The translations under genes and the position numbers were made by a program. From sequence record ON210137.1: 64,000 bases of DNA; one strand, written 5' to 3'. Of the stretch, positions 1-64,000 are shown one piece after another; positions within the stretch are counted from its first letter, which is position 1; the number at the start of each line of letters is the position of its first letter. A model generated the notes under the pieces. It did no database searches. It saw nothing but the letters and a program-made list of their open reading frames with translations, and was not told the origin of the DNA. The stretch is from Escherichia phage EC150.

Positions 1-38
1 GCACGATGCTGACCAGACTTTAATTCAATGGGTAAGGT

Positions 39-464
39 TTGATAACACTGGCGGCGGCAAGTATCGCTACTATGGCGATGAGCGATTCACCACTAAATTC
101 TATAAGGTACTCGACCATGGCTCATGTTAAAGACGAAGTGTTGTTTGGCGCAGAGATTAAGAAACGTGTCAGAGAAATGGCAGGAGAAGAAATAATGAAG
201 CCGCTGCGAAAAGGTTTTGATCACATCAATGGCGTATCCGGCACGAAGGAGATGGGCGTGTTGGTAAAAGACATCCGCATTGGCGATGTCATGGTCATCG
301 ACCGACAAGCACGAGTCGTTATCCAGGTGCAACCGAACGATGGTGAAGGTTGCGTCCTATTGAAGCTGAAGAAGCTTTCATCCAGCCCAGCAAAGGCCGT
401 CATCAAGAAGGTATGGCCCGAAGGATTACGCAAACTCATTCGTCGACCTGTGGAGAATGTGTGA
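39..464 (+). CDS. hypothetical early protein
   Basis: 141-codon ORF at the head of a tightly packed rightward gene train. Start is ambiguous (TTG 39, ATG 72 or ATG 117). Its TGA overlaps the next ATG at 464. No recognisable motif. Confidence 0.5.
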   Translation: MITLAAASIATMAMSDSPLNSIRYSTMAHVKDEVLFGAEIKKRVREMAGEEIMKPLRKGFDHINGVSGTKEMGVLVKDIRIGDVMVIDRQARVVIQVQPNDGEGCVLLKLKKLSSSPAKAVIKKVWPEGLRKLIRRPVENV

Positions 465-700
465 TGGAAGATTATATCAACGCCATGTATATGGCATTCT
501 ATGTCGTGCAACTTCCCAATGGCGCGGTATTCTATGGCGAGTATACCTTTGACGTTCAATATGACGTTTCAGAGCGTACAGTGTTAACAAGGGAGTTGAT
601 TGCGGACCTTAAGGACGACATCAAGCGCGTCGCGCGGCAGCAGTTCAATTTGGATGACACCGTCATCGTTCGAATTACCGGAATAACAGAGGTGCAGTGA
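464..700 (+). CDS. hypothetical early protein
   Basis: In-frame ATG at 464 (MEDYINAMY...) inside track ORF 350..700, overlapping the upstream stop (ATGA). 78 aa. Confidence 0.55.
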   Translation: MEDYINAMYMAFYVVQLPNGAVFYGEYTFDVQYDVSERTVLTRELIADLKDDIKRVARQQFNLDDTVIVRITGITEVQ

Positions 701-1029
701 TGACCCGTGATCAGATACTCGCCGCGCATGAGCGTGAAAAGGTTAAAGAGATTTGGAAAAGGCACAACTACTTTGCCGAATCCTATTATTTCTTAAAGAA
801 GTGCATAAAGGAAAATGCAAAGATGGACAGTACAACATTAACATTTCGTTTATCTCCACATATAGCAAAGCTTAATGCGATATGCGCTTGTCGACTAGCA
901 AGTATGAAGTTCGATAGAGGAAATGACGGAGAGTTGACCATCTATCGATTCTCCCACCGGACCGGAGACACGAAGATAACAAGGACGCGTGAAGAGCTGG
1001 AGATTGACCTACTCCACTATGTAAAATGA
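700..1029 (+). CDS. hypothetical early protein
   Basis: ATG 700 overlaps the upstream TGA (698-700), with GAGG 8 nt upstream. GTG 697 is an alternative start. Followed by a terminator hairpin. Confidence 0.55.
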   Translation: MTRDQILAAHEREKVKEIWKRHNYFAESYYFLKKCIKENAKMDSTTLTFRLSPHIAKLNAICACRLASMKFDRGNDGELTIYRFSHRTGDTKITRTREELEIDLLHYVK

Positions 1030-1035
1030 ATATCA

Positions 1036-1068
1036 AAAAGGTGAGCTAAATGCTTGCCTTTTCTTTTA
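1036..1068 (+). terminator. rho-independent terminator (copy 1 of a duplicated terminator-promoter cassette)
   Basis: AAAAGGTGAGC-TAAAT-GCTTGCCTTTT stem (G-U pairs allowed) followed by a T-rich tract. Nearly identical to 2549-2580. Confidence 0.6.
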
Positions 1069-1082
1069 TCAATACTTATACT
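1054..1082 (+). promoter_or_regulatory. sigma70-like promoter
   Basis: TTGCCT (1054-1059), 17-nt spacer, TATACT (1077-1082). The -35 element lies in the descending arm of the terminator stem. Gene start at 1115. Confidence 0.5.
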
Positions 1083-1114
1083 CTTTTCATCAAGACTAAC
1101 AAGCGAGGTGAATT

Positions 1115-1363
1115 ATGGAACGTTATATAGATGCAGAGTGCTTGATAAGTGCAGGTTTGAATGAGGCTGTAGAAGGAAGTAAATATGCCATCTGTCAATC
1201 TGATTATCCGTACAAAGATACTTTTTGGATTGAATTTGGATCAAAAGGGAGTAAGCACCACGCCACTTATGACGTTTGGAAAGCACCAAGCGGACTTTTT
1301 TACATTTTAAAACGTCATTGCCAGCCAGAGTCAGGCGTATTGGCTGTCTTCAAGGAGGTGTGA
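1115..1363 (+). CDS. hypothetical protein
   Basis: 82-aa ORF with GAGGTG about 6 nt upstream of the ATG. Confidence 0.6.
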   Translation: MERYIDAECLISAGLNEAVEGSKYAICQSDYPYKDTFWIEFGSKGSKHHATYDVWKAPSGLFYILKRHCQPESGVLAVFKEV

Positions 1364-1683
1364 TTGTGATTTACTTAGGCATCGACCAGGAACAAGACGA
1401 GCGGTTAGGAAGCGTGTTAAACGTAGACTTGAACACAGCTGTACACATCAAGCCTTGGCCAGAGGACCACGGCGACGTAGTTGTACCCGTTGCGCCTTGG
1501 ACGCGTTACGTTGCCATTGACAATAACGGCCTTGTTCATTGTTACTCAGAAAGGCCAACGTATTTCGAGATGTACCGCGAATGGCTGATGACTAGTTGGG
1601 CAAAGGTGCGCTGTTGCGGCGAAGTCGGCCTGGAGGGGTGGAGCTTCGAGGCTAGTGAATCGTGTGTCGAGGTGAAATTATGA
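1360..1683 (+). CDS. hypothetical protein (shares an RYVAxDxNG...Y..xP motif with 4516..5007)
   Basis: Track ORF 1276..1683. Likely start is GTG 1360 (overlaps the upstream TGA) or GTG 1366, after GGAGG. The upstream part overlaps the previous gene. Confidence 0.5.
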   Translation: MIVIYLGIDQEQDERLGSVLNVDLNTAVHIKPWPEDHGDVVVPVAPWTRYVAIDNNGLVHCYSERPTYFEMYREWLMTSWAKVRCCGEVGLEGWSFEASESCVEVKL

Positions 1684-1898
1684 ATGCCGTGCTGGGTAAG
1701 CTGTCTTTCAACAAGCGCAATGAGTTGCGCATGGTGTCTCGTTTTCAATTTTTATTAAATGCTATGTCAAGCGTTGCCATAGCAATGCTTCGCGCTGATT
1801 GCCCTGCTGAAAAGCGTGAGACTTTATTCAAGCGTCACCAACAATTACGAAATGCTGCTTATAAACTGCAGCAATATGCTATGGAGTATGCAAAATGA
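1680..1898 (+). CDS. hypothetical protein
   Basis: In-frame ATG 1680 (MNAVLGKL...) overlapping the upstream stop (ATGA). Confidence 0.5.
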   Translation: MNAVLGKLSFNKRNELRMVSRFQFLLNAMSSVAIAMLRADCPAEKRETLFKRHQQLRNAAYKLQQYAMEYAK

Positions 1899-2287
1899 GA
1901 ATGAAGCGTTGCCCTTACTGCCACGATGTAATGCATCTTCCACATGAAGAGTTTGTGCAGCACATGACTAATTGTGATAAGAATCCTAAGAGCGAAAGCC
2001 AGCTTGAAGAAAGAATGTTTCTGGTGTCGTTTAAAGCTTCTGCCTATGGCGTGAAACTGGCTTATGGCGCGAGCGGCGCACCAAGTGCTATCAACTGCCC
2101 AACGACATTGAGAAGTGAAATCGACTCGATGCAGCTTGCGGCTTGGATTAACGTCAAGGAAGGCCTCACGCCGCACTTCATCGCGCGCATCCAGTCCCAG
2201 ATTCTTCAAATCAAGCGCGAATACAACCGCGACGTTACTGAAGTGAAGGTCTTGTCCATCACGCCGATGAATAAGGAGCTGGCTTGA
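1895..2287 (+). CDS. hypothetical protein with N-terminal Cys/His cluster
   Basis: ATGA overlap with the upstream gene. N-terminal CPYCHDVMHLPHEEFVQHMTNC looks like a small zinc-binding motif. Confidence 0.55.
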   Translation: MRMKRCPYCHDVMHLPHEEFVQHMTNCDKNPKSESQLEERMFLVSFKASAYGVKLAYGASGAPSAINCPTTLRSEIDSMQLAAWINVKEGLTPHFIARIQSQILQIKREYNRDVTEVKVLSITPMNKELA

Positions 2288-2544
2288 ATAAGGGACCGAT
2301 GGCGCCACTGGCCCTTGCCGCGCGGAAGCTTCGACAGGCCGTTAATGGGTCGCGGCCCGTGGTGTTAACACTAGACGATGCAAAGGCACTGGTAGAGCTA
2401 CTCGACGAGAACAACCGACGCAAGAATAGAGAGAACACATTAAAGTACCGCGTCACGCCAGCCGGACGCGAGTGTGAAAAGAAAGCTTACTTGCGGCGTA
2501 AGTTAAGGTCAGTCGGTCTACACGAAGAAGCCGACCAGATTTAA
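2284..2544 (+). CDS. hypothetical protein
   Basis: 86-codon ORF. Start is TTG 2284 or ATG 2299. Followed by terminator copy 2. Confidence 0.5.
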   Translation: MNKGPMAPLALAARKLRQAVNGSRPVVLTLDDAKALVELLDENNRRKNRENTLKYRVTPAGRECEKKAYLRRKLRSVGLHEEADQI

Positions 2545-2548
2545 TTCG

Positions 2549-2580
2549 AAAAGGTGAGCTAAATGCTTGCCTTTTTATTT
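2549..2580 (+). terminator. rho-independent terminator (copy 2 of the cassette)
   Basis: Same AAAAGGTGAGCTAAATGCTTGCCTTTTT hairpin as at 1036, followed by a T-tract. Confidence 0.6.
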
Positions 2581-2594
2581 GTCTGTATTATACT
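2567..2594 (+). promoter_or_regulatory. sigma70-like promoter
   Basis: TTGCCT (2567-2572), 16-nt spacer, TATACT (2589-2594). Gene start at 2623. Confidence 0.5.
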
Positions 2595-2622
2595 TACTTC
2601 ATCAAGCAAAGGAGAGGTTATT

Positions 2623-2928
2623 ATGAGTACCGAAGCTATGAAGAGCAAGTTGTTTGAGGTGATGCAGCCCGCTGTCGAGTGCGGAGCTATTCAGGAGTTC
2701 AAAGAGACGCAAGAAGGCGGTGAGCCAGTATTCTTCTTCAAGAACAAGAAAGGTGCGGCGGCTGCGGTGATGCTCTTGAAGAACAGCGACACGACCTTTA
2801 TCCTTTGCGCAGGCGGTTATGACCTTGTTGCCGATGATGCCTACATCACCTGTGCGACGGGTCTTAATCCTATGTTAACGTTTGAGCGTCGCGGCATTCG
2901 TGTTGCGACGTTTGGAGGCGGTTTATGA
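2623..2928 (+). CDS. hypothetical protein
   Basis: In-frame ATG 2623 (MSTEAMKSK...) preceded by AAAGGAGAGG. The upstream part of track ORF 2563 covers the promoter. Confidence 0.6.
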   Translation: MSTEAMKSKLFEVMQPAVECGAIQEFKETQEGGEPVFFFKNKKGAAAAVMLLKNSDTTFILCAGGYDLVADDAYITCATGLNPMLTFERRGIRVATFGGGL

Positions 2929-3110
2929 GCACCGAAGTCCATAACGCATCAGCACTGGTAAGCTTTTACCGAAACAAAGGCGTGTCGCTAGTTAAAACGC
3001 CGCAAGGCATGCTGTTCTTTGGCACGCGATTCCTTAAGGCTTCGGAGCGTGAAACGCTGTCTAAATTCGACCAGAAGACATTACACGCAGTTTGGAGAAG
3101 ACAGCAATGA
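2925..3110 (+). CDS. hypothetical protein
   Basis: 61-aa ORF with ATGA overlap to the upstream gene. Confidence 0.5.
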   Translation: MSTEVHNASALVSFYRNKGVSLVKTPQGMLFFGTRFLKASERETLSKFDQKTLHAVWRRQQ

Positions 3111-3307
3111 CATCAAATCTTAAGGCCCGTTTATTATTCATCAAGCCGCATGTGCCGTATAAGATTAGTAAGCGCACCTGGATTAACATTTACAACCGCA
3201 GCGGCGACCGTTGTTTGTACAAGGCAAAGCGGCGCAAGAAGGTATATTTAAAGGCTGTGATGTCGCAACCCGTCGATGCATTCAACATCGGCGAAAATGA
3301 ACTGTAA
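3107..3307 (+). CDS. hypothetical basic protein
   Basis: In-frame ATG 3107 (MTSNLKARL...) overlapping the upstream TGA. K/R-rich. Confidence 0.45.
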   Translation: MTSNLKARLLFIKPHVPYKISKRTWINIYNRSGDRCLYKAKRRKKVYLKAVMSQPVDAFNIGENEL

Positions 3308-3339
3308 ATCGGCTATCAAATTGAACTCGGAGTAAAGAA

Positions 3340-3849
3340 ATGAAAATCGAACAACTCGAAGCAGTATTGGAAATGGCTGTAAAGGCAGGCGCAATCAGAA
3401 GCTATAGCCGCGAGAAGTCGGATGACGCTGCGCACTTTTGTCGCAACTTCTATATCGTCGGCAACCTTAATGACCACTACACCATCGAGTGGTATACTAA
3501 TATGATGGCTCTTAAGTCGCGCACCATGGAGCTTTGGTGTGATGATGTCTGCTTATCCAACACCCATCCATCCTACGACGTTGCGTTAGCATTCTATTAC
3601 GGAAGCCGTCAACCTGTCGCCCACATCGGTGAGAAGTATGAGCACCTTAAGGCGCGACCAGAGGAATCAATGGACGGTTGGATTTATTGGGCTGGCGTCA
3701 ACAATCCTGTTCCTGGTAAGAAGGTCATGTTTAAATTGCGCTTCGGCTATGAATCTAAATCACCTGCTCTTTCAGATGATTTGAGATGGGAGATTGTTGA
3801 CGATGCTTATGCAACTGACATCATTGCTTATCGAGTCATGGAGGAATAA
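3340..3849 (+). CDS. hypothetical protein with a C-terminal W..G.NPVPGK...AYRV domain
   Basis: 169-aa ORF with GGAG 7 nt upstream. The C-terminal ~58 aa are colinear with the C-terminus of 5004..5429. Confidence 0.6.
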   Translation: MKIEQLEAVLEMAVKAGAIRSYSREKSDDAAHFCRNFYIVGNLNDHYTIEWYTNMMALKSRTMELWCDDVCLSNTHPSYDVALAFYYGSRQPVAHIGEKYEHLKARPEESMDGWIYWAGVNNPVPGKKVMFKLRFGYESKSPALSDDLRWEIVDDAYATDIIAYRVMEE

Positions 3850-4190
3850 TGGAAGAGCAAGAAGGCCGTGAGCTAACGTTCGACGAGCAAATGCAAGAGC
3901 TTCAGCGCACATCGTCGCTGCGCGGTAAGGTTGTTGACATCGAGGCGAGCGAATCCAACCTCACCCAGTGGCGGCTCAAGTGCACCAGCACAAGCAAGGA
4001 TATGTTAAGCTTCAAAGTCGGTCAGACTTATTTGCTTTATGAGGCAAAAGGACTTATTATTGATGGAAGGCAAATTGTCTTCACGGTAGTCAGCGGAATG
4101 CATTGGTTCGTGAAGCGTGATGTCGAGGGCCGTGACATGTTTGTCGCAGGATTTCCAGAAACAAGATTCCAATTGGAGAAGGTTAAATGA
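3849..4190 (+). CDS. hypothetical protein
   Basis: 113-aa ORF with TAATG overlap to the upstream gene. Confidence 0.55.
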   Translation: MEEQEGRELTFDEQMQELQRTSSLRGKVVDIEASESNLTQWRLKCTSTSKDMLSFKVGQTYLLYEAKGLIIDGRQIVFTVVSGMHWFVKRDVEGRDMFVAGFPETRFQLEKVK

Positions 4191-4519
4191 AATTGAAATG
4201 GTACGTGGACCCTGAGACGACAGGCTCATACAGGTCATTCCAACGTCGCGGCTGGCCGATTTGTTACAGCGGCAATCCCGATAAAGAAGACTGCGAGATG
4301 CTCGCCGCGATAGTAAGTCTTAATCATGACGGCTATGAAGGCCACTACGCGAGAGCAACCAACCTTCGGCTCAAGGTGCGCATCCATTTCAAGGTCGCAG
4401 GCGAGGACCGCACCGGACTCTCCAAAGAAGAGTTCAGCAGCATTGCCGAAGCAAAGGCATGGCTAAAGGCGTTCTACAAGGCCAATCCTAAATTTTATCC
4501 AACTAAGGGTGCATCATGA
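4187..4519 (+). CDS. hypothetical protein
   Basis: 110-aa ORF with ATGA overlap. Confidence 0.55.
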   Translation: MKLKWYVDPETTGSYRSFQRRGWPICYSGNPDKEDCEMLAAIVSLNHDGYEGHYARATNLRLKVRIHFKVAGEDRTGLSKEEFSSIAEAKAWLKAFYKANPKFYPTKGAS

Positions 4520-5007
4520 CTAACAAAACGCAACGCATCAATTTTGAAGGTAAAGAATACGAAATAGACGCTCGTGCAAGATTCGTTGCGCGCGATTCTA
4601 ACGGAACCATCTGGGCGTATGAGGGAAAGCCTGCATGGAACGATTGGTGCGGCCAGTGGGGATATGCAATTGGCGATTCACTTTGGTGTAAGCAAATTGG
4701 TGATGGAAAGATGTTCAAAGAGAATAAACCATCATCACGTGATTCATTGAAGGAAGTCGAATCAATCAAAATCCAAGACCAAGCGCCATCGACAGATAAC
4801 CAATACGCAGTCGGGCAACGTGACATCGAGCAACTCGACGAGGGCGGCTATTATACGCGCCACATCTATGCCATGACGCATGAAGGACTTTGCAGCAAGT
4901 CGGACATCGCCGCTGAACTGGCCCATCGTGACTTACAAATCGACCTTCTCAAGATAGAAGTGCAGAACTTACGAAACACCCTGTTAAATACTTGGAGCTT
5001 AAAATGA
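4516..5007 (+). CDS. hypothetical protein
   Basis: 163-aa ORF with ATGA overlap. Motif RFVARDSNGTIWAYEGKP resembles RYVAIDNNGLVHCYSERP in 1360..1683. Confidence 0.55.
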   Translation: MTNKTQRINFEGKEYEIDARARFVARDSNGTIWAYEGKPAWNDWCGQWGYAIGDSLWCKQIGDGKMFKENKPSSRDSLKEVESIKIQDQAPSTDNQYAVGQRDIEQLDEGGYYTRHIYAMTHEGLCSKSDIAAELAHRDLQIDLLKIEVQNLRNTLLNTWSLK

Positions 5008-5429
5008 TACAACGTTACGACCTGACATATGATGTGGTATCAGAAGATTGCTCCATCACTCCCGTTCCAGAGAGTCATGAAGGACGTTTTGTTGCATATG
5101 AGGACTATGCCGCGCTGGAAGCGAAATACAGTGAAGCGCAACGCGAGTTGGTTGCATTACGCTCACAGGTCCGTGATGCATCGGTGCTTGTTAAGCAGTT
5201 GCACGACGTTGTTGCTACTATAGGCGTGGATGATGATGCGCCGAAGGAGGAAGCGTGGACCGTGTGGCTTGGTGGCGCGAATCCGGTGCCTGGGAAGATG
5301 GTTGAGTTTGAATTACTCAACGGTTATAAATCAAAAGAGGCCGTCCCTTCGGATAATTTGAACTGGGGTGCAGTGGCAAGCCCGACTGGCGCAAAGATTG
5401 TTGCTTATCGGGTCGTTAAGGAGGGGTGA
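5004..5429 (+). CDS. hypothetical protein, C-terminal paralog of 3340..3849
   Basis: In-frame ATG 5004 (MIQRYDL...) overlapping the upstream TGA. C-terminus is WTVWLGGANPVPGKMVEFELLNGYKSK...KIVAYRV. Confidence 0.6.
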   Translation: MIQRYDLTYDVVSEDCSITPVPESHEGRFVAYEDYAALEAKYSEAQRELVALRSQVRDASVLVKQLHDVVATIGVDDDAPKEEAWTVWLGGANPVPGKMVEFELLNGYKSKEAVPSDNLNWGAVASPTGAKIVAYRVVKEG

Positions 5430-5962
5430 TGGGCGGCTTTTGGCGTAAAGCTAAATACTCTAAAGACTTGCATTACTTCTTGGATAATGAAGGCATAAGT
5501 ATATGTGGTAGGTACAGAAGGGATAATGAATCAGCGTCGCAAAGTAATAAGGCTGAATGGTTACTCAAGGAAGAATGCAAAGTTTGCCGCAAACGTTTTT
5601 GTGACAAAACTAGCATAACTGATTACATAAAGGAGCTTAGAAAAAGATGTAAAAGCCCGCAAGAGTTTGCCATAGCTCTTTGGGATGATCACCCTGAGTT
5701 GAGAAGCGAATGGTTAAAGACTGATGCAATCAATTATATCTTCAAATCGAAATACAGGACGACAGCAAGATATAAAATGGATGAAGCAGTAATTCAGAAG
5801 GTATTTTCTTATTGGAGGGATACAGTCGATATTGTGAAAATAAAGAAATACCAAAACGAAGTGCTGCTGGAATTGGAGAGGATTGGCTATAAAGTCACCA
5901 ATAAAATGATAAAAGAAGAAATAAAAAGGAGAACGGAAAAGGGACTGATGCCTAAGATATAG
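5426..5962 (+). CDS. hypothetical protein (AT-rich gene, Cys cluster CKVCRKRFC)
   Basis: 178-codon ORF. Start is GTG 5426 or ATG 5429, after GGAGG. Visibly more AT-rich than its neighbours. Confidence 0.5.
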   Translation: MMGGFWRKAKYSKDLHYFLDNEGISICGRYRRDNESASQSNKAEWLLKEECKVCRKRFCDKTSITDYIKELRKRCKSPQEFAIALWDDHPELRSEWLKTDAINYIFKSKYRTTARYKMDEAVIQKVFSYWRDTVDIVKIKKYQNEVLLELERIGYKVTNKMIKEEIKRRTEKGLMPKI

Positions 5963-6204
5963 TGAATAAACGAACACTGTTTACGTGTTTTGAAGAATGG
6001 AATGTGTGCAATGGGTCGCTTTATGCGGCCTTTTGTCGTTTGGGTCGTGTTTTGCGATGGAATAATTATGATGAGGTGTTTTATTTATTGATTGTGCGGA
6101 AATATTTAGAAATATATTTCATAGGTCGTGTCTATTGGTCCGTGGTGTTTGTTAGATTATATCTATGGATTGAAATTTTAGTGTCGTGAAACGTGGTGTT
6201 TGAA

Positions 6205-6660
6205 CACATTTGATACGCCTAAAATACGGCTAAAAATTAAGCGTATCATGGCTGCAGGCCGCGTCGTTCCTGGATTCTTCTTTTTAAAATTGGTACACCC
6301 TTACGTCATGATACGTCATGGTTTTTTATCCGTATCAGTGTACAGCCCTTGCCGCGCCTGGCTTGTACATTAATCTTACGGATGATACGGATAAAACTGG
6401 GCATCGTTATATATAAAACTCCAAAAATAAATAAACTCCATTTTAAAAACATTTATATTAATTTTTTTCATATCCTCATACTTATGTTAATTTATATATT
6501 TAACGTATCATCCGTAAGATATAAGTAAAAACAAAGACTTGCGGCAATACGGATGATACGTCATGATACGCTTCAACCAGCCAGCAGCGGCTAAGTCATT
6601 GATTTGCATAACAAGCGGCGAAAGGGATGGATTTCTTTTATACGTATCAAACAGTACACC
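6205..6660. repeat. iteron-like GGATGATACG arrays in opposed orientation around a 114-bp AT-rich core (module A)
   Basis: GATACG at 6212, 6310, 6384, 6555, 6565. CGTATC at 6242, 6331, 6504, 6653. Perfect 15-bp inverted repeat at 6375-6389 / 6504-6518. Homologous module at 22190-22460. Confidence 0.7.
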
Positions 6661-6717
6661 ACGCACCACGGTCCGCTATTCATTCAGTACTATGATTTGT
6701 GTACGTTTACAGCCAAT

Positions 6718-6746
6718 TTGAACATCAATCTGCACTTGAATATAAT
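6718..6746 (+). promoter_or_regulatory. sigma70-like promoter upstream of 6799..7272
   Basis: TTGAAC (6718-6723), 17-nt spacer, TATAAT (6741-6746). The two ATTTGCACTAT motifs lie in the predicted leader. Confidence 0.5.
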
Positions 6747-6798
6747 GTTCATTCATTGTATAATTCACACTATTAATTTGCACTATGGGATTTGCACT

Positions 6799-7272
6799 AT
6801 GAGTCAAGATTATGTAGCAATGCCTGAAGACTTTGAAGACCCGCGATTTGCAGAGCATAATCAGGCATTATTCGATGAGTTCATTGACCTTGTTATTCAG
6901 GGCCATGACATGCGCGCAGCTTTTGCACTAGTATTTGGCATGGAGGTTGCGACCGATAACTACACTGGCCAGCGAGTCCTCTGCACGCAACGCAATCCGT
7001 ACTACAAGATGCGCTACAAAAAGCGTATGGAAGAGATGCCATTGAAGGAATTGTGGAGCGTAAAGAGTTCCATCCACAATTTAGTGAAGCTTGTGCGTGA
7101 TCCAGAAGTCGCGGCGTCAGCCAAGCTTAATGCCATTCGTGAACTGAATATCATCTACGGCATCACGATGATTGATGAGAATGGCAATAGTAAAATGGGC
7201 CGTTCCATGGACGATTTCTACAAGGATTTTGGAGAGGCAGCCAAAGAGGGTGAGCAATTCTCCCGCCACTAG
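6799..7272 (+). CDS. putative DNA-binding protein, possibly a terminase small subunit
   Basis: In-frame ATG 6799 (MSQDYVAMPED...). The N-terminal extension from 6604 in the track covers the promoter. The layout (helix-rich N-terminus, then ...AKLNAIRELNIIYG) resembles TerS proteins, but this is a weak by-eye call. Confidence 0.45.
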   Translation: MSQDYVAMPEDFEDPRFAEHNQALFDEFIDLVIQGHDMRAAFALVFGMEVATDNYTGQRVLCTQRNPYYKMRYKKRMEEMPLKELWSVKSSIHNLVKLVRDPEVAASAKLNAIRELNIIYGITMIDENGNSKMGRSMDDFYKDFGEAAKEGEQFSRH

Positions 7273-7284
7273 CCAATTTGCACT

Positions 7285-7325
7285 ATAAAACGGCCCTAGA
7301 ACACATTTTCTCCACTTCTAGGGCC
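7285..7325 (-). terminator. rho-independent terminator for the leftward 8692->7387 operon
   Basis: 10-bp stem GGCCCTAGAA / TTCTAGGGCC (7292-7301 / 7316-7325), followed on the minus strand by GTTTTAT. Confidence 0.55.
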
Positions 7326-7386
7326 ATCGGTAATACGACGGGGAAGGTTACAACCATAAACGCGTTAGAAAGTGTATTATTATAAG

Positions 7387-7650
7387 TCATCTTTTAGTCA
7401 CTTTACGTAACAATTTACGACCTTCCGCCGTCCAGTCGAACGACTCCACCAGCAGATTTGCACTATAACCTAAGACGATGCGCCCTTTCTCGTTATCGAC
7501 CCGCCAACAAGTCTCGAATAGCATTCGATTTGCACTATTAACTATCGCCGCAACGCGCGCTGGGTAAGCGCAATTTGCACTATGGTCGTAAAGGGATAAG
7601 GTGCGACCACTTCCGATGGACAACGTAGCGATGAGAATAAGCGTATTCAT
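7387..7650 (-). CDS. hypothetical protein with signal-peptide-like N-terminus
   Basis: 87-aa ORF with GGTGG 3 nt before the ATG and a minus-strand terminator downstream. It carries three in-frame ATTTGCACTAT copies (read as Ser-Ala-Asn), so coding status is uncertain. Confidence 0.4.
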   Translation of the reverse strand: MNTLILIATLSIGSGRTLSLYDHSANCAYPARVAAIVNSANRMLFETCWRVDNEKGRIVLGYSANLLVESFDWTAEGRKLLRKVTKR

Positions 7651-7700
7651 AAGCCACCAATTTGCACTATGAAAAGCGACCCCGAAGGGCCGCCATTCGA

Positions 7701-8327
7701 TTAGATGATCTGGAATGTGTATGACTTGTTGCCGAACTCGAAGTTCAAGCGCCCAGCTTCCTTAAGCTTCATGCGGAAGCGAATGTGCTTGCTATCCGGT
7801 AATCCCAGCGCGATGAAAGCTACGCGGACCGATTTGAACTCGCCTACACCCTCGACCATAACGCCGTTACGGGTGAGACGCTTTTGCGCCACTTCCTTAT
7901 TATCCCAACTTTTTGCAATGCCTTCGCTATTCGAACGGCGATGGGAAGAAGTTCCATTTTGCACTACGCAATTTGCACTATCGTTTAGGCCGCTCTTAAC
8001 GAAGGCTTCATACTCTTCGTCGGTCATCGCGTCGAGTTCTTCCTGAGTCGGCTCAGACTTTTTAACGACCGCACGCGCCTTATGCGTTTTTACATCGCTG
8101 GGCACTTCCTCGCGCGGCTTCGCGTCGGGAATGGGCGATTCGTTGGACGGCTCATCGAGCGCGTTCAAGGACTCGATTAACGCGATTACGCGAGTCTCGG
8201 CGGTCCGGCGGTCCGCGAACTTTTTAATCGGCTTCGAACCGGAATTTGCGTTGTAAAATGCAACGAGGTCGGCGGTCTTAGTTGCGATAACGTCGCCGCT
8301 AGTCGAGAAGCGATTTAAGCTAACCAT
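7701..8327 (-). CDS. hypothetical protein
   Basis: 208-aa ORF with AGGAG 7 nt upstream. Acidic central linker. Contains motif copies at 7956 and 7971 (..DSANCVVQNG..). Confidence 0.6.
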   Translation of the reverse strand: MVSLNRFSTSGDVIATKTADLVAFYNANSGSKPIKKFADRRTAETRVIALIESLNALDEPSNESPIPDAKPREEVPSDVKTHKARAVVKKSEPTQEELDAMTDEEYEAFVKSGLNDSANCVVQNGTSSHRRSNSEGIAKSWDNKEVAQKRLTRNGVMVEGVGEFKSVRVAFIALGLPDSKHIRFRMKLKEAGRLNFEFGNKSYTFQII

Positions 8328-8407
8328 AATAAACTCCTATTTGTTAGGGCGCTAAGCGCGAAAGAATTTTATTAAAGCGCCGCGCACGACGCTCTTAAAA
8401 TCCTCTC

Positions 8408-8692
8408 TTACGCTTCGACGAGGGAGAAGGTTTCAAATTCTTCTTCGCCCATAACGAGTAAAATATTCCCGATTTCGACCGCTTCGAAGAAGTATCCGTT
8501 AACGTTTACTTCGAAGGCTTCGCGGTCCGATTCCGGTAACGCCGCGTAAAGTTTAAAAGCCTCGGCGACCGTTACCCCACCCGCTTCGATAGTTTGGTCT
8601 ACGTTCGCGGCGTAGACTTCGGATAAATTTTGTTTTACGCCGTAGTTCTCGACGATAGCGTTACGGATAGAAGAAACGTTAAGAATAGCCAT
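8408..8692 (-). CDS. small acidic protein, paralog of 9326..9616
   Basis: 94 aa. Shares S.IR.A.VE ... L..VY..NVD.TIE ... V.(V/I)NG..(F/Y)....EIG with 9326..9616. Has its own promoter and a conserved leader. Confidence 0.65.
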   Translation of the reverse strand: MAILNVSSIRNAIVENYGVKQNLSEVYAANVDQTIEAGGVTVAEAFKLYAALPESDREAFEVNVNGYFFEAVEIGNILLVMGEEEFETFSLVEA

Positions 8693-8760
8693 TTTAAACT
8701 CCTAGTTGGGAGAGGCGTTAACGACCTATTCGTTAACTCATCCCGTCCCGATATGAGTAC

Positions 8761-8788
8761 ATTATAATATAGTGTAGAAAAAAGTAAA
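8761..8788 (-). promoter_or_regulatory. sigma70-like promoter (copy 1 of 3)
   Basis: Minus strand reads GTGCTTTACTTTTTTCTACACTATAT-TATAAT. TTTACT (8788-8783), 16-nt spacer, TATAAT (8766-8761). Confidence 0.5.
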
Positions 8789-8832
8789 GCACTTTTTCGA
8801 TAAAAATGCGATAAATTATTTTATCTTTTTCC

Positions 8833-8860
8833 TTTACTTCTTCGTACACTCGCGTATACT
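8833..8860 (+). promoter_or_regulatory. sigma70-like promoter (copy 2 of 3)
   Basis: TTTACT (8833-8838), spacer TCTTCGTACACTCGCG (16 nt), TATACT (8855-8860). Same TTTACTTCTTCGTACACT core as at 9230. Confidence 0.5.
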
Positions 8861-8915
8861 TGTTTATATCGAGACGGGCGATGGCCTTCCTTCTACTAGC
8901 ATCGGGAGTTTTATT

Positions 8916-9218
8916 ATGACTACTTTAATCTCTTCTATCCTTACTTACGACGAAGACCGTTTAACCGTTCGTTCTCTTATCGCCGCCGTTAACGCGGAAC
9001 TAGAATCCACCATCATTAAGGTCCGCGCGGTCGCTTTCGTCGGCCTTTCCTTCGACGATATTAAGTATGCCGAACGTAGCGCCATCCGCTTCGCGAAGAC
9101 CGACGACGAAGCCGTTACCCTTATCGAGACGGTTACGCCGCGCGGCGAAGCGTTAATTATCGTCGAGTATATCGACGTAGAGGGCGATAAGGCTTATAAA
9201 TATTTTATCGCAAAATAA
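8916..9218 (+). CDS. hypothetical small acidic protein
   Basis: 100-aa ORF with GGGAG 8 nt upstream. CpG-rich codon usage like its neighbours. Confidence 0.6.
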   Translation: MTTLISSILTYDEDRLTVRSLIAAVNAELESTIIKVRAVAFVGLSFDDIKYAERSAIRFAKTDDEAVTLIETVTPRGEALIIVEYIDVEGDKAYKYFIAK

Positions 9219-9229
9219 CGAAAAAGTGC

Positions 9230-9258
9230 TTTACTTCTTCGTACACTAAGACTATAAT
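9230..9258 (+). promoter_or_regulatory. sigma70-like promoter (copy 3 of 3)
   Basis: TTTACT (9230-9235), 17-nt spacer, TATAAT (9253-9258). Preceded by CGAAAAAGTGC, as in the minus-strand copy. Confidence 0.55.
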
Positions 9259-9325
9259 GTTTTATATCGAGAGGGGAGAGGAAGCGAATAGGTCGCCTTC
9301 CCGCCCTCCCAACTAGGAGAATATT

Positions 9326-9616
9326 ATGATTACTTTATCCGCTATCCGTTCCGCTCGCGTCGAGACTTCCGAAAACTCTAACGTATTTGGCGAAACCTTA
9401 GAGAGCGTTTATCTCTCTAACGTCGACGCGACTATCGAATCTATTTATGAGCCGATCAACTTCCTCGACCTTTACAAGTATCGCGACGAGGACATCGTAT
9501 CATCCCGCGTAACTATCAACGGCTTCGTCTATACGATTACCGAAATCGGCGGCGAATATATCGCGGTCCCGCAACTCGGCGGCGAAGTAACTTATTTTAA
9601 AATCGTCTCCTTATAA
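9326..9616 (+). CDS. small acidic protein, paralog of 8408..8692
   Basis: 96 aa. Leader carries the CCCAACTAGGAG RBS context and the AATAGGT-loop hairpin (9280-9301), both shared with the 8408..8692 leader. Confidence 0.65.
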   Translation: MITLSAIRSARVETSENSNVFGETLESVYLSNVDATIESIYEPINFLDLYKYRDEDIVSSRVTINGFVYTITEIGGEYIAVPQLGGEVTYFKIVSL

Positions 9617-9635
9617 TACCCTTCCGTTACTAATA

Positions 9636-9662
9636 GGCCGCGCTTAGTCGCGGCTTTTCTTC
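9636..9662 (+). terminator. rho-independent terminator
   Basis: GCCGCG-CTTAGT-CGCGGC (9637-9654) followed by TTTTCTT. Confidence 0.65.
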
Positions 9663-9780
9663 GTCCCTATCCCGATGCGCGTCTACGCGAAAACTCCTTT
9701 ATCCTTCCCTTCGTCGTCGCATAATCTTCTTCGAGATGCTCCTTAGTTCGCATAACAGGTATTACGTTAAATGGAGAACA

Positions 9781-9854
9781 TCGCGTAAGTCCTTGTTTTA
9801 TATAGACACCTATATCGGACCGTTAGGGCGGGTCGCGTAAGTCGTTGTTTTATA
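9781..9854. repeat. 22-bp direct repeat TCGCGTAAGTC(C/G)TTGTTTTATA
   Basis: Copies at 9781-9802 and 9833-9854 (21/22 identical, 52-bp period) in non-coding DNA. Confidence 0.6.
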
Positions 9855-9979
9855 AAGGCGCAAAACTTTCCCTTCGTTCCGAACTAAAACGAGAAATGTG
9901 CCGACCCTTCGCCCGAAAATAGTACGTATGCGAAATTACATGCATCTCGAATAATCCCTCCCGATATTATCCTACACGC

Positions 9980-10042
9980 AATCATTCGCTTTCGAATCAT
10001 TATGCTTCATATTGTTATGCGTCGAATCATTCGCTTTCGAAT
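9980..10042. repeat. 18-bp direct repeat AATCATTCGCTTTCGAAT
   Basis: Exact copies at 9980-9997 and 10025-10042. Each contains the small inverted repeat ATTCG-N4-CGAAT. Confidence 0.6.
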
Positions 10043-10131
10043 TGTAACGCTGGAAACTGTAACGGCGATTGATTATTGCGTTCGTGTGGTTTTTATGGCA
10101 TGGGTCTTTTGGTGCGTTTTGGTACTTGATG

Positions 10132-10245
10132 AAATTTGCAGTACACTAATCAAAATACGACACATTTGGTCCACTAACTTTTCAAAGAAAAAGTCCTAGA
10201 CAGTACCGTACTATTTTGTACCCACAGGAAATTTGCAGTACACTC
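10132..10245. repeat. direct repeat GAAATTTGCAGTACACT
   Basis: Copies near 10131-10147 and 10229-10245. ATTTGCA is shared with the ATTTGCACTAT motif. Confidence 0.5.
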
Positions 10246-10255
10246 CTGCGCGGCA

Positions 10256-10286
10256 GGCAAAACAAAGGGCCGCACTAAGCGACCCA
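10256..10286 (-). terminator. rho-independent terminator for the leftward module
   Basis: Minus strand reads GGGTCGC-TTAGT-GCGGCCC followed by TTTGTTTTG, just downstream of the 10315 stop. Confidence 0.5.
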
Positions 10287-10314
10287 CGATTCACGGTTAA
10301 ATCAGCAACACCCA

Positions 10315-10695
10315 CTATTCGCTCTTATGGGCATCACCAAAGCCATCCGCAATCTGGCTGATCAATGATTCAATGGACACAGTTTTACCAATTGATCGAG
10401 CGGTAATAGCAAGCATATTATCAATCAAACCATGATTGGATGCGTATGGTTCAGGTTTTGAATCATCTTCAGGACAACCAAAAAGCTGGTCGCGCAAACT
10501 TTCGAGAGAACGCTCAACATTTTCCAACTTCTCTTCTAAATCGGATTGGCGACGTAAAACCCATGTCAAGTCACGGTTGCCAACTTCCAATCCATCAGAA
10601 TAGCAAGGTGGAGCGTCAATTTTGTTGCTGGAACCAAAAGCAGTGCCGCTGCCTTTAGTATAAGTATGGCTCATAGAATCATTTTTATTTGACAT
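10315..10695 (-). CDS. hypothetical protein
   Basis: 126-aa ORF. Last gene of the leftward 15388->10315 module. Confidence 0.55.
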   Translation of the reverse strand: MSNKNDSMSHTYTKGSGTAFGSSNKIDAPPCYSDGLEVGNRDLTWVLRRQSDLEEKLENVERSLESLRDQLFGCPEDDSKPEPYASNHGLIDNMLAITARSIGKTVSIESLISQIADGFGDAHKSE

Positions 10696-10769
10696 ATCAT
10701 TACCTTTAATATTTGGTGATTAACAATAACTATAATAAAGCCGCATAGCGCGGCATTCAAATCGATTTA

Positions 10770-11018
10770 TTAATTGTGACGATTGGATTCATCAATCGAT
10801 ACCAATTGTGCAGGGTTGCCGGATACCGTTGCGCCGATGATTCCCATTTGAGAGAAAAATTCTGAATAAACCTCTTTCCAGTACTTGCGCGCTGCTTTCT
10901 GGGCTTGACCTTTGCGCTTATAACTTTTGCCTTGAAAGATGAAGCGGTCTTTTGGAGCGTAATACTCCACCACACCTTCCAGCCATTGTAAGAATGCTAC
11001 TGATTCATTTTTATTCAT
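10770..11018 (-). CDS. hypothetical protein
   Basis: 82-aa ORF. Preferred over the overlapping 72-aa frame at 10757..10975. Confidence 0.55.
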   Translation of the reverse strand: MNKNESVAFLQWLEGVVEYYAPKDRFIFQGKSYKRKGQAQKAARKYWKEVYSEFFSQMGIIGATVSGNPAQLVSIDESNRHN

Positions 11019-11025
11019 GTTAACC

Positions 11026-11421
11026 TCAATATTTTAATAAGAAAGCGCCCAACCAACTTTCCTCAATCTCGCGGCCAGTAGCCACACGGTCGGTCTTTGA
11101 TATGGGTCTGGATTCGCCACAGGGCAACCCGTCCTGTAGTTGTGTACTATTGCCAATCCTCACCAGAACCTTTCCATCAGGGTCGATATAAGCGCGACAA
11201 CCCATGATTTCGAGTCGTTGTAGACACTGGCGAATCGTTTTCAGCTTCTCACCGGACCTGATAGAGCGCGGTCGCGACCGCTGACCGTTCTTATTCACTT
11301 TGCGCTTTGCAACCGGAATATCATTGATGCGCTGCGACTTGGGTCGATAATAGGCTTCTTCGCCAGGAGTTGCACCTGGCGTCAGTTCGCGTTTGAGATC
11401 CTTTTCAATATCGATGATCAT
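11026..11421 (-). CDS. hypothetical basic protein
   Basis: In-frame ATG 11421 (MIIDIEKDL...). The upstream Cys-rich part of the track ORF overlaps a better small ORF in another frame. Confidence 0.5.
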   Translation of the reverse strand: MIIDIEKDLKRELTPGATPGEEAYYRPKSQRINDIPVAKRKVNKNGQRSRPRSIRSGEKLKTIRQCLQRLEIMGCRAYIDPDGKVLVRIGNSTQLQDGLPCGESRPISKTDRVATGREIEESWLGAFLLKY

Positions 11422-11423
11422 GA

Positions 11424-11522
11424 TTATGCCGCTGCAGCGTAAACAATTGCATAAGCAATTCCAAACAGCGCAGCAATACATACCGTGCCCCAAAATGCAA
11501 AGCGTCGTGACTCTTTATCCAT
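11424..11522 (-). CDS. possible 32-aa single-pass membrane peptide
   Basis: MDKESRRFAFWGTVCIAALFGIAYAIVYAAAA. Its ATG directly follows the stop of 11523..11756 (TAAATG). Too short for the ORF track. Confidence 0.35.
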   Translation of the reverse strand: MDKESRRFAFWGTVCIAALFGIAYAIVYAAAA

Positions 11523-11756
11523 TTATTTATCCCCCAACGTCCATGAATTAAACACTAATTTTGCCATTTCATCTTGTGAAACCACATTATAGTGCTTAGG
11601 CAAATCGCTTTCTGATAATACCTTCTGGGCTTCTTCTTTTGTCTCAAAGAGAGGGATGAAAAAGACCAAGCGGTTATCTTCAGGATCAATGCCGCAGATG
11701 ACGTATTTTGGCAATGCTTTTGCTTTTTGAGTCTTATCAATATCTTCAAATTTCAT
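11523..11756 (-). CDS. hypothetical protein
   Basis: In-frame ATG 11756 (MKFEDIDK...) with GAGGTG 4-5 nt upstream. Confidence 0.55.
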   Translation of the reverse strand: MKFEDIDKTQKAKALPKYVICGIDPEDNRLVFFIPLFETKEEAQKVLSESDLPKHYNVVSQDEMAKLVFNSWTLGDK

Positions 11757-11802
11757 AATACACCTCACTTGTTAACGTATAATGAGTATAACTTAATCGA
11801 GC

Positions 11803-11830
11803 ATAAAGTAAAGGCGCTTTTCAGCGCCTT
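11803..11830 (-). terminator. stem-loop / weak terminator after the tail-fibre gene
   Basis: 8-bp stem AAGGCGCT / AGCGCCTT (11811-11830), then TACTTTAT on the minus strand. Confidence 0.45.
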
Positions 11831-11837
11831 GAGTGAA

Positions 11838-14153
11838 TTATTTTGCTGATTTCAGCACGGCTATCTCTGCCTTGAGTTCATCAATCTGATCCATCAATGC
11901 GAGAATAGCCTCGTGGTGCAATGCCGCTGCAACGCCGTAAGTGTCAACTGACTTGATATCTTCGACAACAGTCCCATCCTTGAGTTCCGTGTTTGAATAT
12001 TTCAAAGTTTTTACTGCGTCAGGAAATACACCTTCTACATCTTGAGCTATAAATCCGATGCCATTCGGTTTCTCTGACTTATCAAGGCGCTCCCAAGTCA
12101 CACCCTTGATCAATCTCATCTTTCCTAACGGGTCGGAAATCCTTTGAATATTTGTTTTGACCCTCTCATCAGACGTGCTGACCCAGTTCCCTGCAGTAGC
12201 AGTACCATCAGGCATAAATTTGAAATCTGCTGCAGCGCCTTGCCCATTGTTTATGGATATTTGCGCGTGCATCAAATCAGTTCCAGTACCTCGAACGCCT
12301 CCGAATGTATAGCTGCCAGCATACCAATCCCCTGAAAAATATGATACATACCCAGGCGTTGACTGGTTGAAGTTTATCATCCTCATACCGTTGCTTTCAT
12401 ACGCTGAAACGCCTACTGAATTCAACGGTTGCACAACAAGGTCTTTTGGTCTGAGATATGCATTAACATTCAGCGCCCCGTCTGTCCTTTCCGTACTAAT
12501 TTGATTTATGGAGTTAGGGAAATAAAATGTGCCATCTTGCGCAAACTTCCATTCTTGCACCCCATTAGATATCACAGCACCTTGTTCAGACGTTAATCCA
12601 TCAATCTTACCGTATGCTTGCAAGAATGCTTGATACGCAATGTTGGTGCCAATTTTATATTCAGATTTTACACTGCCGCCACTGACAAGCGTTCCGGTTG
12701 CAGGTTTTACTGCGTCACCATTAATAACGCTCCAAGTCGTATTCGCAGCAGCAAATCCACCCGATGCACGAATCACCCAAACGCCTACAAAGTTACGACC
12801 CATTATTTCACTGTTTGAACGGCCATAAACCGGACTTACTCGCGAAGCATCAAAACTCACCCTAATAACACCATTACCAGTTACCGGTTCTGGTGACAAT
12901 GGTGTTTCTACCTGACCCGGTACAATAGCACCCGTCTGCCCGTAGGCGACGACGCCACCAATATCCCCGTAAATGTTTGGTGCAGCTGAATCAAACACAA
13001 CACCATCAGCGTTGGAGTTTGCGGTGCCATTTCCTGCGCCGTCACCTCGTCCATAAAGAGCGGCTAATGAACCGACTTGAACGCCGTTTTTGTCGGGCAC
13101 ACGGAAAGTCGTTGAGCCATTACCAAGAGAATACTTTCCGCGCTTTGTTGGGTCCGCAAGCCAATCCGCATCAGCAATAGGAGTCAGCATTTGAGCATAT
13201 GCCCAAAGCTCAGGCCAGTCTGCGCGGTTAAGCAATTGCCCGTCTGCAACAACTTCATATGGCTGGATGTAAGCACGGCTATCACGAAGATGAAAATCAC
13301 CAACACCATAGTTCATTACACCGTTCATGTTCGGTCCAACGGTGCCAGTGTTGATAAGGTTTTCAACCCAACGTTTAGTCGCAGCATCATAATCATTCAC
13401 AGGGTCACCAGCAAGCGGAGTTGGGCCTGTCGGTCGAATATTCAACCAAGCCTGCGCATTATCCCCTGATCCTGTGCCGCCCATGGAAGTGGGCACGATA
13501 TTTTGATCAGCGACTTGTCCGAATCCAAAAGCAGACTTCATGCCCTGAATAGTACTCTGCCCTGTGCCACCGTTTGCCACTGGTACTACATCAAGTTCGC
13601 TATAAACCTTTTTCCAAGGTGACCAAAAGTCGCCATTAAATACCCTGTTGTATTCAGGGCCAACCGTTGCTGTGTATTTTTGTGAACAAGCATTTGCTGA
13701 AATTTGGATTACTTCCAATACTCCAGACGATAAGGTTGGGTAGTTCAAAGCAGGTGATGCTGATAGACTGTTCGGCTGGTAATATTGGCCAAACCATGAA
13801 CCAGTCAAAGCATTGAGATTTATTCCGTTAGGAATCTCTCCAAAGTTTCGGACAGTACCCGTCAAAGTCGCAGCAGTAGTTCGAATGGAAAGCATGTCGC
13901 CAGCCGCCCATGCACGCGCTGCAGTTCCTTCCTGTGCACGCTGCACGGTCAGGACGTTTCCAACAACGGCTGTTACTGTGACGATTTCGAATTGGAGGCC
14001 TGTCGCAGCGTCTACGATTGTCGCCACTACACGCTCGTTTGCAGCCAAGGTCGGAAATCCCGACCCTGAGCGAATTGTGATTGTGGTGTCTGAAGTCGTC
14101 GTTGGCTGAGCGAGCGCGACCTCAAAGTTGTTTTTGAATATTAGCCTTGGCAT
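11838..14153 (-). CDS. tail fibre/spike protein with C-terminal intramolecular chaperone (peptidase S74-like) domain
   Basis: 771 aa, Gly/Ser/Thr/Asn-rich body. The C-terminus ...SDERVKTNI..L.KGVTWERLD...GIGFIAQDVEGVFPDAV...coiled coil is the signature of endosialidase-type auto-cleaving chaperone domains. Confidence 0.85.
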   Translation of the reverse strand: MPRLIFKNNFEVALAQPTTTSDTTITIRSGSGFPTLAANERVVATIVDAATGLQFEIVTVTAVVGNVLTVQRAQEGTAARAWAAGDMLSIRTTAATLTGTVRNFGEIPNGINLNALTGSWFGQYYQPNSLSASPALNYPTLSSGVLEVIQISANACSQKYTATVGPEYNRVFNGDFWSPWKKVYSELDVVPVANGGTGQSTIQGMKSAFGFGQVADQNIVPTSMGGTGSGDNAQAWLNIRPTGPTPLAGDPVNDYDAATKRWVENLINTGTVGPNMNGVMNYGVGDFHLRDSRAYIQPYEVVADGQLLNRADWPELWAYAQMLTPIADADWLADPTKRGKYSLGNGSTTFRVPDKNGVQVGSLAALYGRGDGAGNGTANSNADGVVFDSAAPNIYGDIGGVVAYGQTGAIVPGQVETPLSPEPVTGNGVIRVSFDASRVSPVYGRSNSEIMGRNFVGVWVIRASGGFAAANTTWSVINGDAVKPATGTLVSGGSVKSEYKIGTNIAYQAFLQAYGKIDGLTSEQGAVISNGVQEWKFAQDGTFYFPNSINQISTERTDGALNVNAYLRPKDLVVQPLNSVGVSAYESNGMRMINFNQSTPGYVSYFSGDWYAGSYTFGGVRGTGTDLMHAQISINNGQGAAADFKFMPDGTATAGNWVSTSDERVKTNIQRISDPLGKMRLIKGVTWERLDKSEKPNGIGFIAQDVEGVFPDAVKTLKYSNTELKDGTVVEDIKSVDTYGVAAALHHEAILALMDQIDELKAEIAVLKSAK

Positions 14154-14191
14154 TTTACGGTCCTCGTTTTGTCGACAACCGTATTATAACC

Positions 14192-14533
14192 TTAATTTCT
14201 TTTGAGAGGAATATGGCGGTTGCTGTCATTATTTGGTTTAATAATGAGCATAAAAACGATTAGAAAGATGATGGCTGATATACTTAATTCAATCAGCGCG
14301 GCTTGAGATATAGATTGATCTTCATGATACTGCTTTTGCATTTCTGCTTTCTTCTGAGCGCAAACTTCAGGTGATATGTAATCGCCTTTTGAGTTGCCAT
14401 AATAAATCTCGCCATTCTCAGAAATAAGCCTGCCGCAAATATCCGTGTCAGCCTTTGCGCTTGACATCATAATAACGGTGCCGATGATAGCGGCAATTGT
14501 CCAGATTAGCAGTTGTGATAAGGTATTATTCAT
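14192..14533 (-). CDS. membrane protein (N- and C-terminal TM segments)
   Basis: 113 aa. Hydrophobic LLIWTIAAIIGTVIMM at the N-terminus and AIIFLIVFMLII near the C-terminus. AAGAGG RBS. Confidence 0.55.
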   Translation of the reverse strand: MNNTLSQLLIWTIAAIIGTVIMMSSAKADTDICGRLISENGEIYYGNSKGDYISPEVCAQKKAEMQKQYHEDQSISQAALIELSISAIIFLIVFMLIIKPNNDSNRHIPLKRN

Positions 14534-14576
14534 GATAACCTCTTTAATTCCCTTCCCATATCGGGAAGGGTGAATA

Positions 14577-14732
14577 TTATTTTACGCGAAAGAATAGGCG
14601 CGTGCCACACAGCGAGTCCCAACGGCCCTCACCATCCCATATCGACCCAACACCAGCGGTGATTGGGCCAGCAGAATTGGCGGCATTGGCCCAGGCTAGA
14701 CGTTTCAACTTCCAACTGCACCAACGATTCAC
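14577..14732 (-). CDS. possible 51-aa Trp/Cys-rich peptide (GTG start)
   Basis: GTG 14732 overlaps the upstream stop (ATGTGA). Reads (M)NRWCSWKLKRLAWANAANSAGPITAGVGSIWDGEGRWDSLCGTRLFFRVK. It fills an otherwise empty 195-bp gap. Speculative. Confidence 0.2.
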   Translation of the reverse strand: MNRWCSWKLKRLAWANAANSAGPITAGVGSIWDGEGRWDSLCGTRLFFRVK

Positions 14733-14962
14733 ATTTCATCTCCAGATTGCAAAACAAGTCCCGCATAGATGATTGCTAAAGCTAAAGGCGCACCACTTCC
14801 CGCCTCTCTGTTCTCTTTAATCTGAAGAGCATCCTTAAGGAATTGCAACTGAACGTTGAATTCATTTTCAATTCCAAGCACTCCAGACAATCCTTTTACA
14901 GAATCTGCATATGCCTTGTCTAGCACTTCTTTTGGTACTGTTAAAGTCAATTCATTTGCCAT
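14729..14962 (-). CDS. hypothetical protein
   Basis: In-frame ATG 14962 (MANELTLTV...) overlapping the end of the upstream gene by 11 nt. Confidence 0.5.
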   Translation of the reverse strand: MANELTLTVPKEVLDKAYADSVKGLSGVLGIENEFNVQLQFLKDALQIKENREAGSGAPLALAIIYAGLVLQSGDEM

Positions 14963-15173
14963 TTTCTTTCCACTCCACGAATGTACTGCCACTTGTTTCT
15001 CTATTTAGCAGGTATCTGCCGCGCATTCCATGAAGGCTGAACTCAACCGTCGATGGATTAGATTTTGAAAGCCACATCACTTGACCGTCGAATGGTCCGC
15101 CGATGCATGTGTATTTGGCCTTTGGCTCACTCCTTTTGGGTCGCTTTGCCCGCTCTTTGATTGATAGTCTCAT
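14952..15173 (-). CDS. hypothetical basic protein
   Basis: 73-aa ORF whose start overlaps the upstream stop. Confidence 0.5.
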   Translation of the reverse strand: MRLSIKERAKRPKRSEPKAKYTCIGGPFDGQVMWLSKSNPSTVEFSLHGMRGRYLLNRETSGSTFVEWKENGK

Positions 15174-15388
15174 CAGTCTTCACCTTGAGATTCAAGACAA
15201 GTAAGGACAAGCCACGTCATCGGAAGAATCAAAACCAGAGAAATAAGTGACCAAATGGACCAACACAAGATGACAGACTTGAATGTGTGAACGTCGCCAA
15301 ACGTAGCAGTGAAACAAAATCCCATTACGAAAGCAATCGCTGTGGAGTGATTATCAATGGCTTTGATGGCGCGGTCGATGAGTTTCAT
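15173..15388 (-). CDS. small membrane protein (2 TM segments; holin-like topology)
   Basis: 71 aa. TM segments are AIAFVMGFCFTATF and ILCWSIWSLISLVLILPMTWLVL. GGAGG RBS. First gene after promoter 15415-15442. Confidence 0.55.
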   Translation of the reverse strand: MKLIDRAIKAIDNHSTAIAFVMGFCFTATFGDVHTFKSVILCWSIWSLISLVLILPMTWLVLTCLESQGED

Positions 15389-15414
15389 ATTACCTCCGGT
15401 TTTGAGTTAATATG

Positions 15415-15442
15415 ATTATAATGCAGAATTTCAGAAAGGCAA
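15415..15442 (-). promoter_or_regulatory. sigma70-like promoter for the leftward module
   Basis: Minus strand: TTGCCT (15442-15437), 16-nt spacer, TATAAT (15420-15415). Confidence 0.5.
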
Positions 15443-15462
15443 ACTTTTTGTGAATTTAAATT

Positions 15463-15525
15463 AAAAAAATGGCCAGAAATAATCTGGCCAAAAAGATCAC
15501 CCTTTATCCACTACTAAGCTGGAAT
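15463..15525 (-). ncRNA. candidate ~60-nt small RNA or terminated leader
   Basis: On the minus strand, promoter 15558-15530 is followed about 35 nt later by an 8-bp hairpin TGGCCAGA/TCTGGCCA (15490-15470) and a run of 7 T (15469-15463). There is no ATG-initiated ORF. A second promoter follows. Confidence 0.3.
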
Positions 15526-15529
15526 CATA

Positions 15530-15558
15530 ATTTTACTTGATATAGCTGTCTCAAGCAA
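15530..15558 (-). promoter_or_regulatory. sigma70-like promoter (leftward)
   Basis: Minus strand: TTGCTT (15558-15553), 17-nt spacer, TAAAAT (15535-15530). It overlaps the rightward promoter back-to-back. Confidence 0.45.
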
Positions 15559-15566
15559 ACTATAAT
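15537..15566 (+). promoter_or_regulatory. sigma70-like promoter for terL
   Basis: TTGATA (15537-15542), 18-nt spacer, TATAAT (15561-15566). The -10 abuts ATG 15567, which argues that the real terL start is ATG 15600. Confidence 0.45.
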
Positions 15567-17027
15567 ATGAATAAAATATTAACACATAATTGGAAAGTCA
15601 TGTACCAGTTGAATCCTGCTTTAAGAGAAGTCTGGAAGACGAAAGCGCGATACAAAGTCATATACGGCGGTCGTGCATCTTCCAAATCGCACGATGCCGC
15701 TGGTTTTGCTATTTATTTGGCGGCAAACTTCAAATTAAAATTCCTTTGCGTTCGACAATTCCAGAACAAGATTTCTGAATCAGTATATACGCTATTAAAA
15801 GACAAAATAGAAATTTCTGATTTCAAAGACGAGTTCAACTTATTAAAGAACTCTATTGAACACAAAAGAACAAAATCTGAATTCTTATTTTACGGTATCG
15901 CACGCAACGTTGATGAAATCAAATCAACAGAAGGCGTTGATGTTCTTTGGCTTGAAGAAGCGCATGCGCTGACTGAAGAGCAGTGGGACATCATTGAGCC
16001 GACAATTCGTAAGGAAGGGTCCGAAATATGGATCATATTTAACCCTGATGAAGAGGCTGATTTTGTCTACCAGAACTTTGTCATGCGACCGCCGAAGAAT
16101 GCCATCGTTAAGAAGATTAACTGGCAAGACAACCCATTCTTGTCGCAAACAATGCTGGATGTTATCGCTGGCATGTATGAGCGCGACCCGAAAAAGGCAG
16201 AACACGTTTATGGCGGAGTACCGAAGACTGGCGGCGACAAGTCGGTAATCAACCGTGCATTCGTCAAGGCCGCGCTAAACCTCCACAAACACCCTACGCT
16301 GGGATGGAGCTTGTCAGGGTCTAACCGTATAGGCTTTGACGTGGCGGACGACGGCGACGACTTAAACGCCACAGCATTTGTCACTGGCAACGTATTGCGC
16401 GGCATCAAGACATGGGAAGGTCTGGAGGATGAATTGCTTAAGTCCGCAAGCGGAGTCTGGAAAGACGCATTGACATTCGGCGCATCAATCACCTATGACG
16501 CCATCGGTGTTGGTGCATTTGCTGGTTCAAAATTTGATGAGCTTAATGAGTGTGCAATCCATGAAAATCCAACATTCCCAAGAATCGAATTTAATGCGTT
16601 CAACGCGCAAGGTGCTGTTGATGATCCTGATGACGTTTTCCTTGAGTTACCACACGTTGAAATACTCAATAAAGACCATTTCGCAAACATAAAAGCGCAA
16701 AAATGGACTGAGATTGCCGAACGATTCAGAAAGACATATGAGTATGCGACAGGGCAAGCCGTATATCCGACCGATGAGTTGATTTCCATCGACACAGACG
16801 GCATCCCAGAACTTGGTATTCCCGCTTGGTCTGCGGAAGAGATTGAGACGTTTCTTTTTGAGATGTCAGCGCCGCGCAAAGATACGTCTGTTCTTGGTAA
16901 GTTCAAAGTTGAATCGAAAAAAGATATGGCAAAGCGTGGAGTCAAATCGCCTAACAAAGCGGACGCAGCAATCATGGCATTGATGAAACCAATTGTTGCA
17001 GCATCCGGCTTCTTCTCTAACCTTTAA
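15567..17027 (+). CDS. terL: terminase large subunit
   Basis: 486-codon ORF. Walker A-like GGRASSKS, then LWLEEA (Walker B-like), then a C-terminal nuclease-type region with acidic motifs. Resembles PBSX/headful-type TerL. The true start is probably ATG 15600 (GGAAAG RBS). Confidence 0.9.
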   Translation: MNKILTHNWKVMYQLNPALREVWKTKARYKVIYGGRASSKSHDAAGFAIYLAANFKLKFLCVRQFQNKISESVYTLLKDKIEISDFKDEFNLLKNSIEHKRTKSEFLFYGIARNVDEIKSTEGVDVLWLEEAHALTEEQWDIIEPTIRKEGSEIWIIFNPDEEADFVYQNFVMRPPKNAIVKKINWQDNPFLSQTMLDVIAGMYERDPKKAEHVYGGVPKTGGDKSVINRAFVKAALNLHKHPTLGWSLSGSNRIGFDVADDGDDLNATAFVTGNVLRGIKTWEGLEDELLKSASGVWKDALTFGASITYDAIGVGAFAGSKFDELNECAIHENPTFPRIEFNAFNAQGAVDDPDDVFLELPHVEILNKDHFANIKAQKWTEIAERFRKTYEYATGQAVYPTDELISIDTDGIPELGIPAWSAEEIETFLFEMSAPRKDTSVLGKFKVESKKDMAKRGVKSPNKADAAIMALMKPIVAASGFFSNL

Positions 17028-17030
17028 CAA

Positions 17031-17270
17031 TTAAATCATTCCGTGCTGAAGGTCGAGCTTTCTTGCGGCAAACGACCTGGCACGGAATCGCTTACCCGCC
17101 CTTACTGCCTGTCGAATTTTCTTTTGCAAACACTTACGGTCAAAATCGTTGCGGTCGACGGCTTCGAGTAAATCGCGACGCAGTGCACCCAGTGTCGACT
17201 TTTCGGAGACTTCAACGCCCAGCGCGGCTGCAACATCTTTCAAAACATCGAGTTCGGTTAAAGTTCTCAT
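17031..17270 (-). CDS. hypothetical protein (N-terminal SAP/HeH-like helix pair, basic C-terminus)
   Basis: 79-aa ORF on the opposite strand between terL and portal. LTELDVLKDVAAALGV resembles SAP/Rho-N motifs. Confidence 0.5.
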   Translation of the reverse strand: MRTLTELDVLKDVAAALGVEVSEKSTLGALRRDLLEAVDRNDFDRKCLQKKIRQAVRAGKRFRARSFAARKLDLQHGMI

Positions 17271-17683
17271 TTGATAATCCCCTTGATGTCTGATTCTGCC
17301 ATAAAGATTGGAGTGCCGCCGCCAGGAACAATAGAGCGCGTGACCTTGTCAAACATATCGTTTTCTTCAACTTGAATACGATAAAATTTATTTTTGGATG
17401 AAGATGGGCACAATCCCATAAATTTTCCGATGCCGCGAACGCATTCATCTTCAAAGTATACTGTTTCACCTTGAATGGAGTCGATGTCGTCTACTGGATA
17501 GACCTTGCGACCCAATAGCCACTCATCCAAAGTCGCCTGCAAGACGTTGCGCGCATCTAAAATCCACGGGTCAATAGTAGCACCTTCATATCGCGCAGCA
17601 GTGGCCTTTGCCAGTTCTTCATATTCGCATACGTTAACGACTTCGCCGTTGTGCAAGACGACAAATACAATTGTTGTGCTCAT
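17267..17683 (-). CDS. hypothetical protein
   Basis: 138-aa ORF with AGGAG RBS. Overlaps the downstream gene by 4 nt. Confidence 0.55.
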   Translation of the reverse strand: MSTTIVFVVLHNGEVVNVCEYEELAKATAARYEGATIDPWILDARNVLQATLDEWLLGRKVYPVDDIDSIQGETVYFEDECVRGIGKFMGLCPSSSKNKFYRIQVEENDMFDKVTRSIVPGGGTPIFMAESDIKGIIK

Positions 17684-17778
17684 TTCAATCTCCTTTCGTT
17701 TGGTTAACTAAAATATAACTCAAAATGATACAAAAGCAAAATATTTTATGAACTATTTATGATCACCATACATATCAT

Positions 17779-17807
17779 TTGCTTACAAACACATGAATAT
17801 TTATAAT
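17779..17807 (+). promoter_or_regulatory. sigma70-like promoter for the portal operon
   Basis: TTGCTT (17779-17784), 17-nt spacer, TATAAT (17802-17807). Confidence 0.5.
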
Positions 17808-17845
17808 ATAGATTGATTCCCTTTCACTGTCAGGTGGCGTTAACA

Positions 17846-20221
17846 ATGAAAATTCTTGGCATAAAACTCTGGGAGAAGACGCAACCAGAAGCCGAACCAG
17901 CGGAGATGCCGCCAGGCGACCCATTGGCACCGTTTGAACGCCTTGAAAGGCGCGGCAGCGGTCAACGCTGGGAAAAGACTGAAAGCAATCGACCGACCTT
18001 TAAAACGGTTGATGACTTCCCTTTATATGAGCCTGATATTAATGGCGATGGTGTTGCAATCATAAAAGGTCGTTCAGTCGATTCCGCAACAGTATCCAAA
18101 AAGGTTATGGATAATGCCTTAAAGAACATCAGTTCAGAAGGGCAAGTCAACCCATACACAGTACCTATTCAACTTCAAAACTGGTATTTGTCACAGTCAT
18201 TCATCGGCTATCAAGCTTGTGCCATCATCGCACAGCATTGGCTGGTGAACAAGGCATGTTCCATGGTAGGCCGCGATGCGGTCCGTAAAGGTTGGGAAGT
18301 CAAATCCAGTTCTGAGTCAGAATTGTCAGTACAGGCAAGCGAACGCCTAAAGCAAATTGATAAAGAATTTAATATCAAAGAGCACTTAGTTGAAGCCGAA
18401 CGATTCAAAAATATTTTTGGTATCCGCGTCATCATATTTGATGTGCGTAGTGATGACCCAGAATATTACAGCAAGCCTTTTAACATTGATGGTGTGACAA
18501 AGGGGTCTTATAAGGGAATCATTCAGGTTGACCCTTATTGGATGATGCCGTTTCTGACGTCTGAAAACACAGCAGACCCTGCATCACAGCACTTCTATGA
18601 CCCAGAATATTGGGTAATCAGCGGACAACGTTATCATCGCAGCCACCTCATAATCTTGCGCAACGATGAGCCAGCTGATATTCTCAAGCCGACTTATATT
18701 TACGGCGGCATTCCTCTGACTCAGCAGATTTATGAACGCATCTATGCCGCTGAACGTACCGCCAACGAAGCGCCATTGCTGGCGATGTCCAAGCGTACAA
18801 CGACGCTGCGGACCGACGTTGACAAGGCTATTGCCAATGAGCGGTCTTTTGCAGAACGTCTGATGATGTGGATCAAGTACCGCGACAACTATGCAGTCAA
18901 AGTGCTTGGCCAAAAAGAAGAGATGGACCAGTTTGACATCAACTTGTCAGACTTCGACAGCATCATCATGAACCAGTACCAGCTTGTGGCCGCAATCGCA
19001 AAAGTTCCGTCGACCAAACTGCTTGGGACTTCGCCAAAAGGCTTTAACGCCACTGGTGAATTCGAGATGGTCAGCTATCACGAAGAGTTGGAAACGTGCC
19101 AGCAGCATGACCTGACAAAAATTCTCGACCGCCATTACAAAATCCTTCTCAAATCAGAAGGGGTGGATGTCGATGTTAAGGTTGCATGGGAACCAGTTGG
19201 CTCACTTACTGCTACTCAACTTGCAGAAATCAATGATAAGCGAGCCAACACTGGCAAAACTCTTATTGATGCTGGCGTCATTTCTCCTGATGAAGAGCGC
19301 GACCGCATCAAAGACGACAAAAACAGCGGCTACAACCGTCTGCCGGAAGACGCAGCAGAAGAAACCCCAGGGATGTCTCCAGAGAATATGGCATTGCTTG
19401 GCAAGTCTGCTGGTGAAGTCCTGCAAGGTAAGGCCGATATTGAACAGGCGAAAGCTGATGTCGTTAAGATGGGCGGCCAGTTCTATAGCGAAACAGGTAT
19501 TATGCCAGAGGGTGCCGCGCGCGGTGAGTTGGCGGAAAACCCTGACAAAGCGCCTGTCGAAATCAACATGGACGATACCGATGATGAATCGAGCCATCAC
19601 ATTGATGTCCTAACGCAGTTGAAAGAAGGGCTGGAGGGTATTGCGGATTACTACCTGAAAGAAGGTCAGGATGTGGATTTTGACCCTCAAAAAGATTCAC
19701 GGTCGGTGCAACCGTCTACCCTTCCAAGCGTTAAAGGACACGTAGTCAACTTACGCCACAACGTGGGTAAAATGGACGCAGCATCATTACCTAAGATGAA
19801 GTTGCACGGAATGATTCTTGGCATTGAGAATCCGCGAAACAGCATTCGTAGAGGAAACAGCATTGACGGTGAATGGGCCGTGAAGATGCCGCACCACTAC
19901 GGATTCATCAAGGGCACCAAGGGCGCAGACGGTGATGAAGTCGACTGCTTTGTGGGTCCAAATCTGAAGTCGCCGAAAGTCTTTATTGTGAACCAAAACG
20001 ATAACTACTCTGGCGAGTTTGATGAACACAAGTGTATGCTTGGATTCGATTCAGCAGAAGAAGCGAAAGAAGCTTATCAAGCATCATTTGGTAACGGTTG
20101 GAACGGCTTCGACTCAATCCACGAATTAGATGTGAACTCATTCAAGGAGTGGTTGAAGGGTGATTGCTCTCAAGCATACGGAGCACTCAATAATCCTACT
20201 AATTCACCGAAGCAAGGTTGA
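17846..20221 (+). CDS. portal protein with a C-terminal extra domain
   Basis: In-frame ATG 17846 after AGGTGG. Size and position (after terL) fit a portal, and the body resembles DUF1073-type portals by recall. The C-terminal ~150 aa (..YGFIKGTKGADGDEVDCFVG..FDEHKCMLGF..) is an add-on domain. Confidence 0.85.
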   Translation: MKILGIKLWEKTQPEAEPAEMPPGDPLAPFERLERRGSGQRWEKTESNRPTFKTVDDFPLYEPDINGDGVAIIKGRSVDSATVSKKVMDNALKNISSEGQVNPYTVPIQLQNWYLSQSFIGYQACAIIAQHWLVNKACSMVGRDAVRKGWEVKSSSESELSVQASERLKQIDKEFNIKEHLVEAERFKNIFGIRVIIFDVRSDDPEYYSKPFNIDGVTKGSYKGIIQVDPYWMMPFLTSENTADPASQHFYDPEYWVISGQRYHRSHLIILRNDEPADILKPTYIYGGIPLTQQIYERIYAAERTANEAPLLAMSKRTTTLRTDVDKAIANERSFAERLMMWIKYRDNYAVKVLGQKEEMDQFDINLSDFDSIIMNQYQLVAAIAKVPSTKLLGTSPKGFNATGEFEMVSYHEELETCQQHDLTKILDRHYKILLKSEGVDVDVKVAWEPVGSLTATQLAEINDKRANTGKTLIDAGVISPDEERDRIKDDKNSGYNRLPEDAAEETPGMSPENMALLGKSAGEVLQGKADIEQAKADVVKMGGQFYSETGIMPEGAARGELAENPDKAPVEINMDDTDDESSHHIDVLTQLKEGLEGIADYYLKEGQDVDFDPQKDSRSVQPSTLPSVKGHVVNLRHNVGKMDAASLPKMKLHGMILGIENPRNSIRRGNSIDGEWAVKMPHHYGFIKGTKGADGDEVDCFVGPNLKSPKVFIVNQNDNYSGEFDEHKCMLGFDSAEEAKEAYQASFGNGWNGFDSIHELDVNSFKEWLKGDCSQAYGALNNPTNSPKQG

Positions 20222-20222
20222 T

Positions 20223-21074
20223 ATGGCTTTTAAAGCTTCGAAAAAACGTGAACGCCGCTCACCCGATAGAGTCGGGCGCGGCAGTCCGATAATCCCATCC
20301 AACGCTATTGCGATGGCCTATCGTCGTGAGATGAAAGGTCTTTGCTATGCGATGATTGACGACTATCAAGCAGGAATTGCTGAGTGGCTTGAAAAGAAGC
20401 AGGTTAAAAAGTTCTTTGCGCAAGACTCTGCTGATTCAACTTTTCAGACCTTGATGAAGCGACTGCAACTGAAATGGGCAAAAGCTTTCGCCCGTGTCGG
20501 GTCAAAGATTGCCGCAGATTTCATCAAGTCAGTTGAAAAGGGCGCCACTTCTGCTACATTTGCAAGTCTTAAATCTGCAGGAATAGAAGCGCCAAAAGCC
20601 ACATATAATAAATTCGTTGAGAACACTCTTAAAACAAGCGAGACGTTCAACACGACTTTAGTGACTAAGGTTGGCGAAGATATTCACAACAGGGTGTACG
20701 AAGCGGTGATGCTTTCGCTGACTTCGCCAGACCCAGCACAACAAGGCACGTCAGGCATTCAGGCGGCATTGCGAAACGTAAAACACTTCTCTGCAAAGAG
20801 AGTCGACTTGATCGCTAAAGACCAGACAAGCAAGTTGTATTGCGTTCTAAGCGATGAAAGGATGCGCCAGAATGGAGTCGAAGAATTTGAGTGGGCGCAC
20901 TCAGGAGCAGGAAAGGAGCCGCGAATCTCTCATGAACACGTCGACGGAATGAGATTCAAACTTGATGACAAGCGCCTATGGGAAGTTGGCGGCGAATTGA
21001 AGTTCAAAAAGGGTGACATCGGTCCTCCTGGATGGGCAATACACTGCAAGTGCAGAAAAATACCAATCATTTGA
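20223..21074 (+). CDS. minor head / head-morphogenesis protein (Mu F / SPP1 gp7-like)
   Basis: In-frame ATG 20223, 1 nt after the portal stop. C-terminal ...HSGAGKEPRISHEHVDGMRF...GPPGWAIHCKCR is typical of the family. Confidence 0.75.
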   Translation: MAFKASKKRERRSPDRVGRGSPIIPSNAIAMAYRREMKGLCYAMIDDYQAGIAEWLEKKQVKKFFAQDSADSTFQTLMKRLQLKWAKAFARVGSKIAADFIKSVEKGATSATFASLKSAGIEAPKATYNKFVENTLKTSETFNTTLVTKVGEDIHNRVYEAVMLSLTSPDPAQQGTSGIQAALRNVKHFSAKRVDLIAKDQTSKLYCVLSDERMRQNGVEEFEWAHSGAGKEPRISHEHVDGMRFKLDDKRLWEVGGELKFKKGDIGPPGWAIHCKCRKIPII

Positions 21075-21081
21075 GGTCATT

Positions 21082-22002
21082 ATGACGATACCAATCAGCA
21101 CGTTTCCTCTATCTGGACAAACGCCAGTATTGCCTGCTGTATATGCTAACGGTTTGGCGATTGTTTCAGAATTTACATCCGATAAAAACCTGATTGTTCC
21201 ATTGAGTCCGCCATTGGCATCTGGATACAATTCAGTTGGTCAATTCTTTATGATCGGTAATGATGGCGATTCTACCAGCAAGCCGAATCTGACACTTTCA
21301 GTTCCCAAAATGAACATAACAGACGTGCAGACTGGTTTAACTGCATCTACAATCACCATCGCTTTTGGAGAAGCAGTGATTATAGGCATGGAGTCTGGAG
21401 GGTCCAAGAATGCTGTCGCCGTTAAGGTAGTCAAATCCAGCGGCAACCAATACACGTTACCAGCGGCAACGGCTTCTGTTCTCGGCGGCGTCAAGATAGG
21501 AAGTGGCATAAGTGTTGCAGGTGACGGTACAATTAGTGTTACTCAATACTCGTTACCGATTGCATCAGCATCAACCTTGGGTGGCGTAAAAGTAGGAACG
21601 ACACTATCAATTGATGGTTCTGGAGTTCTTAATGCTGCTGCAAGCAATGTGCAAAACACAAGCAATAGTGTAAGCAATCCTCCGACAACTCTGGTGAATC
21701 TGGCAACATTAAACCTGCCTGCAGGGAAATGGCTTGTGACAGCAAGTCAGTTGACTGTCGCAACAGAAGGAGTTCAAGCGAATACCGGAATTACAGTAAA
21801 ATTGTCAACAAGTAATTCAGATATTACGGATGATGCATTCACGATGTCTGCTGGCATTCGGGCTGCAGGTCGTTTCGGCGGCAATATTCCAACAAAGATA
21901 ATTACTCTTGCCGCGCCTGGCAACGTGTATCTAAACTATCAATGCACAGACGCATTGACATCTACCGTTTACGGACAGATCACCGCAATTAAGTTGAACT
22001 AA
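21082..22002 (+). CDS. fibre-like virion protein (possible head fibre)
   Basis: In-frame ATG 21082. Tandem ~32-aa repeats Y(T/S)LP.A.AS.LGGVK(I/V)G......G.G.. (nt ~21448-21633), then a Ser/Thr/Asn/Ala-rich C-terminus. Lies inside the head-gene block. Confidence 0.6.
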   Translation: MTIPISTFPLSGQTPVLPAVYANGLAIVSEFTSDKNLIVPLSPPLASGYNSVGQFFMIGNDGDSTSKPNLTLSVPKMNITDVQTGLTASTITIAFGEAVIIGMESGGSKNAVAVKVVKSSGNQYTLPAATASVLGGVKIGSGISVAGDGTISVTQYSLPIASASTLGGVKVGTTLSIDGSGVLNAAASNVQNTSNSVSNPPTTLVNLATLNLPAGKWLVTASQLTVATEGVQANTGITVKLSTSNSDITDDAFTMSAGIRAAGRFGGNIPTKIITLAAPGNVYLNYQCTDALTSTVYGQITAIKLN

Positions 22003-22012
22003 AGAGGAAGTT

Positions 22013-22150
22013 ATGCAAAAGATTATGCAGTCACGTTACGTTAAAGTGCGAAATATTAATTGCAACTCTTTGCTTTCTTGGAAATGGGCTGTTTACGACT
22101 CGATGCTGATTGGCGTTTTAGTTGCTGGAGTGCTTTTTAATATTCACTGA
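22013..22150 (+). CDS. possible 45-aa membrane peptide
   Basis: MQKIMQSRYVKVRNINCNSLLSWKWAVYDSMLIGVLVAGVLFNIH. AGAGGAAG RBS 5 nt upstream. Below the ORF-track size cut-off. Confidence 0.35.
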   Translation: MQKIMQSRYVKVRNINCNSLLSWKWAVYDSMLIGVLVAGVLFNIH

Positions 22151-22189
22151 ATCGCCTGGCAATGGATTGCCGCAGGATTTCACGCGTAT

Positions 22190-22460
22190 AATGACGTATC
22201 ATCCGTATCAAGTAAGTAGTTGTTTTCAAAAGAATCTTACGGATGATACGGATGATACGCGTTGCCGCGATACTTTATAGGAATTCAAATAAATTAATTT
22301 AAAATTATATATCTAATTTAATTTTATTTTTTTATAAACTCTTATATATGAAAAGTATCCGTATCATCCGTATCATCCGTAGCACACCAGTGATAGCGCG
22401 GCTTATACACCGATACGGATAAAAATACGCCTCATTTTATCCGTATCATCCGTATCACAC
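22190..22460. repeat. iteron-like GGATGATACG arrays in opposed orientation around an AT-rich core (module B)
   Basis: CGTATC at 22195, 22204, 22360, 22369, 22442, 22451. GATACG at 22245, 22254, 22412. Inverted repeat CTTACGGATGATACGGATGATACG (22236-22259) / CGTATCATCCGTATCATCCGTAG (22360-22382). AATCTTACGGATGATACGG is identical to 6373-6390. Confidence 0.7.
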
Positions 22461-22516
22461 TAATTAAGGCGCGCGGCTATATCGGTTGTTATACATATTC
22501 AAACCATAATTATTGT

Positions 22517-22545
22517 TTGCCTAAGTTTTTTTCATTAGATATAAT
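22517..22545 (+). promoter_or_regulatory. sigma70-like promoter for the head operon
   Basis: TTGCCT (22517-22522), 17-nt spacer, TATAAT (22540-22545). Confidence 0.55.
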
Positions 22546-22574
22546 ACACAATACTTATTTGAGGGTGGATGCGA

Positions 22575-23987
22575 ATGCAAACGGCACGCGAAATTGACAA
22601 AAATGGATTCTTGACGATTGTGGGTTGTCCCATTTCGTCATTTGGCATTTTTGATTATTCTGCAGGTCAGGTTGGACTTGATGGTGATCCGAATCGCATC
22701 GTAAAAGTTTATCGCCCAGAGTCAGCGGTGAAAGACCCCGAAGCGATAGATTCATTCAAAAATATCCCTTTCATCGACAATCACGAAATGCTTTCTGGAT
22801 TCGAAGGTGATGAGGATAACACAGCACCCGAAGAGTATGGCGTTGATGGCGTTCTAACTGGCAATGTTTATTATGACAAGCCATGGATGCGCGGCGACCT
22901 TAAAGTTTTTAGCCGTCGTCTGAAGAAAGCCATCGATTCTGGAAAGGTTGACTTGTCTTTGGGCTATGACTGTGAATTCATCATACAGTCTGGAGAGTTT
23001 GACGGGCAGCCGTATGAAGTGGTACAGACAACTCTTCGCGGCAACCACATTGCTCTCGTGGACGTTGGTCGAGTACCAGGTGCACGGGTGCTGGATGGTC
23101 GTTGCTTTGACCATCTTTGTTTGACGACTGTAACACCATCCAACGAGGATTTAGACATGCCAAAACCGTTAAAAGGTAAAGCGCGTGATAATGCTGTTGA
23201 ACAGCTGAAGTCGCTGATCCCTGCGCTCGAACAATTTCTGAATGAAGAGAGCACCGAAGCTGCTCATCAGGACGAAGTTGAAGTGAAAGCAGAAGAGAAG
23301 GATTCAACCGAAGAACGTGAAGAAGTGATGGTTGATCCAGAAGTCAAAGCAGAAGCTGAAGAGACTCCAGAAGGTGAAGAGAAGTTTGAAGTTGAAACTG
23401 AATCTCACGCTGGCGGCGAGCTTCCGCAACTGATCAGCCAAATCGAAGCACTTATTGCAAAACTGAAAGGTGGCGCGGTAGGTGATGAAGAAGAAGTTGA
23501 AGCCGAAGTCAAAGACGAAGAAGTTGAAGTCAAGGCTGAAGATGTATCACCTTGCGACAAAGCTGAAGATGTGGTTAGCGGCCTGCAAAACAGCAACGTA
23601 AAGGGGGCTTCGGTCGAAAAAGATGACAAACCGACAAAAGCGGCGAAAGCGTCGCCAGGTCCAGCAAAAGGGGAACACTCAATGGCATCTGATTCAGCAG
23701 TTGCTGCTTTCTACGCTGATTCTGCTCGTAAGAATAGCCTCTACCAGCGCCTGTCTAAAGTTGTTGGTGCCTTTGATCATGCAACTATGGACTCCAAGTC
23801 CGTAGCGAAATATGGCGCTAAAAAGTTAGGCTTGAAGTGCGTTGATGGTGCTGAGTTTGACGTGGTGGATAATTATCTGCGCGGCGTTGAACACGGTCAA
23901 AAACAGCGTGTAGTCGCAAAACAAAAGGCTGCTGCGGATTCTGCAGCAACTGACGAAGCGTTTGAAGCTTGGTTGAAAGGGGAATAA
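22575..23987 (+). CDS. putative prohead protease/scaffold protein (DUF2213-like N-terminus, acidic E/K/V-rich centre)
   Basis: ATG 22575 is preferred over 22569 on RBS spacing (GAGG at 22561). The N-terminal ~190 aa recall the DUF2213 phage family. Central EEVEVKAE repeats are scaffold-like. Lies upstream of the capsid gene. Confidence 0.6.
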   Translation: MQTAREIDKNGFLTIVGCPISSFGIFDYSAGQVGLDGDPNRIVKVYRPESAVKDPEAIDSFKNIPFIDNHEMLSGFEGDEDNTAPEEYGVDGVLTGNVYYDKPWMRGDLKVFSRRLKKAIDSGKVDLSLGYDCEFIIQSGEFDGQPYEVVQTTLRGNHIALVDVGRVPGARVLDGRCFDHLCLTTVTPSNEDLDMPKPLKGKARDNAVEQLKSLIPALEQFLNEESTEAAHQDEVEVKAEEKDSTEEREEVMVDPEVKAEAEETPEGEEKFEVETESHAGGELPQLISQIEALIAKLKGGAVGDEEEVEAEVKDEEVEVKAEDVSPCDKAEDVVSGLQNSNVKGASVEKDDKPTKAAKASPGPAKGEHSMASDSAVAAFYADSARKNSLYQRLSKVVGAFDHATMDSKSVAKYGAKKLGLKCVDGAEFDVVDNYLRGVEHGQKQRVVAKQKAAADSAATDEAFEAWLKGE

Positions 23988-23989
23988 AC

Positions 23990-24607
23990 ATGACTTTCCA
24001 AACTAGTGTAGGCCGTCAATATACAACTGGCTTTCCTGGCGACATCGTTCGCGACGGCCCACAGCGTGGGAAGCCAGGCCGAATTGCCAACGCTAACGAA
24101 GGCGCAAACGTAAACGCCATCAGCCGTGTGTTCGGTTTTAAGACTGACGTATCCTTAATGGGTACTGGTCAAACCAAAACTTTGGGCGCGCAGGACTTTG
24201 AAGTTGAGCTGGGCGGCACTAACTACTACGGCATCCTCGGCAATAGCAAGCGTTACGCGCTGTATGGCAACTCTACTGGCCCTTTGGGTGCCAGCATGGT
24301 TCTGCCTCAATATAGCGAAGGCGAGTTCTATGATATGTGCACGGGCCTCGTAGTTGAAGTATTCAACCCAAGCACCAGTCCGCAGACGCTTAACTATGGC
24401 GACCTGCTTGCTTATGTACCTAAAGGCATTTCCAGCGGTAACAACCCGAACAACTTGCCTATTGGTGCAATTATCGCCTATACTGGCTCATTGCCAACTG
24501 GCATGGTTGCCATCCCAGGCGGTATTGTGATTGACCCGACGACTATTGCCCTTTCCGGCCCAAGCGTCCAGTCTTCCACTTATACCATTGTACAATTGAC
24601 TCGTTAA
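23990..24607 (+). CDS. head structural protein (decoration/cement candidate)
   Basis: In-frame ATG 23990 after GAAAGGGG. 205 aa, Gly/Pro/Asn-rich. Sits between the scaffold and major capsid genes. Confidence 0.55.
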   Translation: MTFQTSVGRQYTTGFPGDIVRDGPQRGKPGRIANANEGANVNAISRVFGFKTDVSLMGTGQTKTLGAQDFEVELGGTNYYGILGNSKRYALYGNSTGPLGASMVLPQYSEGEFYDMCTGLVVEVFNPSTSPQTLNYGDLLAYVPKGISSGNNPNNLPIGAIIAYTGSLPTGMVAIPGGIVIDPTTIALSGPSVQSSTYTIVQLTR

Positions 24608-24621
24608 TAGGCAGGTGAATA

Positions 24622-25761
24622 ATGACTCGCATTAGCCAAACACACTCTCGCCTCCCAGCGAGCAAGGTGCGCCCTTTTGATATGCAATCCGTGACCGACG
24701 CGGCTGTTTCCCAGCTTGCGCGTATCGGTATTGTGTTTGATTCCGCGATTGTGCGTGATCAGATTGAGCACTTAAACCGTGCAGGCGCTTTCCGCGTAGG
24801 TGACGCCGCATTTACTGCGCCGCAGACCACGCCATCAATCCCGACCCCGCTGCAGTTCCTGCAACAGTGGCTGCCTGGCTTCGTCAAAATCATGACCGCT
24901 GCCCGTAAAATTGACGAGCTGGTTGGTATTGATACTGTTGGTCAGTGGGAAGATGCAGAAATCGTTCAGGGCATCGTTGAACCAGCTGGCACCGCAGTTG
25001 AATATGGTGATTTCACCTCTATTCCTCTGGCAAGCTGGAACGTGAACTTTGAACGCCGTTCCATCGTTCGCGGTGAAATGGGCATGGCAGTCGGCATGCT
25101 GGAAGAAGGCCGCGCGTCTGCGATGCGTCTGAACTCTGCAGAGACCAAGCGCCAGCAGGCTGCTGTATCTCTGGAAATCATGCGTAACGCAATCGGCTTC
25201 TATGGTTGGTATAACGGGAACAACCGCACGTTCGGCTTCCTGAATGATCCAAACCTGCCAGCGGCAATGACTTCAAACACCACTTCCGGCTGGGCTACTG
25301 CGACCTTCCAACAGGTGACTGCAGACATCCGTTTGATGGTTCGTCAAATCCGTGTCAACTCTCAGGACCAGATTGATCCAGAGAAGGTTGATATGACTCT
25401 GGCGCTGCCGACCAACTCTATTGATTGGCTGTCAAACACCACCGACTTCGGTATTTCTGTACGTGACTGGATCACCCAGACTTATCCGAAGATGAAGATC
25501 AAATCTGCACCGGAACTCAACGGCGCACTTGGCAGTGACCCGACTTTCCTGAACGTGGCATATCTGTACGCTGATCACATCGATTCCTCAATTGATGGCT
25601 CAAGCGATGATGGTTCCGTATTCAGTCAACTGGTCCAGACTAAGTTTATGACTCTGGGCGTTGAGAAACGCGCTAAGAGCTACGTTGAAGACTACGCAAA
25701 CGCAACAGCAGGCGTTCTGCTCAAGCGTCCTTTCGCAGTCGTCCGTATGACTGGTATCTAA
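24622..25761 (+). CDS. major capsid protein (DUF2184-like)
   Basis: 379 aa. Strongly biased, highly expressed-looking codon usage. Position after the scaffold gene, followed by stem-loop 25787-25816. Family assignment is by recall. Confidence 0.8.
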
Positions 25762-25876
25762 TTGCTGTGATTACACAGTAAAACACATGGGGCGTGGTCG
25801 AAAGGCTTCGCCCCATATCAATAGACCTCAAGGGCTGTAGGGGCTTATCTGAGGCTTATATAAATAGGACTACAAA

Positions 25877-26341
25877 ATGCCAAAATACATCGTTTCAACT
25901 ATGTCTATGTCAGTCAACTACACTTTCTATACGGAAGTGAAAGAAAACCCGAATGCAAAAGCTGGTTCAGGCGCTCTTCCAAATATTCGCAAACAGATTC
26001 TGATCAAGGGCGGTGCTGGTCTTACTTCGGCAACTTCCGGCTTTGGTGAAATGGCAAAAGGCGCTGATGGTGCACCTTTGTGGACTCCTGAAGGAATCGT
26101 CACCGTTGTAAGCGATGCTGATTTTGAACATTTAAAAGATCATCACGTATTCAAGCAGCACCTTGAAAAAGGTCTGGTTAAAGTGGTTAACCACGACATC
26201 GTTGGCAATCATAAAGCTGTCGCTAAAGAAGCGCGCGGCATGTCAGATGACCCGTTCGCACCTATGACGCGTGAGACGGCTGACAAGCGCATCAAGGTTA
26301 AATTGAGCGGCGAACAAGAAGATGATTTGTTCCGCGTTTAA
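25877..26341 (+). CDS. hypothetical head-associated protein
   Basis: 154-aa ORF directly after the capsid gene. Confidence 0.55.
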   Translation: MPKYIVSTMSMSVNYTFYTEVKENPNAKAGSGALPNIRKQILIKGGAGLTSATSGFGEMAKGADGAPLWTPEGIVTVVSDADFEHLKDHHVFKQHLEKGLVKVVNHDIVGNHKAVAKEARGMSDDPFAPMTRETADKRIKVKLSGEQEDDLFRV

Positions 26342-26355
26342 ATAAGGTGAATGCC

Positions 26356-26811
26356 ATGTCATTAGATTACGAAAAGTTCAGAATAAAATTTCCACAGTTT
26401 GCTGATCAGGTAAAATTCCCTGACACAACGCTTCAAGTATTCTATGACATGGCATGTGAATTTATTGAATCACAAGACAGTCCTTGTCGTGTTTTAAATG
26501 GCAGTAAATTGGAGCTGGCATTGGAATATATGACGGCTCATCTTTTATGCATAGCCACAGACCAACAGGTGTCTGTGTCTTCTGGTGACGGAGTTGAACA
26601 AGGCGGCTTCGTGACTGGTGCAACAATCGGTGACATCACCGTGAATAAGGTAGCGCCGCCTGCAAGTGATGGTTGGGAATACTGGCTTTCAAGCACTCCT
26701 TATGGCATGGCGCTTTGGGCGCTTCTGCAAGCACTGGCTGTCGGCGGCTTGTCGTTTGGCGGTCTTCCAGAGCGCGAAGGATTTCGTAAAATTGGTGGGG
26801 TATTCTGGTGA
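26356..26811 (+). CDS. head-tail adaptor candidate (DUF4054-like)
   Basis: ATG 26356 with AAGGTGA 5 nt upstream. The N-terminal ..F...FPQF.. pattern and the position suggest a head completion protein. Confidence 0.5.
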   Translation: MSLDYEKFRIKFPQFADQVKFPDTTLQVFYDMACEFIESQDSPCRVLNGSKLELALEYMTAHLLCIATDQQVSVSSGDGVEQGGFVTGATIGDITVNKVAPPASDGWEYWLSSTPYGMALWALLQALAVGGLSFGGLPEREGFRKIGGVFW

Positions 26812-27194
26812 GGATTCCTGGCGTAAACTTATATCGAGTTGCGACAAAGGTCATCGGTCGCCAACCGATTCAATATTACATGTACAAGGGGCGCACTCTT
26901 GATAAAATGCGCAACTACGTTACCACTTATGAAGAACCAATCACGCTACTTGCTTCGGTGCAGGCTGTTCTTCGAAATCAATACGTCGAGCTTGGATTGG
27001 AGCTTCAAAAGAACTATGTCAAAATCTGGGTAGACAAAGACATTGTTGACCTTGACCGCGACGCTTCCGGCGACTATTTTGTGTTTGGTGGGAAAACGTA
27101 TAAAATGGAAGATGAAACGACATGGTTTGACCAAGATGGTTGGACGACTTGCCTTGCCGTGGAAATAAAACAAAGCTTTCCAGTGTCTACTTGA
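26808..27194 (+). CDS. hypothetical neck/head-completion protein
   Basis: GTG 26808 overlaps the upstream TGA. 128 aa. Confidence 0.5.
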   Translation: MRIPGVNLYRVATKVIGRQPIQYYMYKGRTLDKMRNYVTTYEEPITLLASVQAVLRNQYVELGLELQKNYVKIWVDKDIVDLDRDASGDYFVFGGKTYKMEDETTWFDQDGWTTCLAVEIKQSFPVST

Positions 27195-27201
27195 GGTGTA
27201 T

Positions 27202-27777
27202 ATGACAGATGTCGACCTGATTGACATGCTGGCAACGCGAATTGAAGAAGGTCTGGCGGCGTATAGTCGTGCAGACCTTTCTGCTGTTCCGGTCCAGAAA
27301 AAGTATCAACCGACTCAACAGGGTATTCCGACTGGTGACCAAATTTGGTTTAACCTTTTATTCTCAGTTCCGTTTGGATGGTCCATGAGGAAAAGTGAAT
27401 TTGTCAATGATGAGTCTCAATTTGTAAACGGAAAATTCAAAGATATTGAAGATCAAATATACGCTACACGTTTTCAAATCAGCGGCTTATTTCCAGAAGT
27501 TCCTGGCAATCCAGAAAAGCCTACTGCTAATGACGTATTGACTTATTTGGCAAGATTCATAACTCATAAAGCGAATTTGAGGGATTGGTTCAAAAAGCAT
27601 CAGGCATCAGTATATCGAATCGACATGAATAATAATGAAAAGTTTTATGATGACATGTCGCAATTTGAATCATTCCCTTCTTTTGATTTGGTAATACTTC
27701 ACAGAAACGCAATTTCAATTGATACTCCTGCTGTTGCAAGAGCTGTTAATAATGATTTGGGTGATATTCCGGTGTAA
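27202..27777 (+). CDS. hypothetical neck protein
   Basis: ATG 27202 with TGAGG 5 nt upstream. 191 aa. Confidence 0.5.
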   Translation: MTDVDLIDMLATRIEEGLAAYSRADLSAVPVQKKYQPTQQGIPTGDQIWFNLLFSVPFGWSMRKSEFVNDESQFVNGKFKDIEDQIYATRFQISGLFPEVPGNPEKPTANDVLTYLARFITHKANLRDWFKKHQASVYRIDMNNNEKFYDDMSQFESFPSFDLVILHRNAISIDTPAVARAVNNDLGDIPV

Positions 27778-27778
27778 T

Positions 27779-28264
27779 ATGACAAAATCAAAAATGATAG
27801 AAAAACAGATTAAGGCGCTTCAGTCTATGAAGGGTCTTACTGTTGAGGCAGGATGGTTTGATTCTACCAGATACCCTTCAGAAACTGGTGGAGAAGGAAT
27901 ACTGGTGTCAGAAGTCGCGCGACTTAACGAGTTTGGTCACATAGCTGTTTTGAACTTTGGACAAGGCCCAGTCAGGGTAGAAGTGCCACCCAGACCATTC
28001 ATGAGATATGCCTATGAATTATTCGTTAGTGAGCGCAGTGAAATAGAGAATAAAATTGCTAAAAAGATTTTTTCCGGTAAAATAGACGCTAGACAGGCAT
28101 TGGGTCAAATTGGGCTTGCGATGGAAGCAAAGATTGTCGAATCAATTAAAAACGGACCGTGGCAACCAAATGCCAGATATACTGTACGTGTGAAGGGATT
28201 CGACAAGCCTTTGATTCACACTAGCCTCATGTGGCAATCTGTCAGCAGCCAAGTCATTAAATAA
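27779..28264 (+). CDS. HK97 gp10-like head-tail joining/tail completion protein
   Basis: In-frame ATG 27779. VARLNEFGH...VPPRPFMRYA...KGFDKPLIHTSLMWQSV matches the HK97 gp10 family pattern (..EfG....PpRPF.. / ..pL.dTG.l..s). Confidence 0.6.
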   Translation: MTKSKMIEKQIKALQSMKGLTVEAGWFDSTRYPSETGGEGILVSEVARLNEFGHIAVLNFGQGPVRVEVPPRPFMRYAYELFVSERSEIENKIAKKIFSGKIDARQALGQIGLAMEAKIVESIKNGPWQPNARYTVRVKGFDKPLIHTSLMWQSVSSQVIK

Positions 28265-28276
28265 GAGGACACCGAC

Positions 28277-29815
28277 GTGATCAGTCAATCTCGTTATATT
28301 AAAATTGTATCAGGGGTCGGAGCAGGCGCGGCTGTTGCAGTTCGCAAACTGTCGCTTCGCGTCATGACTTCTAATACAGTTCTGCCGCCGGGCATTGTAG
28401 CAGAATTTTCAACGGCTGATGCTGTTGGATCATATTTCGGTTATTCTTCCGAAGAATATAAGCGCGCAGCATTATATTTTGGATTCATCAGCAAGCAAAT
28501 TAACTCGCCTGATTCAATCAGCTTCTCGCGTATTGTTTCAACTGCGATTCCAGCAATGGTCATCGGTGATACTGAGCCTAAAGTGCTTGCTACGTTTCAA
28601 GCATTCACTGGCGCTATTTTAAGCATCACTTATGATGGCACAGACTACCTGACTGACGCAATTAACCTTTCAGCGGCAACAAGTCTGGCGAATGTGGCTG
28701 AACTTCTGGAAACGGCAATCAATACTAAATTTGCAGCAGAAGGTGGCACGTCGGTGCCTGCACTTGCTGATGCAGAAGTGTATTGGAACGCTAATACTCA
28801 GCAGTTCACGCTGGAAGCAGCGCCGTCGACCGCTGGCGCAGGCAACCTGTCTATCAACGTCACAGGCCAACCGACCGACCCGTCTCAAGCATTGGGTTGG
28901 ACCACCACTGGCACCGTAACCGTTGCAGGCCAGGGCGTTTCAAGTCCGGTAGAAGCAATCGCAGCATCTGTGGAAATCTCCAACAACTTCGGCTCATTCC
29001 TTTTTGCTGGGGCTGACCGAACTCTGGAAGAAATTACCGCTGTGGCAGCGTGGAATCATTCGCAGAATAATATGTACATGTATTTATTCTCGACTTCGTT
29101 TGCTAATATCGGGTCATACTACACCGCTCTGAAAGGGTACTCAGGCGTTGGCATGATGATTCGCGCAACTAACCTTGCCAACGATTACATCGACCAAGCA
29201 CCTGCTGAAATCCTCGCGGCAACAAACTATAATACTGTGAATGCGACTCAAAACTACATGTATTATCAGTTTGATACTCGCAACGTGACTGTTTCAACTG
29301 ACTCTCGCGCAGATACTGCTGATCAAAACCGTGCGAACTACATCGGCGCTACTCAGCAGGCCGGACAAACCTTGGCATTCTTCCAGCGCGGCGTATTGAT
29401 GGGCGGGTCAACAGCAGCAGTTGATATGAACACTTATGCCAACGAAATGTGGCTCAAGTCTGCTATTACATCTCAGCTGTTCAGCATGTTCTTGAATCTT
29501 GGTCGCGTCCCTGCTAACGAAGAAGGGAAAGCGACTGTGCAAGCCATGATTCAGGTTGCTGTGGATAACGCAAAAGTGAACGGCACCATCTCTGTTGGCA
29601 AGGCGCTGACTGAGATTCAGAAACAATACATCACGCAAACTTCCGGTGACAACACTGCTTGGCGGCAGGTTGAAACTATCGGTTACTGGCTGACTGTAGA
29701 TTTTGATACTGAAACCACTTCCGATGGGCGCACCGAATACTATGCAACATACACGCTAATCTACTCTAAAGATGATGCTGTGCGTCGCGTTGAAGGTCGT
29801 GACGTTCTTATCTAA
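28277..29815 (+). CDS. tail sheath protein (DUF3383-like)
   Basis: GTG start with AAGAGGA 7 nt upstream. 512 aa. Directly precedes the tube gene. Stem-loop at 29822-29839 after the stop. Confidence 0.8.
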   Translation: MISQSRYIKIVSGVGAGAAVAVRKLSLRVMTSNTVLPPGIVAEFSTADAVGSYFGYSSEEYKRAALYFGFISKQINSPDSISFSRIVSTAIPAMVIGDTEPKVLATFQAFTGAILSITYDGTDYLTDAINLSAATSLANVAELLETAINTKFAAEGGTSVPALADAEVYWNANTQQFTLEAAPSTAGAGNLSINVTGQPTDPSQALGWTTTGTVTVAGQGVSSPVEAIAASVEISNNFGSFLFAGADRTLEEITAVAAWNHSQNNMYMYLFSTSFANIGSYYTALKGYSGVGMMIRATNLANDYIDQAPAEILAATNYNTVNATQNYMYYQFDTRNVTVSTDSRADTADQNRANYIGATQQAGQTLAFFQRGVLMGGSTAAVDMNTYANEMWLKSAITSQLFSMFLNLGRVPANEEGKATVQAMIQVAVDNAKVNGTISVGKALTEIQKQYITQTSGDNTAWRQVETIGYWLTVDFDTETTSDGRTEYYATYTLIYSKDDAVRRVEGRDVLI

Positions 29816-29862
29816 ATAATTGCCGCCGTAACTGGCGGCCATCTCTCTGAGAGGAATCTGTA

Positions 29863-30330
29863 ATGATTAACGTTTCCGGTTTTGGCGCTTCGATTCGTTT
29901 AGTGGCATCAAACACTTTTCCAAATGGTGTAACCCTTTCTGATTTCGCAGATGATGCTGATCCGATTGACGCGCCTGATCTTCAAATCTCTGAAGCCGCA
30001 ATGGGGCTTAACGGTGACCTGGTAGTCTGGAACCGTGCCAACCCTCTTGAAGTAGGCGTCAACATCATCCCTACTTCTGAAAGCGATGTAAACTTAGATG
30101 TTCTGGCAGCGGCTAACCGTGTAGGCAAGCGCAAGAACTCTGCGAAAGACGTGATCACCCTTATTCTGACCTACCCTTCTGGCATGGTCATTACACTGAA
30201 CAAGGGCACTTTGACGACTGGTTCAGTAATTCCTGGCATCCAGTCTCAGGGTCGTGTAAAAACACGTCAATATCGCTTTAAGTTTGAGAACGTAGTCAAA
30301 ACTGGCGTGAGCAACCAAGAGATTTTATAA
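29863..30330 (+). CDS. tail tube protein
   Basis: 155 aa, immediately after the sheath gene. Has a paralog at 31281..31778. Confidence 0.7.
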   Translation: MINVSGFGASIRLVASNTFPNGVTLSDFADDADPIDAPDLQISEAAMGLNGDLVVWNRANPLEVGVNIIPTSESDVNLDVLAAANRVGKRKNSAKDVITLILTYPSGMVITLNKGTLTTGSVIPGIQSQGRVKTRQYRFKFENVVKTGVSNQEIL

Positions 30331-30659
30331 TGTATCAAATACCACTTGACAGCGTACCTAACCAGAATATCAGCTTTAACGTTGACGGGGCTTATTGGCA
30401 GCTGCACATATTCGCCGCAATTGAGCACATGTGCGCAGATGTTTACCGCAATGGCGAATTGTTGATTCAAGGGGTGCGCTGTTTTGGTGGTATACCAATG
30501 GTGCCTTATAAATATCTCATGATTGGGTACGGCAATTTTATTTTTGACAGCACGCCCGATTATGAGAACTTTAATTCTGGCGGCTGTAATTTATATTACA
30601 TGTCAGAATCTGAGTTGGCTGAATTCCAGAAAACTGCTGAAGCGGAGTTTGCAATTTGA
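30330..30659 (+). CDS. hypothetical tail protein
   Basis: 109-aa ORF with TAATG overlap. Confidence 0.5.
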   Translation: MYQIPLDSVPNQNISFNVDGAYWQLHIFAAIEHMCADVYRNGELLIQGVRCFGGIPMVPYKYLMIGYGNFIFDSTPDYENFNSGGCNLYYMSESELAEFQKTAEAEFAI

Positions 30660-31012
30660 CAACTCTAACGATTGAAGTTAATGATAACAACGACCTGTTT
30701 CTGCCTGATGGAAGAAATTTGAATATTCTGTCAGGAGAAAAGGCCATGGTACAAGTTATCAAGGCAGCGCATCAAATGCGACTTGGTGAAGACTTGTACG
30801 ATGTTGAAAACGGAGTCGATTATTTAGGCACTGTTTTCAAATCGCCCGTTGATGAAGACGGTGCGAGAAAGTCGATTGCAGATGCTATTCTGAAGAAAGC
30901 AGACGTTGCCGGAATCGACTCATTGACTGTCACCATCCAAAACGGTATTCTTGGATTCACCGCTGAAGTGGTGACTATTTATGGCGAACGTATAAAGGTG
31001 AGTAATCAATAA
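30656..31012 (+). CDS. hypothetical tail protein
   Basis: TTG start overlapping the upstream stop. 118 aa. Confidence 0.5.
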   Translation: MTTLTIEVNDNNDLFLPDGRNLNILSGEKAMVQVIKAAHQMRLGEDLYDVENGVDYLGTVFKSPVDEDGARKSIADAILKKADVAGIDSLTVTIQNGILGFTAEVVTIYGERIKVSNQ

Positions 31013-31278
31013 TGGCACAAGTAATTCATTTTGCTAATGGCGTCATGAAATTTGGCGAAAAATTTGAAGACGCATCTGAATTATTTAACAAGACTTCAAA
31101 GCCTGTTGTGGAGAAGAAAGAACAGGTTGAAGAGAAGGCAGTAGAATCGAAAGTTGATTTTGATTCGATGAGCGTCTCTGAATTGAAGGCTTATGCAAAG
31201 GAACATGAGATTGACATCAAAGGTCTTTCTTATAAGGATGAAATTCTTGCAGCAGTTAAATCTGCATCTGCGGAGTAA
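31012..31278 (+). CDS. hypothetical protein with C-terminal SAP/Rho-N-like motif
   Basis: 88 aa. MSVSELKAYAKEHEIDIKGLSYKDEILAAV resembles the SAP/HeH helix-extended-helix motif. Confidence 0.5.
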   Translation: MAQVIHFANGVMKFGEKFEDASELFNKTSKPVVEKKEQVEEKAVESKVDFDSMSVSELKAYAKEHEIDIKGLSYKDEILAAVKSASAE

Positions 31279-31280
31279 AC

Positions 31281-31778
31281 ATGGTCAATATTAGTGGATT
31301 TGGCACAAGCATTAGAATTGTCGCTCTCCAATCTTTTCCTGTTGGGCTGAATATCAGTTCTTTGTCTGATGACCAGGATTCGCTAATTATTGAGGAAGTT
31401 GAATCAGTAGGCTATCAACTTACTTATGACGGCGGCATTTGTATTTATGACAAGGCCGCCGTCGTTCGCGTATCCATTGCGGTGATCCCAAACACTGAAG
31501 ATGACATAAACCTAAAGCTTTTGCTTTCCGCTCGTAAAGGCGGATTCAAGTGGCTTCCTATACAGGATGTCACGTCAATGCTTATTACATATCCTGATGG
31601 CGGCAGAGTAGCATTTTCGAACGGGACCATAATCAGCGGTCCGCTTGGCGACTCCATTGAGCAATCCGGTCGTCGCAAGACAAACAGATATACATTCGTG
31701 TTTGCCAGCTACGGCGGCGCACAGAGCACATCGCAAATTGCAAAAGGCGTGGTGCAGAGCATATTGGGGTCAATTTAA
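31281..31778 (+). CDS. tail tube paralog (tube initiator/terminator candidate)
   Basis: Colinear with 29863..30330: M(I/V)N(V/I)SGFG(A/T)SIR(L/I)VA...(N/S)I(I/A)(P/V)(T/I)(S/P)(E/N)(S/T)(D/E)(V/D)(N/D)(L/I)..L...(I/L)(T/I)TYP(S/D)G...R(Q/N)RY(R/T)F. Confidence 0.6.
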   Translation: MVNISGFGTSIRIVALQSFPVGLNISSLSDDQDSLIIEEVESVGYQLTYDGGICIYDKAAVVRVSIAVIPNTEDDINLKLLLSARKGGFKWLPIQDVTSMLITYPDGGRVAFSNGTIISGPLGDSIEQSGRRKTNRYTFVFASYGGAQSTSQIAKGVVQSILGSI

Positions 31779-32311
31779 TGGCTATCGATTTATTGTCATA
31801 TAGTCTTTCAAACAGAAGCTTCAAAATAAGAAGCTTCAACCTTGGGGAAGTGTCAACGCTTGGTTGGGCTATTGTTAACGTAAAAATAAGACTCCAAGCA
31901 AAGATATTCAAAAACCAAAGGGAAGACGGAAGCTATATCGTCGATGGCAGAGTCAAAATGCCTAGAATATTGACTGTGACTGTAATAGCACAGACAAAAA
32001 GCGCGTCCGACGCAATCGCAAAGATGTTGCAGAACAGGTCCACGATATACACAATAAATTCTCGTGGGCTAATCTTTGAACGTATGGTACTGCAAAATAA
32101 CAATTTCAGCCAAGATGCTGACAATATAACCTCACAACCCATACAACTAGTCTTCCATGAGATATTAACACAGCAGGATGTGTCTATTCAAACAGCGCAA
32201 GCAGCCGACTCAACTGTCATTGAGCGCGGCATCGCTTACATAAAAGAGACTACTGCCAGCGTCACTGGCGTTGCAACAAAGGTGATGAATGGCATCAAGG
32301 GGATGTTCTGA
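31778..32311 (+). CDS. hypothetical tail protein
   Basis: 177-aa ORF with start overlapping the upstream stop. Confidence 0.5.
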   Translation: MAIDLLSYSLSNRSFKIRSFNLGEVSTLGWAIVNVKIRLQAKIFKNQREDGSYIVDGRVKMPRILTVTVIAQTKSASDAIAKMLQNRSTIYTINSRGLIFERMVLQNNNFSQDADNITSQPIQLVFHEILTQQDVSIQTAQAADSTVIERGIAYIKETTASVTGVATKVMNGIKGMF

Positions 32312-32871
32312 TGGACTTTGTTTCGATTCTGCTTTCTGGTCAATCTCTGACCATAACGAATGAGTCGACAGGGCTTCCTGTCTGGACAAGGCTTTCTCCA
32401 GTGTCTGCAGAAATAACATCACCAGCAGAAACTACTCAATTTCCACTTGCTGGAACGGCGATGCAGGTGGTGGAAGTATCAAGCACATCCTCAGTAAGCA
32501 ATTTACAGGCGGCAAAAGTAATAATGCCAGCGCACATGGCGCTAAACGTAATTTGCAACGACCAATCGACTATTGAAAACATAATTAATACATTCGACAA
32601 TGATGAAGTCACATTTTCAATAGCTTCTCGAAGCATAATTGCAAGTAAAATGTCGATGTCTGATGTCGAAATAACTCAGTCAGAAGAAAACCTGAATGGA
32701 GTCTCAATTGTAATAACATTTGAACAGACGTCATTTAGTATTCAAGGAAGCTTTGACCCTAAACAGTCCGCAGATGAATCGTCAAATGGCGTGGCTATTA
32801 AAGAGCCAGTCAGTTTGACTACAACTGTGAGTTCGTTATATAATAAAATAAAATCAACAGTAGGAATATAA
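32311..32871 (+). CDS. hypothetical tail protein
   Basis: 186-aa ORF with TGATG overlap. Weak pattern similarity to 31778..32311. Confidence 0.5.
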   Translation: MDFVSILLSGQSLTITNESTGLPVWTRLSPVSAEITSPAETTQFPLAGTAMQVVEVSSTSSVSNLQAAKVIMPAHMALNVICNDQSTIENIINTFDNDEVTFSIASRSIIASKMSMSDVEITQSEENLNGVSIVITFEQTSFSIQGSFDPKQSADESSNGVAIKEPVSLTTTVSSLYNKIKSTVGI

Positions 32872-32872
32872 A

Positions 32873-33289
32873 ATGAAGATCACCAATAAACAAACTGGTC
32901 GTAAAGTAGAAATTAAAATCAGCAAAATGACTGCGATGGAAGGTTGGAACATACAGCGCCGATTTATCGAATTTGCAATGTCAAAAGACCCTGCATTCCG
33001 TTCAGAATACACAATGGAAGTATTAAGCTTTGCAAAGGTTGAACTTGATGTCGGGCAAGAAATTCCGCTGAGCACTGGCGCACTTATTGACAACCATCTT
33101 GGCGACTGGGAAAACTTGAAATTGGTTTTCGAAGCGGTGTTGATGGAAAACGGAATCAACCCAGAGACTCACGCTGAACGTGAAGGATACTGGGAACAAG
33201 CTGGCGGCGAAATGGCTGCAGCATTTATTGGCGAATCGATGCGATTAATCGCGCCATTCCTCAGCGGCGAGACTCCAAACAAGGGGTAA
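32873..33289 (+). CDS. tail assembly chaperone candidate
   Basis: 138-aa acidic protein immediately upstream of the tape-measure gene. Call is based on position only. Confidence 0.45.
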   Translation: MKITNKQTGRKVEIKISKMTAMEGWNIQRRFIEFAMSKDPAFRSEYTMEVLSFAKVELDVGQEIPLSTGALIDNHLGDWENLKLVFEAVLMENGINPETHAEREGYWEQAGGEMAAAFIGESMRLIAPFLSGETPNKG

Positions 33290-33292
33290 ACT

Positions 33293-35473
33293 GTGTCTGA
33301 CTCATTAGAAAAATTTGTTCTTCAATATACGGTGGACTTGAAAGAGTCCATCAATCGTCTTGAGCAATTGCAAGATAAGGTTGATCGGTTGATCAGACAA
33401 ATAAAGGCCGCTGGTAAGGACTTCACCGGAGCATTCAAAGATGTGTTTGGTGAGCTGAAGCCTCTCACAGCTGAACTGGGGTCCATTGACGGAATCCTTG
33501 CGCGGCTTACTTATCGCTTTGCCGCGCTCGTTCCTGTTGTCGCAGGATTGGCTGTCGTAGTCAAATCCATTGTTGATGTTCGAAAAGAATACGAAGCGCA
33601 AAGGAAGCTGGGTTTTGAAGCAGGACTTTCACCAATTGGCGTGGAGCAACTACAGCGACAATTGAATGAGAGTTCAGGCGGAGTTCTTGGTGCGCAAGGG
33701 TCAAGGGATTTGATCAGCAAGGCTTCTAATCTCGCATTCAACGCATACACCAACCCAGATGTTATGAACAAGGACAACTTGTTACTTAACAAGATGGGAA
33801 CCAGTCCTTTCAACAGTAACGGCGGCATCAAAGACACAAACCGGCTGCTTGATGAAATTGGCACAAAGCTGAGAAGTGTGAATGAGCAAACCGCTCGTGC
33901 TATTGGTGCTCTGGCAGGTTTTACCGCTGATGAAGTCCGTGCGCTTCGTGAGCGAAATCAATCAGTCAAAGAAAGCACCCGTATAAGCGACGAAGAAACC
34001 GCGAAGCTGCAAAGACAGCAGGTCGCACTTGAAACGATACGAAACAGCATGGGCCAAATTCAAGAAGACTGGCGACGCATTGAACTGGTAATCGGCGAGA
34101 ACGTGATGCCGGCATTCTCGACGCTTGTCAGCAAGACTGCCGATACAGTCGAAGGATTCCAGATGATGTTTCAAAGAATGTCTGATGGATGGTCTGAATT
34201 TGTCGACAATTTCATCGCTGACTTGAAACACCCGTTTGATAAACAGGCGGCTGTCAACGAGCGCCACGAGCGTGCCGTTGATAGATGGATCACTCAGATG
34301 GCTGACGGCGATGTGAAACGCCAGAGGAGTCAGGAGCAAAACGCGGCTGAACAACGTTCTGCGCAAGCACTTTTCACTCGCGATATAAACCTGTTTTCAA
34401 GCGCCGTTTCAACCTTTGCTGGTGTTATTGATGAGCGACAAGCGTGGGCTGCATGGGCTGGTGAGATAGGACGAAGCGCAGGCCAATCCGCAATGCCTGG
34501 CACGCCAGCACTAAGCACTGGTGCGACCGTAGGCAACAACTTGGGGTCAGGAAATCCGACTGCATATGACTCAATCTATGAGGAAGCCTCCAAGCGTTAT
34601 GGAATCCCTGTTGCGATGATGAAGGCCGTCACAGAAGTCGAATCTGGATTCAACCCTAATGCCGTAAGCGGAGCAGGCGCGACCGGACTGATGCAAATAA
34701 TGCCTTCCAACTTCAAGGGACTTGGTATCACAGACGGTAATGACCCAAGACAAAACATTATGGGCGGCGCTCAACTTCTCAAGGAATATTTAACTGCTGC
34801 CAATGGCGATTGGAATCTTGCACTGACTATGTATCACGGCGGATATGACCGCAGCGGATGGGGAAAGAACACCCGTGCATACCCTGGCAAGGTGATGGCC
34901 GCTCTCGAACGACAGGCGAATGGAGAATACGCCACGGGAGCGCCGCAAGGTGCACCAGTTACTCCAGTGCTTAGCGGTAGCGGAGTAGAAGCGTCAAAAG
35001 GCAGCTACGCTCCAGTACAGGGCCAATCCCGCCAAACGGTGCAATACAGACAGTTGCAAGAAGCCATTGCAGGATACCTAAACGTGCCAGTTGAGCAGCT
35101 GATGCAAGGACAAGTCAACAAAGGTGATATTGACTTTGCTCAAACTTACCTTAAACTTGGAACGCAAAGGGATTATATTAAAAACATGCAGCTGGCTTCA
35201 ACTCCAGGTGTAAGGCCGAACATTCAGGCCGAAGCCATGAAGAATGCTCGTCTCGCGGCATTCCAGCTTGAAGCATTCCAGAAATACGGCGGCGACCTTT
35301 CCGCGAATAGTCGACCTGGTGGGCGTGATATTACTATGGGTCAGAAAAACGTTGTCATCAACGTCAACGGCGCTCAAGACCCAAGAAGCACGGCGATTGA
35401 GACTAAGCGTGTGCTTGAACAAGATGATATAAACGACATAAACAACCTTACTGCTACACCTTTGAAGTGGTGA
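33293..35473 (+). CDS. tape measure protein with lytic transglycosylase (SLT) domain
   Basis: 726 aa with GTG start after AAGGGG. Helical/coiled N-terminal half. SLT signature ..EVESGFNPNAVSGAGATGLMQIMPSNF.. (nt ~34630-34710). Confidence 0.85.
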   Translation: MSDSLEKFVLQYTVDLKESINRLEQLQDKVDRLIRQIKAAGKDFTGAFKDVFGELKPLTAELGSIDGILARLTYRFAALVPVVAGLAVVVKSIVDVRKEYEAQRKLGFEAGLSPIGVEQLQRQLNESSGGVLGAQGSRDLISKASNLAFNAYTNPDVMNKDNLLLNKMGTSPFNSNGGIKDTNRLLDEIGTKLRSVNEQTARAIGALAGFTADEVRALRERNQSVKESTRISDEETAKLQRQQVALETIRNSMGQIQEDWRRIELVIGENVMPAFSTLVSKTADTVEGFQMMFQRMSDGWSEFVDNFIADLKHPFDKQAAVNERHERAVDRWITQMADGDVKRQRSQEQNAAEQRSAQALFTRDINLFSSAVSTFAGVIDERQAWAAWAGEIGRSAGQSAMPGTPALSTGATVGNNLGSGNPTAYDSIYEEASKRYGIPVAMMKAVTEVESGFNPNAVSGAGATGLMQIMPSNFKGLGITDGNDPRQNIMGGAQLLKEYLTAANGDWNLALTMYHGGYDRSGWGKNTRAYPGKVMAALERQANGEYATGAPQGAPVTPVLSGSGVEASKGSYAPVQGQSRQTVQYRQLQEAIAGYLNVPVEQLMQGQVNKGDIDFAQTYLKLGTQRDYIKNMQLASTPGVRPNIQAEAMKNARLAAFQLEAFQKYGGDLSANSRPGGRDITMGQKNVVINVNGAQDPRSTAIETKRVLEQDDINDINNLTATPLKW

Positions 35474-35477
35474 TAAT

Positions 35478-36350
35478 TTGAAAAAGAGAATCCTTAAGGT
35501 CACCTTATCTATGCCGGATGGCACAAGCCAAGTTCTTGATGAAGGATTGATGCTCAGATGCCGAATCAAAAAGGCAGCACTTTCCGTTCAGAATAAGGCC
35601 ACGATTGAAGTCGCAGGATTAACAGGGTACTTGAGAGAGTACCTGCTTTCCAACTTCACGGCATTCAACAAACGTCTGCGTGATCAAGGTCAGTTGGCGG
35701 CGAACTACGTTAATGTGACTATTGAAGCTGGATACAGAGAAGGGAGCGTAATCAGCAGCAACTTGGTATACAAGGGACAGGTGACTACGGTGGAGATAAC
35801 AGCGCCGCCGCCGAATATCGTCATCAGAATCACGTGTTATACAAACCAAATAAACAGAACGAAGTTCATAACTCAAGCCGCGCCATCCAACCCGACTTTC
35901 AAAGAGTTTGTGGAATGGTCTGCAAAGCAAATGGACATTGATACTGTTATTTGCGACACGTCGATTAACAATCAGCGCCTTGTAAACCCAGGAAGAACGA
36001 CATATGTTGCTGCTGCGCTGCTGCTTGAGATCCAGAACTATCAACGCAACTCCATCGCGGCATACATTGATGACGATACGTTAATTGTTAAGGATAAAGA
36101 CAAAATTCTAAATCCAGACCAGATTACGGTCATTGAGGAATTTGTCGGAATACCGATGTGGAACGAGTGGGGTGCAGACTTCACTTGTATGTATAACGCA
36201 GATTTGAAGCTTGCACAAGGTGTTAAATTCAAATCAGTCTTAAACCCAAGCTTGAACGACACCACATTTGTCATCATGCAACTTGAATATGATTTAGCGA
36301 GTCGTGATGACATATTTACGGTGACGGGCGGCGTTGCACCATCGGCATAA
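35478..36350 (+). CDS. baseplate hub/distal tail protein candidate
   Basis: 290 aa with TTG start, directly after the tape-measure gene. Call is based on position only. Confidence 0.5.
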   Translation: MKKRILKVTLSMPDGTSQVLDEGLMLRCRIKKAALSVQNKATIEVAGLTGYLREYLLSNFTAFNKRLRDQGQLAANYVNVTIEAGYREGSVISSNLVYKGQVTTVEITAPPPNIVIRITCYTNQINRTKFITQAAPSNPTFKEFVEWSAKQMDIDTVICDTSINNQRLVNPGRTTYVAAALLLEIQNYQRNSIAAYIDDDTLIVKDKDKILNPDQITVIEEFVGIPMWNEWGADFTCMYNADLKLAQGVKFKSVLNPSLNDTTFVIMQLEYDLASRDDIFTVTGGVAPSA

Positions 36351-36352
36351 AT

Positions 36353-36874
36353 ATGAGAAAGAATAAAATAATCGACTTGTTTGGCGTAACTTATGAAATT
36401 CATCAATTCAGCGCAATAGATGCATTTGAAATGGTCGATGACATAAGTATATTAACCCCACTTGAATTATTGAGTGAATGTTATGTAATAAAATACGACG
36501 GGTCCAAAGTAAGGCTTAATTCTGAAAAAGTAATTAGTGAAGAAGTGAAAAGTATTCCTAATCACTTGCCGCCTAATCTTGTGTTGAAAGTGTTAATGGA
36601 AGCCGTTAAAAAGCACAACTTTGGATTCCTTAGCGATTGGAAAAGCACCAAAATTCCAAATAGATTCTTGGCGGATGCACCGACAGTAGAGCCTAATTAT
36701 CTTGAGCCAATGGTTGCAAGTCTAATAAATAACGGCCTTGCATCTTTAAAGGAGTTGGAAGAATACTATTCACTGCGTGATGCATTTGCTATGTTTGATG
36801 GTTTAATAGCAAAATCACTTAATGAAGCCTACTCAAACGAAGCTGCCATTAAAGAATCAAAGTCAAATCGCTAA
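36353..36874 (+). CDS. hypothetical baseplate-module protein
   Basis: 173-aa ORF, more AT-rich than its neighbours. Confidence 0.5.
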   Translation: MRKNKIIDLFGVTYEIHQFSAIDAFEMVDDISILTPLELLSECYVIKYDGSKVRLNSEKVISEEVKSIPNHLPPNLVLKVLMEAVKKHNFGFLSDWKSTKIPNRFLADAPTVEPNYLEPMVASLINNGLASLKELEEYYSLRDAFAMFDGLIAKSLNEAYSNEAAIKESKSNR

Positions 36875-36931
36875 AATATTGCTTATAGACTCCTTATAGA
36901 TTATAATTTGTTGATCAGATATAAGGAGTCT

Positions 36932-37660
36932 ATGATGGCAGAAAAGTTAACCCAACTTACAAGCCCCAACCAAACTGACAAATCAAGTATGTTTGCCGCG
37001 CTTCAGGGAATGCTGGACCGTGGCAAGTATACCACTGATGGCATGATTCCTGCGCAAGTAATATCTTATGACCGCAAGAAAAATTTAGCAGTCATAAAAC
37101 CTGTTATTCATTTCGTAAGTCTTGATGATAAGCCAGTGGAGCGTCAACCTTTGGTGTCAATTCCGGTACTGGCAATCGGCGGCGGCGGATTCGTGATCAA
37201 CTTCCCTTTGAAGGAAGGCGACTTGGGCTGGATATTCGCTGGCGACCGCGAGTTGTCGACATTCCTTGAAGAATTGAAGCCGGCCGCGCCTACCAATGGC
37301 CGTGTAAAAACTTTCGCTGATGGACTGTTCATACCGGATGTATTCCGAAAATACACCATAAGCGGAGAGGATGCAGGGTCAATGGTAATTCAATCCCTCA
37401 GCGGCGCTGTGAGAATTGCACTAAGCGATGACTCAATAAACATAATTGCGTCTGCTGGAGTAAACGTCAAGACCCCGATAACCACTATCGATCAACAATT
37501 GATAGTAAATGGAAAGGCAACATTCAATGGTGGGATAGAAGGCAAAGAAGGAACGACGGCAACGCTTCCGACTGGCACAACGGTCGGTGGCATTGATGTA
37601 TCCACTCACGGGCATATCGGTAACGGGCCTGGAAACAGAACTGGGAATATGATAGAATGA
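36932..37660 (+). CDS. baseplate central spike protein (gp138 N-terminal-domain-like)
   Basis: ATG 36932 after AAGGAG. ..IPAQVISYD...AVIKPVI....D.....PLVSIPVL.IGGGGFVINFPLKEGDLGWIFAGDRELS.. matches the OB-fold spike pattern. Confidence 0.6.
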   Translation: MMAEKLTQLTSPNQTDKSSMFAALQGMLDRGKYTTDGMIPAQVISYDRKKNLAVIKPVIHFVSLDDKPVERQPLVSIPVLAIGGGGFVINFPLKEGDLGWIFAGDRELSTFLEELKPAAPTNGRVKTFADGLFIPDVFRKYTISGEDAGSMVIQSLSGAVRIALSDDSINIIASAGVNVKTPITTIDQQLIVNGKATFNGGIEGKEGTTATLPTGTTVGGIDVSTHGHIGNGPGNRTGNMIE

Positions 37661-38928
37661 GTGCACAATATTCTTACATAGTAAGCACTGGTGTGATCAC
37701 CATTGACACGGCAGATTTATTGGCTGATATTCAAGGTGAATGGATTGAGTCTTTAGGGGTCGGGCTTGATGTTGATGCTTCGACGCCGCAAGGCACGCTA
37801 ATCGCAACAGAGACGTTGGCAAGAACTTCAGTGATGAAGAATAATGCCGAATTGGGAAGTCTCATCAACCCTAACTACTCATATGGAGTATACCTTGATG
37901 CAATAGCGGCGCTTCTTGGCATCGAGCGCACAAAGAATGTAAGCACAATGTTGAAAGGTGTGACTGCAGAGGGAACGCCGCTGCTGGAAATTCCTGCTGG
38001 AAGTCTTCTTACTGATTCAAATGGTACATACTGGTATGTGCTGGAAGACGTTCAAATCACTTCGACTGGCAAGACAAGCAATATGACTCTTGCTTCAAAA
38101 GAGTATGGCTCATTCACTGTTGCGCCTGATGAAGAGTTTACAGTTGTGCAAGGTTATGACGTCATCGGATGGTCAAGAACTTATTCAACATCATCAACGA
38201 CGACCGTGCCAGGCACGCAATACATGGGCGACGGAGCATTAAAGGCCGCTCGCGTTAAGCGTCTTTACCAGCAGGGAATCGCATCGCTTGGTGCCATTCG
38301 CGCTCGCGCCATGTCGGTCGACGGTGTAGAATCTGTGATGGTCGTGGAGAATGACACGGGAGTCCCTGGAACGGTGCGCGGCATTACGTTCTCAACGCCT
38401 AACGGTGTTTGGGTATGTGCAAGCGGAACATTTGACAAGCAGGTGTTTGCGGAGACGATATTCAAGGCGAAGATGGGCGGTCAACCTTGGGACTTTGGTG
38501 CTACTAATCAAGGGAATCCGGTAAACTCGCCTGATGGAATCGAAGTGGTCGATGCAGAATCACAGTTGTCTTATTTCGTCAAATTTAACACTGCAGTGAT
38601 ATATGATTTGTATGTTGACATAACCGTTTCAAGAGGAACGGCGACCGCTGATGCAGAGTCCATTATTGCCGCTGTACTAAATTACGGAAATGGCAATTTT
38701 AACGGTGAGCAGGGATATACAGTAGGCCAATCTCAATCTTCTTTTGAAATTGCTTCGGCAGTATCCTGCGAATATCCAGGACTTTATATCAAAGATTGCA
38801 AAATTGCAGCAGTTAAAAGCGGACAGGCAGCGCCAACTTATCCTTCCGATTATGGCAGCGAGTGGATTGCCAATCCTTGGGACAAGGCCAATACTATGCG
38901 CGGCTTCATCAACGTTAAATTTGTGTGA
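37657..38928 (+). CDS. baseplate wedge protein (Baseplate J-like)
   Basis: 423 aa with ATGA overlap to the spike gene. Size and position are typical of J/gp6-like wedge proteins. Confidence 0.55.
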   Translation: MSAQYSYIVSTGVITIDTADLLADIQGEWIESLGVGLDVDASTPQGTLIATETLARTSVMKNNAELGSLINPNYSYGVYLDAIAALLGIERTKNVSTMLKGVTAEGTPLLEIPAGSLLTDSNGTYWYVLEDVQITSTGKTSNMTLASKEYGSFTVAPDEEFTVVQGYDVIGWSRTYSTSSTTTVPGTQYMGDGALKAARVKRLYQQGIASLGAIRARAMSVDGVESVMVVENDTGVPGTVRGITFSTPNGVWVCASGTFDKQVFAETIFKAKMGGQPWDFGATNQGNPVNSPDGIEVVDAESQLSYFVKFNTAVIYDLYVDITVSRGTATADAESIIAAVLNYGNGNFNGEQGYTVGQSQSSFEIASAVSCEYPGLYIKDCKIAAVKSGQAAPTYPSDYGSEWIANPWDKANTMRGFINVKFV

Positions 38929-38934
38929 GGAACT

Positions 38935-41673
38935 ATGCAAAAGTTTGACACAAACCTGTTGCAAAACCTTAAGTGGATGCAGAACAACGCGCCAAACATC
39001 ACATCTTTGGTTCAGAAGAAGAGTGATTGGTATGAGCGATATCAAGATCAGTTTTGGATTGACTGGTACAAAAACATATTCAACATTGATACTTGTGATG
39101 CAATGGGCATCTATATTTGGTGCGACATCCTATGCATACCAAGAGACTTTGTTGACTTAAGTAACTATGAGCACAACTGGGCATTCGGGCCAACACGCGA
39201 CAACTTTGAAGGGCCGGACAATATCGGCGGCAACTTCTTTGGTGCTGGCGGAAAGGTTGTGAAAAACATTGAAGAAGCGCGCATCCTTCTGAAGCTTCGT
39301 TATCTGACGCTTACAAGTGATGGCCGCATCGAAAGCATCAACCGTATGCTTAAGTGGATTTTTAACCGTGGGGAAGCTTGGGATTACTCTTCATCCCGAT
39401 ACGCATATGTGACAGACAATACTCAAGGCGCGGTGTCTTCTTCTGAATCAACAAACGGTTCATTCCTTCTGTATGACTGGCAGGGGTCGACTGAGATTCA
39501 GCACGATTATAAACAAATTCTTTTGAGTCACGGCAACAACGCAGGACTTACCATAAGTGGGGTGGCAGGGACTGTTTCGCGAATGGCACACCCAGACTGG
39601 TATTCATGGGGTAATGGGTCCGGCGCTGGTATTGTCGGCGGTGATACACGCCAATATGGCGGCCCTGACTATTACGGCCAACTGTGCGGTGATTACCCAG
39701 GAGAGGCCATAGAGAATTTCGCCAACGCAGTACGGGTCATCAAGACTGCTTCCAGCGGCGAGCCTGTGTATTCTTTGGCCAGTAATCCAAGTGCCCAATC
39801 TATTGCGCTTCCTTCTCAGGCTGGTGTCAACGTTTGCTATAGCTTCTACATAAAAGTGCTTTCTGAAAACGTGGCTTCTGTTTCCGTAACAGAGAACAGT
39901 GATGCATCGAGTAATGGAAAACTTTTCGACCCAGTGACTGGGCAGTTCAACCTTGACTCTTCTTTGAGTTATTTCATCACAGGCAAGTTCGACGGTGTGA
40001 GAAGGGAATCAAACCGTGGTGGCATCAAGGCAATCGGCGGCGATTGGTACAGAATCTGGATTGTAGAACAAACTGCGAACGCGACAGCTGGGGTAAACAC
40101 AAGCTTTTCAATTGAGTTGAAAGCAACTGCCGCTGGATCAACCCAGACTCGCGAATTGCCTGAAGGGTCTGATGCACTTCTTTTTGGATACTCCATTTGC
40201 GTTTGCGACCCTGTTCAGAATCCTAATGGGCCTGAGCCTTATTTCTATGGGACTCAAAATCCGCCTGCAGATGGAACAGCAATTTTGTCTGTCACGGCAG
40301 GAACGCTCAACAGCATTTCTTGCGCAAACGGTCCGTTGACGACAAGAAATGGCGTGGTGGGCGAGTCATTTATGCAGCCTGGGTCATCACTTGCGTACTC
40401 TGGTTCAATCGGCGGCTACCCGTACCCAGGAAACGCCACTCTAATCGCAGAAACAGACGGAATCAGACGCTCATGGAACGTTAGCCGATTGGACGGAGTA
40501 CCGCCGCCGCCGACCGCTGACTATTACATGGAATACGTCATCGGGCCTTATTTCGCCAACAACTTGTCTGATAACTTTAAGACGCTAGTTGGTGACAGGA
40601 ATGAAGGATTCTTGCCAGCAAATGCCGGAATACGTTGGCAGCTTTACCAAGAAGTCGCAGACTTATCTGATATTGATTTGACTGTCAGCAACATAACAGA
40701 CACGCGAGTAGGATTCGAAACGGAAGGTGTCGCATGGATTAACACTGACGGCATCATCAGAGTTGGCGGCATTAACGAGTGGCCGTTGAACAACTTCAAA
40801 GGTGTTATACGACAGCTTGAGTCTTTGAAAGGTGTGAACCAAGTTATCGACGGCGCACTTGTCAACGACTATTCAATCTCAAAAGCATCAAGAGATGACT
40901 TTGGTCGTGAAATCCCACGTGCCGCGATCACAAACTACTGGCGATACACACAGCCCAATGACGGCACATCTTTTGGCAACATCGTCAAGGACGGAGACAA
41001 CACGGTAACGGCAACGCCAATAAGCGGTGTGCCCAACCAGTTTCCATCATTCAAGCTTTCCGCTACAATAGGGACTGTGCCAGCGTCCGGCTATGCACGC
41101 GCTGTACTTGCTACTAAATACACTGGCAGCCTGACTGGTCCTTTGTCATTTATCGCAATAGTTAAAAACAACACGGTAAACGGTCAAAAACTTTTCGTAA
41201 CCGTACCGGATGGTATGGGCGGCTATATCCCTAAATTCTACAGCATAGGCGCAGGTGATTTGCAACGTATCGAAATTGACCTTGCCGCTGAGATTGTTGC
41301 AGGAACGACTTGGGATGGTTCGACGGGTGGAGTCAGTATTGGTTTGATATCAGGGAAAGACTTGCCGACCGAAGTTGGTACGACTCTTGAACTTGATATT
41401 TTAAGCTTGATGCTTGTTTCTGGTAATACGATGAATGCGCTTGCGATTTCAACAAGCGAAGATTTTGCAAAGAAAACTGCAACTTCTATATACATCAAAA
41501 ACCCAGGGTCACTGGCGACTGGAGTGCAATTGATAGCTTCGAATGGGGATGTTGTAGCGACAGTAAACTTTCCAAGAAGTGCTGCTGGCGGTTATGTTTC
41601 AAGCATGAATATAACTGACTTAACTGGTGATTGGGCATCAACCCTTTTATCAAAAATTAAATACATCGTGTAG
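38935..41673 (+). CDS. large baseplate/tail-fibre-associated protein (DUF2612-like N-terminus)
   Basis: 912 aa with TGAGGAA RBS. The N-terminus (..LKWMQNNAPNITSLV..W.D..F.ID) recalls the DUF2612 baseplate family. The remainder is Gly/Ser/Thr/Asn-rich. Confidence 0.6.
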   Translation: MQKFDTNLLQNLKWMQNNAPNITSLVQKKSDWYERYQDQFWIDWYKNIFNIDTCDAMGIYIWCDILCIPRDFVDLSNYEHNWAFGPTRDNFEGPDNIGGNFFGAGGKVVKNIEEARILLKLRYLTLTSDGRIESINRMLKWIFNRGEAWDYSSSRYAYVTDNTQGAVSSSESTNGSFLLYDWQGSTEIQHDYKQILLSHGNNAGLTISGVAGTVSRMAHPDWYSWGNGSGAGIVGGDTRQYGGPDYYGQLCGDYPGEAIENFANAVRVIKTASSGEPVYSLASNPSAQSIALPSQAGVNVCYSFYIKVLSENVASVSVTENSDASSNGKLFDPVTGQFNLDSSLSYFITGKFDGVRRESNRGGIKAIGGDWYRIWIVEQTANATAGVNTSFSIELKATAAGSTQTRELPEGSDALLFGYSICVCDPVQNPNGPEPYFYGTQNPPADGTAILSVTAGTLNSISCANGPLTTRNGVVGESFMQPGSSLAYSGSIGGYPYPGNATLIAETDGIRRSWNVSRLDGVPPPPTADYYMEYVIGPYFANNLSDNFKTLVGDRNEGFLPANAGIRWQLYQEVADLSDIDLTVSNITDTRVGFETEGVAWINTDGIIRVGGINEWPLNNFKGVIRQLESLKGVNQVIDGALVNDYSISKASRDDFGREIPRAAITNYWRYTQPNDGTSFGNIVKDGDNTVTATPISGVPNQFPSFKLSATIGTVPASGYARAVLATKYTGSLTGPLSFIAIVKNNTVNGQKLFVTVPDGMGGYIPKFYSIGAGDLQRIEIDLAAEIVAGTTWDGSTGGVSIGLISGKDLPTEVGTTLELDILSLMLVSGNTMNALAISTSEDFAKKTATSIYIKNPGSLATGVQLIASNGDVVATVNFPRSAAGGYVSSMNITDLTGDWASTLLSKIKYIV

Positions 41674-41683
41674 AGGAACGGCA

Positions 41684-43471
41684 ATGCCAACACTTATTAA
41701 CAGACCTTTCGCGCAAAGCGGTGATGTATCCGTGGTGCCGGATGCAAGCCCAAGCGGTTATGTGAACTTCCAGCGCGGCTACACCCCTGACTATGCACTT
41801 GCCCTGGAGGCTGGAAACGTCGCCGCGAAAGCTGTTGAGCGCGAATCAATGAACTGGTTGCTGAATTTGATTACAGACAACCTTATGTTTATTCAAGATC
41901 ATGGCGCTCAACAATATTTCTCTTCTGACTTGAAGCCGGATGGATACCCGAAAAACGCCATCGTAGTAAGCAACTCTGGAACGCCTTCAGCGCCTGAGTG
42001 GCGCATCTTTCAAAGCGTGGTCGACGGCAACACAAGCGCCGTACCAGCTAACGGAGAAACGGAATCTTGGCAGGAATTAACGTTGCCCAGCGAAGCGCGA
42101 AAATACATTCCGATGCCTGCTGGCGGCGATGCGCAAAACCCGTACTTTGTTCGCGGATTGATTTCAAGTTTTGTGGACTTCGATAATATTACGACTTCCA
42201 CCACTATTGTAATTCAATCCGATTCCGTCGCTGCTCTGTGCTCTAACATCCCGAATGCGGTTGGCGCAACGAAGGTTGCAGGTCGGCTGCAGGTCTGCGC
42301 TTGGCAGGTCGATGCACAAACATTTGCCTTGCAGCAATATACATCAATGAATGGCTATTTGTTTACTCGCTCTTACACTTCTGGTGCTTGGAGTGCTTGG
42401 ATTCAAAATGCCACTGTTCAAGACGTGCAAATCGGAACTCCAAACCTTGCATCTGGTAAAGGCGCGCAAGATATAATCCTCACCGTTCCAGCAGGGTATT
42501 CATGGCCACCTTCTGCGGGTAGTCGTTTGACCATCGTCAATGACGTGACTACTACCGGACCTGTCACCGTGACCATTGGTGTAAACAAAGTTGCCGTTCT
42601 TGGATTCGACGGCGGCGAGTTACCAGCTGGCGCTATCGTAGGCTTGTTGCCATTCACCATCATTTATGACGGCGCTGTTTGGCGTCTCCTTCAGGCATTT
42701 GGCGCGGCGCAAATCGGCGTTGATGCTACTGAGCCGCAACAGTTTGTTACAAAGCGCCAACTCGATGCTTTGGCTGCGAAGTTGATCACTATGGGTGATG
42801 TATTCGAAGTAGGTGAGACTCGATTCCTCACCAACGGGACCAACCCAAACACTAAACTGGGCGCTTACGGTCAGGTATGGACACGACTTCCTGATAACAT
42901 GGTCATCAGAACATCTGGCACGGCGCGAAACGGTCTTGCCACTGGCGGCGCGGACTCTGTTACTCTTACCGCCGCCATGCTTCCTCTCCACAATCACAGC
43001 GTCAACATAACAACGCGCCAGAGCGGACCATGGTCCAATACAACTGGAGACGCAGGTAACCATAACCACACAGGCGATACAAGCCAAAACGGCGCTCACG
43101 TCCACGGTATGGATGCAGCAGGGAATCACCATCACGACAGCGGTTGGGGAGAGTCAAACGTTCAAGATGCAAGGTACGGCGTTTATGATGGAACGCAAAA
43201 CAACTTCGGAAGTCGAAAGGGCGGCGACTGGGATAACTACAAATACAATACTTCAACTAATGGCAACCATGTCCATAATATTCAATCTTCTGGATCACAC
43301 ACCCATGGTTTGAATATAAATTACGCTGGTAATCATAGCCATGGCTATACACTTCCCGCTCACACTCACGATGTGGTCGGGAATACTGGCGATGCAGGAC
43401 AGTTGGTGCCAACGGCTGTTGCGACTTTGCCGCGATACGTTGTTTTGAATGGCTGGTACAGAAGCGCATAA
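41684..43471 (+). CDS. tail fibre protein with C-terminal His-x-His repeat region
   Basis: In-frame ATG 41684 after GAGGAA. The N-terminus (..FAQSGD...P......GY.NFQRGYTPDY) is like short tail fibre/collar proteins. Eight HxH motifs lie between nt ~42980 and 43380. Confidence 0.7.
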   Translation: MPTLINRPFAQSGDVSVVPDASPSGYVNFQRGYTPDYALALEAGNVAAKAVERESMNWLLNLITDNLMFIQDHGAQQYFSSDLKPDGYPKNAIVVSNSGTPSAPEWRIFQSVVDGNTSAVPANGETESWQELTLPSEARKYIPMPAGGDAQNPYFVRGLISSFVDFDNITTSTTIVIQSDSVAALCSNIPNAVGATKVAGRLQVCAWQVDAQTFALQQYTSMNGYLFTRSYTSGAWSAWIQNATVQDVQIGTPNLASGKGAQDIILTVPAGYSWPPSAGSRLTIVNDVTTTGPVTVTIGVNKVAVLGFDGGELPAGAIVGLLPFTIIYDGAVWRLLQAFGAAQIGVDATEPQQFVTKRQLDALAAKLITMGDVFEVGETRFLTNGTNPNTKLGAYGQVWTRLPDNMVIRTSGTARNGLATGGADSVTLTAAMLPLHNHSVNITTRQSGPWSNTTGDAGNHNHTGDTSQNGAHVHGMDAAGNHHHDSGWGESNVQDARYGVYDGTQNNFGSRKGGDWDNYKYNTSTNGNHVHNIQSSGSHTHGLNINYAGNHSHGYTLPAHTHDVVGNTGDAGQLVPTAVATLPRYVVLNGWYRSA

Positions 43472-43479
43472 GGTGATTT

Positions 43480-44124
43480 ATGATTAATGCAAACGTAATA
43501 TCTAAAGGGACCGGATGCAGCATGGATGTTGCAGAGAAATGGGTGGACCCTTTCAAGCAGGCTTGTGAGCACTACGGAATCAAAAGCAAGAATGCCATCG
43601 CGGCATTCCTTGCAAACGTAGGAGTAGAGACGGGCAGCTTGAAGACCTTTGTGGAAAATCTCAACTACTCTGCTCAAGGTCTTGCCAATACATGGCCTAG
43701 TCGTTACAGCGTCAGCGGTCGCTCTGGAAGTGCCCCGAACTCATTGGCCCTGTCGATTGCCCGTAAACCTGTGGAAATCGCCAATAATACATATGCAAAC
43801 CGCATGGGCAACGGTTCAGTAGCATCTGGCGACGGTTGGAAGTACCGTGGCCGTGGTGCCATTCAGCTGACTGGAAAGGCCAACTATGCGGAATATACGC
43901 GTCAATCAGGCTATGATGCATTGAACAATCCTGATATTCTGACTGAACCAAAATACATTGCTGACAGCGCGGCATGGTTCTTTAAGAATAGCGGCTGTAT
44001 TCCTCTTGCGGATGCAGGAAATTTTGATTCAACCGTTAAGCGGATTAACGGGGCCGCGCCGAACGCAGCAAACCACGGTGAGTTGCGAAGAAAGCGTTAC
44101 AAAGATGCACTAGCAGTTATGTAA
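43480..44124 (+). CDS. endolysin, glycoside hydrolase family 19 (class I chitinase-like)
   Basis: 214 aa. ..AAFLANVGVETG..NLNYSA..L..TWPSRY...YANRMGNG...GDGWKYRGRGAIQLTGKANY.. is the GH19 phage lysozyme signature. Confidence 0.85.
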   Translation: MINANVISKGTGCSMDVAEKWVDPFKQACEHYGIKSKNAIAAFLANVGVETGSLKTFVENLNYSAQGLANTWPSRYSVSGRSGSAPNSLALSIARKPVEIANNTYANRMGNGSVASGDGWKYRGRGAIQLTGKANYAEYTRQSGYDALNNPDILTEPKYIADSAAWFFKNSGCIPLADAGNFDSTVKRINGAAPNAANHGELRRKRYKDALAVM

Positions 44125-44125
44125 G

Positions 44126-44152
44126 AAAAAGGCCCATATGGGCCTTTGTTTA
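44126..44152. terminator. bidirectional rho-independent terminator
   Basis: Palindrome AAAGGCCCATATGGGCCTTT, flanked by an A-run on the left and a T-rich tract on the right. Lies between convergent genes. Confidence 0.65.
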
Positions 44153-44362
44153 TTTTACGGCTTCAACTTGGACGGGCGGAGCGGAACTTGTATCAATGTC
44201 TGGTAAGTCGAAATAATACCCCGCCATACCAATTGCACCCACAATCGCGGCCCGTGCCACCTTGCTGCTAATTGACTCCCCAATAAGCTTTACCAACAGG
44301 GATAAGATTTGAGACATCAAAGCCTTTTTCAGCCTTTTGTTTTCTTCCAAATCTTTCTGCAT
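44150..44362 (-). CDS. small membrane protein (1 TM)
   Basis: ATG 44362 (MQKDLEEN...) with GGTGG 5 nt upstream. TM segment is AAIVGAIGMAGYYF. Confidence 0.45.
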   Translation of the reverse strand: MQKDLEENKRLKKALMSQILSLLVKLIGESISSKVARAAIVGAIGMAGYYFDLPDIDTSSAPPVQVEAVK

Positions 44363-44376
44363 AACTACCACCCATG

Positions 44377-44919
44377 TCAACGCACTTCCTGTGTCTTAAC
44401 ATTACCTGAAGCATCTCTCAAGGGCAGTGGATAGTAGGCCATTTGGTAGTCTGATACGCCTTCAATGTGATAAAACACGATTACGTCTTTGCTGTTGATG
44501 AGCATGTTAACGATATCTGATTTATCTTCTGGAGTGAGTATTAGTGCGCCGCCTGTCCTGCTGTCTACTGCAACAGGGTATGTCTTGTCGACAAGGCCGC
44601 TGTCCAATGTATTATACCTGACAACGATTTCAGGGGCATCAACTTTTTCCATTGACATTCCGAACACAAACGACACGACCTGCCGACCGCGATCATTCAT
44701 TACGCACATCTTTTCTTTGTCAAATCTTTCTTTTATTGCGTCGTATTTATTCCAGCAAAACTCAAATGACTGCCCATTGTTGAAATATCTTGTCAAAACT
44801 TTTGCACTTCCATTCGGCGGCGTAAACATATTTTCAGCCGATGCAGTCTTGGTGAAGAATATAACTGTCAGCACAGCCATGATGATGATCAAAACAATCT
44901 TTAACTTGTTCGCTTTCAT
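44377..44919 (-). CDS. secreted/periplasmic protein
   Basis: 180 aa. N-terminal signal/anchor KLKIVLIIIMAVLTVIFFTKTASA. Confidence 0.55.
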   Translation of the reverse strand: MKANKLKIVLIIIMAVLTVIFFTKTASAENMFTPPNGSAKVLTRYFNNGQSFEFCWNKYDAIKERFDKEKMCVMNDRGRQVVSFVFGMSMEKVDAPEIVVRYNTLDSGLVDKTYPVAVDSRTGGALILTPEDKSDIVNMLINSKDVIVFYHIEGVSDYQMAYYPLPLRDASGNVKTQEVR

Positions 44920-44994
44920 TATAATTCACCTTTTGATTATGAATATTAATAGTATAGGCTCAAGGTTTTGAAAGTAAATACGCCGAAAGTAAAT

Positions 44995-45025
44995 AAAAGA
45001 AAAGCCGGAAATTTCCGGCTTTATG
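44995..45025 (-). terminator. rho-independent terminator after the ligase operon
   Basis: Perfect palindrome AAGCCGGAAATTTCCGGCTT (45002-45021), followed on the minus strand by TTCTTTTATTT. Confidence 0.6.
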
Positions 45026-45094
45026 TATACACTGTATATTAAATTCTAGAAAACGGCGCGATAGATTATACGCACCAATTATTTATCCAGTGTG

Positions 45095-46072
45095 TTAAAA
45101 ATACTCCATATCGGTAATATCACGGAAGCATTTATACAAGGCAGAGCGCGGCACGTCAACGATGCCAAAGTTGAAGAATTTATATGTCAGATACTTGTTG
45201 CGATAATTCTCGCGATTCTCCCAAAGCATTTTTCTCTCTGCCATAGGCATTGAACCAGCGGATACGCGGAAAGGAATCATTTCACCTTTCTCATCAACAT
45301 ATTTTGGATTGACAACCACAAATGATCCAAGGTATCCTTTTGCAACTAAGCCTTCAGCCTCTTTCGAACGCTTAGTGCGACCCAACTCATCAATGAATGC
45401 TTCGTTGTTATTCTCCATCATCTCAACGAAGTCTATGATCAGACCTTCTTCATCGGTCCACGGCTTGTCCTTCCACACATCACGTGACTTTGGCGTCGCG
45501 CGGCCATGCTTGTATTTGCCCGTCCAAGACTTGCCATACAAGCCTTCATAGCCAAGCTGGTCTGCTTCGATTTGCATCGCCGCGTACTGTTCCATATTTT
45601 CGATGTTTCGATATTCGAGAGCGCGAAGGAATGGGCGTCGACCATGGTTGAGGAGGTGCTGATTGACTTCAGCAACTCTAGCGCGATAGTTTGCATAACG
45701 CTTTTCAAAAGGCAAATCAGGGTCGCTGAAGTCATCAAACACCCACCATGTAAAGTTAGTGATTGCATCAGTGTTCATGCATGCAGTATAGGCCTGTTGC
45801 ATGACGTTCTTGTCGTTCGGATTACCGTCAATTAGCTCTCCATCAAGTCCGTGAATCAATTCACCCAAGAATAGGAACTCTTTTTTGATTTGAATATTGC
45901 GCAGCGCCATGCCGGACGTGCCCATTGGCAAGTTGTCATACGCCATCGCGCGTATGCCATCGACCTTGAAGGATAATCCGCAAGGCAGCGGCACATCTTC
46001 GCCGCGCTCGATGATTTGTTTACGCTGACAGCCTTTCATTGGTTTTAATGCTTTGATTTCTCCTGCCATCAC
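45095..46072 (-). CDS. ATP-dependent DNA ligase
   Basis: 325 aa. Adenylation motif I at ..LSFKVDGIRA.. (KxDG). Size matches minimal phage ligases. Confidence 0.8.
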   Translation of the reverse strand: MMAGEIKALKPMKGCQRKQIIERGEDVPLPCGLSFKVDGIRAMAYDNLPMGTSGMALRNIQIKKEFLFLGELIHGLDGELIDGNPNDKNVMQQAYTACMNTDAITNFTWWVFDDFSDPDLPFEKRYANYRARVAEVNQHLLNHGRRPFLRALEYRNIENMEQYAAMQIEADQLGYEGLYGKSWTGKYKHGRATPKSRDVWKDKPWTDEEGLIIDFVEMMENNNEAFIDELGRTKRSKEAEGLVAKGYLGSFVVVNPKYVDEKGEMIPFRVSAGSMPMAERKMLWENRENYRNKYLTYKFFNFGIVDVPRSALYKCFRDITDMEYF

Positions 46073-46662
46073 TCAAACTCCTTATTCATCACTTGTTCCA
46101 GCGCATAGGCATAAGCCTGATCAGTCGATTTGATAAACGTTCCGTTGTACATCACACCTTTACGGTCCTTGATGTCTTCATAGGCGGCTTGAGCGCAATC
46201 AGACAGTCGAAGTCCATAATCATGTGCTACGCCGGAAAGATAATCGACTGCGCCCATGATGGTGACATCAATATCCATACTTTGATTTTTAGCAATGGCG
46301 TCACCAAGCCGTCCAAGAGTCTTTGCCAAGCGAAGGATAAACGAGTGAGGGTGAGCGCCTTTGTCAGCGCAACCGCCGCCGTTGATGTCTTCGATTTTTG
46401 CACCGTTTTGCGCGGCAAGAATAGTTAACACAACAAGGCAATCGCCGATGTCATCCTTGATTGCGGATTGTAAATCACAGATGGCCTGCTCTGTATATCC
46501 GATTTCAGGGTCAAAGAACACAAGGTCATGTAATTGATCAACGTGGTCGGTCAACTCCCCAAACTCGCTAATAAGCTTCGGGTATTGGTCCTTAAGGTCG
46601 CAGCCTTGGATGATGTTACGTTCAGAAGCCCACTGGCGAATGTTTGCATAAATCTGGTTCAT
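46069..46662 (-). CDS. MazG-like nucleotide pyrophosphohydrolase
   Basis: 197 aa. ..LISEFGELTD.. and ..IKDDIGDCLVVLTILA.. match the MazG ExxE / DxxD helices. The C-terminal ..YEDIKDRKG.. also fits. Confidence 0.65.
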   Translation of the reverse strand: MNQIYANIRQWASERNIIQGCDLKDQYPKLISEFGELTDHVDQLHDLVFFDPEIGYTEQAICDLQSAIKDDIGDCLVVLTILAAQNGAKIEDINGGGCADKGAHPHSFILRLAKTLGRLGDAIAKNQSMDIDVTIMGAVDYLSGVAHDYGLRLSDCAQAAYEDIKDRKGVMYNGTFIKSTDQAYAYALEQVMNKEFE

Positions 46663-47177
46663 TTATTTTCCTTTGATGCGTTGAATTGATCGATTTTAAT
46701 TTTAGCCTGATTATAAGTATCAATCAAGCTATTAACCTTCTCTTTTAATCGGTTTGTTTCTGCGGCGAACTGAACAAGAAATCTGACATCGTCTTCTGAT
46801 AGTCCACAGTTTCCTTCTGGGATAGAGAGGCGTCCAGTGGTCGCAGAGTCGGGCACACTCCTGAGTAACTCACGGGAGCAGCTGAGTTGCTCGCGCAGCT
46901 TGATATTCCCAGACTTGTAACGAGCAATAGTGTCATCAGCAACCAGTTGCGCTTCCTGGCGACCCTTCTCATATGCCGATGCCGATTCAACCTGTAAAGA
47001 TGCAATTTGCTCTTCGAGTGCATTTATCTTGTCCTTACGCTCATTAAGCGATGTCAGATATTGATTATCCTTTGCCAGTGATGCGTTGGTTTGCTGCAGG
47101 TCTTCAACGTATGATCCAGCGGCAAACGCGCCAACAAGGGCAAGAATCTTCAGGAGCGGTACAATTCTTTCTATCAT
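46659..47177 (-). CDS. i-spanin (Rz-like)
   Basis: 172 aa. N-terminal TM segment (LLKILALVGAFAAG), then a long coiled-coil periplasmic region. Contains an embedded +1-frame lipoprotein ORF. Confidence 0.6.
   Translation of the reverse strand: MIERIVPLLKILALVGAFAAGSYVEDLQQTNASLAKDNQYLTSLNERKDKINALEEQIASLQVESASAYEKGRQEAQLVADDTIARYKSGNIKLREQLSCSRELLRSVPDSATTGRLSIPEGNCGLSEDDVRFLVQFAAETNRLKEKVNSLIDTYNQAKIKIDQFNASKENK
46745..46936 (-). CDS. o-spanin (Rz1-like lipoprotein) embedded in the Rz-like gene
   Basis: MTLLLVTSLGISSC... has the lipobox ISS|C. 63 aa, entirely inside 46659..47177 in the +1 frame. Confidence 0.5.
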   Translation of the reverse strand: MTLLLVTSLGISSCASNSAAPVSYSGVCPTLRPLDASLSQKETVDYQKTMSDFLFSSPQKQTD

Positions 47178-47234
47178 GATGCACCAGATAAATAAAAGGC
47201 CGCCAATCGGCAGCCTTGTTGATTTGATTGTCGA

Positions 47235-48095
47235 TTAAAACTCTTCTGCGTCGGTCGGAGTTTCATTGACAGGACCAGCGGCACCGCTTGCTTCTTCCTG
47301 CTTGCTGCGGTCAATGTTAACGTTGCCGCCAACTACGTCGTTGTGGAATGCTTTGGCGACTTCGTACAAACCTTTGTCCTGCACCAGACCTTCCAGCTCA
47401 AACTTCAGAACTGACCATGTGTTGCCGTCTTTGGACTGGGATGCAGTACCCATGCGAACGATGTTCATAAAGGTCGGCGGCGTTTTCAGACCCTGCGGAG
47501 TCTGAACTTTCTTCTGCTGCAGAGCGGTCATCAGCATGCGAGACGGCTTGATCATGGAAGAAGTCAGAGACAGCATTGCGCTACCAAATTCACCAGTTTC
47601 TTCGTTCAACAGAATCACAAAGTGGTTGCGTGTATCTGCGTAGTAAGGCGATTTCTTCTCGTGCACCTTGCCGTTTTCGTCCGGCACGAATACCTTACCG
47701 TTGATCTCAACAGCGCGGCCTGCCGCGACTTCTGCATCAACGTGCTCTTTGGTGAATTCACCTTTAAAGCCTTTATCGTCGGACTCGCGACCGCCCCAAA
47801 GGATGAAGGTGCGTTTGAATGCGCAAGGGATGATCTGCACGCCTTTCTTACCGTCATACAACTCACCAGTAACGGTGTTGTAAAGCATTCCGGCTTTTGC
47901 GCCAGGAACGTGTTTTGGATCATCTTCGTCGACCATAGGAGACATCTTCTGCAGGACGACGATAAAAGGAATGGCATACGCATCGGCATCGGCACCTTCA
48001 AAACCAGCGCCAAAATCGGTCATGTCGACAAAATCAGCCATAGCGGACATCTGGGTGTTTTTCACTGCAACTTCGGTAGTTTCTTTCTTAGACAT
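47235..48095 (-). CDS. putative ssDNA-binding protein
   Basis: 286 aa. Strong codon bias. The acidic C-terminal tail ends ...TPTDAEEF, as in T7 gp2.5-type SSBs. Lies in the replication module. Assignment is tentative. Confidence 0.45.
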   Translation of the reverse strand: MSKKETTEVAVKNTQMSAMADFVDMTDFGAGFEGADADAYAIPFIVVLQKMSPMVDEDDPKHVPGAKAGMLYNTVTGELYDGKKGVQIIPCAFKRTFILWGGRESDDKGFKGEFTKEHVDAEVAAGRAVEINGKVFVPDENGKVHEKKSPYYADTRNHFVILLNEETGEFGSAMLSLTSSMIKPSRMLMTALQQKKVQTPQGLKTPPTFMNIVRMGTASQSKDGNTWSVLKFELEGLVQDKGLYEVAKAFHNDVVGGNVNIDRSKQEEASGAAGPVNETPTDAEEF

Positions 48096-48154
48096 TTGAT
48101 ATTTTCCTATAGTATCAAGTTTCGTGGCAACCTGATTTCAAGATAAAGGTTAAA

Positions 48155-48712
48155 TTACTTTTTGCTTTTAGGCAAGGTTATTTTAGCTTCTTTGTATTCA
48201 AAAACGCTAATATCTTCACTAACTGGATTGCCTGCTTCCAGCTGTTCTTTTACAAATGACTTCAGTGTAGCAGAATGAACGCCTTGTTTCAAGGTGGCTT
48301 CAACACCATCTTCACGCAGCGCGGCAACAATCTCTTGCGCCTGTTCGATTTCTTCGCGACCAAACTCAGCCGTGACGCTGGACTTGATCAGGCCGCCGTA
48401 ACCGTTGTTTACAAGCCAATCGAAAACTTTTAATTCGTTTTCTTTCTTGATTGAAGCGTTCACCTTGGACTCGACCTTGATTTTGGTCTTGTCCTCAAGC
48501 TTGATTTCGGACACGCCAAGCTCATCCATAACGCCAGGAAGCAAAACAGTTTTGATTTCACTGATACGCTGCTTTTGCATATCAGCTTCATCTTCAAGCT
48601 CTGTCAAAGCTTCTTGGCGTTCTGCCAGTTCAGATACTAAGCGCGCAAGGCGCTCTTGAATGCTCTCAGGAGCAACCTGCGGCAAATCATCTTCCCAATT
48701 AATATTGCTCAT
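48155..48712 (-). CDS. hypothetical coiled-coil protein (replication module)
   Basis: 185-aa acidic ORF whose start overlaps the upstream stop. Confidence 0.5.
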   Translation of the reverse strand: MSNINWEDDLPQVAPESIQERLARLVSELAERQEALTELEDEADMQKQRISEIKTVLLPGVMDELGVSEIKLEDKTKIKVESKVNASIKKENELKVFDWLVNNGYGGLIKSSVTAEFGREEIEQAQEIVAALREDGVEATLKQGVHSATLKSFVKEQLEAGNPVSEDISVFEYKEAKITLPKSKK

Positions 48713-48972
48713 ATTTTACCTTCTTGCATTAGCCCTTCAACACGGGTCATTTGATAACGTTCAGGTTTCCAAGCCGCCAAAGCCTTCTCAGCGCCTTTTA
48801 AGGTTTTATACGCCTTGATGCCAGGCGTGATAACAGTATTCACCCCAGCACCGTTGCCATAATCAAACTCTTTAACAACGCGAAACATTCCGTCAATTTC
48901 TTTGACCAAAAGACGTTTGAAAGCGATTGCGCCAGTAGCTTCATTTTTGTAACGTTCAAGGATGCGTACCAT
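48709..48972 (-). CDS. hypothetical protein
   Basis: 87-aa ORF. Preferred over the overlapping 62-aa frame. Confidence 0.5.
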   Translation of the reverse strand: MVRILERYKNEATGAIAFKRLLVKEIDGMFRVVKEFDYGNGAGVNTVITPGIKAYKTLKGAEKALAAWKPERYQMTRVEGLMQEGKI

Positions 48973-49046
48973 TTTGTATTCCTCTGTTTCGTTTCGATGA
49001 AGTAATTATGACTCATCTTCCATGACAAGTCAAATTATTTTTGATA

Positions 49047-50570
49047 TTAATTCATCTTTTTGCCGTCGAGGATGTGATCAGCAAGCATAGATTTCATGCT
49101 CAGTGAACGCTGAATTTCTTCGTCGATGGTATCAACGCCAATAAAATCAACATACAACACGCTTGATTTGGTGCCGATGCGGTGATTTCGGTCTTCGGAT
49201 TGTTTGCGCAGCTCGTTGTCGTAGTTGCAAGAATAATAAATTGCCAAGTCAGCGGCGGTAAGCGTGATTCCGATGCCTGCCGCTGCAGCGTGACAAACCA
49301 AGACTTGCGTTCCACCGTTCTCGACTGTGTTTTTCTGGAAGTCATCAATCAAGAACTCGCGCTGCTCTTTTGACGTCTCACCGTTATATACACCAGTGAC
49401 CACGCCTTCAGACTCAAGCCAATCCTTAATCTGGTTCATCTCTTCCTTAAAGATGGCCCAAACGATGAATTTGCGCTCTGGGTCGTCTTCCAGCACCCCT
49501 TCCACATAATCCTTAAAGGCCGTGAATCGTGGGTTGTCTTCCATGTAAACCATCTCATCATACACCTTAACAAAGCCTGATGTCACCTGCTTCATCTTAG
49601 TGCGCGACGCGATCATCTCAAACTTGACGTTTTCTTCTTCGCCCTTGTATTCCATCAAATAGTTGTACTCATTCTTGAGTTCATCGTAAACATCACGTTG
49701 TTTAGGCGACAACTCGAAGTCAATAAACTTGTACACCTTCTCTGGAAGGTCAGGCAAGTATTCTGCTTTTGTTGCACGAAAATAGTGCGGTTCCATCAGC
49801 CGGATAAGCTTGTCAAGGTTTTTGTACATCGGTCGGCCAAACTGGTCTTTGCGCGGCACTTGCGGAATCCCATAGCCATTGCCGCCGATTTTCTTGAGGA
49901 TGGCTTGCATCTCTGGGTCGTGCGCTTCAAGCAGCACTGTAAATTCAGAGTTAAAGGCACGGAATGATTTAGTGCCGAGCAATCCTGCTTCAAGGAAGTG
50001 GTATTGCATGTAAATATCCGCAGGCGAGCGCGGCAACGGCGTGCCAGAAAGGATTCGACGGGCCTTTGCCAGCCGTCCCAATTCCACAACCTTGATGGAG
50101 CGTTTGGCTGTGTTATTCTTGATGCGCGTTGATTCGTCGATGATCATCAGGCAGCGGTACTTCTTCAAGACCGACTCGATGTGTTGATAACCGACTGGTG
50201 TGTTGACAGTGTCGATGTTGAATGAGAAGATGCGCGCAGGCACTTCGCCTTCGGGGTAGTGATCAGCAAACATCTTCTCCCAAAGCGCCTTGCCCTTTTT
50301 AGTTTTCATCTTATCGTTGCCGCGCCAGTAGTGTCCAATCCACTTGATGGAAAGGTGCTCTGGTGCTTCACGACGAATCCAGTTTGAGTGGACACCGTTT
50401 GGAGCGATGACGACCATGGCATCGAACGCGCCAGCGGCGAAGTGCTTTTCAAACTCTGCCAAAGCGGTCCAAGTTTTACCAAGACCCTGTTCCATGAAAT
50501 AGGCAAAGTATTTTCTGCGGCCTGCTTTATCAAGCGCCAGAAGCTGGTGGCGCATCCCTTGTGTTTTCAT
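49047..50570 (-). CDS. SNF2-family DNA helicase/translocase
   Basis: 507 aa. Motif I QGLGKT, motif II IIDESTRIKN, C-terminal ..QSEDRNHRIGT.. (motif VI). Confidence 0.85.
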   Translation of the reverse strand: MKTQGMRHQLLALDKAGRRKYFAYFMEQGLGKTWTALAEFEKHFAAGAFDAMVVIAPNGVHSNWIRREAPEHLSIKWIGHYWRGNDKMKTKKGKALWEKMFADHYPEGEVPARIFSFNIDTVNTPVGYQHIESVLKKYRCLMIIDESTRIKNNTAKRSIKVVELGRLAKARRILSGTPLPRSPADIYMQYHFLEAGLLGTKSFRAFNSEFTVLLEAHDPEMQAILKKIGGNGYGIPQVPRKDQFGRPMYKNLDKLIRLMEPHYFRATKAEYLPDLPEKVYKFIDFELSPKQRDVYDELKNEYNYLMEYKGEEENVKFEMIASRTKMKQVTSGFVKVYDEMVYMEDNPRFTAFKDYVEGVLEDDPERKFIVWAIFKEEMNQIKDWLESEGVVTGVYNGETSKEQREFLIDDFQKNTVENGGTQVLVCHAAAAGIGITLTAADLAIYYSCNYDNELRKQSEDRNHRIGTKSSVLYVDFIGVDTIDEEIQRSLSMKSMLADHILDGKKMN

Positions 50571-50989
50571 GACAATTCCTCTAAATACTTGATGATGTGG
50601 TGAATAGTTCCCTTCACGATTATCTCACGTTGAACGTCTGCAATATTATAACGCTTTAATTCAATCGAAGGGTGGACTAAATAAAACATCTTCTCAGAAT
50701 CGACTTTAAGCAAAACAAATGATGGGTATTTCCAATCATTCCACGAAGAAAGAAAGCTGCACTGACCTTTCTCAAATGCATTTCTGAAAGGTGCAGTGGT
50801 GGCCCTTGCAGGCCACGATTCAAAGAACTTCATTTCAAGCCAAAAGCCGCGCCCTTTCCGGTTGGTGCCGATTACATCCGGCACACCATCACCCGTCATG
50901 GATTCGATTCTTTGAAGCTTCAATGCTGATTCTGAATGCTTCTTCAGGGGCACAAAAATGTATTTTTGTTCACGGTTGTTTGTTGCCAT
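50567..50989 (-). CDS. VRR-NUC-like nuclease
   Basis: In-frame ATG 50989 (MATNNREQ...) overlapping the polymerase stop by 20 nt. ..GVPDVIG....GRGFWLEMKF.. fits the D..(E)xK core of the VRR-NUC/PD-(D/E)xK fold. Confidence 0.55.
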   Translation of the reverse strand: MATNNREQKYIFVPLKKHSESALKLQRIESMTGDGVPDVIGTNRKGRGFWLEMKFFESWPARATTAPFRNAFEKGQCSFLSSWNDWKYPSFVLLKVDSEKMFYLVHPSIELKRYNIADVQREIIVKGTIHHIIKYLEELS

Positions 50990-53873
50990 CTGGATACACC
51001 TGTTTGATAACGTCGACGATGAACATATCAATGCCTTCAAGCTTGCGGCCTTTCATCAGGAAGAATGCACCGTTCCCGACGTACTCTGCAATGTACTTCC
51101 CGTATTTCTGGAACTTCTCTGGGCGAATCCTGAAGCGCATTGGCGAGTCGGTCGAATCGTCCTTGCACATAAGGTCGATGAATTGAGTTTCAAGCTTGTT
51201 TCCATACTGGTCAAATTCTGCGTAGCGGCCATCGGCCTGAAGACCCTTTTTAAGCTTGCCGTGCTTTGTATAAATGCCGCGCTCAAGACGTTTACGGATG
51301 CGTGTTGCTTCGTTCTCGTCTGCCAGCACTTTCTTGGTCAGCTTGCCGATTACTATTGCACGCTCATCATCGCCTACTTCCTTCATCTGGCGTATTGAAG
51401 CGCCGGAAGTGACGCCAATCAGATATGGGTCATTATATGCCCAGCCGAACTTGGTGTGCATCTCTGTAAGGTCGCCGTATTTAACTTCAGCATTGGCCAA
51501 TGCATCCTTCTGCTTTTGCGTTAAGGTTCCGGCTTCACGTGCTTCGATGTACTTCATCGCCTTCACCATTCCGTACCCTTTAGCGTTCATGATGCCGCCG
51601 ATTAGCTTTCCGTTAGCGATGGTCCAGTTCATTGAAGAGTGATCAGGGTCGATTGGCACATAATCCACGCCTTCCTTCGCAAGTTCACGTAATATCGCAA
51701 TCGTCTGGTCTTCGTCCTTAGCAGCGCGTAAGCAAGCAGCGGCAAATTCCAACGGGTAGTGTCGTTTAAGCCACAAGGTCCAGTAGGTTACGACCGCGTA
51801 TGACACGGAGTGTGACTTGTTAAAGCCCCATGACCCGAACGTCGCCATCGCCTGCCAAAGCTTTCTTGCATCCGCTTCCGGTACGCCGTTATTTATTGCG
51901 CCTGCAACGAAGTCTTCGCCAAGCTTGTTAAAGTATTCCTCGCCCTTACGACCTGACATCGCCTTACGCACGGCTGATGTTTTCGCCCAGTCGAATGAAC
52001 CAATCTCTTTAACCACGGCCATGATTTGCTCTTGGTAAAGAAACACGCCGTAAGTCTCTTTTAAGTACGGCTCAAGCTGCGGCACGTCGTACTCAATCGG
52101 CGCACGCCCTGCCGCGCGTTCAATGTATTTCTGGGCCATACCGGATGACAACGGGCCAGGTCGACCAAGTGCTGTCAGGTTATCGATTTTGTTGAAGTTG
52201 TCAACGTGCACAAAGTTGGTTACTGAGCGCACAGCGTCACCTTCAAACTGAAAGATTCCTGACATCTTGTTTTCGTTAAGGATATCAAGGACGCTTTGGT
52301 CATCAAGCTTGATTCCGTATAGCGTTTCAGCATCTATCACGCCAGTATCAGAAATGATTCCGAGGGTGCGAAGACCCAACGCATCAAGCTTCAAAAGGTT
52401 AAGGTATTCGCTGTCAGGCTTATCAATTTGCGCAATCCCTTCCGCCGTTACCGTACAGTAATCAGAGATTGGGTCATTACACACGATGATTCCCGCTGCG
52501 TGAACGCCAGTGTGGGAAGGGTGAATCTCAAGGTCACCCATGCATCGCGCGGCGTCAGGATATTTCGCCACGAACTCTTGGCCCGTGGTCGTTGTTGCAA
52601 AAGTATCCTCCAGGCCGTGACCATAACGGGCGTCACCGGATGAGTATTCAAGCAATGCGTTTTTAATGTTGGCCGTTTCGTGATATCCAATGTTGAACTT
52701 CTTACCAACCTGAGCCATTACTGAGTTGGCCTTAAGCGTGTTGATGTTGCCAAGCTTTGCAACGTTCATTTCGCCATATTTTTCTTTAAGGTAATCAAAC
52801 ACCATATAACGTTTGGTGTCCTCAAAGTCAATATCAATATCAGGGAGGTCGGCGCGGCTTACGTCGATGAATCGGGCAAATAGCAGCTTATACGGGATTG
52901 GGTCAACTTCCGTGATGCCGAGGCAATAACAAACCAGTGAACCAGCCGATGAGCCGCGTGCAGGACCGACAAGCATTTTTGTTTTTGCGAATCGTACAAG
53001 GTCCGCTACTACCAGAAAGTATGAGTCGAAATCTTTCAACTGAATCTGGTGAATTTCTTCGTTGAAGCGGTCCTCATATTCCTGAGTCCATTCTTTGATG
53101 TGACCTGCTTTGAGACGGTACTCCATCCCCTCACGCGCAAGCTTTACCATATCACCAGCAAGGTGAATAATCGGTGCCTTGCGTAATTTCAGGTCAAGTC
53201 CGACTATGCCGTTTGCTATGTCAACAGCATTGGCCGTTGCCTGATTCAGCTCATCTTCCGTCAAGATGCCTTTAAGCTGTTTGCGCAAGTCTTCCGCGTC
53301 AACGATGCAGTGCGGCTTGACCGTGTCGCGCACTTCCCAAGCATAAGCAAAGTCAACGTGCTCAGGTGAAGGCATGTGGTTGTATCCGGTTAAAACCAGC
53401 GGCCTTCCGTTGCTGCGGTGAGCCAACACCTGGCGCTTAGCCAAAAGGAACGATGATGGGTTGACGTCTATATAATCGTAGTCCTCTGGCCGCAGCAGCT
53501 CAACGGCACCGCCACAGAATTTAACGACGCCATCAAGCGCACCGAACTCTTCACGGGTAAGCCCACCGCGCTGCGTTGAAAGTGTTGTAGCGTTGTAAAA
53601 AGATTTTAAGTCAAGGGACAGTATCCAAGCCTTCGGTTTGAATCCCTTTTTCGGGTCCGCATCAGGGTCGATGATTGGAATCTCCATCCCAAACATAGGC
53701 TTAATATCATTTTTCTGGCATTCCTTTTCCCAGCGGACGTGACCCCATGTGTTGTTATCAACTAATGCCGCGACTTCGCAGCCCAACTCTTTGAGCCGTG
53801 CTATAATTTCAGGATGCCGTCCATAAACTTCTTTGAACGTGTAACCGCTGCGAACTCTCAATTGTGGAAACAT
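50970..53873 (-). CDS. dnaE: DNA polymerase III alpha-type (DnaE-like) replicative polymerase
   Basis: 967 aa. ..GPARGSSAGSLVCYCLGITEVDP.., ..DIDIDF.., and finger/thumb regions colinear with bacterial DnaE. The N-terminal PHP motif is degenerate (QLRVRSGYT instead of HLRVHSDYS). Confidence 0.9.
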   Translation of the reverse strand: MFPQLRVRSGYTFKEVYGRHPEIIARLKELGCEVAALVDNNTWGHVRWEKECQKNDIKPMFGMEIPIIDPDADPKKGFKPKAWILSLDLKSFYNATTLSTQRGGLTREEFGALDGVVKFCGGAVELLRPEDYDYIDVNPSSFLLAKRQVLAHRSNGRPLVLTGYNHMPSPEHVDFAYAWEVRDTVKPHCIVDAEDLRKQLKGILTEDELNQATANAVDIANGIVGLDLKLRKAPIIHLAGDMVKLAREGMEYRLKAGHIKEWTQEYEDRFNEEIHQIQLKDFDSYFLVVADLVRFAKTKMLVGPARGSSAGSLVCYCLGITEVDPIPYKLLFARFIDVSRADLPDIDIDFEDTKRYMVFDYLKEKYGEMNVAKLGNINTLKANSVMAQVGKKFNIGYHETANIKNALLEYSSGDARYGHGLEDTFATTTTGQEFVAKYPDAARCMGDLEIHPSHTGVHAAGIIVCNDPISDYCTVTAEGIAQIDKPDSEYLNLLKLDALGLRTLGIISDTGVIDAETLYGIKLDDQSVLDILNENKMSGIFQFEGDAVRSVTNFVHVDNFNKIDNLTALGRPGPLSSGMAQKYIERAAGRAPIEYDVPQLEPYLKETYGVFLYQEQIMAVVKEIGSFDWAKTSAVRKAMSGRKGEEYFNKLGEDFVAGAINNGVPEADARKLWQAMATFGSWGFNKSHSVSYAVVTYWTLWLKRHYPLEFAAACLRAAKDEDQTIAILRELAKEGVDYVPIDPDHSSMNWTIANGKLIGGIMNAKGYGMVKAMKYIEAREAGTLTQKQKDALANAEVKYGDLTEMHTKFGWAYNDPYLIGVTSGASIRQMKEVGDDERAIVIGKLTKKVLADENEATRIRKRLERGIYTKHGKLKKGLQADGRYAEFDQYGNKLETQFIDLMCKDDSTDSPMRFRIRPEKFQKYGKYIAEYVGNGAFFLMKGRKLEGIDMFIVDVIKQVYPDGNKQP

Positions 53874-54415
53874 TATTTACTCCAGATGTCATATACGCCA
53901 ATTTGTTGGCAGACTTTGTGCAGTAATATTACGTCGTCTAATGCACGGTGCTTCTGTTCATATTTTCCGAAATATAATTCATACAGCTCTTGAAGCTTAA
54001 CTCTTCGGCCAAAAATAGGCAAGGTTTGCTCAACTGTACATATGTTTATTTCTGGAAAATTAACATCATCAAGCGTAAGTCCTTCGCGCTGTAGTGCATA
54101 ATCAAGAATGTTTTTATCGAACGCATGGTTGTGCGCGATAGTTGCATCAGTCTTCTTGAAGATTTCTTTTAGCTGCGGGACGAAATTGATGAACGGTGGA
54201 TTGCACTCAAGGTCTTCATTAGTTAATCCGGTAATCTTTGTGATGATTTCTTCAATCACAATTTCAGGATTAATTATGAATTCAAACGTTTCAAGAATCT
54301 CTTTGCCGTCTGTCAACAGACCTGCAAATTCAATAGGACGCGGCTGCATCCCAAGCGGCGCTTTCGGGTGCACGGTCAATCCGGTTGTTTCGAAGTCATA
54401 AGGGAGAAATAACAC
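53873..54415 (-). CDS. DnaQ/epsilon-like 3'-5' exonuclease
   Basis: 180 aa. ExoI YDFETTGL, ExoII IAHNHAFDKNIL, ExoIII HRALDDV. Its stop overlaps the polymerase ATG (TAATG). Confidence 0.8.
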   Translation of the reverse strand: MLFLPYDFETTGLTVHPKAPLGMQPRPIEFAGLLTDGKEILETFEFIINPEIVIEEIITKITGLTNEDLECNPPFINFVPQLKEIFKKTDATIAHNHAFDKNILDYALQREGLTLDDVNFPEINICTVEQTLPIFGRRVKLQELYELYFGKYEQKHRALDDVILLHKVCQQIGVYDIWSK

Positions 54416-54469
54416 ATTAGCCTCCTACAAAAAGGCCGCCCATTAGGACGGCCACAGATTCACGATTCG

Positions 54470-55021
54470 TTATACGGTGTACGGAGTACCGTCTTGATTC
54501 AAGCGCACGATAAACTTAAGGTCGACGCCAATAATATCACGCGTGTCAAAGATCACATAGTTGTAGCGACGTTGACCAGCAATGTTAGGATTGGTGTGGG
54601 AGTCGGTGATGACTTCCTGCGCAACCTGAATATGTTCGTTCTTAAAGAACTCACGCCATTCGGCAAGTTCTGCGGCAGTCACGTGCATGCCAAGGTGGCT
54701 AACCTGATTATCGTGCGCATCGATGTATTCAATGTTTTCGTTAATCCAGTTGCAGCCCTTTGTGTAGTCAAGGATTTCAAGCTCAAGAGGCTTACCAGCG
54801 CTGCCATCAGTTCCGTTTCCAGCTTGATAGTTGAAGCGTAAATCAGCTTCGTTGGTGCAATCGCCGCGCTGGCCTTTAAAGTCATCAGATTCAAATACGC
54901 GACCAGTAGCAACAACGTGATCATGGAACCATTCTGTCAGGCCGATTTTAGCCAGGAAATTCTGTGCGCGCTGAGCACCTGGGATTGACAGGGCGATTTG
55001 TTCAATTTTAAAATGTGGCAT
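54470..55021 (-). CDS. VOC/glyoxalase-fold protein candidate
   Basis: 183 aa. ..KIEQIALSIP.. and ..VSHLGMHV.. resemble paired beta-alpha-beta-beta-beta VOC modules. Weak by-eye call. Confidence 0.4.
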   Translation of the reverse strand: MPHFKIEQIALSIPGAQRAQNFLAKIGLTEWFHDHVVATGRVFESDDFKGQRGDCTNEADLRFNYQAGNGTDGSAGKPLELEILDYTKGCNWINENIEYIDAHDNQVSHLGMHVTAAELAEWREFFKNEHIQVAQEVITDSHTNPNIAGQRRYNYVIFDTRDIIGVDLKFIVRLNQDGTPYTV

Positions 55022-55117
55022 TTTGTTTCCTTAATTAAATATTATTGATTAATTACTGTGTTATCTTCGTCCTGTTTCTTTTCAGGAGCGGGTGTGACAA
55101 CTTCAAATGTTCGTGAT

Positions 55118-55801
55118 TTATTTCCCAAATGGAATATCAGTACCAGACATAAAGCGCCATGCGCCCGTAATTAAGATATGGCGAATGAAGTCAGCAATTA
55201 CTTGCGGCTCAGTCTCCAATCCATTCATCAGTGCCTTTTTCTGGTATTCAGCAGCATACTCAGGAGTCCAGCCGCGAGTCGCGCAAACAGCATCTTCAAT
55301 CTGTTTGGACATGCCAGTACCACGTAGCTTGTTAGGACTAATAGAGAATACCGTGATGCCGTATTTAGGCGTAAGCTCGTGAGCCATCTGCTTGCTAATC
55401 ATAAGCGCAGCAGCCTTGGATGCATTATAACACAAGCTGGACGTCATAGGAATGTGCGCAGCGTTAGAAACGATATTGATCACAAAACCTTTGTTGTCGA
55501 TAAGACTTTTCAGCGCGGCTTGAGTCGTGTTAACGAAAGAGAATGCGTTGGTGTGCATAACGCGATTGAACTCTTCGTAGTTAACATCTTCGAACCAGTT
55601 GTTGGAGTTGACGCCAGCGCAGTTGATCAAGCCTTCTACATCATATGGGCTTAAAATTTCTTTCATCTGTTTAGCGTCGCGGACGTCATATCCGTATGCT
55701 GAATCGATGCCAAGCACGTTATGACCGTAAGCGCCAAGGGTGTCAAAAATAGATTTACCAAGACCGGAATTGGAACCTGTTACAACAATTACTTTTTTCA
55801 T
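55118..55801 (-). CDS. classical short-chain dehydrogenase/reductase (SDR)
   Basis: 227 aa. Cofactor motif VVTGSNSGLGKS (TGxxxGxG), NCAG, catalytic YNASK (YxxxK). Confidence 0.85.
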   Translation of the reverse strand: MKKVIVVTGSNSGLGKSIFDTLGAYGHNVLGIDSAYGYDVRDAKQMKEILSPYDVEGLINCAGVNSNNWFEDVNYEEFNRVMHTNAFSFVNTTQAALKSLIDNKGFVINIVSNAAHIPMTSSLCYNASKAAALMISKQMAHELTPKYGITVFSISPNKLRGTGMSKQIEDAVCATRGWTPEYAAEYQKKALMNGLETEPQVIADFIRHILITGAWRFMSGTDIPFGK

Positions 55802-55866
55802 TTATTTATCCTTTTTGGACTTCGTTTCGATGAGATAAATATAACTCATCGAAACGCACAAGTAAA

Positions 55867-56739
55867 CTATTTATTGAAATTAATATTATGGGTGTTGACA
55901 AGACGTTCACACATGGCGCTGTAAACACCATCGTCGTGTATTGAGTCTTCGTGCTTCAGGCCGCTGATTGCGAAGCGTGTAAGCTTGACAATCTTAAGCT
56001 CGAACAGATGCCACATGTGGTAGTCTTCCGGCGTTTTCAACGTTACGCCATTAGGGAAAAGCACCTGCATAACCTGGCCTACCATCACAGCGTTATCGCC
56101 ATAGACAGCGTTGCGCTCACGAAAGGTTGCTGCCATTGCATCAAGAATATCGGCGGCAGTTGCCGGAGATTGTTCAACTTCCACAGCCTTAGTCTCTTCT
56201 TGCCCTGTTGCGCTTGGATCAATTGCTAATTGTTGCACCACTTCACCTGCCTTGCAAAGATTAAATGTAAAAGCGATTTTATTTTGAGCAACGGAATTAT
56301 AATACAATGCTTCATCTTGCATCCGCGCGAGTACGTCTTGTCGGTCGTCGAATACGTTGATGATTCGATAATCGCCGTGGCGCAATGCGTGCGATAGCCA
56401 TGCAGATTTCATAATAGTTGATGGACGTTTGTCGCCATAGTCTCTCATCTTGATTGTAAATTCATCAAAAGGAAAAACATTGTCCAGACGTTCAAAAGTC
56501 ACTTGTCTGTATTTTTCTGGCCTTGCAGTCCAATATTCAACCGCCTCACCGCGAAGAGATGCCGACTCTACTGCTGATGCAATGTGAGGATAGAACTGAT
56601 CATAACCAATACCGCTATGATAGTCATCATAGTCTGACAACGGACCTGCCACCTTGATGCGGTCTAAGCGCCAACGGTCATCAAACAGCGTTCCGTCAAG
56701 GTCGAATACGTTTAAGATTTCGCTGTTTTTAATGCTCAT
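55867..56739 (-). CDS. HAD-type phosphatase fused to a C-terminal helical domain (DUF6378-like)
   Basis: 290 aa. N-terminal FDLDGTLFD (HAD motif I) and ..NVFDDRQD.. (motif IV-like). The C-terminal ..RERNAVYGDN....LFELKIVKLTRF.....HEDSIHDDGVYSAM.. recalls a common phage domain. Confidence 0.55.
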   Translation of the reverse strand: MSIKNSEILNVFDLDGTLFDDRWRLDRIKVAGPLSDYDDYHSGIGYDQFYPHIASAVESASLRGEAVEYWTARPEKYRQVTFERLDNVFPFDEFTIKMRDYGDKRPSTIMKSAWLSHALRHGDYRIINVFDDRQDVLARMQDEALYYNSVAQNKIAFTFNLCKAGEVVQQLAIDPSATGQEETKAVEVEQSPATAADILDAMAATFRERNAVYGDNAVMVGQVMQVLFPNGVTLKTPEDYHMWHLFELKIVKLTRFAISGLKHEDSIHDDGVYSAMCERLVNTHNINFNK

Positions 56740-57539
56740 CCTTTTGATACTCCATCTTTAGCAACTGGATTGTTGGTGATTGGCATCGCACTCCAAAACT
56801 GGATGCGCAACTCTTCTTGCTGTGACGTGGTATCCATCCAATCACGATACCAAGGGCAATGGGCTTTGCCATGACGAGGAAACGCGCATTTACCCATACC
56901 GATGCATTGCGGCTGTAATAATGGATTTGCCCACGGGTGCACCTTGAGGACTTCCGCAACCATTGCGCGGAATACTTCTTGATACTCGCCTTGAGTGCGC
57001 GTGCACAAGCGGTTTGACGCCATCTGCTGCAGCGTGCGCAAGTTGAACTTTGCCATGATATGCGTTTGCATATTAGAAGGCAACACGGCACGTGCATCTT
57101 GAATCTCTGCGCCAGCCGCGCGAAGCTCTTGATACAAAGCATCGATAGTCGCCATCGCATCATCCCACTTCTCTGCCAGTTCAGCGGCCTTCTCGTCATG
57201 ACGAGTCCATCCCTTTGGATCATCCTCTGGGTAAGTGAATTTAGCAGGACGAATCGCATCAAATGCAGACGACTCCTGAGCGCGGCTGGTGCGTTCTTGA
57301 TATGCGCCTGTGCGTGTGCGTACCATCTGATGGGTCATGTTCTTTGATACATCTGTGATATCAAAGATATAGTCCACAAAGTCAAAAGGCGACTTGATTG
57401 TATCAAGCATGTAGCGCCAATGCTCTTGCTTCTCTGATTCCGTCATCTCAGAGACAGGCTTACCAGTCATGCGCGTGTTCTTTGTTTCCAGCAAAAGGTC
57501 AAGTGCATCTTGGGTGTATCGAATTAATTCAACTTTCAT
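56736..57539 (-). CDS. thyX: flavin-dependent thymidylate synthase (ThyX family)
   Basis: 267 aa. ..HQMVRTRTGAYQERTSRAQ.. aligns with the ThyX RHR(x7-8)S motif (RHR replaced by RTR). ..ARAVLPSNMQT....NLRTL......R.C.RTQGEYQEVF.. matches the second conserved block. Confidence 0.8.
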   Translation of the reverse strand: MKVELIRYTQDALDLLLETKNTRMTGKPVSEMTESEKQEHWRYMLDTIKSPFDFVDYIFDITDVSKNMTHQMVRTRTGAYQERTSRAQESSAFDAIRPAKFTYPEDDPKGWTRHDEKAAELAEKWDDAMATIDALYQELRAAGAEIQDARAVLPSNMQTHIMAKFNLRTLQQMASNRLCTRTQGEYQEVFRAMVAEVLKVHPWANPLLQPQCIGMGKCAFPRHGKAHCPWYRDWMDTTSQQEELRIQFWSAMPITNNPVAKDGVSKG

Positions 57540-57552
57540 TTTAATTATCCTA

Positions 57553-57999
57553 TTAACGGTAATTCACTAGTTGCTGATCACCAGAGAAGGTGCAATGATA
57601 AACGAATTGTGCGTTATAAAGCAACTGAAAACTTTTCTTTGGTTCATTATTAGAACTCATCGATGTAAAGATTTCTGCACCAGAACGGTTTTCACCAATC
57701 AGATTAATAAAGCCGCCAGTTGAACGAGGCTGGACGAAAGTGAAACGTTGCATCCACGGAGTACGGTTGGCACCTTTCCCTGTGAATCCCTGAATCTGAA
57801 TATTCAGACCTTCTTGCTCGTTCACACCGATGTAAGTGGTAATCTTCGCACCAGTCGTTGCTGCGGTCTTACCGTCCATCGCTTCGCAATCGTAAACAGC
57901 GATTGAATCGGAAGTACGGATGGCAGCTTCAGTCGCTTCCATATACATGGTGCCGAGAATAGCAGTTGCGGCAAGCGCGATTCCAGTGATTCGTTTCAT
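57553..57999 (-). CDS. secreted protein of unknown function
   Basis: 148 aa. Signal peptide MKRITGIALAATAILGTMYMEATEA. Confidence 0.55.
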   Translation of the reverse strand: MKRITGIALAATAILGTMYMEATEAAIRTSDSIAVYDCEAMDGKTAATTGAKITTYIGVNEQEGLNIQIQGFTGKGANRTPWMQRFTFVQPRSTGGFINLIGENRSGAEIFTSMSSNNEPKKSFQLLYNAQFVYHCTFSGDQQLVNYR

Positions 58000-58064
58000 T
58001 TCCGTTTCCTCTATGAGTTCTGCTTCAATGATTAAAGTATACGCCCATTGAAGCAGAAAGCAAA

Positions 58065-59060
58065 TTATTTATTAGCAATATAAGCAAATTTTTGATAGTT
58101 ATTTGCTTTGATGAGTTTTTCAACTTCAACAAGGTCATGAGCGACGTCATCAAGCAAAATGTTGCGCCAGGTAGCAAATCGACCGACACTAAACACGTTC
58201 AAATCCATGGTCAGCTGCAGGAGTAGGGCGTGTCGCAAGTCTTTCGGAATGTCGACAATCTTGCCATATTTCTGGTCGACCTTTTCAACTTCTTCAAGAG
58301 CAATGTCACTCCATGAGAGGCCAAAAGCTGTCAACACTTCGTCGACTTCTGCGCGCAGCTTGATGTCACGGTAACGAGTGATGCCGCCAGCGGCTTCAAC
58401 TGCAGCTTCACTCACGCTGACCAAAGGAATTGTTTCAATGATCAGTGTGTCGCCAGTGATTGATGCGCGGTAAGTTCTGACGGAGTAGTCAGGGAAGTAA
58501 ATTGTTTGATACAAATCACACTTACGTTTAATCTTAAAGCGGTAAACGCGAATGTTTGCTTTATCAAATGAGAAATCAAGCTTTTGATCAATCCCAGCCA
58601 GCTTCATCATGACTGGCAGCGGCGACGTGTTGATGATTGGCGTCTCGCTATAGCCGCAAAGAGTATCAACCGGAGTATTAAAGAATATGCGGTCACCCAG
58701 TTTGTCGACAAGCTGATCATAAAAGTCATCAGGCGCAATATAACGTGTTGCAGTCTTAAGCTTCATGATTGAACGGCTGCCAAACTGATTGGTGACCTTC
58801 ATGGAATACATATTGGCAAGGTTGATTGGGCAATGGTCGTGGTAGTAGTTGCCGCGAAAATACACAGCCTTGTCAACTGTCACGGCCTTGAAAGGGATTC
58901 CGGTAATACGGCTTACTTCTTCGCCGCGAAAGCGTAGAAGCGCCTTGTGCTGTTGCGCTCGTTCCCCTGCTTCGTACACAATAGAGTTCGGGAAGTGACA
59001 CGCTGTGATAAGTCCTGCCAGTCCGCCGCCGATAATCATTACAGGTTGTTTCATGTTCAT
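58065..59060 (-). CDS. FAD/NAD(P)-binding oxidoreductase-fold protein (UDP-galactopyranose-mutase/amine-oxidase-like)
   Basis: 331 aa. N-terminal dinucleotide-binding VMIIGGGLAGL (GxGxxG). C-terminal ..SVGRFATWRN..LDD.. resembles the Glf/PPOX-type closing motif. Confidence 0.65.
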   Translation of the reverse strand: MNMKQPVMIIGGGLAGLITACHFPNSIVYEAGERAQQHKALLRFRGEEVSRITGIPFKAVTVDKAVYFRGNYYHDHCPINLANMYSMKVTNQFGSRSIMKLKTATRYIAPDDFYDQLVDKLGDRIFFNTPVDTLCGYSETPIINTSPLPVMMKLAGIDQKLDFSFDKANIRVYRFKIKRKCDLYQTIYFPDYSVRTYRASITGDTLIIETIPLVSVSEAAVEAAGGITRYRDIKLRAEVDEVLTAFGLSWSDIALEEVEKVDQKYGKIVDIPKDLRHALLLQLTMDLNVFSVGRFATWRNILLDDVAHDLVEVEKLIKANNYQKFAYIANK

Positions 59061-59084
59061 TTGTCCTTTGTGGGTGATATGAGA

Positions 59085-59113
59085 AGTATAATAGCTAAAT
59101 TATTTTACAGCAA
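59085..59113 (-). promoter_or_regulatory. sigma70-like promoter
   Basis: Minus strand: TTGCTG (59113-59108), 17-nt spacer, TATACT (59090-59085). Lies upstream of 58065..59060. Confidence 0.45.
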
Positions 59114-59137
59114 CAAGTCATTTTATTTAGTACAGAT

Positions 59138-59166
59138 GAAAAAAGACCCACAACAAGTGTGGGTCA
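59138..59166 (-). terminator. rho-independent terminator
   Basis: Stem GACCCACA/TGTGGGTC (59145-59165), followed on the minus strand by TTTTTTCAT. Confidence 0.6.
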
Positions 59167-59192
59167 ATTACCGCTGCATAACCGTCCTAAGG

Positions 59193-60038
59193 TTATTCCG
59201 CTTGATCACCGTCTTCGGCATCTTCGTTGGATTCAACATCGACAAACTCGATGTGACCCATCTCTTCCAGCTTGCTCAGGTAGGAGCGAACTGAAGCGCC
59301 AAACAGTTGATCTTTAACTTTTTCGCCCAGCTCATCGATAGACTGTGCCACGCCAACTTCGCCTTCTTTGATCGCCGCCAGAACGCGTCCACGGGTGGAA
59401 TGCTCTTGCGGCTGACTCAGGCCATTGCCAGTGTAGATGAAGTGAGTAGCTTTTGCACGACGCTGACCATTGGCCTTTTTGGCAGCCTTACGTTCTGCGA
59501 TGGCTTTGCGACGTTCTTCAGCTTCTTGCTTACGCTGTTCTTTCTGCTGTTCTGCAGCTTCTTTCGCCGCAATCTTAGCAGCTTCACGCTCTGCCTTGCG
59601 TTTCGCTTTGGCTTCTTCTTTGGCCTTCTCTTTTTCGGCCTTCGCTGCAGCACGGGCTTGATCACGCTCTGCTTTCTTAGCAGCAGCTTGTTCAGCTTTC
59701 AGGCGCTTGGCTTCTTCTTTAGCCTTTGCCTTTTCGATTTCTTTCGCTGCTTTAGCGGCTTCACGCTCTGCTTTCTTAGCAGCAGCCTTTTCTGCACGCT
59801 CTTTGGCCTTCTTGGCTGCTTCTTCAGCACGCTTCTGAGCCTTCTCATCAGCAGCCTGCTTGCGTTTCAGGGCAGCTTCTTCACGCTTGGCTTGTTTTTC
59901 CTGCTCACGCTTCTGGCGTTTTTCTTCGGCTTCTTTCTTTTTAGCCAGACGTTTTTCTTCAGCCACGCGACGACGTTCTGCTGCAGCTGCTTGTTTTTCT
60001 TCTTTAGATAATACTTTGATTGCTTCGGCCATGTTCAC
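59193..60038 (-). CDS. K/A/E-rich low-complexity protein with C-terminal winged-helix-like domain
   Basis: 281 aa. About 190 aa are almost pure Lys/Ala/Glu/Arg/Gln (AEEKRLAKKKEAEEKRQKRE...). The C-terminal ~85 aa are globular (..RGRVLAAIKEGEVGVAQSIDELGEKV...VRSYLSKLEEMGHIEF) with an acidic tail. Confidence 0.7.
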   Translation of the reverse strand: MNMAEAIKVLSKEEKQAAAAERRRVAEEKRLAKKKEAEEKRQKREQEKQAKREEAALKRKQAADEKAQKRAEEAAKKAKERAEKAAAKKAEREAAKAAKEIEKAKAKEEAKRLKAEQAAAKKAERDQARAAAKAEKEKAKEEAKAKRKAEREAAKIAAKEAAEQQKEQRKQEAEERRKAIAERKAAKKANGQRRAKATHFIYTGNGLSQPQEHSTRGRVLAAIKEGEVGVAQSIDELGEKVKDQLFGASVRSYLSKLEEMGHIEFVDVESNEDAEDGDQAE

Positions 60039-60191
60039 AGTCCTTAAATAAATTAGTTTATTTTATATTCCCCGTTTGGGATAACTTAATTATGCCTTCA
60101 GTCGCCGCCAGTAGCAACTAAAAACTCTGGCAGCAATGCCACTTTAATTAAACTGATTTTCAGTTTTATTTTTCGTAAATTTACGTCAACA

Positions 60192-61376
60192 TTAACGCGC
60201 TTTCAAATCACGGTACACGGTCAGATTCTTTTTAGCGCGGGTAATAGCGGTGTACATCATCTTTGCATACGGAACGCCGCGCAGGATTTCTTCCAACACG
60301 CACACATTGTCCCACTCGCTGCCTTGCGATTTGTGCACCGTTATGACATAGCCATAGTCCATGCCTCCAACGGCTCGTTGGGCCTCTTTGCGCACTTCCT
60401 GATCAGTAGAGAAGGAAAGAGGATTTATCTTCACCTTTATATCTTTGCCATCGGTAAGCGAGCGCAAGTTGACATACATGATTTCATTAGACTCGTCTTC
60501 ATCCCTTTCAAAGTCCGGCACTGGCTCATAACTAATAACAATCCCTTGCTCGCCATTACAGAATCCTGGACCGTGTTGGTTGAATGTGCAAATAACTTTC
60601 TCTCCGATTCCTGGCATCGGCGTTATACGTCCGCTCACTTGCCGCAATAATGAATTCCATTTATCTTTGGTGCTATTATATGAGCAAATAATTTGATCAT
60701 CTTCGCCCATGAATTTCTTCAACGCAGTAACGCGCGGCGATTCAGCCAACACCTTGACATCATCGTATTCACGCGGAGGAAGTCGGTTGCCCTGTCGCAC
60801 GAAGAAGGAAGCGCGGATGATGTTGGACTCTTTCCCTTGCCGCATGATTTCGGTTAACAGTACGTCAACGGCATCTTCAGTAAAGTAGGCGGCGGCTTTT
60901 ACCGGAGGGACTTGTCCAATGTCGCCTAATGCCAGAACAGGGATGCGGTGATCAAGAAGGCGCTCTGCGTCCCACTCGCCAACCATTGAAGCTTCATCAA
61001 GGACGACAAGATGCGGCCTTTCATCAAGCGTTGACTTCCTTGCAAAGATTGGTTCATTGTCATCGTTAACGCCGCGCACGTTATAGATGAACTGGTGAAG
61101 GGTCTTAGCGCCACGACACCCTTTCTGCTTCAATCGGCTGGCGGCCTTTCCGGTCGGCGCAATATAAATGGCACCGTACTCACCGACACAACGGCGCACA
61201 ATCTCACGCGCAATAGAGGTTTTACCTGTTCCTGCATAGCCAGCGATGAAAAACACGCGCTTCGTTGTTTTGCCGTCCTGCAATCGCTTGTACCATGCAA
61301 CGGCCTTTTCGATGGCGTCAATCTGTTGCGCGTTAAACTGAATCACTGGCTCATCATTAAATTCTGGAATGTTCAT
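60192..61376 (-). CDS. RecD/Dda-like SF1 DNA helicase
   Basis: 394 aa. Walker A GYAGTGKTS, Walker B VVLDEASMV, C-terminal ..ITVHKSQGSEWDNVCVL.. and ..YTAITRAK... Confidence 0.85.
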   Translation of the reverse strand: MNIPEFNDEPVIQFNAQQIDAIEKAVAWYKRLQDGKTTKRVFFIAGYAGTGKTSIAREIVRRCVGEYGAIYIAPTGKAASRLKQKGCRGAKTLHQFIYNVRGVNDDNEPIFARKSTLDERPHLVVLDEASMVGEWDAERLLDHRIPVLALGDIGQVPPVKAAAYFTEDAVDVLLTEIMRQGKESNIIRASFFVRQGNRLPPREYDDVKVLAESPRVTALKKFMGEDDQIICSYNSTKDKWNSLLRQVSGRITPMPGIGEKVICTFNQHGPGFCNGEQGIVISYEPVPDFERDEDESNEIMYVNLRSLTDGKDIKVKINPLSFSTDQEVRKEAQRAVGGMDYGYVITVHKSQGSEWDNVCVLEEILRGVPYAKMMYTAITRAKKNLTVYRDLKAR

Positions 61377-61702
61377 TATAACTCCACTACGCTTTCAAGG
61401 TCCAGATATACTGGAATAAAATGGCAATCTTCTTTTCGTTCAAACATCTCACCGTCAACATGACTGAAGAAAACAGTTGTGTTTGGTATCTTCCACCCTT
61501 GCTCGCCGCGCACTAGGTATGCCATGGATTCAACAGGGATGTAAAGCGATACCGGATTTGCGGCAAAGATGAATTTGATTCTGTCTGGTTGACCAAGGAA
61601 TCGCATAATTGTAAGACTTGAATTCAGTCTTGTATTAAGGAAGGACTCAACGATGCCGACGTGTGTTGCACGTTCGCGTTGCTTCGTATCTTTTTCGTTC
61701 AT
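61376..61702 (-). CDS. hypothetical protein
   Basis: 108-aa ORF whose stop overlaps the helicase start. Confidence 0.5.
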   Translation of the reverse strand: MNEKDTKQRERATHVGIVESFLNTRLNSSLTIMRFLGQPDRIKFIFAANPVSLYIPVESMAYLVRGEQGWKIPNTTVFFSHVDGEMFERKEDCHFIPVYLDLESVVEL

Positions 61703-61740
61703 TTCAGGCGACCTTTGTTAGTGCGGAAATATTTTCTGAT

Positions 61741-61769
61741 AGTATAATTGCAGATATAGTATAAAGCAA
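61741..61769 (-). promoter_or_regulatory. sigma70-like promoter (leftward replication operon)
   Basis: Minus strand: TTGCTT (61769-61764), 17-nt spacer, TATACT (61746-61741). Confidence 0.45.
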
Positions 61770-61805
61770 AGTAAATCGAAATTGTGAACTAAATGGTAAA
61801 TATTG

Positions 61806-61833
61806 TTGACTTTGTATCACTCAATATTATACT
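61806..61833 (+). promoter_or_regulatory. sigma70-like promoter (rightward)
   Basis: TTGACT (61806-61811), 16-nt spacer, TATACT (61828-61833). Confidence 0.5.
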
Positions 61834-61862
61834 GCAGGTATTGATCACCGAAGGAAAGAAAG

Positions 61863-62945
61863 ATGGCTAGTTTAAGAGAAGAAGCAAAAATAATCGAAGA
61901 GTTTTTGACAGAACTCCAAAGAGGCATTCCAGAAGATGAACGCGTCATGACCGTGTTTGCGCCTGAAGCAACGGTGCAGACCGACGAGCGCGGCAAAAAG
62001 ATTAACAGCAGCTTCTGGCCTAAGCCTTGGAAGCTTGGCAAGCCGCTGATGCAACATCAGAACGGTTACGCCTGCATAAGTTCAATGCGTAAGTCTCCCA
62101 ACCCAAAGACAGGCGAGATGCGATACTGGCGCACGGAATCGGCTTTCGGTCATGGCATGGCGATGATGGTCGACGACATCGGTCACGGTAAAGGGTCCAA
62201 AGGCGATTTAGATTTAGAGTTCTTTTTCGAGCGTCTGAAGCCAACCGTCATTGTTGAGACTTCACCGAACAACCACCAGCTGTGGTATTTCTTTAAAGAC
62301 CCGATTGACCATCTTATCCAGTTCAAAGCATTCCTTGGGTCTTTCGTAAACATGGTACTCAAGAAGGGCGGCGACAACACGATTAAAGACGTGACGCGCG
62401 TGGGCCGTGTTCCTGGTTGCATCAACAACAAGCGTGTGACTCACGACGGCCCTTACAAATATGTCGATGAGAACGGCGACCCGTTCCGCTGCCGACTTGT
62501 CCATGCAGACTATTCTTTGCGATACACAATCGAAGAGATTTGCCAAGCCTTCGGTTTCCACGTCGTTATGCCGCAAAAGCGTGAAATTCAAATTGACGTT
62601 GACGAATACAAATATGATGCTGTTTGGTATAAAATAGCCCAGCAAATCCTTTCGCGCAATAAGATGGGTGAAGGGTCCGATGGCGATGTTGTTGAAAACA
62701 TGTCAGGTAAATGCCGCATCATCTGCCCTTGGGGTGAAGAGCACACCAACGGCGACCCATATGGCGCTTACTTTCGCGGCCCAATCCCTGGCGCTGAACA
62801 TGAATTCGTTTTCGGTTGCGCTCACGACTGTCACCGGAAAGGTGAAGGTAAGAAAGGCTGGACAGCTTTTGTTGAAGCAGTAGTCATGCCTTATATTGAG
62901 AATCAACTTGATATGATAAATCGTCGCGCAGGTGGCATAAAATAG
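61863..62945 (+). CDS. primase-polymerase (AEP/RepB'-like) with C-terminal Cys/His cluster
   Basis: 360 aa. ..MAMMVDDIG.. (DxD), ..ETSPNNHQLWYFF.. (SxH), ..RVGRVPGCINNK... C-terminal CRIICPWGEEHTNGD....GCAHDCH looks like a zinc motif. Confidence 0.75.
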   Translation: MASLREEAKIIEEFLTELQRGIPEDERVMTVFAPEATVQTDERGKKINSSFWPKPWKLGKPLMQHQNGYACISSMRKSPNPKTGEMRYWRTESAFGHGMAMMVDDIGHGKGSKGDLDLEFFFERLKPTVIVETSPNNHQLWYFFKDPIDHLIQFKAFLGSFVNMVLKKGGDNTIKDVTRVGRVPGCINNKRVTHDGPYKYVDENGDPFRCRLVHADYSLRYTIEEICQAFGFHVVMPQKREIQIDVDEYKYDAVWYKIAQQILSRNKMGEGSDGDVVENMSGKCRIICPWGEEHTNGDPYGAYFRGPIPGAEHEFVFGCAHDCHRKGEGKKGWTAFVEAVVMPYIENQLDMINRRAGGIK

Positions 62946-62946
62946 T

Positions 62947-62974
62947 TTGCTTTTATTTTTCTAGCAACTATAAT
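62947..62974 (+). promoter_or_regulatory. sigma70-like promoter
   Basis: TTGCTT (62947-62952), 16-nt spacer, TATAAT (62969-62974). Confidence 0.45.
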
Positions 62975-63003
62975 CATTTTATGAACTGAAGCAGAGGTGA
63001 TTT

Positions 63004-63150
63004 ATGAAAAGCGAAGAATTGAATATCGAGCTTGAAGGTCTGTTAAAGTCGTTAGAACCTAAGCCCGTAGAGCTTCCCACCCTTGAAGGTGTCATGGCTC
63101 ACCACCAATCGGCTGCGGCCAAACACTACTATGAATTTATTAAGGAATAA
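63004..63150 (+). CDS. possible 48-aa protein
   Basis: MKSEELNIELEGLLKSLEPKPVELPTLEGVMAHHQSAAAKHYYEFIKE. AGAGGTGA RBS. Below the ORF-track cut-off. Confidence 0.4.
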   Translation: MKSEELNIELEGLLKSLEPKPVELPTLEGVMAHHQSAAAKHYYEFIKE

Positions 63151-63152
63151 AA

Positions 63153-63443
63153 ATGAACGAACCAAAAATGATGACTGTTGAAGAAGCGCAAAAGCTTCGT
63201 GTTGAAAACGAGCTTAAGCTTGTCAACCAGATTCTTCCCTTGTTTGCAGGCTACGCAGTTGAGGAAGTTGTTGGTGCAATCCTTAACGTATCCACGCACG
63301 TAGCGATGAATCTTCAGGCCGAGCGATTCAACACGCTGCTGACTATTAAAAATCTTACGGTCAGTGCAACGTTCACCGTTGAGCCAGTCAATTTTGACGA
63401 AGCTTCAGCCGCGATTCAACAGCAAAGAGATCAAGAGGTGTAG
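63153..63443 (+). CDS. hypothetical protein
   Basis: 96-aa ORF starting 2 nt after the upstream stop. Confidence 0.55.
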   Translation: MNEPKMMTVEEAQKLRVENELKLVNQILPLFAGYAVEEVVGAILNVSTHVAMNLQAERFNTLLTIKNLTVSATFTVEPVNFDEASAAIQQQRDQEV

Positions 63444-63444
63444 C

Positions 63445-63708
63445 ATGGGCGCTTTCCGTAACGAGTTCATCTGGAACGTTACTAGCAATCTCTCGACTTG
63501 TCCTAACTGTGCGAGCGATGTGATCAAGGTGCGGCAGCATCGCAACGCAGAGGAAGGTGCCTGGGAGGACGGCGACCTTGTAGAGTGCCAGTGCTGCTCT
63601 CACGAAGGCGTGGTGGAGCTTTACGCAGGAGAAGGTTGTCCACCAGCAGAACGTTCAGCACGCGTTGAATGGGATGCGACAGACTCCATCGGTGATCCTC
63701 AACAGTAA
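63445..63708 (+). CDS. hypothetical zinc-ribbon-like protein
   Basis: In-frame ATG 63445 (MGAFRNEF...). Paired CPNC ... CQCC motifs. Confidence 0.5.
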   Translation: MGAFRNEFIWNVTSNLSTCPNCASDVIKVRQHRNAEEGAWEDGDLVECQCCSHEGVVELYAGEGCPPAERSARVEWDATDSIGDPQQ

Positions 63709-63726
63709 ATTTAGGTATAGATACAT

Positions 63727-63831
63727 ATGAAAGCCGTAAAGAAATACACATTAATCATTTCCCTTGTTATCATCCTGGGGCTATTATATGTATTGGATAT
63801 GGCATATTATTTGGCAGGGGTGAGTAAGTGA
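63727..63831 (+). CDS. possible 34-aa membrane peptide
   Basis: MKAVKKYTLIISLVIILGLLYVLDMAYYLAGVSK. Below the ORF-track cut-off. Confidence 0.35.
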   Translation: MKAVKKYTLIISLVIILGLLYVLDMAYYLAGVSK

Positions 63832-64000
63832 ATATTGTAATTCTTTATGGTGAGAATATCAGCGATGACGACATCGAAGTTGCCGTTGATGTTTACGGTA
63901 TCGATGAGGTGAAACGTGTTGAAGAAATTAATGGCGCAAATCTTAACGAGATTGTCAAAGAAGCTGGTTGCCCTTCGGAAGAGATTCTGGTGGTTACTAA
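63828..64000 (+). CDS. hypothetical protein (partial; runs off the window)
   Basis: GTG 63828 overlaps the upstream TGA. Reads (M)NIVILYGENISDDDIEVAVDVYGIDEV... with no stop before the window end. Confidence 0.4.
   Translation, partial: MNIVILYGENISDDDIEVAVDVYGIDEVKRVEEINGANLNEIVKEAGCPSEEILVVT

Follow-up and report, generated by a model that had tools for sequence, protein, structure and literature searches.

The phage P1 pac site has hexanucleotide repeats flanking the cut and an IHF site; the repeats carry GATC, which brings Dam methylation control, and the genome has a single pac. In phage lambda, cos is organized as cosQ-cosN-cosB, with the R sites for gpNu1 on one side only, 12-nt cohesive ends and no terminal repeat. 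Herpes simplex virus contains an internal copy of its 'a' sequence, which is inverted and cleavable in isomers. Iterons are also found at replication origins with two cis sites, such as the homologous oriL and oriR of SPP1 and the ori and crr of P4, as well as in the oriV of RSF1010, in which a RepB'-type primase primes at paired inverted sites. How small terminases recognize viral DNA is still disputed, and a 'twin pac' synapsis model was put forward for T4 gp16, involving 24-bp homologies inside genes 16 and 19 (PMC9611059). The small terminase (TerS) of Pseudomonas phage E217 is a decamer encoded approximately 58 kb from TerL that showed no appreciable DNA binding in vitro, and TerS proteins of this type are without a known cognate site (PMC9611059). 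Among the Pbunavirus phages, the start of the Ab27 record was set from fixed read termination (PMC4482731), and a putative pac site was assigned to position 59,376 of JG024, where 36 of 161 long reads start and for which a pac restriction fragment was seen (PMC10913387). Wifcevirus was described as distantly related to Pbunavirus, WFC and WFH having terminal repeats of approximately 3.7 kb (PMC6563267), and the literature describing this genus states nothing about its cis elements. End coordinates are thus already known from GenBank and genome announcements, and the pac coordinate of JG024 is published; the Pbunavirus work gives this coordinate without the anatomy of the site. The publications that we searched on Wifcevirus, vB_Eco4M-7, Ro157lw and the Pbunavirus transcriptome mention neither repeats nor an origin nor pac anatomy, and we found in the searched literature no description of the iteron anatomy reported below, of its family-wide conservation with lineage-specific repeats or of its uncut twin.

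The window analyzed here is a stretch of 64,000 nucleotides from Escherichia phage EC150 (ON210137.1); approximately 4 kb of the genome lie outside it. Its region 5900-6900 matched 28 phage records at 90-97% identity, all Wifcevirus (Lindbergviridae), which identifies the phage as an E. coli myovirus of this genus. These records correspond to E. coli and Shigella myoviruses with approximately 68 kb of unique sequence, and include WFC, WFH, ECML-117, FEC19, Mansfield and Bas98-101. An initial annotation had reported that 5963-6798 holds no convincing gene, and indeed no ORF in this interval has a Pfam or PHROG match, with annotations that vary among related records. The small ORF 6563-6721 gave no Pfam match, and a Rfam scan of the whole window returned no family above threshold. 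The intergenic element that we named Module A comprises the following features:

6136..6674, no strand: Module A as a whole, with nested imperfect dyad symmetry about the cut site (inverted-repeat search)
6208..6389, no strand: left (unique-region) iteron array, GATACG cores at 6212+, 6242-, 6310+, 6331- and 6384+
6390..6503, no strand: AT-rich core, 114 bp, 18.4% GC
6504..6652, no strand: right (terminal-repeat side) iteron array, 6504- (CGTATCATCCGTAAG), 6551+, 6561+ (TCATGATACG) and 6643-
6380+, 6504-, 6551+: exact GGATGATACG sites of Module A

The iteron GGATGATACG was found in 10 exact copies in 64 kb, where approximately 0.12 were expected, and these copies were confined to three places, namely Module A (6205-6660), a second module at 22190-22460 (Module B) and a lone position, 9496. 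With one mismatch or less, there were 12 matches against a shuffle mean of 2.74, and 0 of 100 shuffles reached 12. The motif is localized and not spread at uniform density over the 64 kb. The lone exact copy (9496-9505, minus strand) lies within an ORF (approximately 9328-9615, plus strand) inside the terminal repeat, distant from both modules. The shorter core GATACG/CGTATC is present in 35 copies in the window, 9 of them in 6212-6648 and 9 in 22195-22456. The core sites listed previously for Module A were recovered at 6212, 6310, 6384, 6555 and 6565 on the plus strand and at 6242, 6331 and 6504 on the minus strand, while the one placed at 6653 actually lies at 6643. We also confirmed that a 15-bp inverted repeat (6375-6389 and 6504-6518) brackets the core; it is perfect, with 114 nt between the arms, and reaches 27 nt when extended at 85% complementarity. 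The innermost left iteron, CTTACGGATGATACG (6375-6389), points toward the core, and the GT-rich CGTGGTG motifs left of the core have ACACCACG as their mirror image on the other side. When the 100-bp windows of the 64 kb are ranked by AT content, the first two places are taken by the cores of Modules A and B. A scan of both modules for the IHF consensus gave a single exact match, at 6592 (minus strand), and neither module contained an exact DnaA box.

The flanks of the module are strand-asymmetric, being GT-rich on the unique side (GGTCGTG/CGTGGTG, 6030-6200) and CA-rich on the repeat side (ACACCACG, 6656-6674). The same GT-left/CA-right pattern was seen in an IMG/VR lineage, L037 (760-830 and 1270-1330), and long CA-rich tracts flank the modules of Serratia phage MyoSmar (3740-3890) and Pbunavirus (1290-1440 of the examined locus). 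The hexamer CGCGGC/GCCGCG, seen in the modules of several genera, was considered as a module motif and rejected. It occurs 101 times against approximately 31 expected, a roughly threefold excess across the whole window, and is therefore not specific to the modules.

We compared the starts of related records with Module A. Five of them (WFC, WFH, Mansfield, Ro157lw and SP13) begin at the nucleotide homologous to 6440, with first bases ATTTT(A/G)AA directly after a conserved AACTCC. The Mansfield record was opened at the terminal-repeat boundary given by PhageTerm (PMC6753283). The alignment of these first bases, which by homology represent the mature virion end expected at a terminase site, places the predicted left end of the virion DNA between 6439 and 6440, within the AT-rich core. 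This position is 50 nt past the left arm and 64 nt before the right arm, approximately 7 bp off the dyad centre. The corresponding features are:

6434..6445, plus strand: predicted cleavage point AACTCC/ATTTTA (slash, cut), the first base of the virion DNA and of the terminal repeat being 6440, by homology
6440..10190, plus strand: direct terminal repeat, placed by homology, its left end sharp at 6440
10109/10110 (Mansfield-type, 3673 bp) or 10190/10191 (WFC-type, 3784 bp): right end of the terminal repeat, by homology

The duplication was verified in the WFC record, which is identical at both ends over 3,784 bp starting at the homologue of 6440, so that the sequence to the right of this nucleotide is repeated at the opposite end of the genome. 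Terminal repeats determined with PhageTerm are also annotated in the Mansfield and MyoSmar records, and the inferred repeat lengths of other phages are approximately 3.7 kb (WFH), 3.5 kb (Ro157lw) and 3.9 kb (SP13), with total packaged lengths of 71.3-72.5 kb. The right boundaries of Mansfield and WFC do not coincide by homology; projected on the window they differ by 81 bp, in near-identical local sequence. The right end of the repeat may thus be imprecise or headful-like instead of defined by sequence. A sixfold CCCACGA tandem is located just past the right end of the repeat in Mansfield (3840-3885). The PS44 record (68,871 bp, two terS matches) was considered as another terminal-repeat record and discarded, its right end not repeating its left end.

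Conservation of Module A was analyzed in eight Wifcevirus genomes. Left of approximately 6373, these genomes carry three unrelated sequences; despite this, an inward-facing TACGGATGATACGGAT(GATACG) is found immediately left of the core in all eight. The AACTCC/ATTTT junction is likewise kept in 8/8, as are the repeat-side iterons ATACGGATGATACGTCATGATACG and TATACGTATCAAAC, with Bas101 and kaset differing by single bases. Only EC150, Bas100 and SP13 have a perfect inverted repeat, most relatives having 1-2 mismatches in the right arm, and the right arm adjoining the core is degenerate in most of the eight genomes (CGTATTATCCGTAAG). The GATACG cores and the AACTCC junction persist even in a relative with a TerS of only 69% identity. 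The conservation that the initial annotation had called for is therefore seen among Wifcevirus relatives for both the GATACG cores and the junction. As for the left flanks, homology to about half of the Wifcevirus records ends exactly at the left inverted-repeat arm, at a mosaic breakpoint near 6373, and the three flank groups consist of EC150, WFC and Bas100; Mansfield, ECML-117, Bas101 and kaset; and Bas99.

Comparable elements with other repeats were found beyond Wifcevirus. In phage MyoSmar, a module with a different iteron (TACTTTTCGTTTT / ACGAAAAGTA) precedes the head protease gene, and a second copy lies at 3466-3710 of the record. The PhageTerm repeat boundary (3559) falls within this second copy and, read in the orientation of the structural genes, corresponds to the point at which the unique region gives way to the repeat; the gene that follows belongs to PHROG 4783, as does the Wifcevirus TerS. 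The Pbunavirus region upstream of terS contains CCGGTAATT iterons and inverted GCCTCGCGGCA arms of approximately 20 bp around an AT-rich core. The start of the Ab27 record and position 59,376 of JG024 coincide to the nucleotide, on the left margin of this AT core, and the iteron module lies approximately 600 bp upstream of terS. The intergenic region upstream of the Ab27 protease gene is clearly paralogous to the terS-upstream module. In two further lineages from IMG/VR, terS is preceded by opposed iterons that differ again, TATCCGATAA in one and GGTTAGTTAG/CTAACC in the other. Opposed TTAGTTACT/AGTAACTAA iterons were also observed upstream of the protease gene of Burkholderia phage Karil-Mokiny-1 (2100-2400), and no repeat array was evident on reading the intergenic region upstream of the protease gene of Xanthomonas phage Carpasina (2130-2500).

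The DNA end maps in the core of this element in three genera (Wifcevirus, that of MyoSmar, and Pbunavirus). Packaging outcomes differ among them, Wifcevirus and MyoSmar having a fixed terminal repeat and Pbunavirus packaging by the headful mechanism, and packaging initiation is their common denominator. Considering this together with the record starts at 6440, the adjoining terS and the Pbunavirus pac end, we read Module A as a packaging-initiation region of the pac/cos type and the left boundary of the direct terminal repeat of approximately 3.7 kb, with a probability of roughly 0.65. A packaging site had been listed as one alternative in the initial annotation and is now the best-supported reading. 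The iterons would serve as recognition elements and the AT-rich core as the cleavage region. One sequence-specific phage protein would bind the iterons on both sides, and binding on either flank of an easily deformed AT core would position the large terminase to cut there. The DNA would then be translocated rightwards, the terS side entering first.

The features that bear on the identity of the binding protein are the following:

6799..7272, plus strand: small terminase (TerS) gene, 157 aa, PHROG 4783, annotated as TerS in Mansfield
6776..7981, all copies on the plus strand: second repeat family (A)ATTTGCACTA(T), 10 copies in the first 1.5 kb of the terminal repeat

The terS gene starts 360 bp to the right of 6440. 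A Pfam search with its product gave no match and PHROGs returned only a family of 'unknown function', and a single-sequence AlphaFold2 model was unusable (pLDDT 44.5). A profile built from eight TerS homologues matched the PDB entry 7uxe_A, 'Small terminase' (E=1.7e-48, residues 4-150), which we take to be the decameric TerS of Pseudomonas phage E217, a Pbunavirus. The same gene order, with terS adjoining the module as expected of a terminase site, was found in MyoSmar, Pbunavirus and the two IMG/VR lineages. Adjacency to terS thus holds in every lineage examined, and adjacency to replication genes is not so conserved. Because its gene adjoins the module throughout, because it forms rings and because the iterons are 9-bp tandem units, TerS is the most economical candidate binder, and the iterons are probably the recognition sites at which it would act. 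In a TerS ring, neighboring subunits could each engage one of the tandem 9-bp units.

Two observations weigh against this assignment, namely the lack of appreciable DNA binding by E217 TerS in vitro (PMC9611059) and the unidirectional ATTTGCACTA repeats, which could be the real TerS signal. These repeats are on the plus strand irrespective of the strand of the genes, two of them overlap the start codon region of terS, and the family is essentially absent elsewhere in the 64 kb. Copies of a variant, ATTTGCAGTACAC (AAATTTGCAGTACAC), are found at 10135-10143 and 10232-10240, beside the right end of the terminal repeat. The ATTTGCACTA family is conserved in Mansfield, WFC, Bas100 and the relative from Logan whose TerS is 69% identical, and it is possible that the array is an alternative or additional packaging signal. 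Module A could be the packaging site with GGATGATACG read by a protein other than TerS, of an architectural or regulatory and lineage-specific nature, and with TerS reading the ATTTGCACTA array, which begins at the terS gene itself. An array in one orientation fits a process that is itself directional, the 10 same-strand copies lie in the first 1.5 kb to be packaged, with two variants at the right end of the repeat, and a similar ATTGCAACTA cluster precedes terS in the distant lineage L037; the poor DNA binding reported for E217 TerS (PMC9611059) points the same way. We nevertheless find this alternative doubtful, since neither MyoSmar nor Ab27 showed a comparable unidirectional array in its terminal regions by 9-mer counting, all lineages examined have opposed iterons around the cut, and no candidate was found for the other binding protein.

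The second module lies upstream of the head protease gene:

22190..22460, no strand: Module B, paralogous module, iterons at 22195-, 22204-, 22241+ and 22250+ on one side and at 22360-, 22369-, 22412+, 22442- and 22451- on the other
22195-, 22241+, 22250+, 22360-, 22369-, 22442-: exact GGATGATACG sites of Module B
22569-23987: head maturation protease gene, downstream of Module B

Its core (22260-22359) is 100 bp long with 18% GC. The AACTCC cut-site motif is absent from Module B, and no DNA end has been reported there. From its left arm through the protease promoter, the module is nearly invariant in five Wifcevirus genomes. Bas101 has one 9-bp GATGATACG unit fewer (compared with 22239-22259 of the window), which represents a variation in the copy number of tandem iterons. 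Module B had been presented as a homologous second copy of Module A, and this stands for the iteron arms and the layout. The two AT cores align no better than shuffled sequence, therefore the homology concerns arms and layout and not the core. The Mansfield-type left arm of Module A (CTTACGGATGATACGGATGATACGCGTCGCCGCTATACTTTATA, 6040-6090) is identical at 44 of 49 positions to the left arm of Module B (22235-22285 of the window), which suggests exchange, gene conversion or recombination between the modules.

We also counted the 9-mers common to the regions upstream of terS and upstream of the protease gene. There were 33-44 within a genome, and 11 in one contig in which the upstream region was cut short. 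Between unrelated lineages, the number of common 9-mers was 2-14, and it reached up to 32 between MyoSmar and its close relative. From these counts, the two modules co-vary in four lineages. The pair is found in four divergent lineages, and in each of them both modules carry the same iteron, one particular to that lineage; such co-variation implies a single lineage-specific DNA-binding protein for both. Module B would then be a paralogue read by the same protein as Module A, and it could control the head-protease/capsid operon, pair with Module A in synapsis, or act as a replication origin.

A packaging role of Module A would not on its own account for the uncut twin that four lineages have retained upstream of the head protease. 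A more elaborate proposal would be a two-site system common to Lindbergviridae, in which one lineage-specific protein, either TerS or a factor coupling replication and packaging, recognizes both the cut terminal module and the uncut internal twin, and in which bridging or co-occupancy licenses packaging or couples it to head-protein expression or to an origin. The iteron pair would in that case be the long-missing cognate DNA of the decameric, E217-type TerS. We put this forward tentatively, with the odds well against the proposal as a whole.

Iterons beside an AT-rich core are equally a hallmark of origins, and a replication origin was the reading initially emphasized for this locus. An initiator would bind the iterons, the AT core would melt and replication would start at Module A, Module B or both; the end of the terminal repeat would coincide with the origin, which could possibly serve the duplication of the repeat as well. 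The anatomy on which this reading was built, opposed repeats around an AT-rich core and a second copy, has stood. Module A has 9 GATACG cores in 456 bp, a figure that describes repeats only, with initiator binding putative, and its 114-bp core with 18.4% GC resembles an AT-rich origin element by a measure of composition only. The two modules also contain the most AT-rich 100-bp windows of the 64 kb, and two copies per genome with co-varying iterons are found in four lineages. The terS-upstream module directly follows a VirE-like primase-helicase gene in Pbunavirus, MyoSmar and TropicalSun, and the phage encodes a RepB'-type primase (61863-62945, plus strand; PF16793, E=4e-36). Direct support for an origin was not obtained, however. 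Neither an adjacent initiator gene nor host DnaA boxes nor a skew inflection of its own was found at Module A, the inflections of GC and AT skew only tracking gene orientation. In Wifcevirus, approximately 8 kb of small genes separate Module A from the VirE-like gene, which is upstream and outside the window. Moreover, what has been mapped in the core, for three genera, is an end of virion DNA, and the headful Pbunavirus phages need no repeat duplication yet retain the module as their pac site. In the searchable literature, we found no mapped origin for this family. Hence, we regard an origin at these modules as unlikely in place of a packaging site, while origin function, particularly for Module B, is possible alongside a packaging role, with which it is compatible.

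Among the replication genes, we observed an SF1 helicase gene (60192-61376, minus strand) in addition to the RepB'-type primase gene (61863-62945, plus strand). Mansfield_082, a 556-aa ORF (58285-59955 in Mansfield, outside the window), is probably a homologue of the VirE-like primase-helicase. This helicase was considered as the iteron binder from its adjacency and was rejected, as the adjacency holds in Pbunavirus and MyoSmar and not in Wifcevirus. An IncQ-like priming system in a 68-kb myovirus may bear on the position at which replication starts.

A consensus scan revealed sigma-70-type promoter matches near both modules:

6718..6764, plus strand: two overlapping near-consensus matches (TTGAAC-17-TATAAT and TTGAAT-17-TATAAT), upstream of terS
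22517..22545, plus strand: one match (TTGCCT-17-TATAAT), between Module B and the protease gene

That the modules are enhancer or operator regions of two late operons, at which an iteron-bound phage regulator activates or represses the promoters of terS and of the head protease and capsid genes, seems very unlikely: each module does end 60-75 bp upstream of a 10/12 match (6718-6746 and 22517-22545) and the stretch between Module B and its promoter hardly varies among Wifceviruses, but these matches come from consensus scans only, the Pbunavirus module is separated from terS by approximately 500 bp with a long CA-rich spacer, there are just two modules for several late operons, and the DNA end within the core is left unexplained.

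With packaging initiation as the preferred reading of Module A, the iteron modules offer a concrete and testable DNA partner for the E217-type TerS family in phages of E. coli, Serratia and Pseudomonas, among them therapeutic phages of the genus Pbunavirus. For rebooting or engineering these 68-kb genomes, it is important to know the precise end and the surrounding cis elements. The conserved, co-varying and uncut twin points to an unexplained link of packaging with the head operon or with replication. If Module A is only a pac site with flanking repeats, the result is a useful annotation and no surprise.

Compared with the described systems, Module A resembles the pac site of Bacillus phage SPP1 (pacL-pacC-pacR, bound by the TerS G1P), in which short repeated boxes also flank the cleavage region, the site is at or next to terS, and packaging proceeds into terS. 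SPP1 differs in being a headful packager with unlike boxes in pacL and pacR, whereas here a single iteron is found in inverted arrays together with a fixed terminal repeat. To our knowledge, no uncut twin of the SPP1 pac is known. The P1 pac similarly has clusters of short repeats on either side of a central cleavage region and a bendable or IHF-type element nearby, which would correspond here to the match at 6592. The Wifcevirus iteron is without GATC, however, and P1 has one pac site. Lambda cos has in common with this locus a dyad-symmetric nicking site, small-terminase repeats beside it and terminase genes immediately downstream, and differs by its cohesive ends, its one-sided R sites and its lack of a terminal repeat. 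The T4 twin pac and the herpes simplex virus 'a' sequence are earlier examples of genomes in which a packaging signal has an additional, internal copy, although the twin described here is intergenic, upstream of the head protease, and has no reported end. Origins with iterons share the repeats beside an AT-rich stretch, two related sites per genome, and the phage-encoded RepB'-type primase with a VirE-like helicase; they differ in that the mapped feature here is a packaging end and initiator binding is putative. The Pbunavirus pac (59,376 in JG024, the start of Ab27) has an iteron of its own (CCGGTAATT) with GCCTCGCGGCA arms of approximately 20 bp, in genomes reported as headful, permuted and without a fixed repeat, but it is a homologous element, upstream of an orthologous terS, with a DNA end at the core and a paralogue upstream of the protease gene.

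Follow-up and report, generated by a model that had tools for sequence, protein, structure and literature searches.

Ten short DNA sites that all point in the same direction are found in and around the small terminase gene (terS) of a Wifcevirus, an E. coli myophage, just inside the mapped left end of its terminal repeat. The window (the whole stretch of 64 kb analysed here) holds this motif nowhere else. Since the array is kept by distant relatives although its copies have moved, it is a real DNA signal. We tentatively read it as a recognition region for the terminase, or TerS itself, of the pac or cosB type, which would also sit on the terS promoter; we regard this as quite possible, if short of probable. 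In a full-text literature search that covered Wifcevirus, the 11-mer with its complement and the recognition of terminal repeats, no paper describing the array was found.

An oriented array around terS

Searches of both strands of the 64 kb recovered eight copies of ATTTGCACTAT and two variants (Table 1). The core 9-mer TTTGCACTA occurs ten times in the window, exclusively on the plus strand and within 6777-7980. Outside 6776-7981, the 11-mer was absent from both strands of the 64 kb, even with one mismatch allowed. The chance expectation is 0.07 exact matches in the window, and eight were reached by none of 100 shuffled sequences, leaving the array as the sole location of the motif. All eight exact plus-strand starts of the original prediction were found again, and its variant near 7956 is present as TTTTGCACTAC at 7956/7957. 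The common orientation and the clustering within 1.2 kb also held, but the count of nine did not, as TTTTGCACTAG at 6921 had been overlooked and brings the number to ten. The complete related genome Bas100 (68,486 bp) likewise carries ten core copies, all on the plus strand and within 1.2 kb, and none outside its array.

Table 1 Features of the array region (window coordinates)
Feature	Position	Strand	Remarks
Inverted TACGGATGATACG-type repeats around AT-rich core	6363..6530		Includes left terminus; candidate cut-site context
Direct terminal repeat, 3.7 kb	6440..10112		Mapped ends in related records (PMC6753283; PMC6563267)
Predicted sigma-70 promoter of terS, TTGAAT-17-TATAAT	6736..6764	+	Consensus match only
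Degenerate copy ATTCACACTAT	6763..6773	+	Starts in last bases of predicted -10; orthologous to TATAAT-CTGCACTAT of L022 and L019
Copy 1, exact ATTTGCACTAT	6776..6786	+	terS 5' leader, ~+5 to +15 from predicted transcription start
Copy 2, exact ATTTGCACTAT	6790..6800	+	Overlaps terS ATG at 6799
terS, 157 aa	6799..7272	+	Homologue of Pseudomonas phage E217 small terminase; also Mansfield annotation
Copy 3, variant TTTTGCACTAG	6921..6931	+	Within terS, read Phe-Ala-Leu
Copy 4, exact ATTTGCACTAT	7276..7286	+	3 nt past terS stop; just 5' of hairpin terminator (~7291-7330)
ORF, 87 aa	7387..7650	-	Hydrophobic signal-peptide-like N-terminus; kept in relatives; three copies on antisense strand
Chi site, GCTGGTGG on minus strand	7446..7453	-	Oriented for RecBCD entering at left genome end
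Copy 5, exact ATTTGCACTAT	7456..7466	+	Antisense to 87-aa ORF, read Y-S-A-N; minus-strand Chi directly before
Copy 6, exact ATTTGCACTAT	7528..7538	+	Antisense to 87-aa ORF, read N-S-A-N
Copy 7, exact ATTTGCACTAT	7573..7583	+	Antisense to 87-aa ORF, read H-S-A-N
Copy 8, exact ATTTGCACTAT	7660..7670	+	Intergenic, between minus-strand terminator of 208-aa gene and ribosome-binding site of 87-aa gene
ORF, 208 aa, phrog_4730	7701..8327	-	823 cluster representatives; two copies on antisense strand
Copy 9, variant TTTTGCACTAC	7957..7967	+	Antisense to 208-aa ORF; missing from ECML-117 subclade
Copy 10, exact ATTTGCACTAT	7971..7981	+	Antisense to 208-aa ORF, read D-S-A-N; missing from ECML-117 subclade

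The site is an asymmetric 11 bp, AT(T/C)TGCACTA(T/C), in which G5, T9 and A10 are invariant, while positions 4 and 6 vary in one distant lineage (L021), where the motif has drifted to ATCCGYACTAY. Four of the ten copies are intergenic (6776, 6790, 7276, 7660) and six intragenic, and the placements claimed for the two leader copies, for the one behind the terS stop and for the one at 7660 proved right. Eight copies face no co-oriented gene: one is inside terS, and seven are downstream of it, antisense to minus-strand genes or between them. Spacing is irregular (14-355 bp), no helical period is common to the lineages, and copies share no flanking similarity beyond 13 bp. As predicted, the four intragenic consensus copies read Ser-Ala-Asn. 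This shared phase should carry little weight as evidence because TAG closes one of the three minus-strand frames and leaves two open; in the lineage L022 the other open frame is used for the motif and reads Ile-Val-Gln.

Several classes of element were considered and rejected. Promoters, whether sigma-70 or phage-specific, would not explain the array, given that the flanks are not conserved, no consistent -10 appears on either strand and the motif is absent from the rest of the genome. A protein-coding repeat is at odds with the intergenic copies, and with intragenic ones on both strands and in several frames. No known RNA family matched in Rfam at E<=1 (6000-10600, both strands); with neither such a match nor a consistent promoter element on either strand, the proposed antisense-RNA-level signal was not borne out. 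In a comparison with the logo of the motif, none of the sigma-54 -12 element, the NtrC half-site, the marbox, the EcoKI site and the DnaA box fitted its invariant positions or its unconserved flanks.

The gene that had been called TerS-like from its sequence encodes a genuine TerS homologue (PDB 7UXE, E=1.3e-32; Foldseek top match 7uxe_A). A second predicted sigma-70 consensus match lies at 6718-6746. The other proteins encoded nearby were rejected as binders of the motif: the 87-aa product is signal-peptide-like, those of 94, 96 and 100 aa are acidic, and the 208-aa protein, a member of a large but uncharacterised family, has no Pfam or PDB match (a single-sequence AlphaFold prediction reached a pLDDT of only 37 and could not be used). 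No regulator is annotated, nor is a recombinase in the phage or an initiator near the array; primase, helicase and polymerase are encoded elsewhere.

Turnover of the copies among relatives

In five distant metagenomic lineages (L019, L020, L021, L022 and L149), TerS is 45-69% and terS DNA 53-66% identical to the window. Pairwise, the terS DNA of the six lineages including the window is 51-66% identical, except for L020/L022 (77%). The five carry 8, 9, 9, 8 and ~13 core copies; all of these are on the plus strand, and the minus strand of the array region is devoid of them. Both number and orientation, which the original prediction had wished to see compared, are kept in all five lineages. First-order Markov simulations gave an expectation of ~0.1 copies per 2 kb in the four regions tested. 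Inside terS the core occupies different alignment columns depending on the lineage (36, 51, 66, 126, 219, 294, 452-457, 493) and encodes Phe-Ala-Leu, Leu-Ala-Leu or Leu-His-Tyr at non-homologous residues; the Phe-Ala-Leu reading alone falls at four different codon positions. As these non-orthologous copies alter the encoded residues, selection works at the DNA level and takes precedence over the protein sequence. The original proposal of a DNA-level signal laid over the genes is thereby strongly supported, by six lineages with plus-strand-only arrays at non-orthologous positions. As judged from the aligned lineages, it is the number of sites that selection maintains, not their positions.

Copy 5 (7456) is degenerate, ATTCGCACTAT, in WFC, TH32 and Eco4M-7, and the position orthologous to copy 6 (7528) is occupied in L019 and L022. 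That the array is without function, a by-product of peptide repeats, local duplication or chance, could be argued from two observations: among members of the genus, columns of the motif vary no less than their surroundings (17/110 vs 164/1241, p=0.47, a low-powered test at 93-98% identity over the stretch and with one copy pair in a replaced gene segment), and the 7957/7971 pair is dispensable, being absent from one subclade (ECML-117). Nevertheless, 8-13 copies per lineage with complete strand bias stand against ~0.1 expected, in six lineages and at non-orthologous positions; the window has four intergenic copies and the rest in genes of both strands and in different frames, with flanks that are dissimilar beyond 13 bp. 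These comparative data effectively refute a non-functional origin.

No comparable array was seen in Pbunavirus (PS44), Serratia phage Hera or Aeromonas phage Gekk3-15, whose TerS proteins are 24-35% identical to that of the window by alignment. In Hera, what follows terS is a cluster of Chi sites together with three 21-bp repeats. A scan of IMG/VR for two nearby cores returned mostly chance occurrences, and the apparent arrays of L026 and L094 are the antisense of Ala/Ser/Thr-rich low-complexity coding repeats. The sequence G[CT]ACTA at terS position 201, present in all lineages, was discarded as an array member; it merely represents the codons of a conserved N-P-Y-Y. A scan of genome contigs yielded only an 811-bp contig of a Xanthomonas pisi assembly, with terS 95% identical and probably a contamination.

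A copy falls on the -10/start region of terS in L019, L021 and L022, in addition to the two leader copies of the window. Such copies could be explained if the array were a set of operators, bound by a repressor of phage or host origin that would set when terS is expressed and weaken the convergent transcription of terS and the leftward operon. Those of the window lie at ~+5 to +29 of a near-consensus predicted sigma-70 promoter and cover the ATG; in L022 and L019 the motif is fused to the -10 (TATAAT-CTGCACTAT), and L019 has three tandem copies 5' of the ATG. Moreover, surplus TerS was reported to be harmful in E217 (PMC9611059). However, most copies lie within genes, at distances of up to 1.2 kb from the sole promoter that is overlapped, and the asymmetric sites all point one way. 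In L020, L149 and the window (6763) the copy nearest the promoter is degenerate, and no copies occur at other promoters in the 64 kb or outside the array in Bas100. A regulator is not annotated either, and the repeat encodes small proteins that are acidic or have a signal-peptide-like N-terminus. An operator, one of the candidates of the original prediction, is therefore possible for the promoter-proximal copies only, and as an explanation of the array we consider it improbable.

The genome end, Chi sites and the comparison with DnaA boxes

Three independent records agree on 6440 as the left end of the terminal repeat, whereas its right end was placed at 10109-10112 (Mansfield, Ro157lw) or at ~10190 (WFC). 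The array thus occupies 336-1541 bp inside the left end. The inverted-repeat structure at the left terminus has a paralogue at 22236-22385 that lacks the array and is not a terminus, so something else must supply the specificity of the cut. Near the right end, AAATTTGCAGTACACT at 10132 and 10229 had been suggested as a variant of the motif; its TTTGCAG part is not kept in the alignment of three divergent relatives, and the suggestion was dropped. Conserved among the aligned relatives at the right boundary is GCGTTTTGGTACT...TACAC.

Minus-strand Chi sites occur in the same 1-2 kb as the motif in L020 (seven), L149 (seven), L022 (five), L021 (two) and the window (one). The clusters of the relatives, all oriented one way, indicate a DNA end to the left of terS. 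It is conceivable, though unlikely, that the array is itself a polar, strand-specific signal of the DNA end, read in a Chi-like manner by an enzyme entering from the left end or by a nickase; it would then regulate resection, the formation of concatemers by recombination of the terminal repeats, or the duplication of the repeat. Like Chi, KOPS and other motifs read by translocases, the copies keep a strict orientation relative to the mapped DNA end and a density that is maintained through positional turnover, and they co-cluster with host Chi in the five genomes listed. In Hera a Chi cluster (four exact, eight with one mismatch) follows terS, where Wifcevirus has the array, and no recombinase is annotated in the phage. 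On the other hand, the motif is unrelated in sequence to Chi (GCTGGTGG), is 11 rather than 8 bp long and is confined to one 1.2-kb region instead of being genome-wide, and we know of no enzyme that reads it. Since L019 has the array without Chi and the window has a single Chi, the two signals are separable. Their co-location would also be expected if Chi protects the end while the motif serves the terminase, and a polar signal does not explain why copies lie precisely at the promoter and start codon of terS. Slightly less likely still is the more specific version, a phage-specific Chi-like element read inward from the left end by a helicase-nuclease, nickase or recombination factor, which together with host Chi would channel the terminal repeat into recombination or duplication. 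If true, it would reveal the mechanism by which long exact terminal repeats arise and are kept.

A replication origin or a site titrating a host factor, built from iteron-like repeats or weak DnaA-type boxes, is very unlikely. In its favour, ATTTGCACT fits the DnaA box TT(A/T)TNCACA at 7/9 and TTTTGCACT at 8/9 positions, and an AT-rich region lies 300 bp from the array. T5-like phages carry DnaA-box arrays in their long terminal repeat, eight boxes in T5, for which a role of this kind was proposed (bioRxiv 10.1101/866236). The resemblance to the T5 array, which is part of the injection-stop region in that phage's left terminal repeat (Davison, bioRxiv 10.1101/866236), consists of ~8 conserved short boxes inside the long repeat of a virulent coliphage; the T5 boxes, however, are paired in a palindromic arrangement, non-coding and true to the DnaA consensus, whereas the Wifcevirus motif is co-oriented and irregular and departs from that consensus at its invariant positions. 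G5, T9 and A10 differ from DnaA boxes, position 9 being always T and never A, while the positions critical for DnaA, 4 and 6, are those that vary in L021; a DnaA-box cluster was rejected on these grounds. Iterons, also among the original candidates, fit poorly given the gaps of 14-355 bp, the six intragenic copies out of ten, the lack of helical phasing and of an annotated initiator gene nearby, and the location of primase, helicase and polymerase elsewhere.

Possible recognition by the small terminase

Among the three candidates of the original prediction, a putative pac-type array fits best, with a real TerS gene adjacent and the array just inside a mapped end. We propose that the copies act in cis as binding sites of a single sequence-specific protein, most likely the small terminase encoded among them, and that the array would be the recognition region of a packaging signal like lambda cosB or the pac sites of P1 and SPP1. 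Oligomers of TerS would assemble on the co-oriented copies and direct TerL to a precise cut ~340 bp upstream, at 6440, after which packaging would proceed rightward. The copies over the -10, leader and ATG of terS may allow TerS to limit its own synthesis.

Known packaging sites resemble the array in part. The pac site of P1 comprises seven TGATC(A/G) hexamers within the pacA (terS) gene. In lambda cosB, the gpNu1-binding sites R3, R2 and R1 lie between cosN and Nu1. As in cosB, repeated sites for TerS (the candidate binder here) would lie on the packaged side of the cut, reach into the start of terS and lend specificity to a separate cleavage site. However, cosB has three 16-bp sites of mixed orientation and an IHF site in ~120 bp, while the Wifcevirus array starts 336 bp from the cut and runs with ~10 sites through and past terS. 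Dunn and Studier reportedly described, in 1983, arrays of short repeats beside the terminal repetition of T7. These too combine short direct repeats with an exact direct terminal repeat and are suspected of a role in concatemer processing, but they are tandem, non-coding and outside a 160-bp repeat, in contrast to the dispersed, partly intragenic array inside the 3.7-kb repeat of Wifcevirus. The pac of P22 lies inside gene 3, and pacL and pacR of SPP1 lie around gene 1 (PMC9611059). Common to the pac sites of P1, P22 and SPP1 are short repeated elements in or beside the small-terminase gene, laid over coding sequence near the packaging start, and the Wifcevirus array shares the location in and next to terS near an end of the packaged DNA as well as repeated short elements conserved in relatives. 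Known pac sites are short, ranging from 22 bp to a few hundred, and serve headful packaging, which leaves imprecise ends. In contrast, the array has ten asymmetric co-oriented 11-mers over 1.2 kb, and the terminal repeats are exact and 3.7 kb long.

Some observations count against recognition by TerS. In vitro, the homologue of known structure, E217 TerS, did not bind DNA to any appreciable extent (PMC9611059). Spread over 1.2 kb at irregular intervals and without helical phasing, the copies form a much looser arrangement than known cosB or pac sites. Divergence of TerS would also tell against this reading: the putative N-terminal helices vary considerably among lineages with a near-constant motif, and L021 has a drifted motif with no obvious matching change in TerS. 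The same would apply to the ordinary variability of the motif columns within the genus together with the subclade without the 7957/7971 pair, and to the array-less Pbunavirus relatives with a homologous TerS. Finally, since the array lies inside the terminal repeat, it is carried at both ends of every virion DNA, and a simple model of recognition and upstream cutting needs an additional rule.

Statistics and comparison both strongly support the array as a concrete cis-element, which lies beside the gene of a structurally characterised TerS family and makes the question of what TerS recognises directly testable. Members of the genus (Bas98-101) are now in the BASEL collection, accessible to the genetic tools of E. 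coli K-12 (PMC11990801). Judging from the oriented Chi clusters, these phages, in which no recombinase is annotated, may use host RecBCD at their ends. Annotators can take the array to mark the left end of a Wifcevirus-like genome.

Motif copies and the small terminase gene

An exact search of the 64-kb window placed ATTTGCACTAT at 6776, 6790, 7276, 7456, 7528, 7573, 7660 and 7971, always on the plus strand, and returned no further match on either strand with up to one mismatch. Shuffles gave an expectation of 0.07 copies, and 0 of 100 reached the eight observed. Search and shuffles agree with the original prediction, which had named these eight 11-mers and none elsewhere. Its variant copy near 7956 is also present and its placement of the copies relative to genes proved correct against the sequence, while its count of nine is short by one, the copy inside terS having been overlooked (Table). 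The 9-mer core TTTGCACTA occurs ten times within 1.2 kb, on the plus strand every time; outside the array, TTGCACTA occurs once in the window, at 37416. When the ten copies are aligned together with flanking sequence, the consensus is (C)(A/G)ATTTGCACTAT, and conservation stops at ~13 bp.

The 157-aa protein encoded by terS matches the TerS decamer of Pseudomonas phage E217 (PDB 7UXE, E=1.3e-32), and 7uxe_A is the sole significant Foldseek match of its moderate-confidence AlphaFold model. By homology and predicted fold it is a genuine small terminase. The gene is called hypothetical in nearly all Wifcevirus records, BASEL included (PQ850605, MK373777, MH051335, others). It lies within the terminal repeat, ~8 kb from terL (15567..), and copies 1 and 2, the leftmost, sit at about +5 to +29 of its predicted promoter. 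On the minus strand 3' of terS are an 87-aa ORF with a hydrophobic N-terminus and a 208-aa ORF from a large uncharacterised family, both kept in relatives. A 95%-identical Wifcevirus terS on an 811-bp contig of the Xanthomonas pisi DSM 18956 assembly (L150, NZ_JPLE01000260.1) is most likely assembly contamination.

Array features, terminus structures and Chi sites in the window and in related genomes (L019 to L022 and L149, distant metagenomic relatives; L012, Serratia phage Hera)
Feature	Genome	Position	Strand	Number or basis
Variant copy TTTTGCACTAC	window	7957	+	sequence reading
Tenth copy TTTTGCACTAG, inside terS	window	6921	+	sequence reading
Degenerate copy ATTCACACTAT, overlapping predicted -10	window	6763	+	
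Predicted terS sigma-70 promoter TTGAAT-17-TATAAT, near-consensus	window	6736-6764		consensus match only
Inverted TACGGATGATACG-type repeats (27-nt arms, 85% complementary) around AT-rich core holding terminus 6440	window	6363-6530		
Paralogue of terminus structure; 560-bp intergenic gap upstream of head-protease gene	window	22236-22385		
TGCACTA	L019, L149	array region	+	8 each (0 on -)
TGCACTA	L020, L022	array region	+	9 each (0 on -)
Drifted form AT(C/T)(C/T)G(C/T)ACTA(T/C)	L021		+	~13 (vs 2 elsewhere on -)
Core inside terS	window, L019	alignment column 126		
Core inside terS	L020, L022	alignment columns 36 and 294		
Core inside terS	L021	alignment column 51		
Core inside terS	L022	alignment columns 66 and 219		
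Core inside terS	L020, L021, L022	alignment columns 452-457		
Core inside terS	L019, L021	alignment column 493		
Chi near terS	L020	323-1824	-	7
Chi near terS	L149	1625-3322	-	7
Chi near terS	L022	411-1836	-	5
Chi near terS	Hera (L012)	4737-5833	-	4 exact, 8 with one mismatch
Chi near terS	L021		-	2
Chi near terS	Gekk3-15	just upstream of terS	-	2
Chi near terS	L013	4530-4542	-	
Chi near terS, abutting copy 5 (7456)	window	7446-7453	-	1

Conservation within and beyond the genus

The window is from a Wifcevirus, an E. coli/Shigella myophage, with 91-97% identity to TH32, Bas100, WFC, Mansfield and ECML-117. Across the genus the array is kept with small changes: Eco4M-7 gains one copy, the 7456 copy has C for T in several phages, and Bas100 has ten 9-mers, all in 59,382-60,577 and none elsewhere in its 68,486 bp. 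In the ECML-117 subclade (L005-L008) a segment of the 208-aa gene is replaced (ATTTTATCCGC...AACCGGAGTAT) and the 7957/7971 pair is lost, so that the array tolerates loss of two copies. At the low divergence within the genus, no extra conservation of motif columns was measurable (17/110 versus 164/1241 variable, p=0.47).

Distant relatives were gathered through TerS homologues, namely L019, L022, L149, L020 and L021, with TerS identities to the window of 69%, 52%, 52%, 50% and 45% and 53-66% identity of terS DNA. Common to the five is the order terS (+), a gene of ~60-95 aa (-) and one of ~190-210 aa (-), ended by two plus-strand genes where the contigs reach that far; L149 deviates by two short minus-strand ORFs and L020 by having no small gene called. 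Co-oriented arrays are found in these lineages (Table), with ~0.1 core expected per 2 kb and a maximum of 2 in a first-order Markov simulation of four regions (L149 not among them). One further match in every lineage was left uncounted, as it merely reflects the codons of a conserved N-P-Y-Y. Copies are mostly non-orthologous among lineages; inside terS the core encodes Phe-Ala-Leu at four non-homologous residues and, elsewhere in the gene, Leu-Ala-Leu and Leu-His-Tyr; the residues differ there in other lineages. Individual copies come and go, yet 8-13 remain, on the same strand and in the same neighbourhood, which is the mark of selection on a DNA signal. Judged by these comparisons, the array is a DNA signal under selection strong enough to change protein sequence, as the original prediction had proposed for a signal laid over the genes, and an array without function is scarcely conceivable. 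The Ser-Ala-Asn phase shared by intragenic copies, also put forward there, is correct but weak evidence, because TAG closes one of the motif's three minus-strand frames and a relative reads the other open one.

A peptide repeat was rejected, since copies are intergenic as well as coding and the core falls on non-homologous terS residues across lineages. Promoters were likewise rejected: neither strand shows a partner element at a fixed distance, 8/10 copies face no co-oriented gene, and no copies occur at other genes. The array region has no Rfam family match. A replication origin or DnaA-like titration site is very improbable. ATTTGCACT fits the DnaA box consensus TT(A/T)TNCACA (as quoted in bioRxiv 10.1101/866236) at 7/9 positions, but position 9 is always T, neither G5 nor A10 varies, and DnaA requires the positions that drift in L021. 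Classical iterons, an earlier candidate, are contradicted by gaps of 14-355 bp, no phasing, six intragenic copies and no initiator gene nearby.

No array was found in Pbunavirus PS44, Serratia phage Hera or Aeromonas phage Gekk3-15, whose TerS are 24-35% identical to that of the window in a multiple alignment. Circular permutation is described for Pbunaviruses (PMC12345254). Hera carries three 21-bp repeats with a palindromic core AAAAAATAAGCATGCTTTGTA at 5509-5650, directly 3' of terS at the place of the Wifcevirus array.

Genome ends and the terminal repeat

Three independent records (Mansfield, WFC, Ro157lw) start at the same base, window 6440, 360 bp upstream of the terS ATG. The Mansfield direct terminal repeat is 3,673 bp by PhageTerm prediction (PMC6753283), and those of WFC and WFH are ~3.7 kb (PMC6563267); the right boundary corresponds to window 10109-10112 (Mansfield, Ro157lw) or ~10190 (WFC). 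Measured inward from the left end of the repeat, the array runs from 336 to 1541 bp; virion DNA therefore carries it at both ends.

The terminus structure and its paralogue share a mean column identity of 74% over a ~300-nt alignment, and all nine ACGGATGATACG in the window fall in the clusters 6363-6530 and 22236-22385, probably a regulator-binding or late-promoter module. Since the paralogue lacks an array and does not form a terminus, the array-side copy being the only one that does, cut-site context alone cannot specify the end. In L019 (4190-8211) the terminus-flanking repeats are another word, (C)GAACCGTGA(A), with seven plus-strand copies and several inverted. Its TGCACTA array has not changed, so the two kinds of motif evolve independently of each other.

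At the right boundary, an element GCGTTTTGGTACT...(G)TACAC (window 10100-10245), invariant across four lineages, begins directly after 10109-10112, and a (TC)GAATCATT repeat run lies just inside (9980-10042), also present five times in L021 (3398-3600); both are candidate termination-cut signals. GAAATTTGCAGTACACT at 10131/10228, formerly taken for a possible motif variant, was discarded, as its TTTGCAG part is unconserved in L019, L020 and L021 and the conserved part there is the boundary element. The repeat also holds divergent genes for acidic paralogues of 94 and 96 aa (8408-8692, minus; 9326-9616, plus) with nearly duplicate promoter-leader regions (inverted repeats 8770-8802 / 9216-9248), probably early host-takeover genes.

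Proposed packaging role and rival readings

These comparisons show co-oriented, asymmetric 11-bp sites, kept by selection, that span a true terS a short way in from the mapped left terminus. We tentatively propose that one sequence-specific protein, most plausibly TerS, binds them, and that the array would be the recognition part of a packaging signal cut ~340 bp upstream. Of the pac-type array originally suggested for the adjacent TerS-like protein, the real TerS and the close terminus stand, while the binder's identity is what we infer. Known TerS sites are usually located within or next to terS, some of them as short repeats inside coding sequence; P1 pac hexamers lie in pacA, and lambda cosB adjoins Nu1. 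P22 pac in gene 3 and SPP1 pacL/pacR are further TerS sites (PMC9611059). This habit favours TerS over other binders, as do the array-less paralogue that is not a terminus and the copies that several lineages have at the -10, start or leader of terS. In L022 and L019 the terS -10 region reads TATAAT-CTGCACTAT, L019 has three copies in tandem ahead of the ATG, and the window and L021 have two leader copies each; the promoter-proximal copy is degenerate in L020 and L149. Such copies may serve TerS autoregulation, which would suit a protein whose excess is reported to be harmful in E217 (PMC9611059). An operator array, another original candidate, would account for the promoter-proximal copies but not for the others, and is quite unlikely. 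Against TerS binding, E217 TerS had no appreciable DNA binding in vitro (PMC9611059), known pac and cosB sites are all far more compact than the array, and the TerS N-terminal helices vary among lineages with a common motif. Moreover, with the array inside the terminal repeat, a rule of simply binding and cutting upstream would have to be supplemented by a further condition.

The array could also be a second polar element, read in resection, nicking or repeat recombination. Minus-strand host Chi (GCTGGTGG) is strongly concentrated in this same stretch of 1-2 kb, in an orientation that suits RecBCD entering the left end, at 5-7 copies per 1.5 kb in three metagenomic relatives against ~0.03 per 2 kb per strand expected by simple arithmetic, and the phage annotation has no recombinase. 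This suggests that, at its terminal repeat, the phage depends on RecBCD, Chi and RecA. Yet in L019 the array occurs with no Chi, and co-location is also expected if Chi simply protects the same end. We rate a polar end-processing signal as unlikely. The remaining probability belongs to binders or processes beyond the packaging, polar, operator, origin and no-function readings.

Full-text literature searches found no published description of the array. According to a 2026 review (PMC13595956), how packaging starts and ends is understood less well for phages with direct terminal repeats than for cos or headful systems. Experiments are feasible because the BASEL collection now includes Wifceviruses (PMC11990801). 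Should the array prove to be the region recognised by TerS, its novel features would be that it is dispersed, co-oriented and partly intragenic, and that it serves exact long terminal repeats.

Follow-up and report, generated by a model that had tools for sequence, protein, structure and literature searches.

A TG/CA desert in the terminal repeat of Escherichia phage EC150 probably marks the first DNA exposed to host defences

Genes and signals of the terminal repeat

The window analysed here, a stretch of 64,000 nucleotides from Escherichia phage EC150 (ON210137.1), is Wifcevirus DNA and contains a direct terminal repeat (DTR) that was mapped by homology. The DTR of phage Mansfield (1-3673, from PhageTerm; PMC6753283) aligns to window positions 6440-10111 and the record of phage WFH begins at position 6440. 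A segment in which the TG/CA step is nearly missing, here called the desert, takes up the final ~2 kb of the DTR and is therefore located at one of the physical ends of the virion DNA. It begins 0.17-0.2 kb from a DTR edge in Mansfield, MyoSmar and MTx.

Table 1 Features of the EC150 terminal repeat (window coordinates)
Feature	Position	Strand	Basis or remark
Direct terminal repeat, ~3.67 kb	6440..10111		By homology; boundaries taken from relatives' ends
(A)TTTGCACTA array	6776..7980	+	10 co-oriented repeats; non-desert half of DTR
Gene annotated as small terminase subunit in Mansfield	6799..7272	+	phrog_4783; non-desert half of DTR
Partial-depletion shoulder	7300..8049		g87 and C-terminal half of g208; TG+CA 17-26, CpG 15-20 per 200 bp
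g87, small basic protein	7387..7650	-
Chi octamer GCTGGTGG	7446..7453	-	Readable by RecBCD entering from the non-desert DTR end
g208, conserved basic protein	7701..8327	-	phrog_4730 (PHROG match 1.8e-88); N-terminal half inside desert
Desert core, CpG/TpA-rich island	8050..9950		rho TG/CA 0.31
g94, small acidic orphan protein	8408..8692	-	pI 4.05
Predicted sigma70-type promoter, g94 and g208	8761..8788	-	TTTACT-16-TATAAT; from sequence
Predicted sigma70-type promoter, g100	8833..8860	+	TTTACT-16-TATACT; from sequence
g100, small acidic orphan protein	8916..9218	+
Predicted sigma70-type promoter, g96	9230..9258	+	TTTACT-17-TATAAT; Pantoea phage PA1 has a near-identical one
g96, small acidic orphan protein	9326..9616	+	g94 paralogue
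Intrinsic terminator-like hairpin	9635..9656	+	Closes plus-strand unit; annotated in Mansfield and WFH
Non-coding tail of desert	9657..9950		TG+CA ~10 per 200 bp
Terminal segment, ~0.16 kb	9951..10111		Ordinary composition; between desert and DTR edge

Homologues of g208 are found in Pbunavirus, Serratia, Pantoea, Xanthomonas and Vibrio phages, and the protein has no match in PDB or Pfam. g100 is devoid of Cys, Trp, His and Gln, and its sole Met is the start. The orthologue of g96 in the WFH clade is 63.5% identical and still depleted (5 TG/CA). g87 is present in MyoSmar and PA1 and absent from the examined ~90% of the genomes of 14-1 and PCSE1. Apart from phrog_4730, nothing in Pfam, PHROG or PADLOC could be assigned to the cassette proteins, which have no recognisable anti-defence fold or family, and no homologues of the T5 pre-early proteins A1, A2 or dmp were found among them.

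The predicted promoters would allow host RNA polymerase to drive the small genes in inversely oriented units. The promoter of g100 is preceded by an A/T-rich upstream element, TTTCGATA. The divergent promoters of the desert are conserved across genera; the -35 hexamer is TTTACT within the desert and TTGACT just outside. A previous sequence-only reading had described a self-contained divergent cassette with promoters and terminators on both sides. The cassette stands, and so do the terminators, the right-hand terminator-like hairpin being confirmed and a match to the left-hand one being annotated by relatives at 7292-7327; the promoters are internal and divergent rather than flanking.

The non-coding tail contains no Rfam family; a direct repeat, CGCGTAAGTC(C/G)TTGTTTTATA, can be read in it at ~9783 and ~9834. 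The terminal segment beyond is TG-rich on the plus strand (11 TG and 3 CA in 10001-10100). Its counterpart in MyoSmar is ~0.2 kb long, and inward reading of the terminal 200 bp there gives 40% C and 29% A; the same 200-bp test on the Wifcevirus (Mansfield) end revealed no such strand bias. Variants of the array repeat, ATTTGCAGTA, are located at 10134 and 10231, just beyond the DTR. PA1 has an array of the same 9-mer in seven copies beyond its g208 homologue, and Myosmarvirus has no TTTGCACTA array. By its position beside the desert, and by that only, the array is a candidate injection stop signal.

In each of the four genera, co-oriented Chi sites occupy the non-desert DTR half (1, 4, 4, 4, 5 and 7 copies), the sister genera having 4-7 clustered at the equivalent place. 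Elsewhere Chi is rare, with one copy in the rest of the ~68-kb MyoSmar genome and none in the other examined Hera and TropicalSun DNA. Judged by number and orientation, Chi is over-represented and faces the non-desert end, as would be expected for Chi-mediated protection from RecBCD entering there. No Chi faces the desert end.

Composition and distribution of the desert

The sequence-only reading had noted an island rich in CpG and TCGA at 7.7-10.0 kb, extending into non-coding DNA. Its five CpG counts (8, 7, 9, 1 and 0) were all reproduced exactly. The odds ratio rho(CpG) is 2.1-2.2 at 8001-10000 (1-kb windows), compared to 1.12 window-wide, and outside the island it is 1.09 +/- 0.09 with a maximum of 1.31 (1.9-kb windows). 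TCGA occurs 12 times per kb in the island versus 4.3 per kb, and non-coding DNA is indeed CpG-enriched as well. The region is compositionally distinct; its limits are refined to the core and shoulder of Table 1, with a sharp right edge at ~9950-10000.

However, the primary signal is the TG/CA desert and the CpG excess is secondary. The core has a rho(TG/CA) of 0.31 as compared to 1.19 +/- 0.05 outside (minimum 1.06; 1.9-kb windows), and TG+CA drop from ~30 per 200 bp elsewhere to 4-8 across ~8200-9800. rho is 2.12 for CG and 1.22 for TA, which is 0.66 elsewhere. Both are in excess because one transition turns TG or CA into CG or TA, whichever of the two bases it hits; total pyrimidine-purine content is about unchanged and G+C is barely shifted (0.469 vs 0.461). 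Selection on CpG-containing sites, as suggested before, has the direction reversed: TG/CA is removed, and CpG and TpA are the escape routes. All eight trinucleotides that contain TG or CA are depleted, 2- to 20-fold. CTG/CAG is depleted ~20-fold (3 observed vs ~60 expected), is missing altogether from 8098-9756 (1,658 bp) and is the most or near-most depleted trinucleotide in all three deserts analysed at this level (0.05-0.17). Literature searches found no prior description, and the desert is, as far as we could find, a sequence constraint undescribed so far. A single dinucleotide step is almost erased from 2 kb and dictates codon context, -35 hexamer and amino-acid content in four genera.

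This DNA is under long-lasting purifying selection against the TG/CA step, and the selection is at the level of the duplex. Genes of the plus strand and of the minus strand alike are poor in sense TG as well as in sense CA, and both are also low (0.24-0.28 and 0.15-0.18) in the unidirectional cassettes of Myosmarvirus, which rules out a single RNA-level motif such as the ACA of MazF. Recoding of the same proteins with background codons predicts 24-63 TG/CA per gene, but only 5-17 are observed. Pyrimidine-ending codons before G end in C 464 times and in T 31 times (background 1132:1561), and before A in T 219 times and in C 33 times (background 664:1073); the CpG of the desert comes mainly from such NNC|GNN codon junctions. 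Even the proteins are affected, Cys, Trp, His, Met and Gln together making up 4.4% versus 10.2%. Codon usage and tRNA adaptation are ruled out by a purge that is strand-symmetric, includes intergenic DNA and lets the third base follow the next codon; the earlier view that the bias goes beyond plain codon usage was right. A non-homologous replacement of g94 has a rho(TG/CA) of 0.16-0.27 and an extra gene of 69 amino acids one of 0.46. Among isolates, 31 rare alleles create TG/CA and 14 destroy it, a ratio of 2.2:1 versus 5.3:1 under neutrality, indicating mild purifying selection only; 29 of 76 rare-allele transitions create TG/CA, the neutral expectation being 0.40. Creation of TG/CA by rare alleles is near-neutral, and selection per site is therefore weak.

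The region is carried by all 28 matching phage records, and in 25 of them at least 80% of it is found at a single place; two of the remaining three are broken by the record end. The same desert is present in Myosmarvirus, TropicalSun-type and Kylevirus phages, at the same position in the repeat where the ends are known, and its signature is seen in Serratia, Erwinia-type and Pantoea phages (rho TG/CA 0.26-0.36, CG ~2). Non-homologous replacement genes in relatives are equally depleted. A trait of the whole Pbunavirus-like group is ruled out, as no desert is present in the examined ~90% of Pseudomonas 14-1 and Salmonella PCSE1; nor was one seen within the 7.8 kb examined of Xanthomonas phage XcP1. 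A general trait of first-entering coliphage DNA is ruled out by the first-step-transfer (FST) region of T5 (0.93) and by T7 (minimum 0.76). A co-occurrence screen for a lineage-specific enzyme returned a VOC (glyoxalase/bleomycin-resistance-like) protein, which is conserved, and an adjacent SDR reductase; the link of the VOC gene to the desert is weak because the gene is also present in Xanthomonas, Xylella and Aeromonas phages.

Restriction sites and possible origins of the desert

Phages Bas98-101 resist EcoKI, EcoCFT_I, EcoRI, EcoRV and EcoCFT_II, but not EcoP1_I, and resistance to EcoRI, EcoRV and EcoCFT_II is observed although 19, 4 and 92 sites, respectively, are present and there is "no known genome protection mechanism" (PMC11990801). 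Our own site counts agree with the published ones (PMC11990801), and the recognition sequence of EcoCFT_II could be inferred uniquely as CACAG. In nine of ten DTRs examined, CACAG occurs 0-1 times versus 5.2 expected (P(0)=0.005), while AGACC, the EcoP1 site, occurs 4-7 times in both orientations; this is the only statistically informative contrast, since 3.7 kb would be expected by chance to lack EcoRI, EcoRV, EcoKI and EcoAI sites. The nine DTRs have no EcoRI or EcoRV and 0-1 EcoKI sites, and EcoAI sites are missing as well. EcoCFT_I sites are also missing from the nine. The tenth DTR, that of F13, contains a duplication and has 2 EcoKI, 2 EcoRV and 12 AGACC sites; this phage has not been phenotyped. 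Restriction sensitivity thus correlates with the sites inside the DTR and not with those in the rest of the genome. This suggests a testable answer to the puzzle posed by the BASEL phages, in which five systems are resisted and EcoP1 abolishes plating although EcoCFT_II sites are as many: only the DTR would count, with EcoP1 sites inside and no effective sites for the other five systems.

It is tempting to speculate that the desert is the pre-early cassette of Wifcevirus, located on first-exposed terminal DNA and purged of TG/CA under defence-evading selection. We favour this reading tentatively, at a little less than an even chance. It starts from direct observations, i.e. the depletion, its duplex symmetry, the context-dependent codons, the position in the DTR, the conservation in four genera and the match of sites and phenotypes. 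Four tiny genes, three of them for acidic orphans, would be transcribed by host RNA polymerase from three strong sigma70-type promoters, and the cassette would work like the FST region of T5. The desert would be the stretch that host DNA-targeting defences meet before phage counter-measures shield the remainder; its sequence, and not the other 64 kb, would decide whether a restriction system stops the phage, and the purge would eliminate each recognition site containing TG or CA. We infer a first entry of the desert end, a role of the cassette proteins as the counter-measures, and defence evasion as the force that selects against TG/CA. Overall, the desert probably marks the first DNA exposed to host defences.

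Several observations count against the pre-early reading. EcoP1 may just be out of reach of some unrelated anti-restriction factor, no comparable desert is present in the leading regions of T5 and T7, rare alleles are near-neutral, no protective Chi faces the desert end, and the cassette proteins have no recognisable anti-defence fold or family. Moreover, the purge gives no general safety against random specificities: a generic reduction of vocabulary was ruled out (0.525 vs 0.60 for 5-bp sites present in both orientations), and there was no gain in safety for 6-bp, palindromic or type-I-like sites. In a list of enterobacterial type I sites, TG/CA is part of about 55%, close to the chance level. 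Classical restriction-site avoidance, in which only specific 4-6-bp words are depleted, does not describe a desert with eight depleted trinucleotides.

Possible, if rather doubtful, is that some unrecognised activity directed at DNA, reading the TG/CA step or very short words with TG/CA in them such as CAG, has left the desert as its footprint. Candidates would be a widespread defence of enterobacteria and a take-over nuclease or poison of the phage. It would act in the first moments of infection, when only the terminal ~2 kb are inside the cell, and phages of four genera would respond with pre-early genes, promoters and even proteins written without TG or CA.

A design for recombination or replication is unlikely. 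The desert would be the RecA-coated single strand after RecBCD-Chi action, or else a zone without primase starts; in either case a long 3' tail would be left, by which the two repeats pair for circularisation or concatemerisation of the genome. The co-oriented Chi sites fit in so far as they lie in the non-desert DTR half of every desert-bearing genus and RecBCD meets the desert next, and no phage recombinase is annotated. The E. coli primase DnaG starts at CTG, and the strong depletion of CTG/CAG in three deserts agrees with a primase-free zone, but CTG is not alone among the depleted trinucleotides. Only one strand would be single-stranded, yet the purge is equal on both, and the preference of RecA for GT-rich DNA predicts the opposite composition. 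Avoidance of 8-nt microhomology with the host chromosome was considered as well and is minor because the 8-mers of the desert occur in E. coli DNA just 13% less often than those from elsewhere in the phage.

Quite unlikely, too, is a packaging-termination design, in which the last ~2 kb packaged are purged of look-alikes of a TG/CA-rich terminase cut or recognition signal, this signal being the TTTGCACTA arrays on both sides and the adjacent terminal segment. The desert adjoins the DTR edge in two genera, TTTGCA(C/G)TA repeats are found on both flanks and conserved in PA1, and the end segment of ~0.1-0.2 kb is TG-rich on one strand here and C/A-rich in MyoSmar. Furthermore, the small-terminase gene lies within the same DTR, and the desert-free relatives 14-1 and PCSE1 have no reported DTR. 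However, dodging a 10-bp motif needs neither a dinucleotide purge nor amino-acid changes, Myosmarvirus manages without the array, and the Wifcevirus end is unbiased in the 200-bp test.

An agent that reads the TG/CA step itself is very unlikely; candidates would be an intercalator or DNA poison, gyrase cleavage, which has a TG preference, or the numerous host DNA-binding proteins that use the deformable CA/TG step. The constraint is strand-symmetric and on the scale of a dinucleotide, as are intercalators and indirect readout. Daunorubicin stops T5-like phages, which are not Wifceviruses, at pre-early expression after first-step transfer (PMC13250531). The change of the -35 hexamer at the desert border and the conserved bleomycin-resistance-like VOC protein beside the SDR reductase would also fit, but the VOC gene occurs in Xanthomonas phages too, and the part of XcP1 examined has no desert. 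Anthracyclines are reported to prefer (A/T)CG and (A/T)GC triplets, which are enriched in the desert, and no specific agent fits.

Highly improbable is a base modification in TG/CA context that shields the bulk genome, the immediately transcribed cassette being kept free of modifiable sites. It would account for the restriction resistance despite the many sites (PMC11990801), and there is a nucleotide-metabolism module with ThyX, a PNK/HAD-like protein, MazG, SDR and the VOC protein. But EcoRI and EcoRV sites contain neither TG nor CA and are uncut in vivo, ThyX, PNK and MazG are encoded by desert-free relatives too, nothing anomalous is seen in many independent assemblies from short and long reads, and the heavily modified DNA of other phages is transcribed by host polymerase.

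Already largely refuted is a horizontally acquired cassette with donor composition, which the sequence-only reading had offered as one option along with a check for relatives lacking the island, or else a mutational bias of local extent. In favour are the sharp contrast in composition to the remaining genome and the rare alleles, more of which create TG/CA than destroy it, as in a decaying relic. However, a relic would have decayed, yet replaced genes and orthologues diverged to 63.5% or past BLAST detection keep a rho of 0.16-0.36, the DTR position is fixed genus-wide and in three related genera, presence is not patchy, the create:destroy ratio is well below neutral, and no single mutational process lifts CG and TA together at constant G+C. 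To our knowledge, there is no genome with a rho(TG/CA) near 0.3.

Comparison with known systems

Vertebrate CpG islands and CpG-depleted viruses evading ZAP share with the desert a local departure in CpG and TpG/CpA, and there it goes back to methylation-driven CpG decay or its absence, or to selection against CpG. Unlike in CpG islands, the rest of the phage genome is not CpG-depleted (rho 1.09), TpA is up and TG/CA is removed. T7-like phages, which have almost no EcoRI and EcoRV sites, are another case of short words being counter-selected; in the desert this would be concentrated on the DNA that is exposed first. Such classical avoidance concerns 4-6-bp words genome-wide, whereas here one step is purged 3- to 6-fold in a 2-kb segment only, the amino-acid content is reshaped and no general protection against random specificities results.

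The leading regions of conjugative plasmids and T7 gene 0.3 (Ocr) resemble the cassette as proposed here in that they carry prompt, small and often acidic anti-defence genes on first-entering DNA. T7 has no compositional desert, and the cassette proteins show no detectable homology to Ocr, ArdA or other known anti-restriction proteins and no similarity to them in fold. These orphan acidic proteins deserve priority in the search for new broad factors against restriction or RecBCD, and a sliding-window rho(TG/CA) may be a simple signature to locate pre-early modules in other phages.

The best functional analogue would be the FST region of T5. In T5, the pre-early genes form two inverse units in a duplicated repeat, and resistance to restriction-modification of types I, II and III holds if the FST region is without sites (PMC10644984). 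There are clear differences: the desert has ~2 kb and 3-4 tiny genes as compared to ~9 kb and ~17 genes, the cassette has no homology to A1, A2 or dmp, the T5 region is compositionally distinct in its own way but not TG/CA-depleted (0.93), and T5-like phages resist EcoP1, whereas Wifceviruses do not. Two-step transfer is known for T5 and is proposed for Wifcevirus by analogy. However, like the T5 region, the desert belongs to a direct terminal repeat of great length that ends the genome, mapped by homology in EC150, and has small genes of the host-takeover type in two inverse units with predicted host-polymerase promoters. As in T5, type I, II and III restriction is resisted although the bulk of the genome has many sites, and sensitivity follows the sites in the terminal region (PMC10644984). 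If true, this would extend the FST logic of T5 to an unrelated group of myoviruses that is related to the therapeutic Pbunaviruses.

Dinucleotide composition of the island

The window is from an E. coli myophage of the Wifcevirus type. Its region 7200-10400 matches 28 phage records at 93-97% identity, among them RCIP0363, AV128, Mansfield and the BASEL phages Bas98-101, and the cassette gene g208 is 100% identical to g208 of phage EC150. Pseudomonas Pbunaviruses are distant kin of phages of this type (PMC11990801).

The sequence-only reading had described a CpG- and TCGA-rich island as the distinguishing feature of this region. All five of its CpG counts (8, 7, 9, 1 and 0) were exact on recount, TCGA has about threefold the frequency seen in the rest, and the odds ratio rho(CpG) was 2.1-2.2 in 1-kb windows of 8001-10000 versus 1.09 ± 0.09 elsewhere (maximum 1.31; 1.9-kb windows). 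The CpG observation is therefore real and lies far beyond the window's own distribution. Although the excess stands (CG rho 2.12), it is not the primary anomaly: as the full dinucleotide table revealed, the self-complementary pair TG/CA has a rho of 0.31 in the core (~8050-9950, here called the desert) versus 1.19 ± 0.05 outside (minimum 1.06). TA goes from 0.66 to 1.22, G+C is the same inside and outside (0.469 vs 0.461) and the sum of pyrimidine-purine steps is about conserved. Since a transition at either base of TG/CA yields CG or TA, the single constraint "no TG/CA" explains the rise of both. In the core, depletion by 2- to 20-fold extends to every one of the eight trinucleotides that include TG or CA and is most extreme for CTG/CAG, with about 60 expected and 3 seen; the CTG/CAG-free gap at 8098-9756 spans 1,658 bp, compared to a mean spacing of 31 bp and a next-longest gap of 294 bp in the window.

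A separate stretch of about 1.5 kb at 59001-60750 has a GpC rho of 1.7-1.94 (about 1.3 elsewhere) with normal CpG. At 21501-23000, G+C is low (0.39-0.40) and CpG rho moderately raised (1.33-1.59); the sole 300-bp window with low TG+CA outside the island lies here (at 22201, with 21), as do two long stretches free of CTG/CAG, 22173-22388 and 22388-22660.

Cassette genes and their conservation

The cassette is divergent. Its three predicted promoters have TTTACT and, after a 16/17 spacing, TATAAT or TATACT; their upstream elements are A/T-rich TTTCGATA. The promoter is nearly identical base for base in the window and in Pantoea phage PA1 (Kylevirus). The -35 hexamer is TTTACT within the desert and TTGACT just outside. 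The upstream elements contain TTTCGATAAA(T/A)-type sequences, which we take to resemble the H-NS high-affinity motif TCGATAAATT. The g94, g100 and g96 proteins have pI values of 4.05-4.67; library and fold searches assigned no function to the cassette proteins.

Features of the cassette, the terminal repeats and a shared gene pair (window coordinates unless a record is named; L011, PA1; L021, a Myosmarvirus; L002, Bas99)
Feature	Position	Strand	Remarks
Promoter	8788-8761	minus	predicted; drives g94, g208
g94	8692-8408	minus	acidic; g96 paralogue
g208	8327-7701	minus	conserved; phrog_4730
Promoter	8833-8860	plus	predicted; drives g100
g100	8916-9218	plus	acidic
Second plus-strand promoter	9230-9258	plus	predicted; drives g96
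g96	9326-9616	plus	acidic; g94 paralogue
Terminator-like hairpin	9635-9656	plus	directly after g96
Non-coding desert	~300 bp beyond the 9635-9656 hairpin		
Upstream elements, TTTCGATAAA(T/A)-type	8797-8830, 9200-9230; L011 ~6510-6546; L021 ~225-254		
Chi	7446-7453	minus	
Chi	L021 2107, 2164, 2338, 2447		
Chi	L022 179, 930, 997, 1276		
Chi clusters	L010 12313-13409; L018 6793-7298; L011 7322-8894		
(A)TTTGCACTA array	6776-7980		10 copies, co-oriented; variants at 10134, 10231
(A)TTTGCACTA array	L011 7648-8310		7 copies, reverse orientation
AAGCATGCT palindromes	L021 2472, 2501, 2566		in place of the (A)TTTGCACTA array
VOC/SDR gene pair	L002 38888-39439, 39634-40317	minus	

The island had also been read as consistent with a horizontally acquired cassette. 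Conservation is the decisive evidence against such an acquisition or relic: replaced and diverged genes stay purged, and sister genera share the desert. Within the genus the cassette is a hotspot of gene turnover (F13 record L009, 5000-6300; records L004, L005, L006, L007 and L019). g94 is missing in ECML-117 and RCIP0319, and in Bas98 and WFH a non-homologous 104-aa acidic gene substitutes for it; ECML-117, FEC19 and F13 have an extra 69-aa basic gene after g96, annotated 'transcriptional regulator'; g100 is missing from one metagenomic contig and partially duplicated in F13. The alternative segments are purged as strongly (rho TG/CA 0.16-0.46), and g96 of the WFH clade, at 63.5% protein identity, still has 5 TG/CA per 291 nt. 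Beyond the genus, deserts of ~1.8-2.2 kb (rho TG/CA 0.26-0.36, CG ~2.0, TA 1.1-1.24) are carried by the Serratia Myosmarviruses Hera, MTx and MyoSmar, by Erwinia phage TropicalSun and a related metagenomic contig, and by PA1. They encode a g208-family paralogue and small acidic proteins linked to g94/g96 by a profile that matches these phage groups only. No desert was found in ~90% of the Pseudomonas 14-1 and ~90% of the Salmonella PCSE1 genomes, in the examined parts of Xanthomonas XcP1 and Vibrio JSF39, in T7, or in the first 30 kb of T5, its first-step-transfer (FST) region included.

A pair of neighboring genes is shared at 67-72% identity by Wifcevirus, Myosmarvirus (MyoSmar) and Kylevirus (PA1). 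They encode a VOC protein (glyoxalase/bleomycin-resistance-like; named from relatives' annotations, no Pfam match) and an SDR reductase; a possible role of the two is to detoxify a small molecule that damages DNA. The pair was not found in the ~90% of 14-1 and ~90% of PCSE1; the VOC gene is present also in Xanthomonas, Xylella and Aeromonas phages.

Target of the constraint

Codon usage is ruled out as the cause by the loss of both sense TG and sense CA, by intergenic loss, by a recoding test and by next-codon dependence; the depletion of both sense dinucleotides also rules out a single RNA motif. On the sense strand, TG and CA are low in plus- and minus-strand genes alike, and in sister genera with the cassette transcribed one way they stand at 0.24-0.28 and 0.15-0.18, respectively. 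Intergenic desert DNA has ~10 TG/CA per 200 bp versus ~30. When 17 cassette proteins were recoded with the phage background codon usage, 24-63 TG/CA were predicted per gene; 5-17 were observed, ~5-9 SD lower. Pyrimidine-ending codons favor C before a G-initial codon (C:T 464:31, background 1132:1561) and T before an A-initial codon (T:C 219:33, background 664:1073). The NNC-GNN CpGs seen in the sequence-only reading arise because the third base is chosen by the first base of the next codon. Even the proteins are affected: Cys, Trp, His, Met and Gln, whose codons necessarily involve TG or CA, make up 4.4% of cassette residues versus 10.2% in the background, and g100 has no Cys, Trp, His or Gln and Met at the start only.

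In a strictly filtered alignment, 29 of 76 transitions among rare core alleles create TG/CA (0.40 expected), which is near the neutral rate, and alleles creating and destroying TG/CA number 31:14, with a neutral expectation of ~5:1. Selection per site therefore looks weak, resembling codon bias. The constraint is nevertheless kept over divergences that saturate DNA.

The terminal repeat and the comparison with T5

The Mansfield record carries an annotated direct terminal repeat (DTR) of 3,673 bp, a PhageTerm prediction, which aligns to window 6440-10111; the WFH record begins at window 6440. The desert is therefore the right-hand ~2 kb of the DTR, ending ~0.16 kb short of its edge, and the virion DNA would run from terminus through ~0.16 kb of ordinary sequence into the desert. 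The positions in MyoSmar (DTR 1-3559, desert ~200-2000) and MTx (DTR 1-3566, record in opposite orientation, desert ~1500-3400) reveal the same geometry.

Type I, II and III systems fail against T5 if its FST region, a part of the duplicated terminal repeat with pre-early genes in two inverse units, is without their sites (PMC10644984). Bas98-101 withstand EcoKI, EcoCFT_I, EcoRI, EcoRV and EcoCFT_II, whereas EcoP1_I (AGACC) restricts them (PMC11990801). Our site counts equal the published ones exactly for five known recognition sites (PMC11990801), and the recognition sequence of the type III system EcoCFT_II follows as CACAG/CTGTG, the sole 5-mer giving the published 92 sites in Bas99 and 81 in T7. 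In the window DTR there is no EcoRI, EcoRV or EcoCFT_I site, and EcoKI has a single one; two are required for type I enzymes (PMC10644984). CACAG is absent (5.2 expected, P(0)=0.005) and AGACC occurs 3+3 times, and the statistical weight of the site comparison lies in this contrast only. Eight of nine other Wifcevirus DTRs examined agree (CACAG 0-1, AGACC 4-7 in both orientations); the exception is F13, an unphenotyped phage with a duplication, whose DTR holds 2 EcoKI, 2 EcoRV and 12 AGACC sites. GGATCC has no copy in the 64-kb window. AAGCTT (HindIII, 52), CAGCAG (EcoP15I, 69) and CTGCAG (31; counts for the whole window) are frequent outside the DTR, so there is no general avoidance of restriction sites in the bulk genome. 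Since the site content of the DTR fits the T5 rule, we file the cassette as probably working like the T5 FST region. With the polarity we infer, the desert end would enter the cell first.

The purge eliminates every site containing TG/CA, CACAG for one; CAGCAG, CAGAG and the half-sites GTGC, GTCA and TGCT are others. By our computation, it hardly protects in general against specificities drawn uniformly at random, and among the enterobacterial type I sites known to us TG/CA is not enriched. Therefore, either the selecting agent must specifically require TG/CA or the purge must serve another role in the repeat.

One such role, which we regard as rather unlikely, is that of a pairing segment for RecBCD-Chi-RecA or one without primase start sites. 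In all four genera, hence in every desert-bearing one, the non-desert half of the DTR holds clustered Chi octamers (GCTGGTGG) of one orientation (1, 4, 4, 4, 5 and 7 copies), with one Chi only in the remainder of the ~68-kb MyoSmar genome. They are oriented towards RecBCD entering at the non-desert physical end, so the desert would be the next DNA to be unwound; the strand symmetry of the purge argues against this role. The clusters themselves suggest that these phages may exploit the host's Chi, either for blunting RecBCD or for recombination of the repeat. Avoidance of terminase pseudo-sites ahead of the terminal cut is unlikely, even though TTTGCA(C/G)TA arrays stand on either side of the desert and are conserved in PA1, whose shared proteins are only ~45-72% identical. 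These arrays may serve to bind terminase, to signal a stop in injection or to act as phage-specific promoters. It is quite improbable that the desert avoids step-specific ligands or proteins, a reading favored by the arrest of T5-like phages at pre-early expression by daunorubicin (PMC13250531), and very improbable that it is tied to a context-specific DNA modification. For avoidance of host microhomology, the effect is minor (13%).

The probable FST-like role does not extend to common descent or composition. Homology between the cassette and the T5 FST region is absent, and the latter (T5 record L016, 1-9100 vs 10219-30000) is distinct in its own way: CG rho is 1.34 vs 0.74-0.84, GC 1.58 vs 1.05-1.10 and GA/TC 0.76 vs ~1.0, whereas TG/CA is unchanged at 0.93. 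A literature search found no description of the desert for Wifcevirus, Myosmarvirus or Kylevirus, nor under dinucleotide depletion in terminal repeats, and we know of no precedent for the purge of a dinucleotide step. The proposed role of the cassette would be a new variant of the known FST-like pre-early region.
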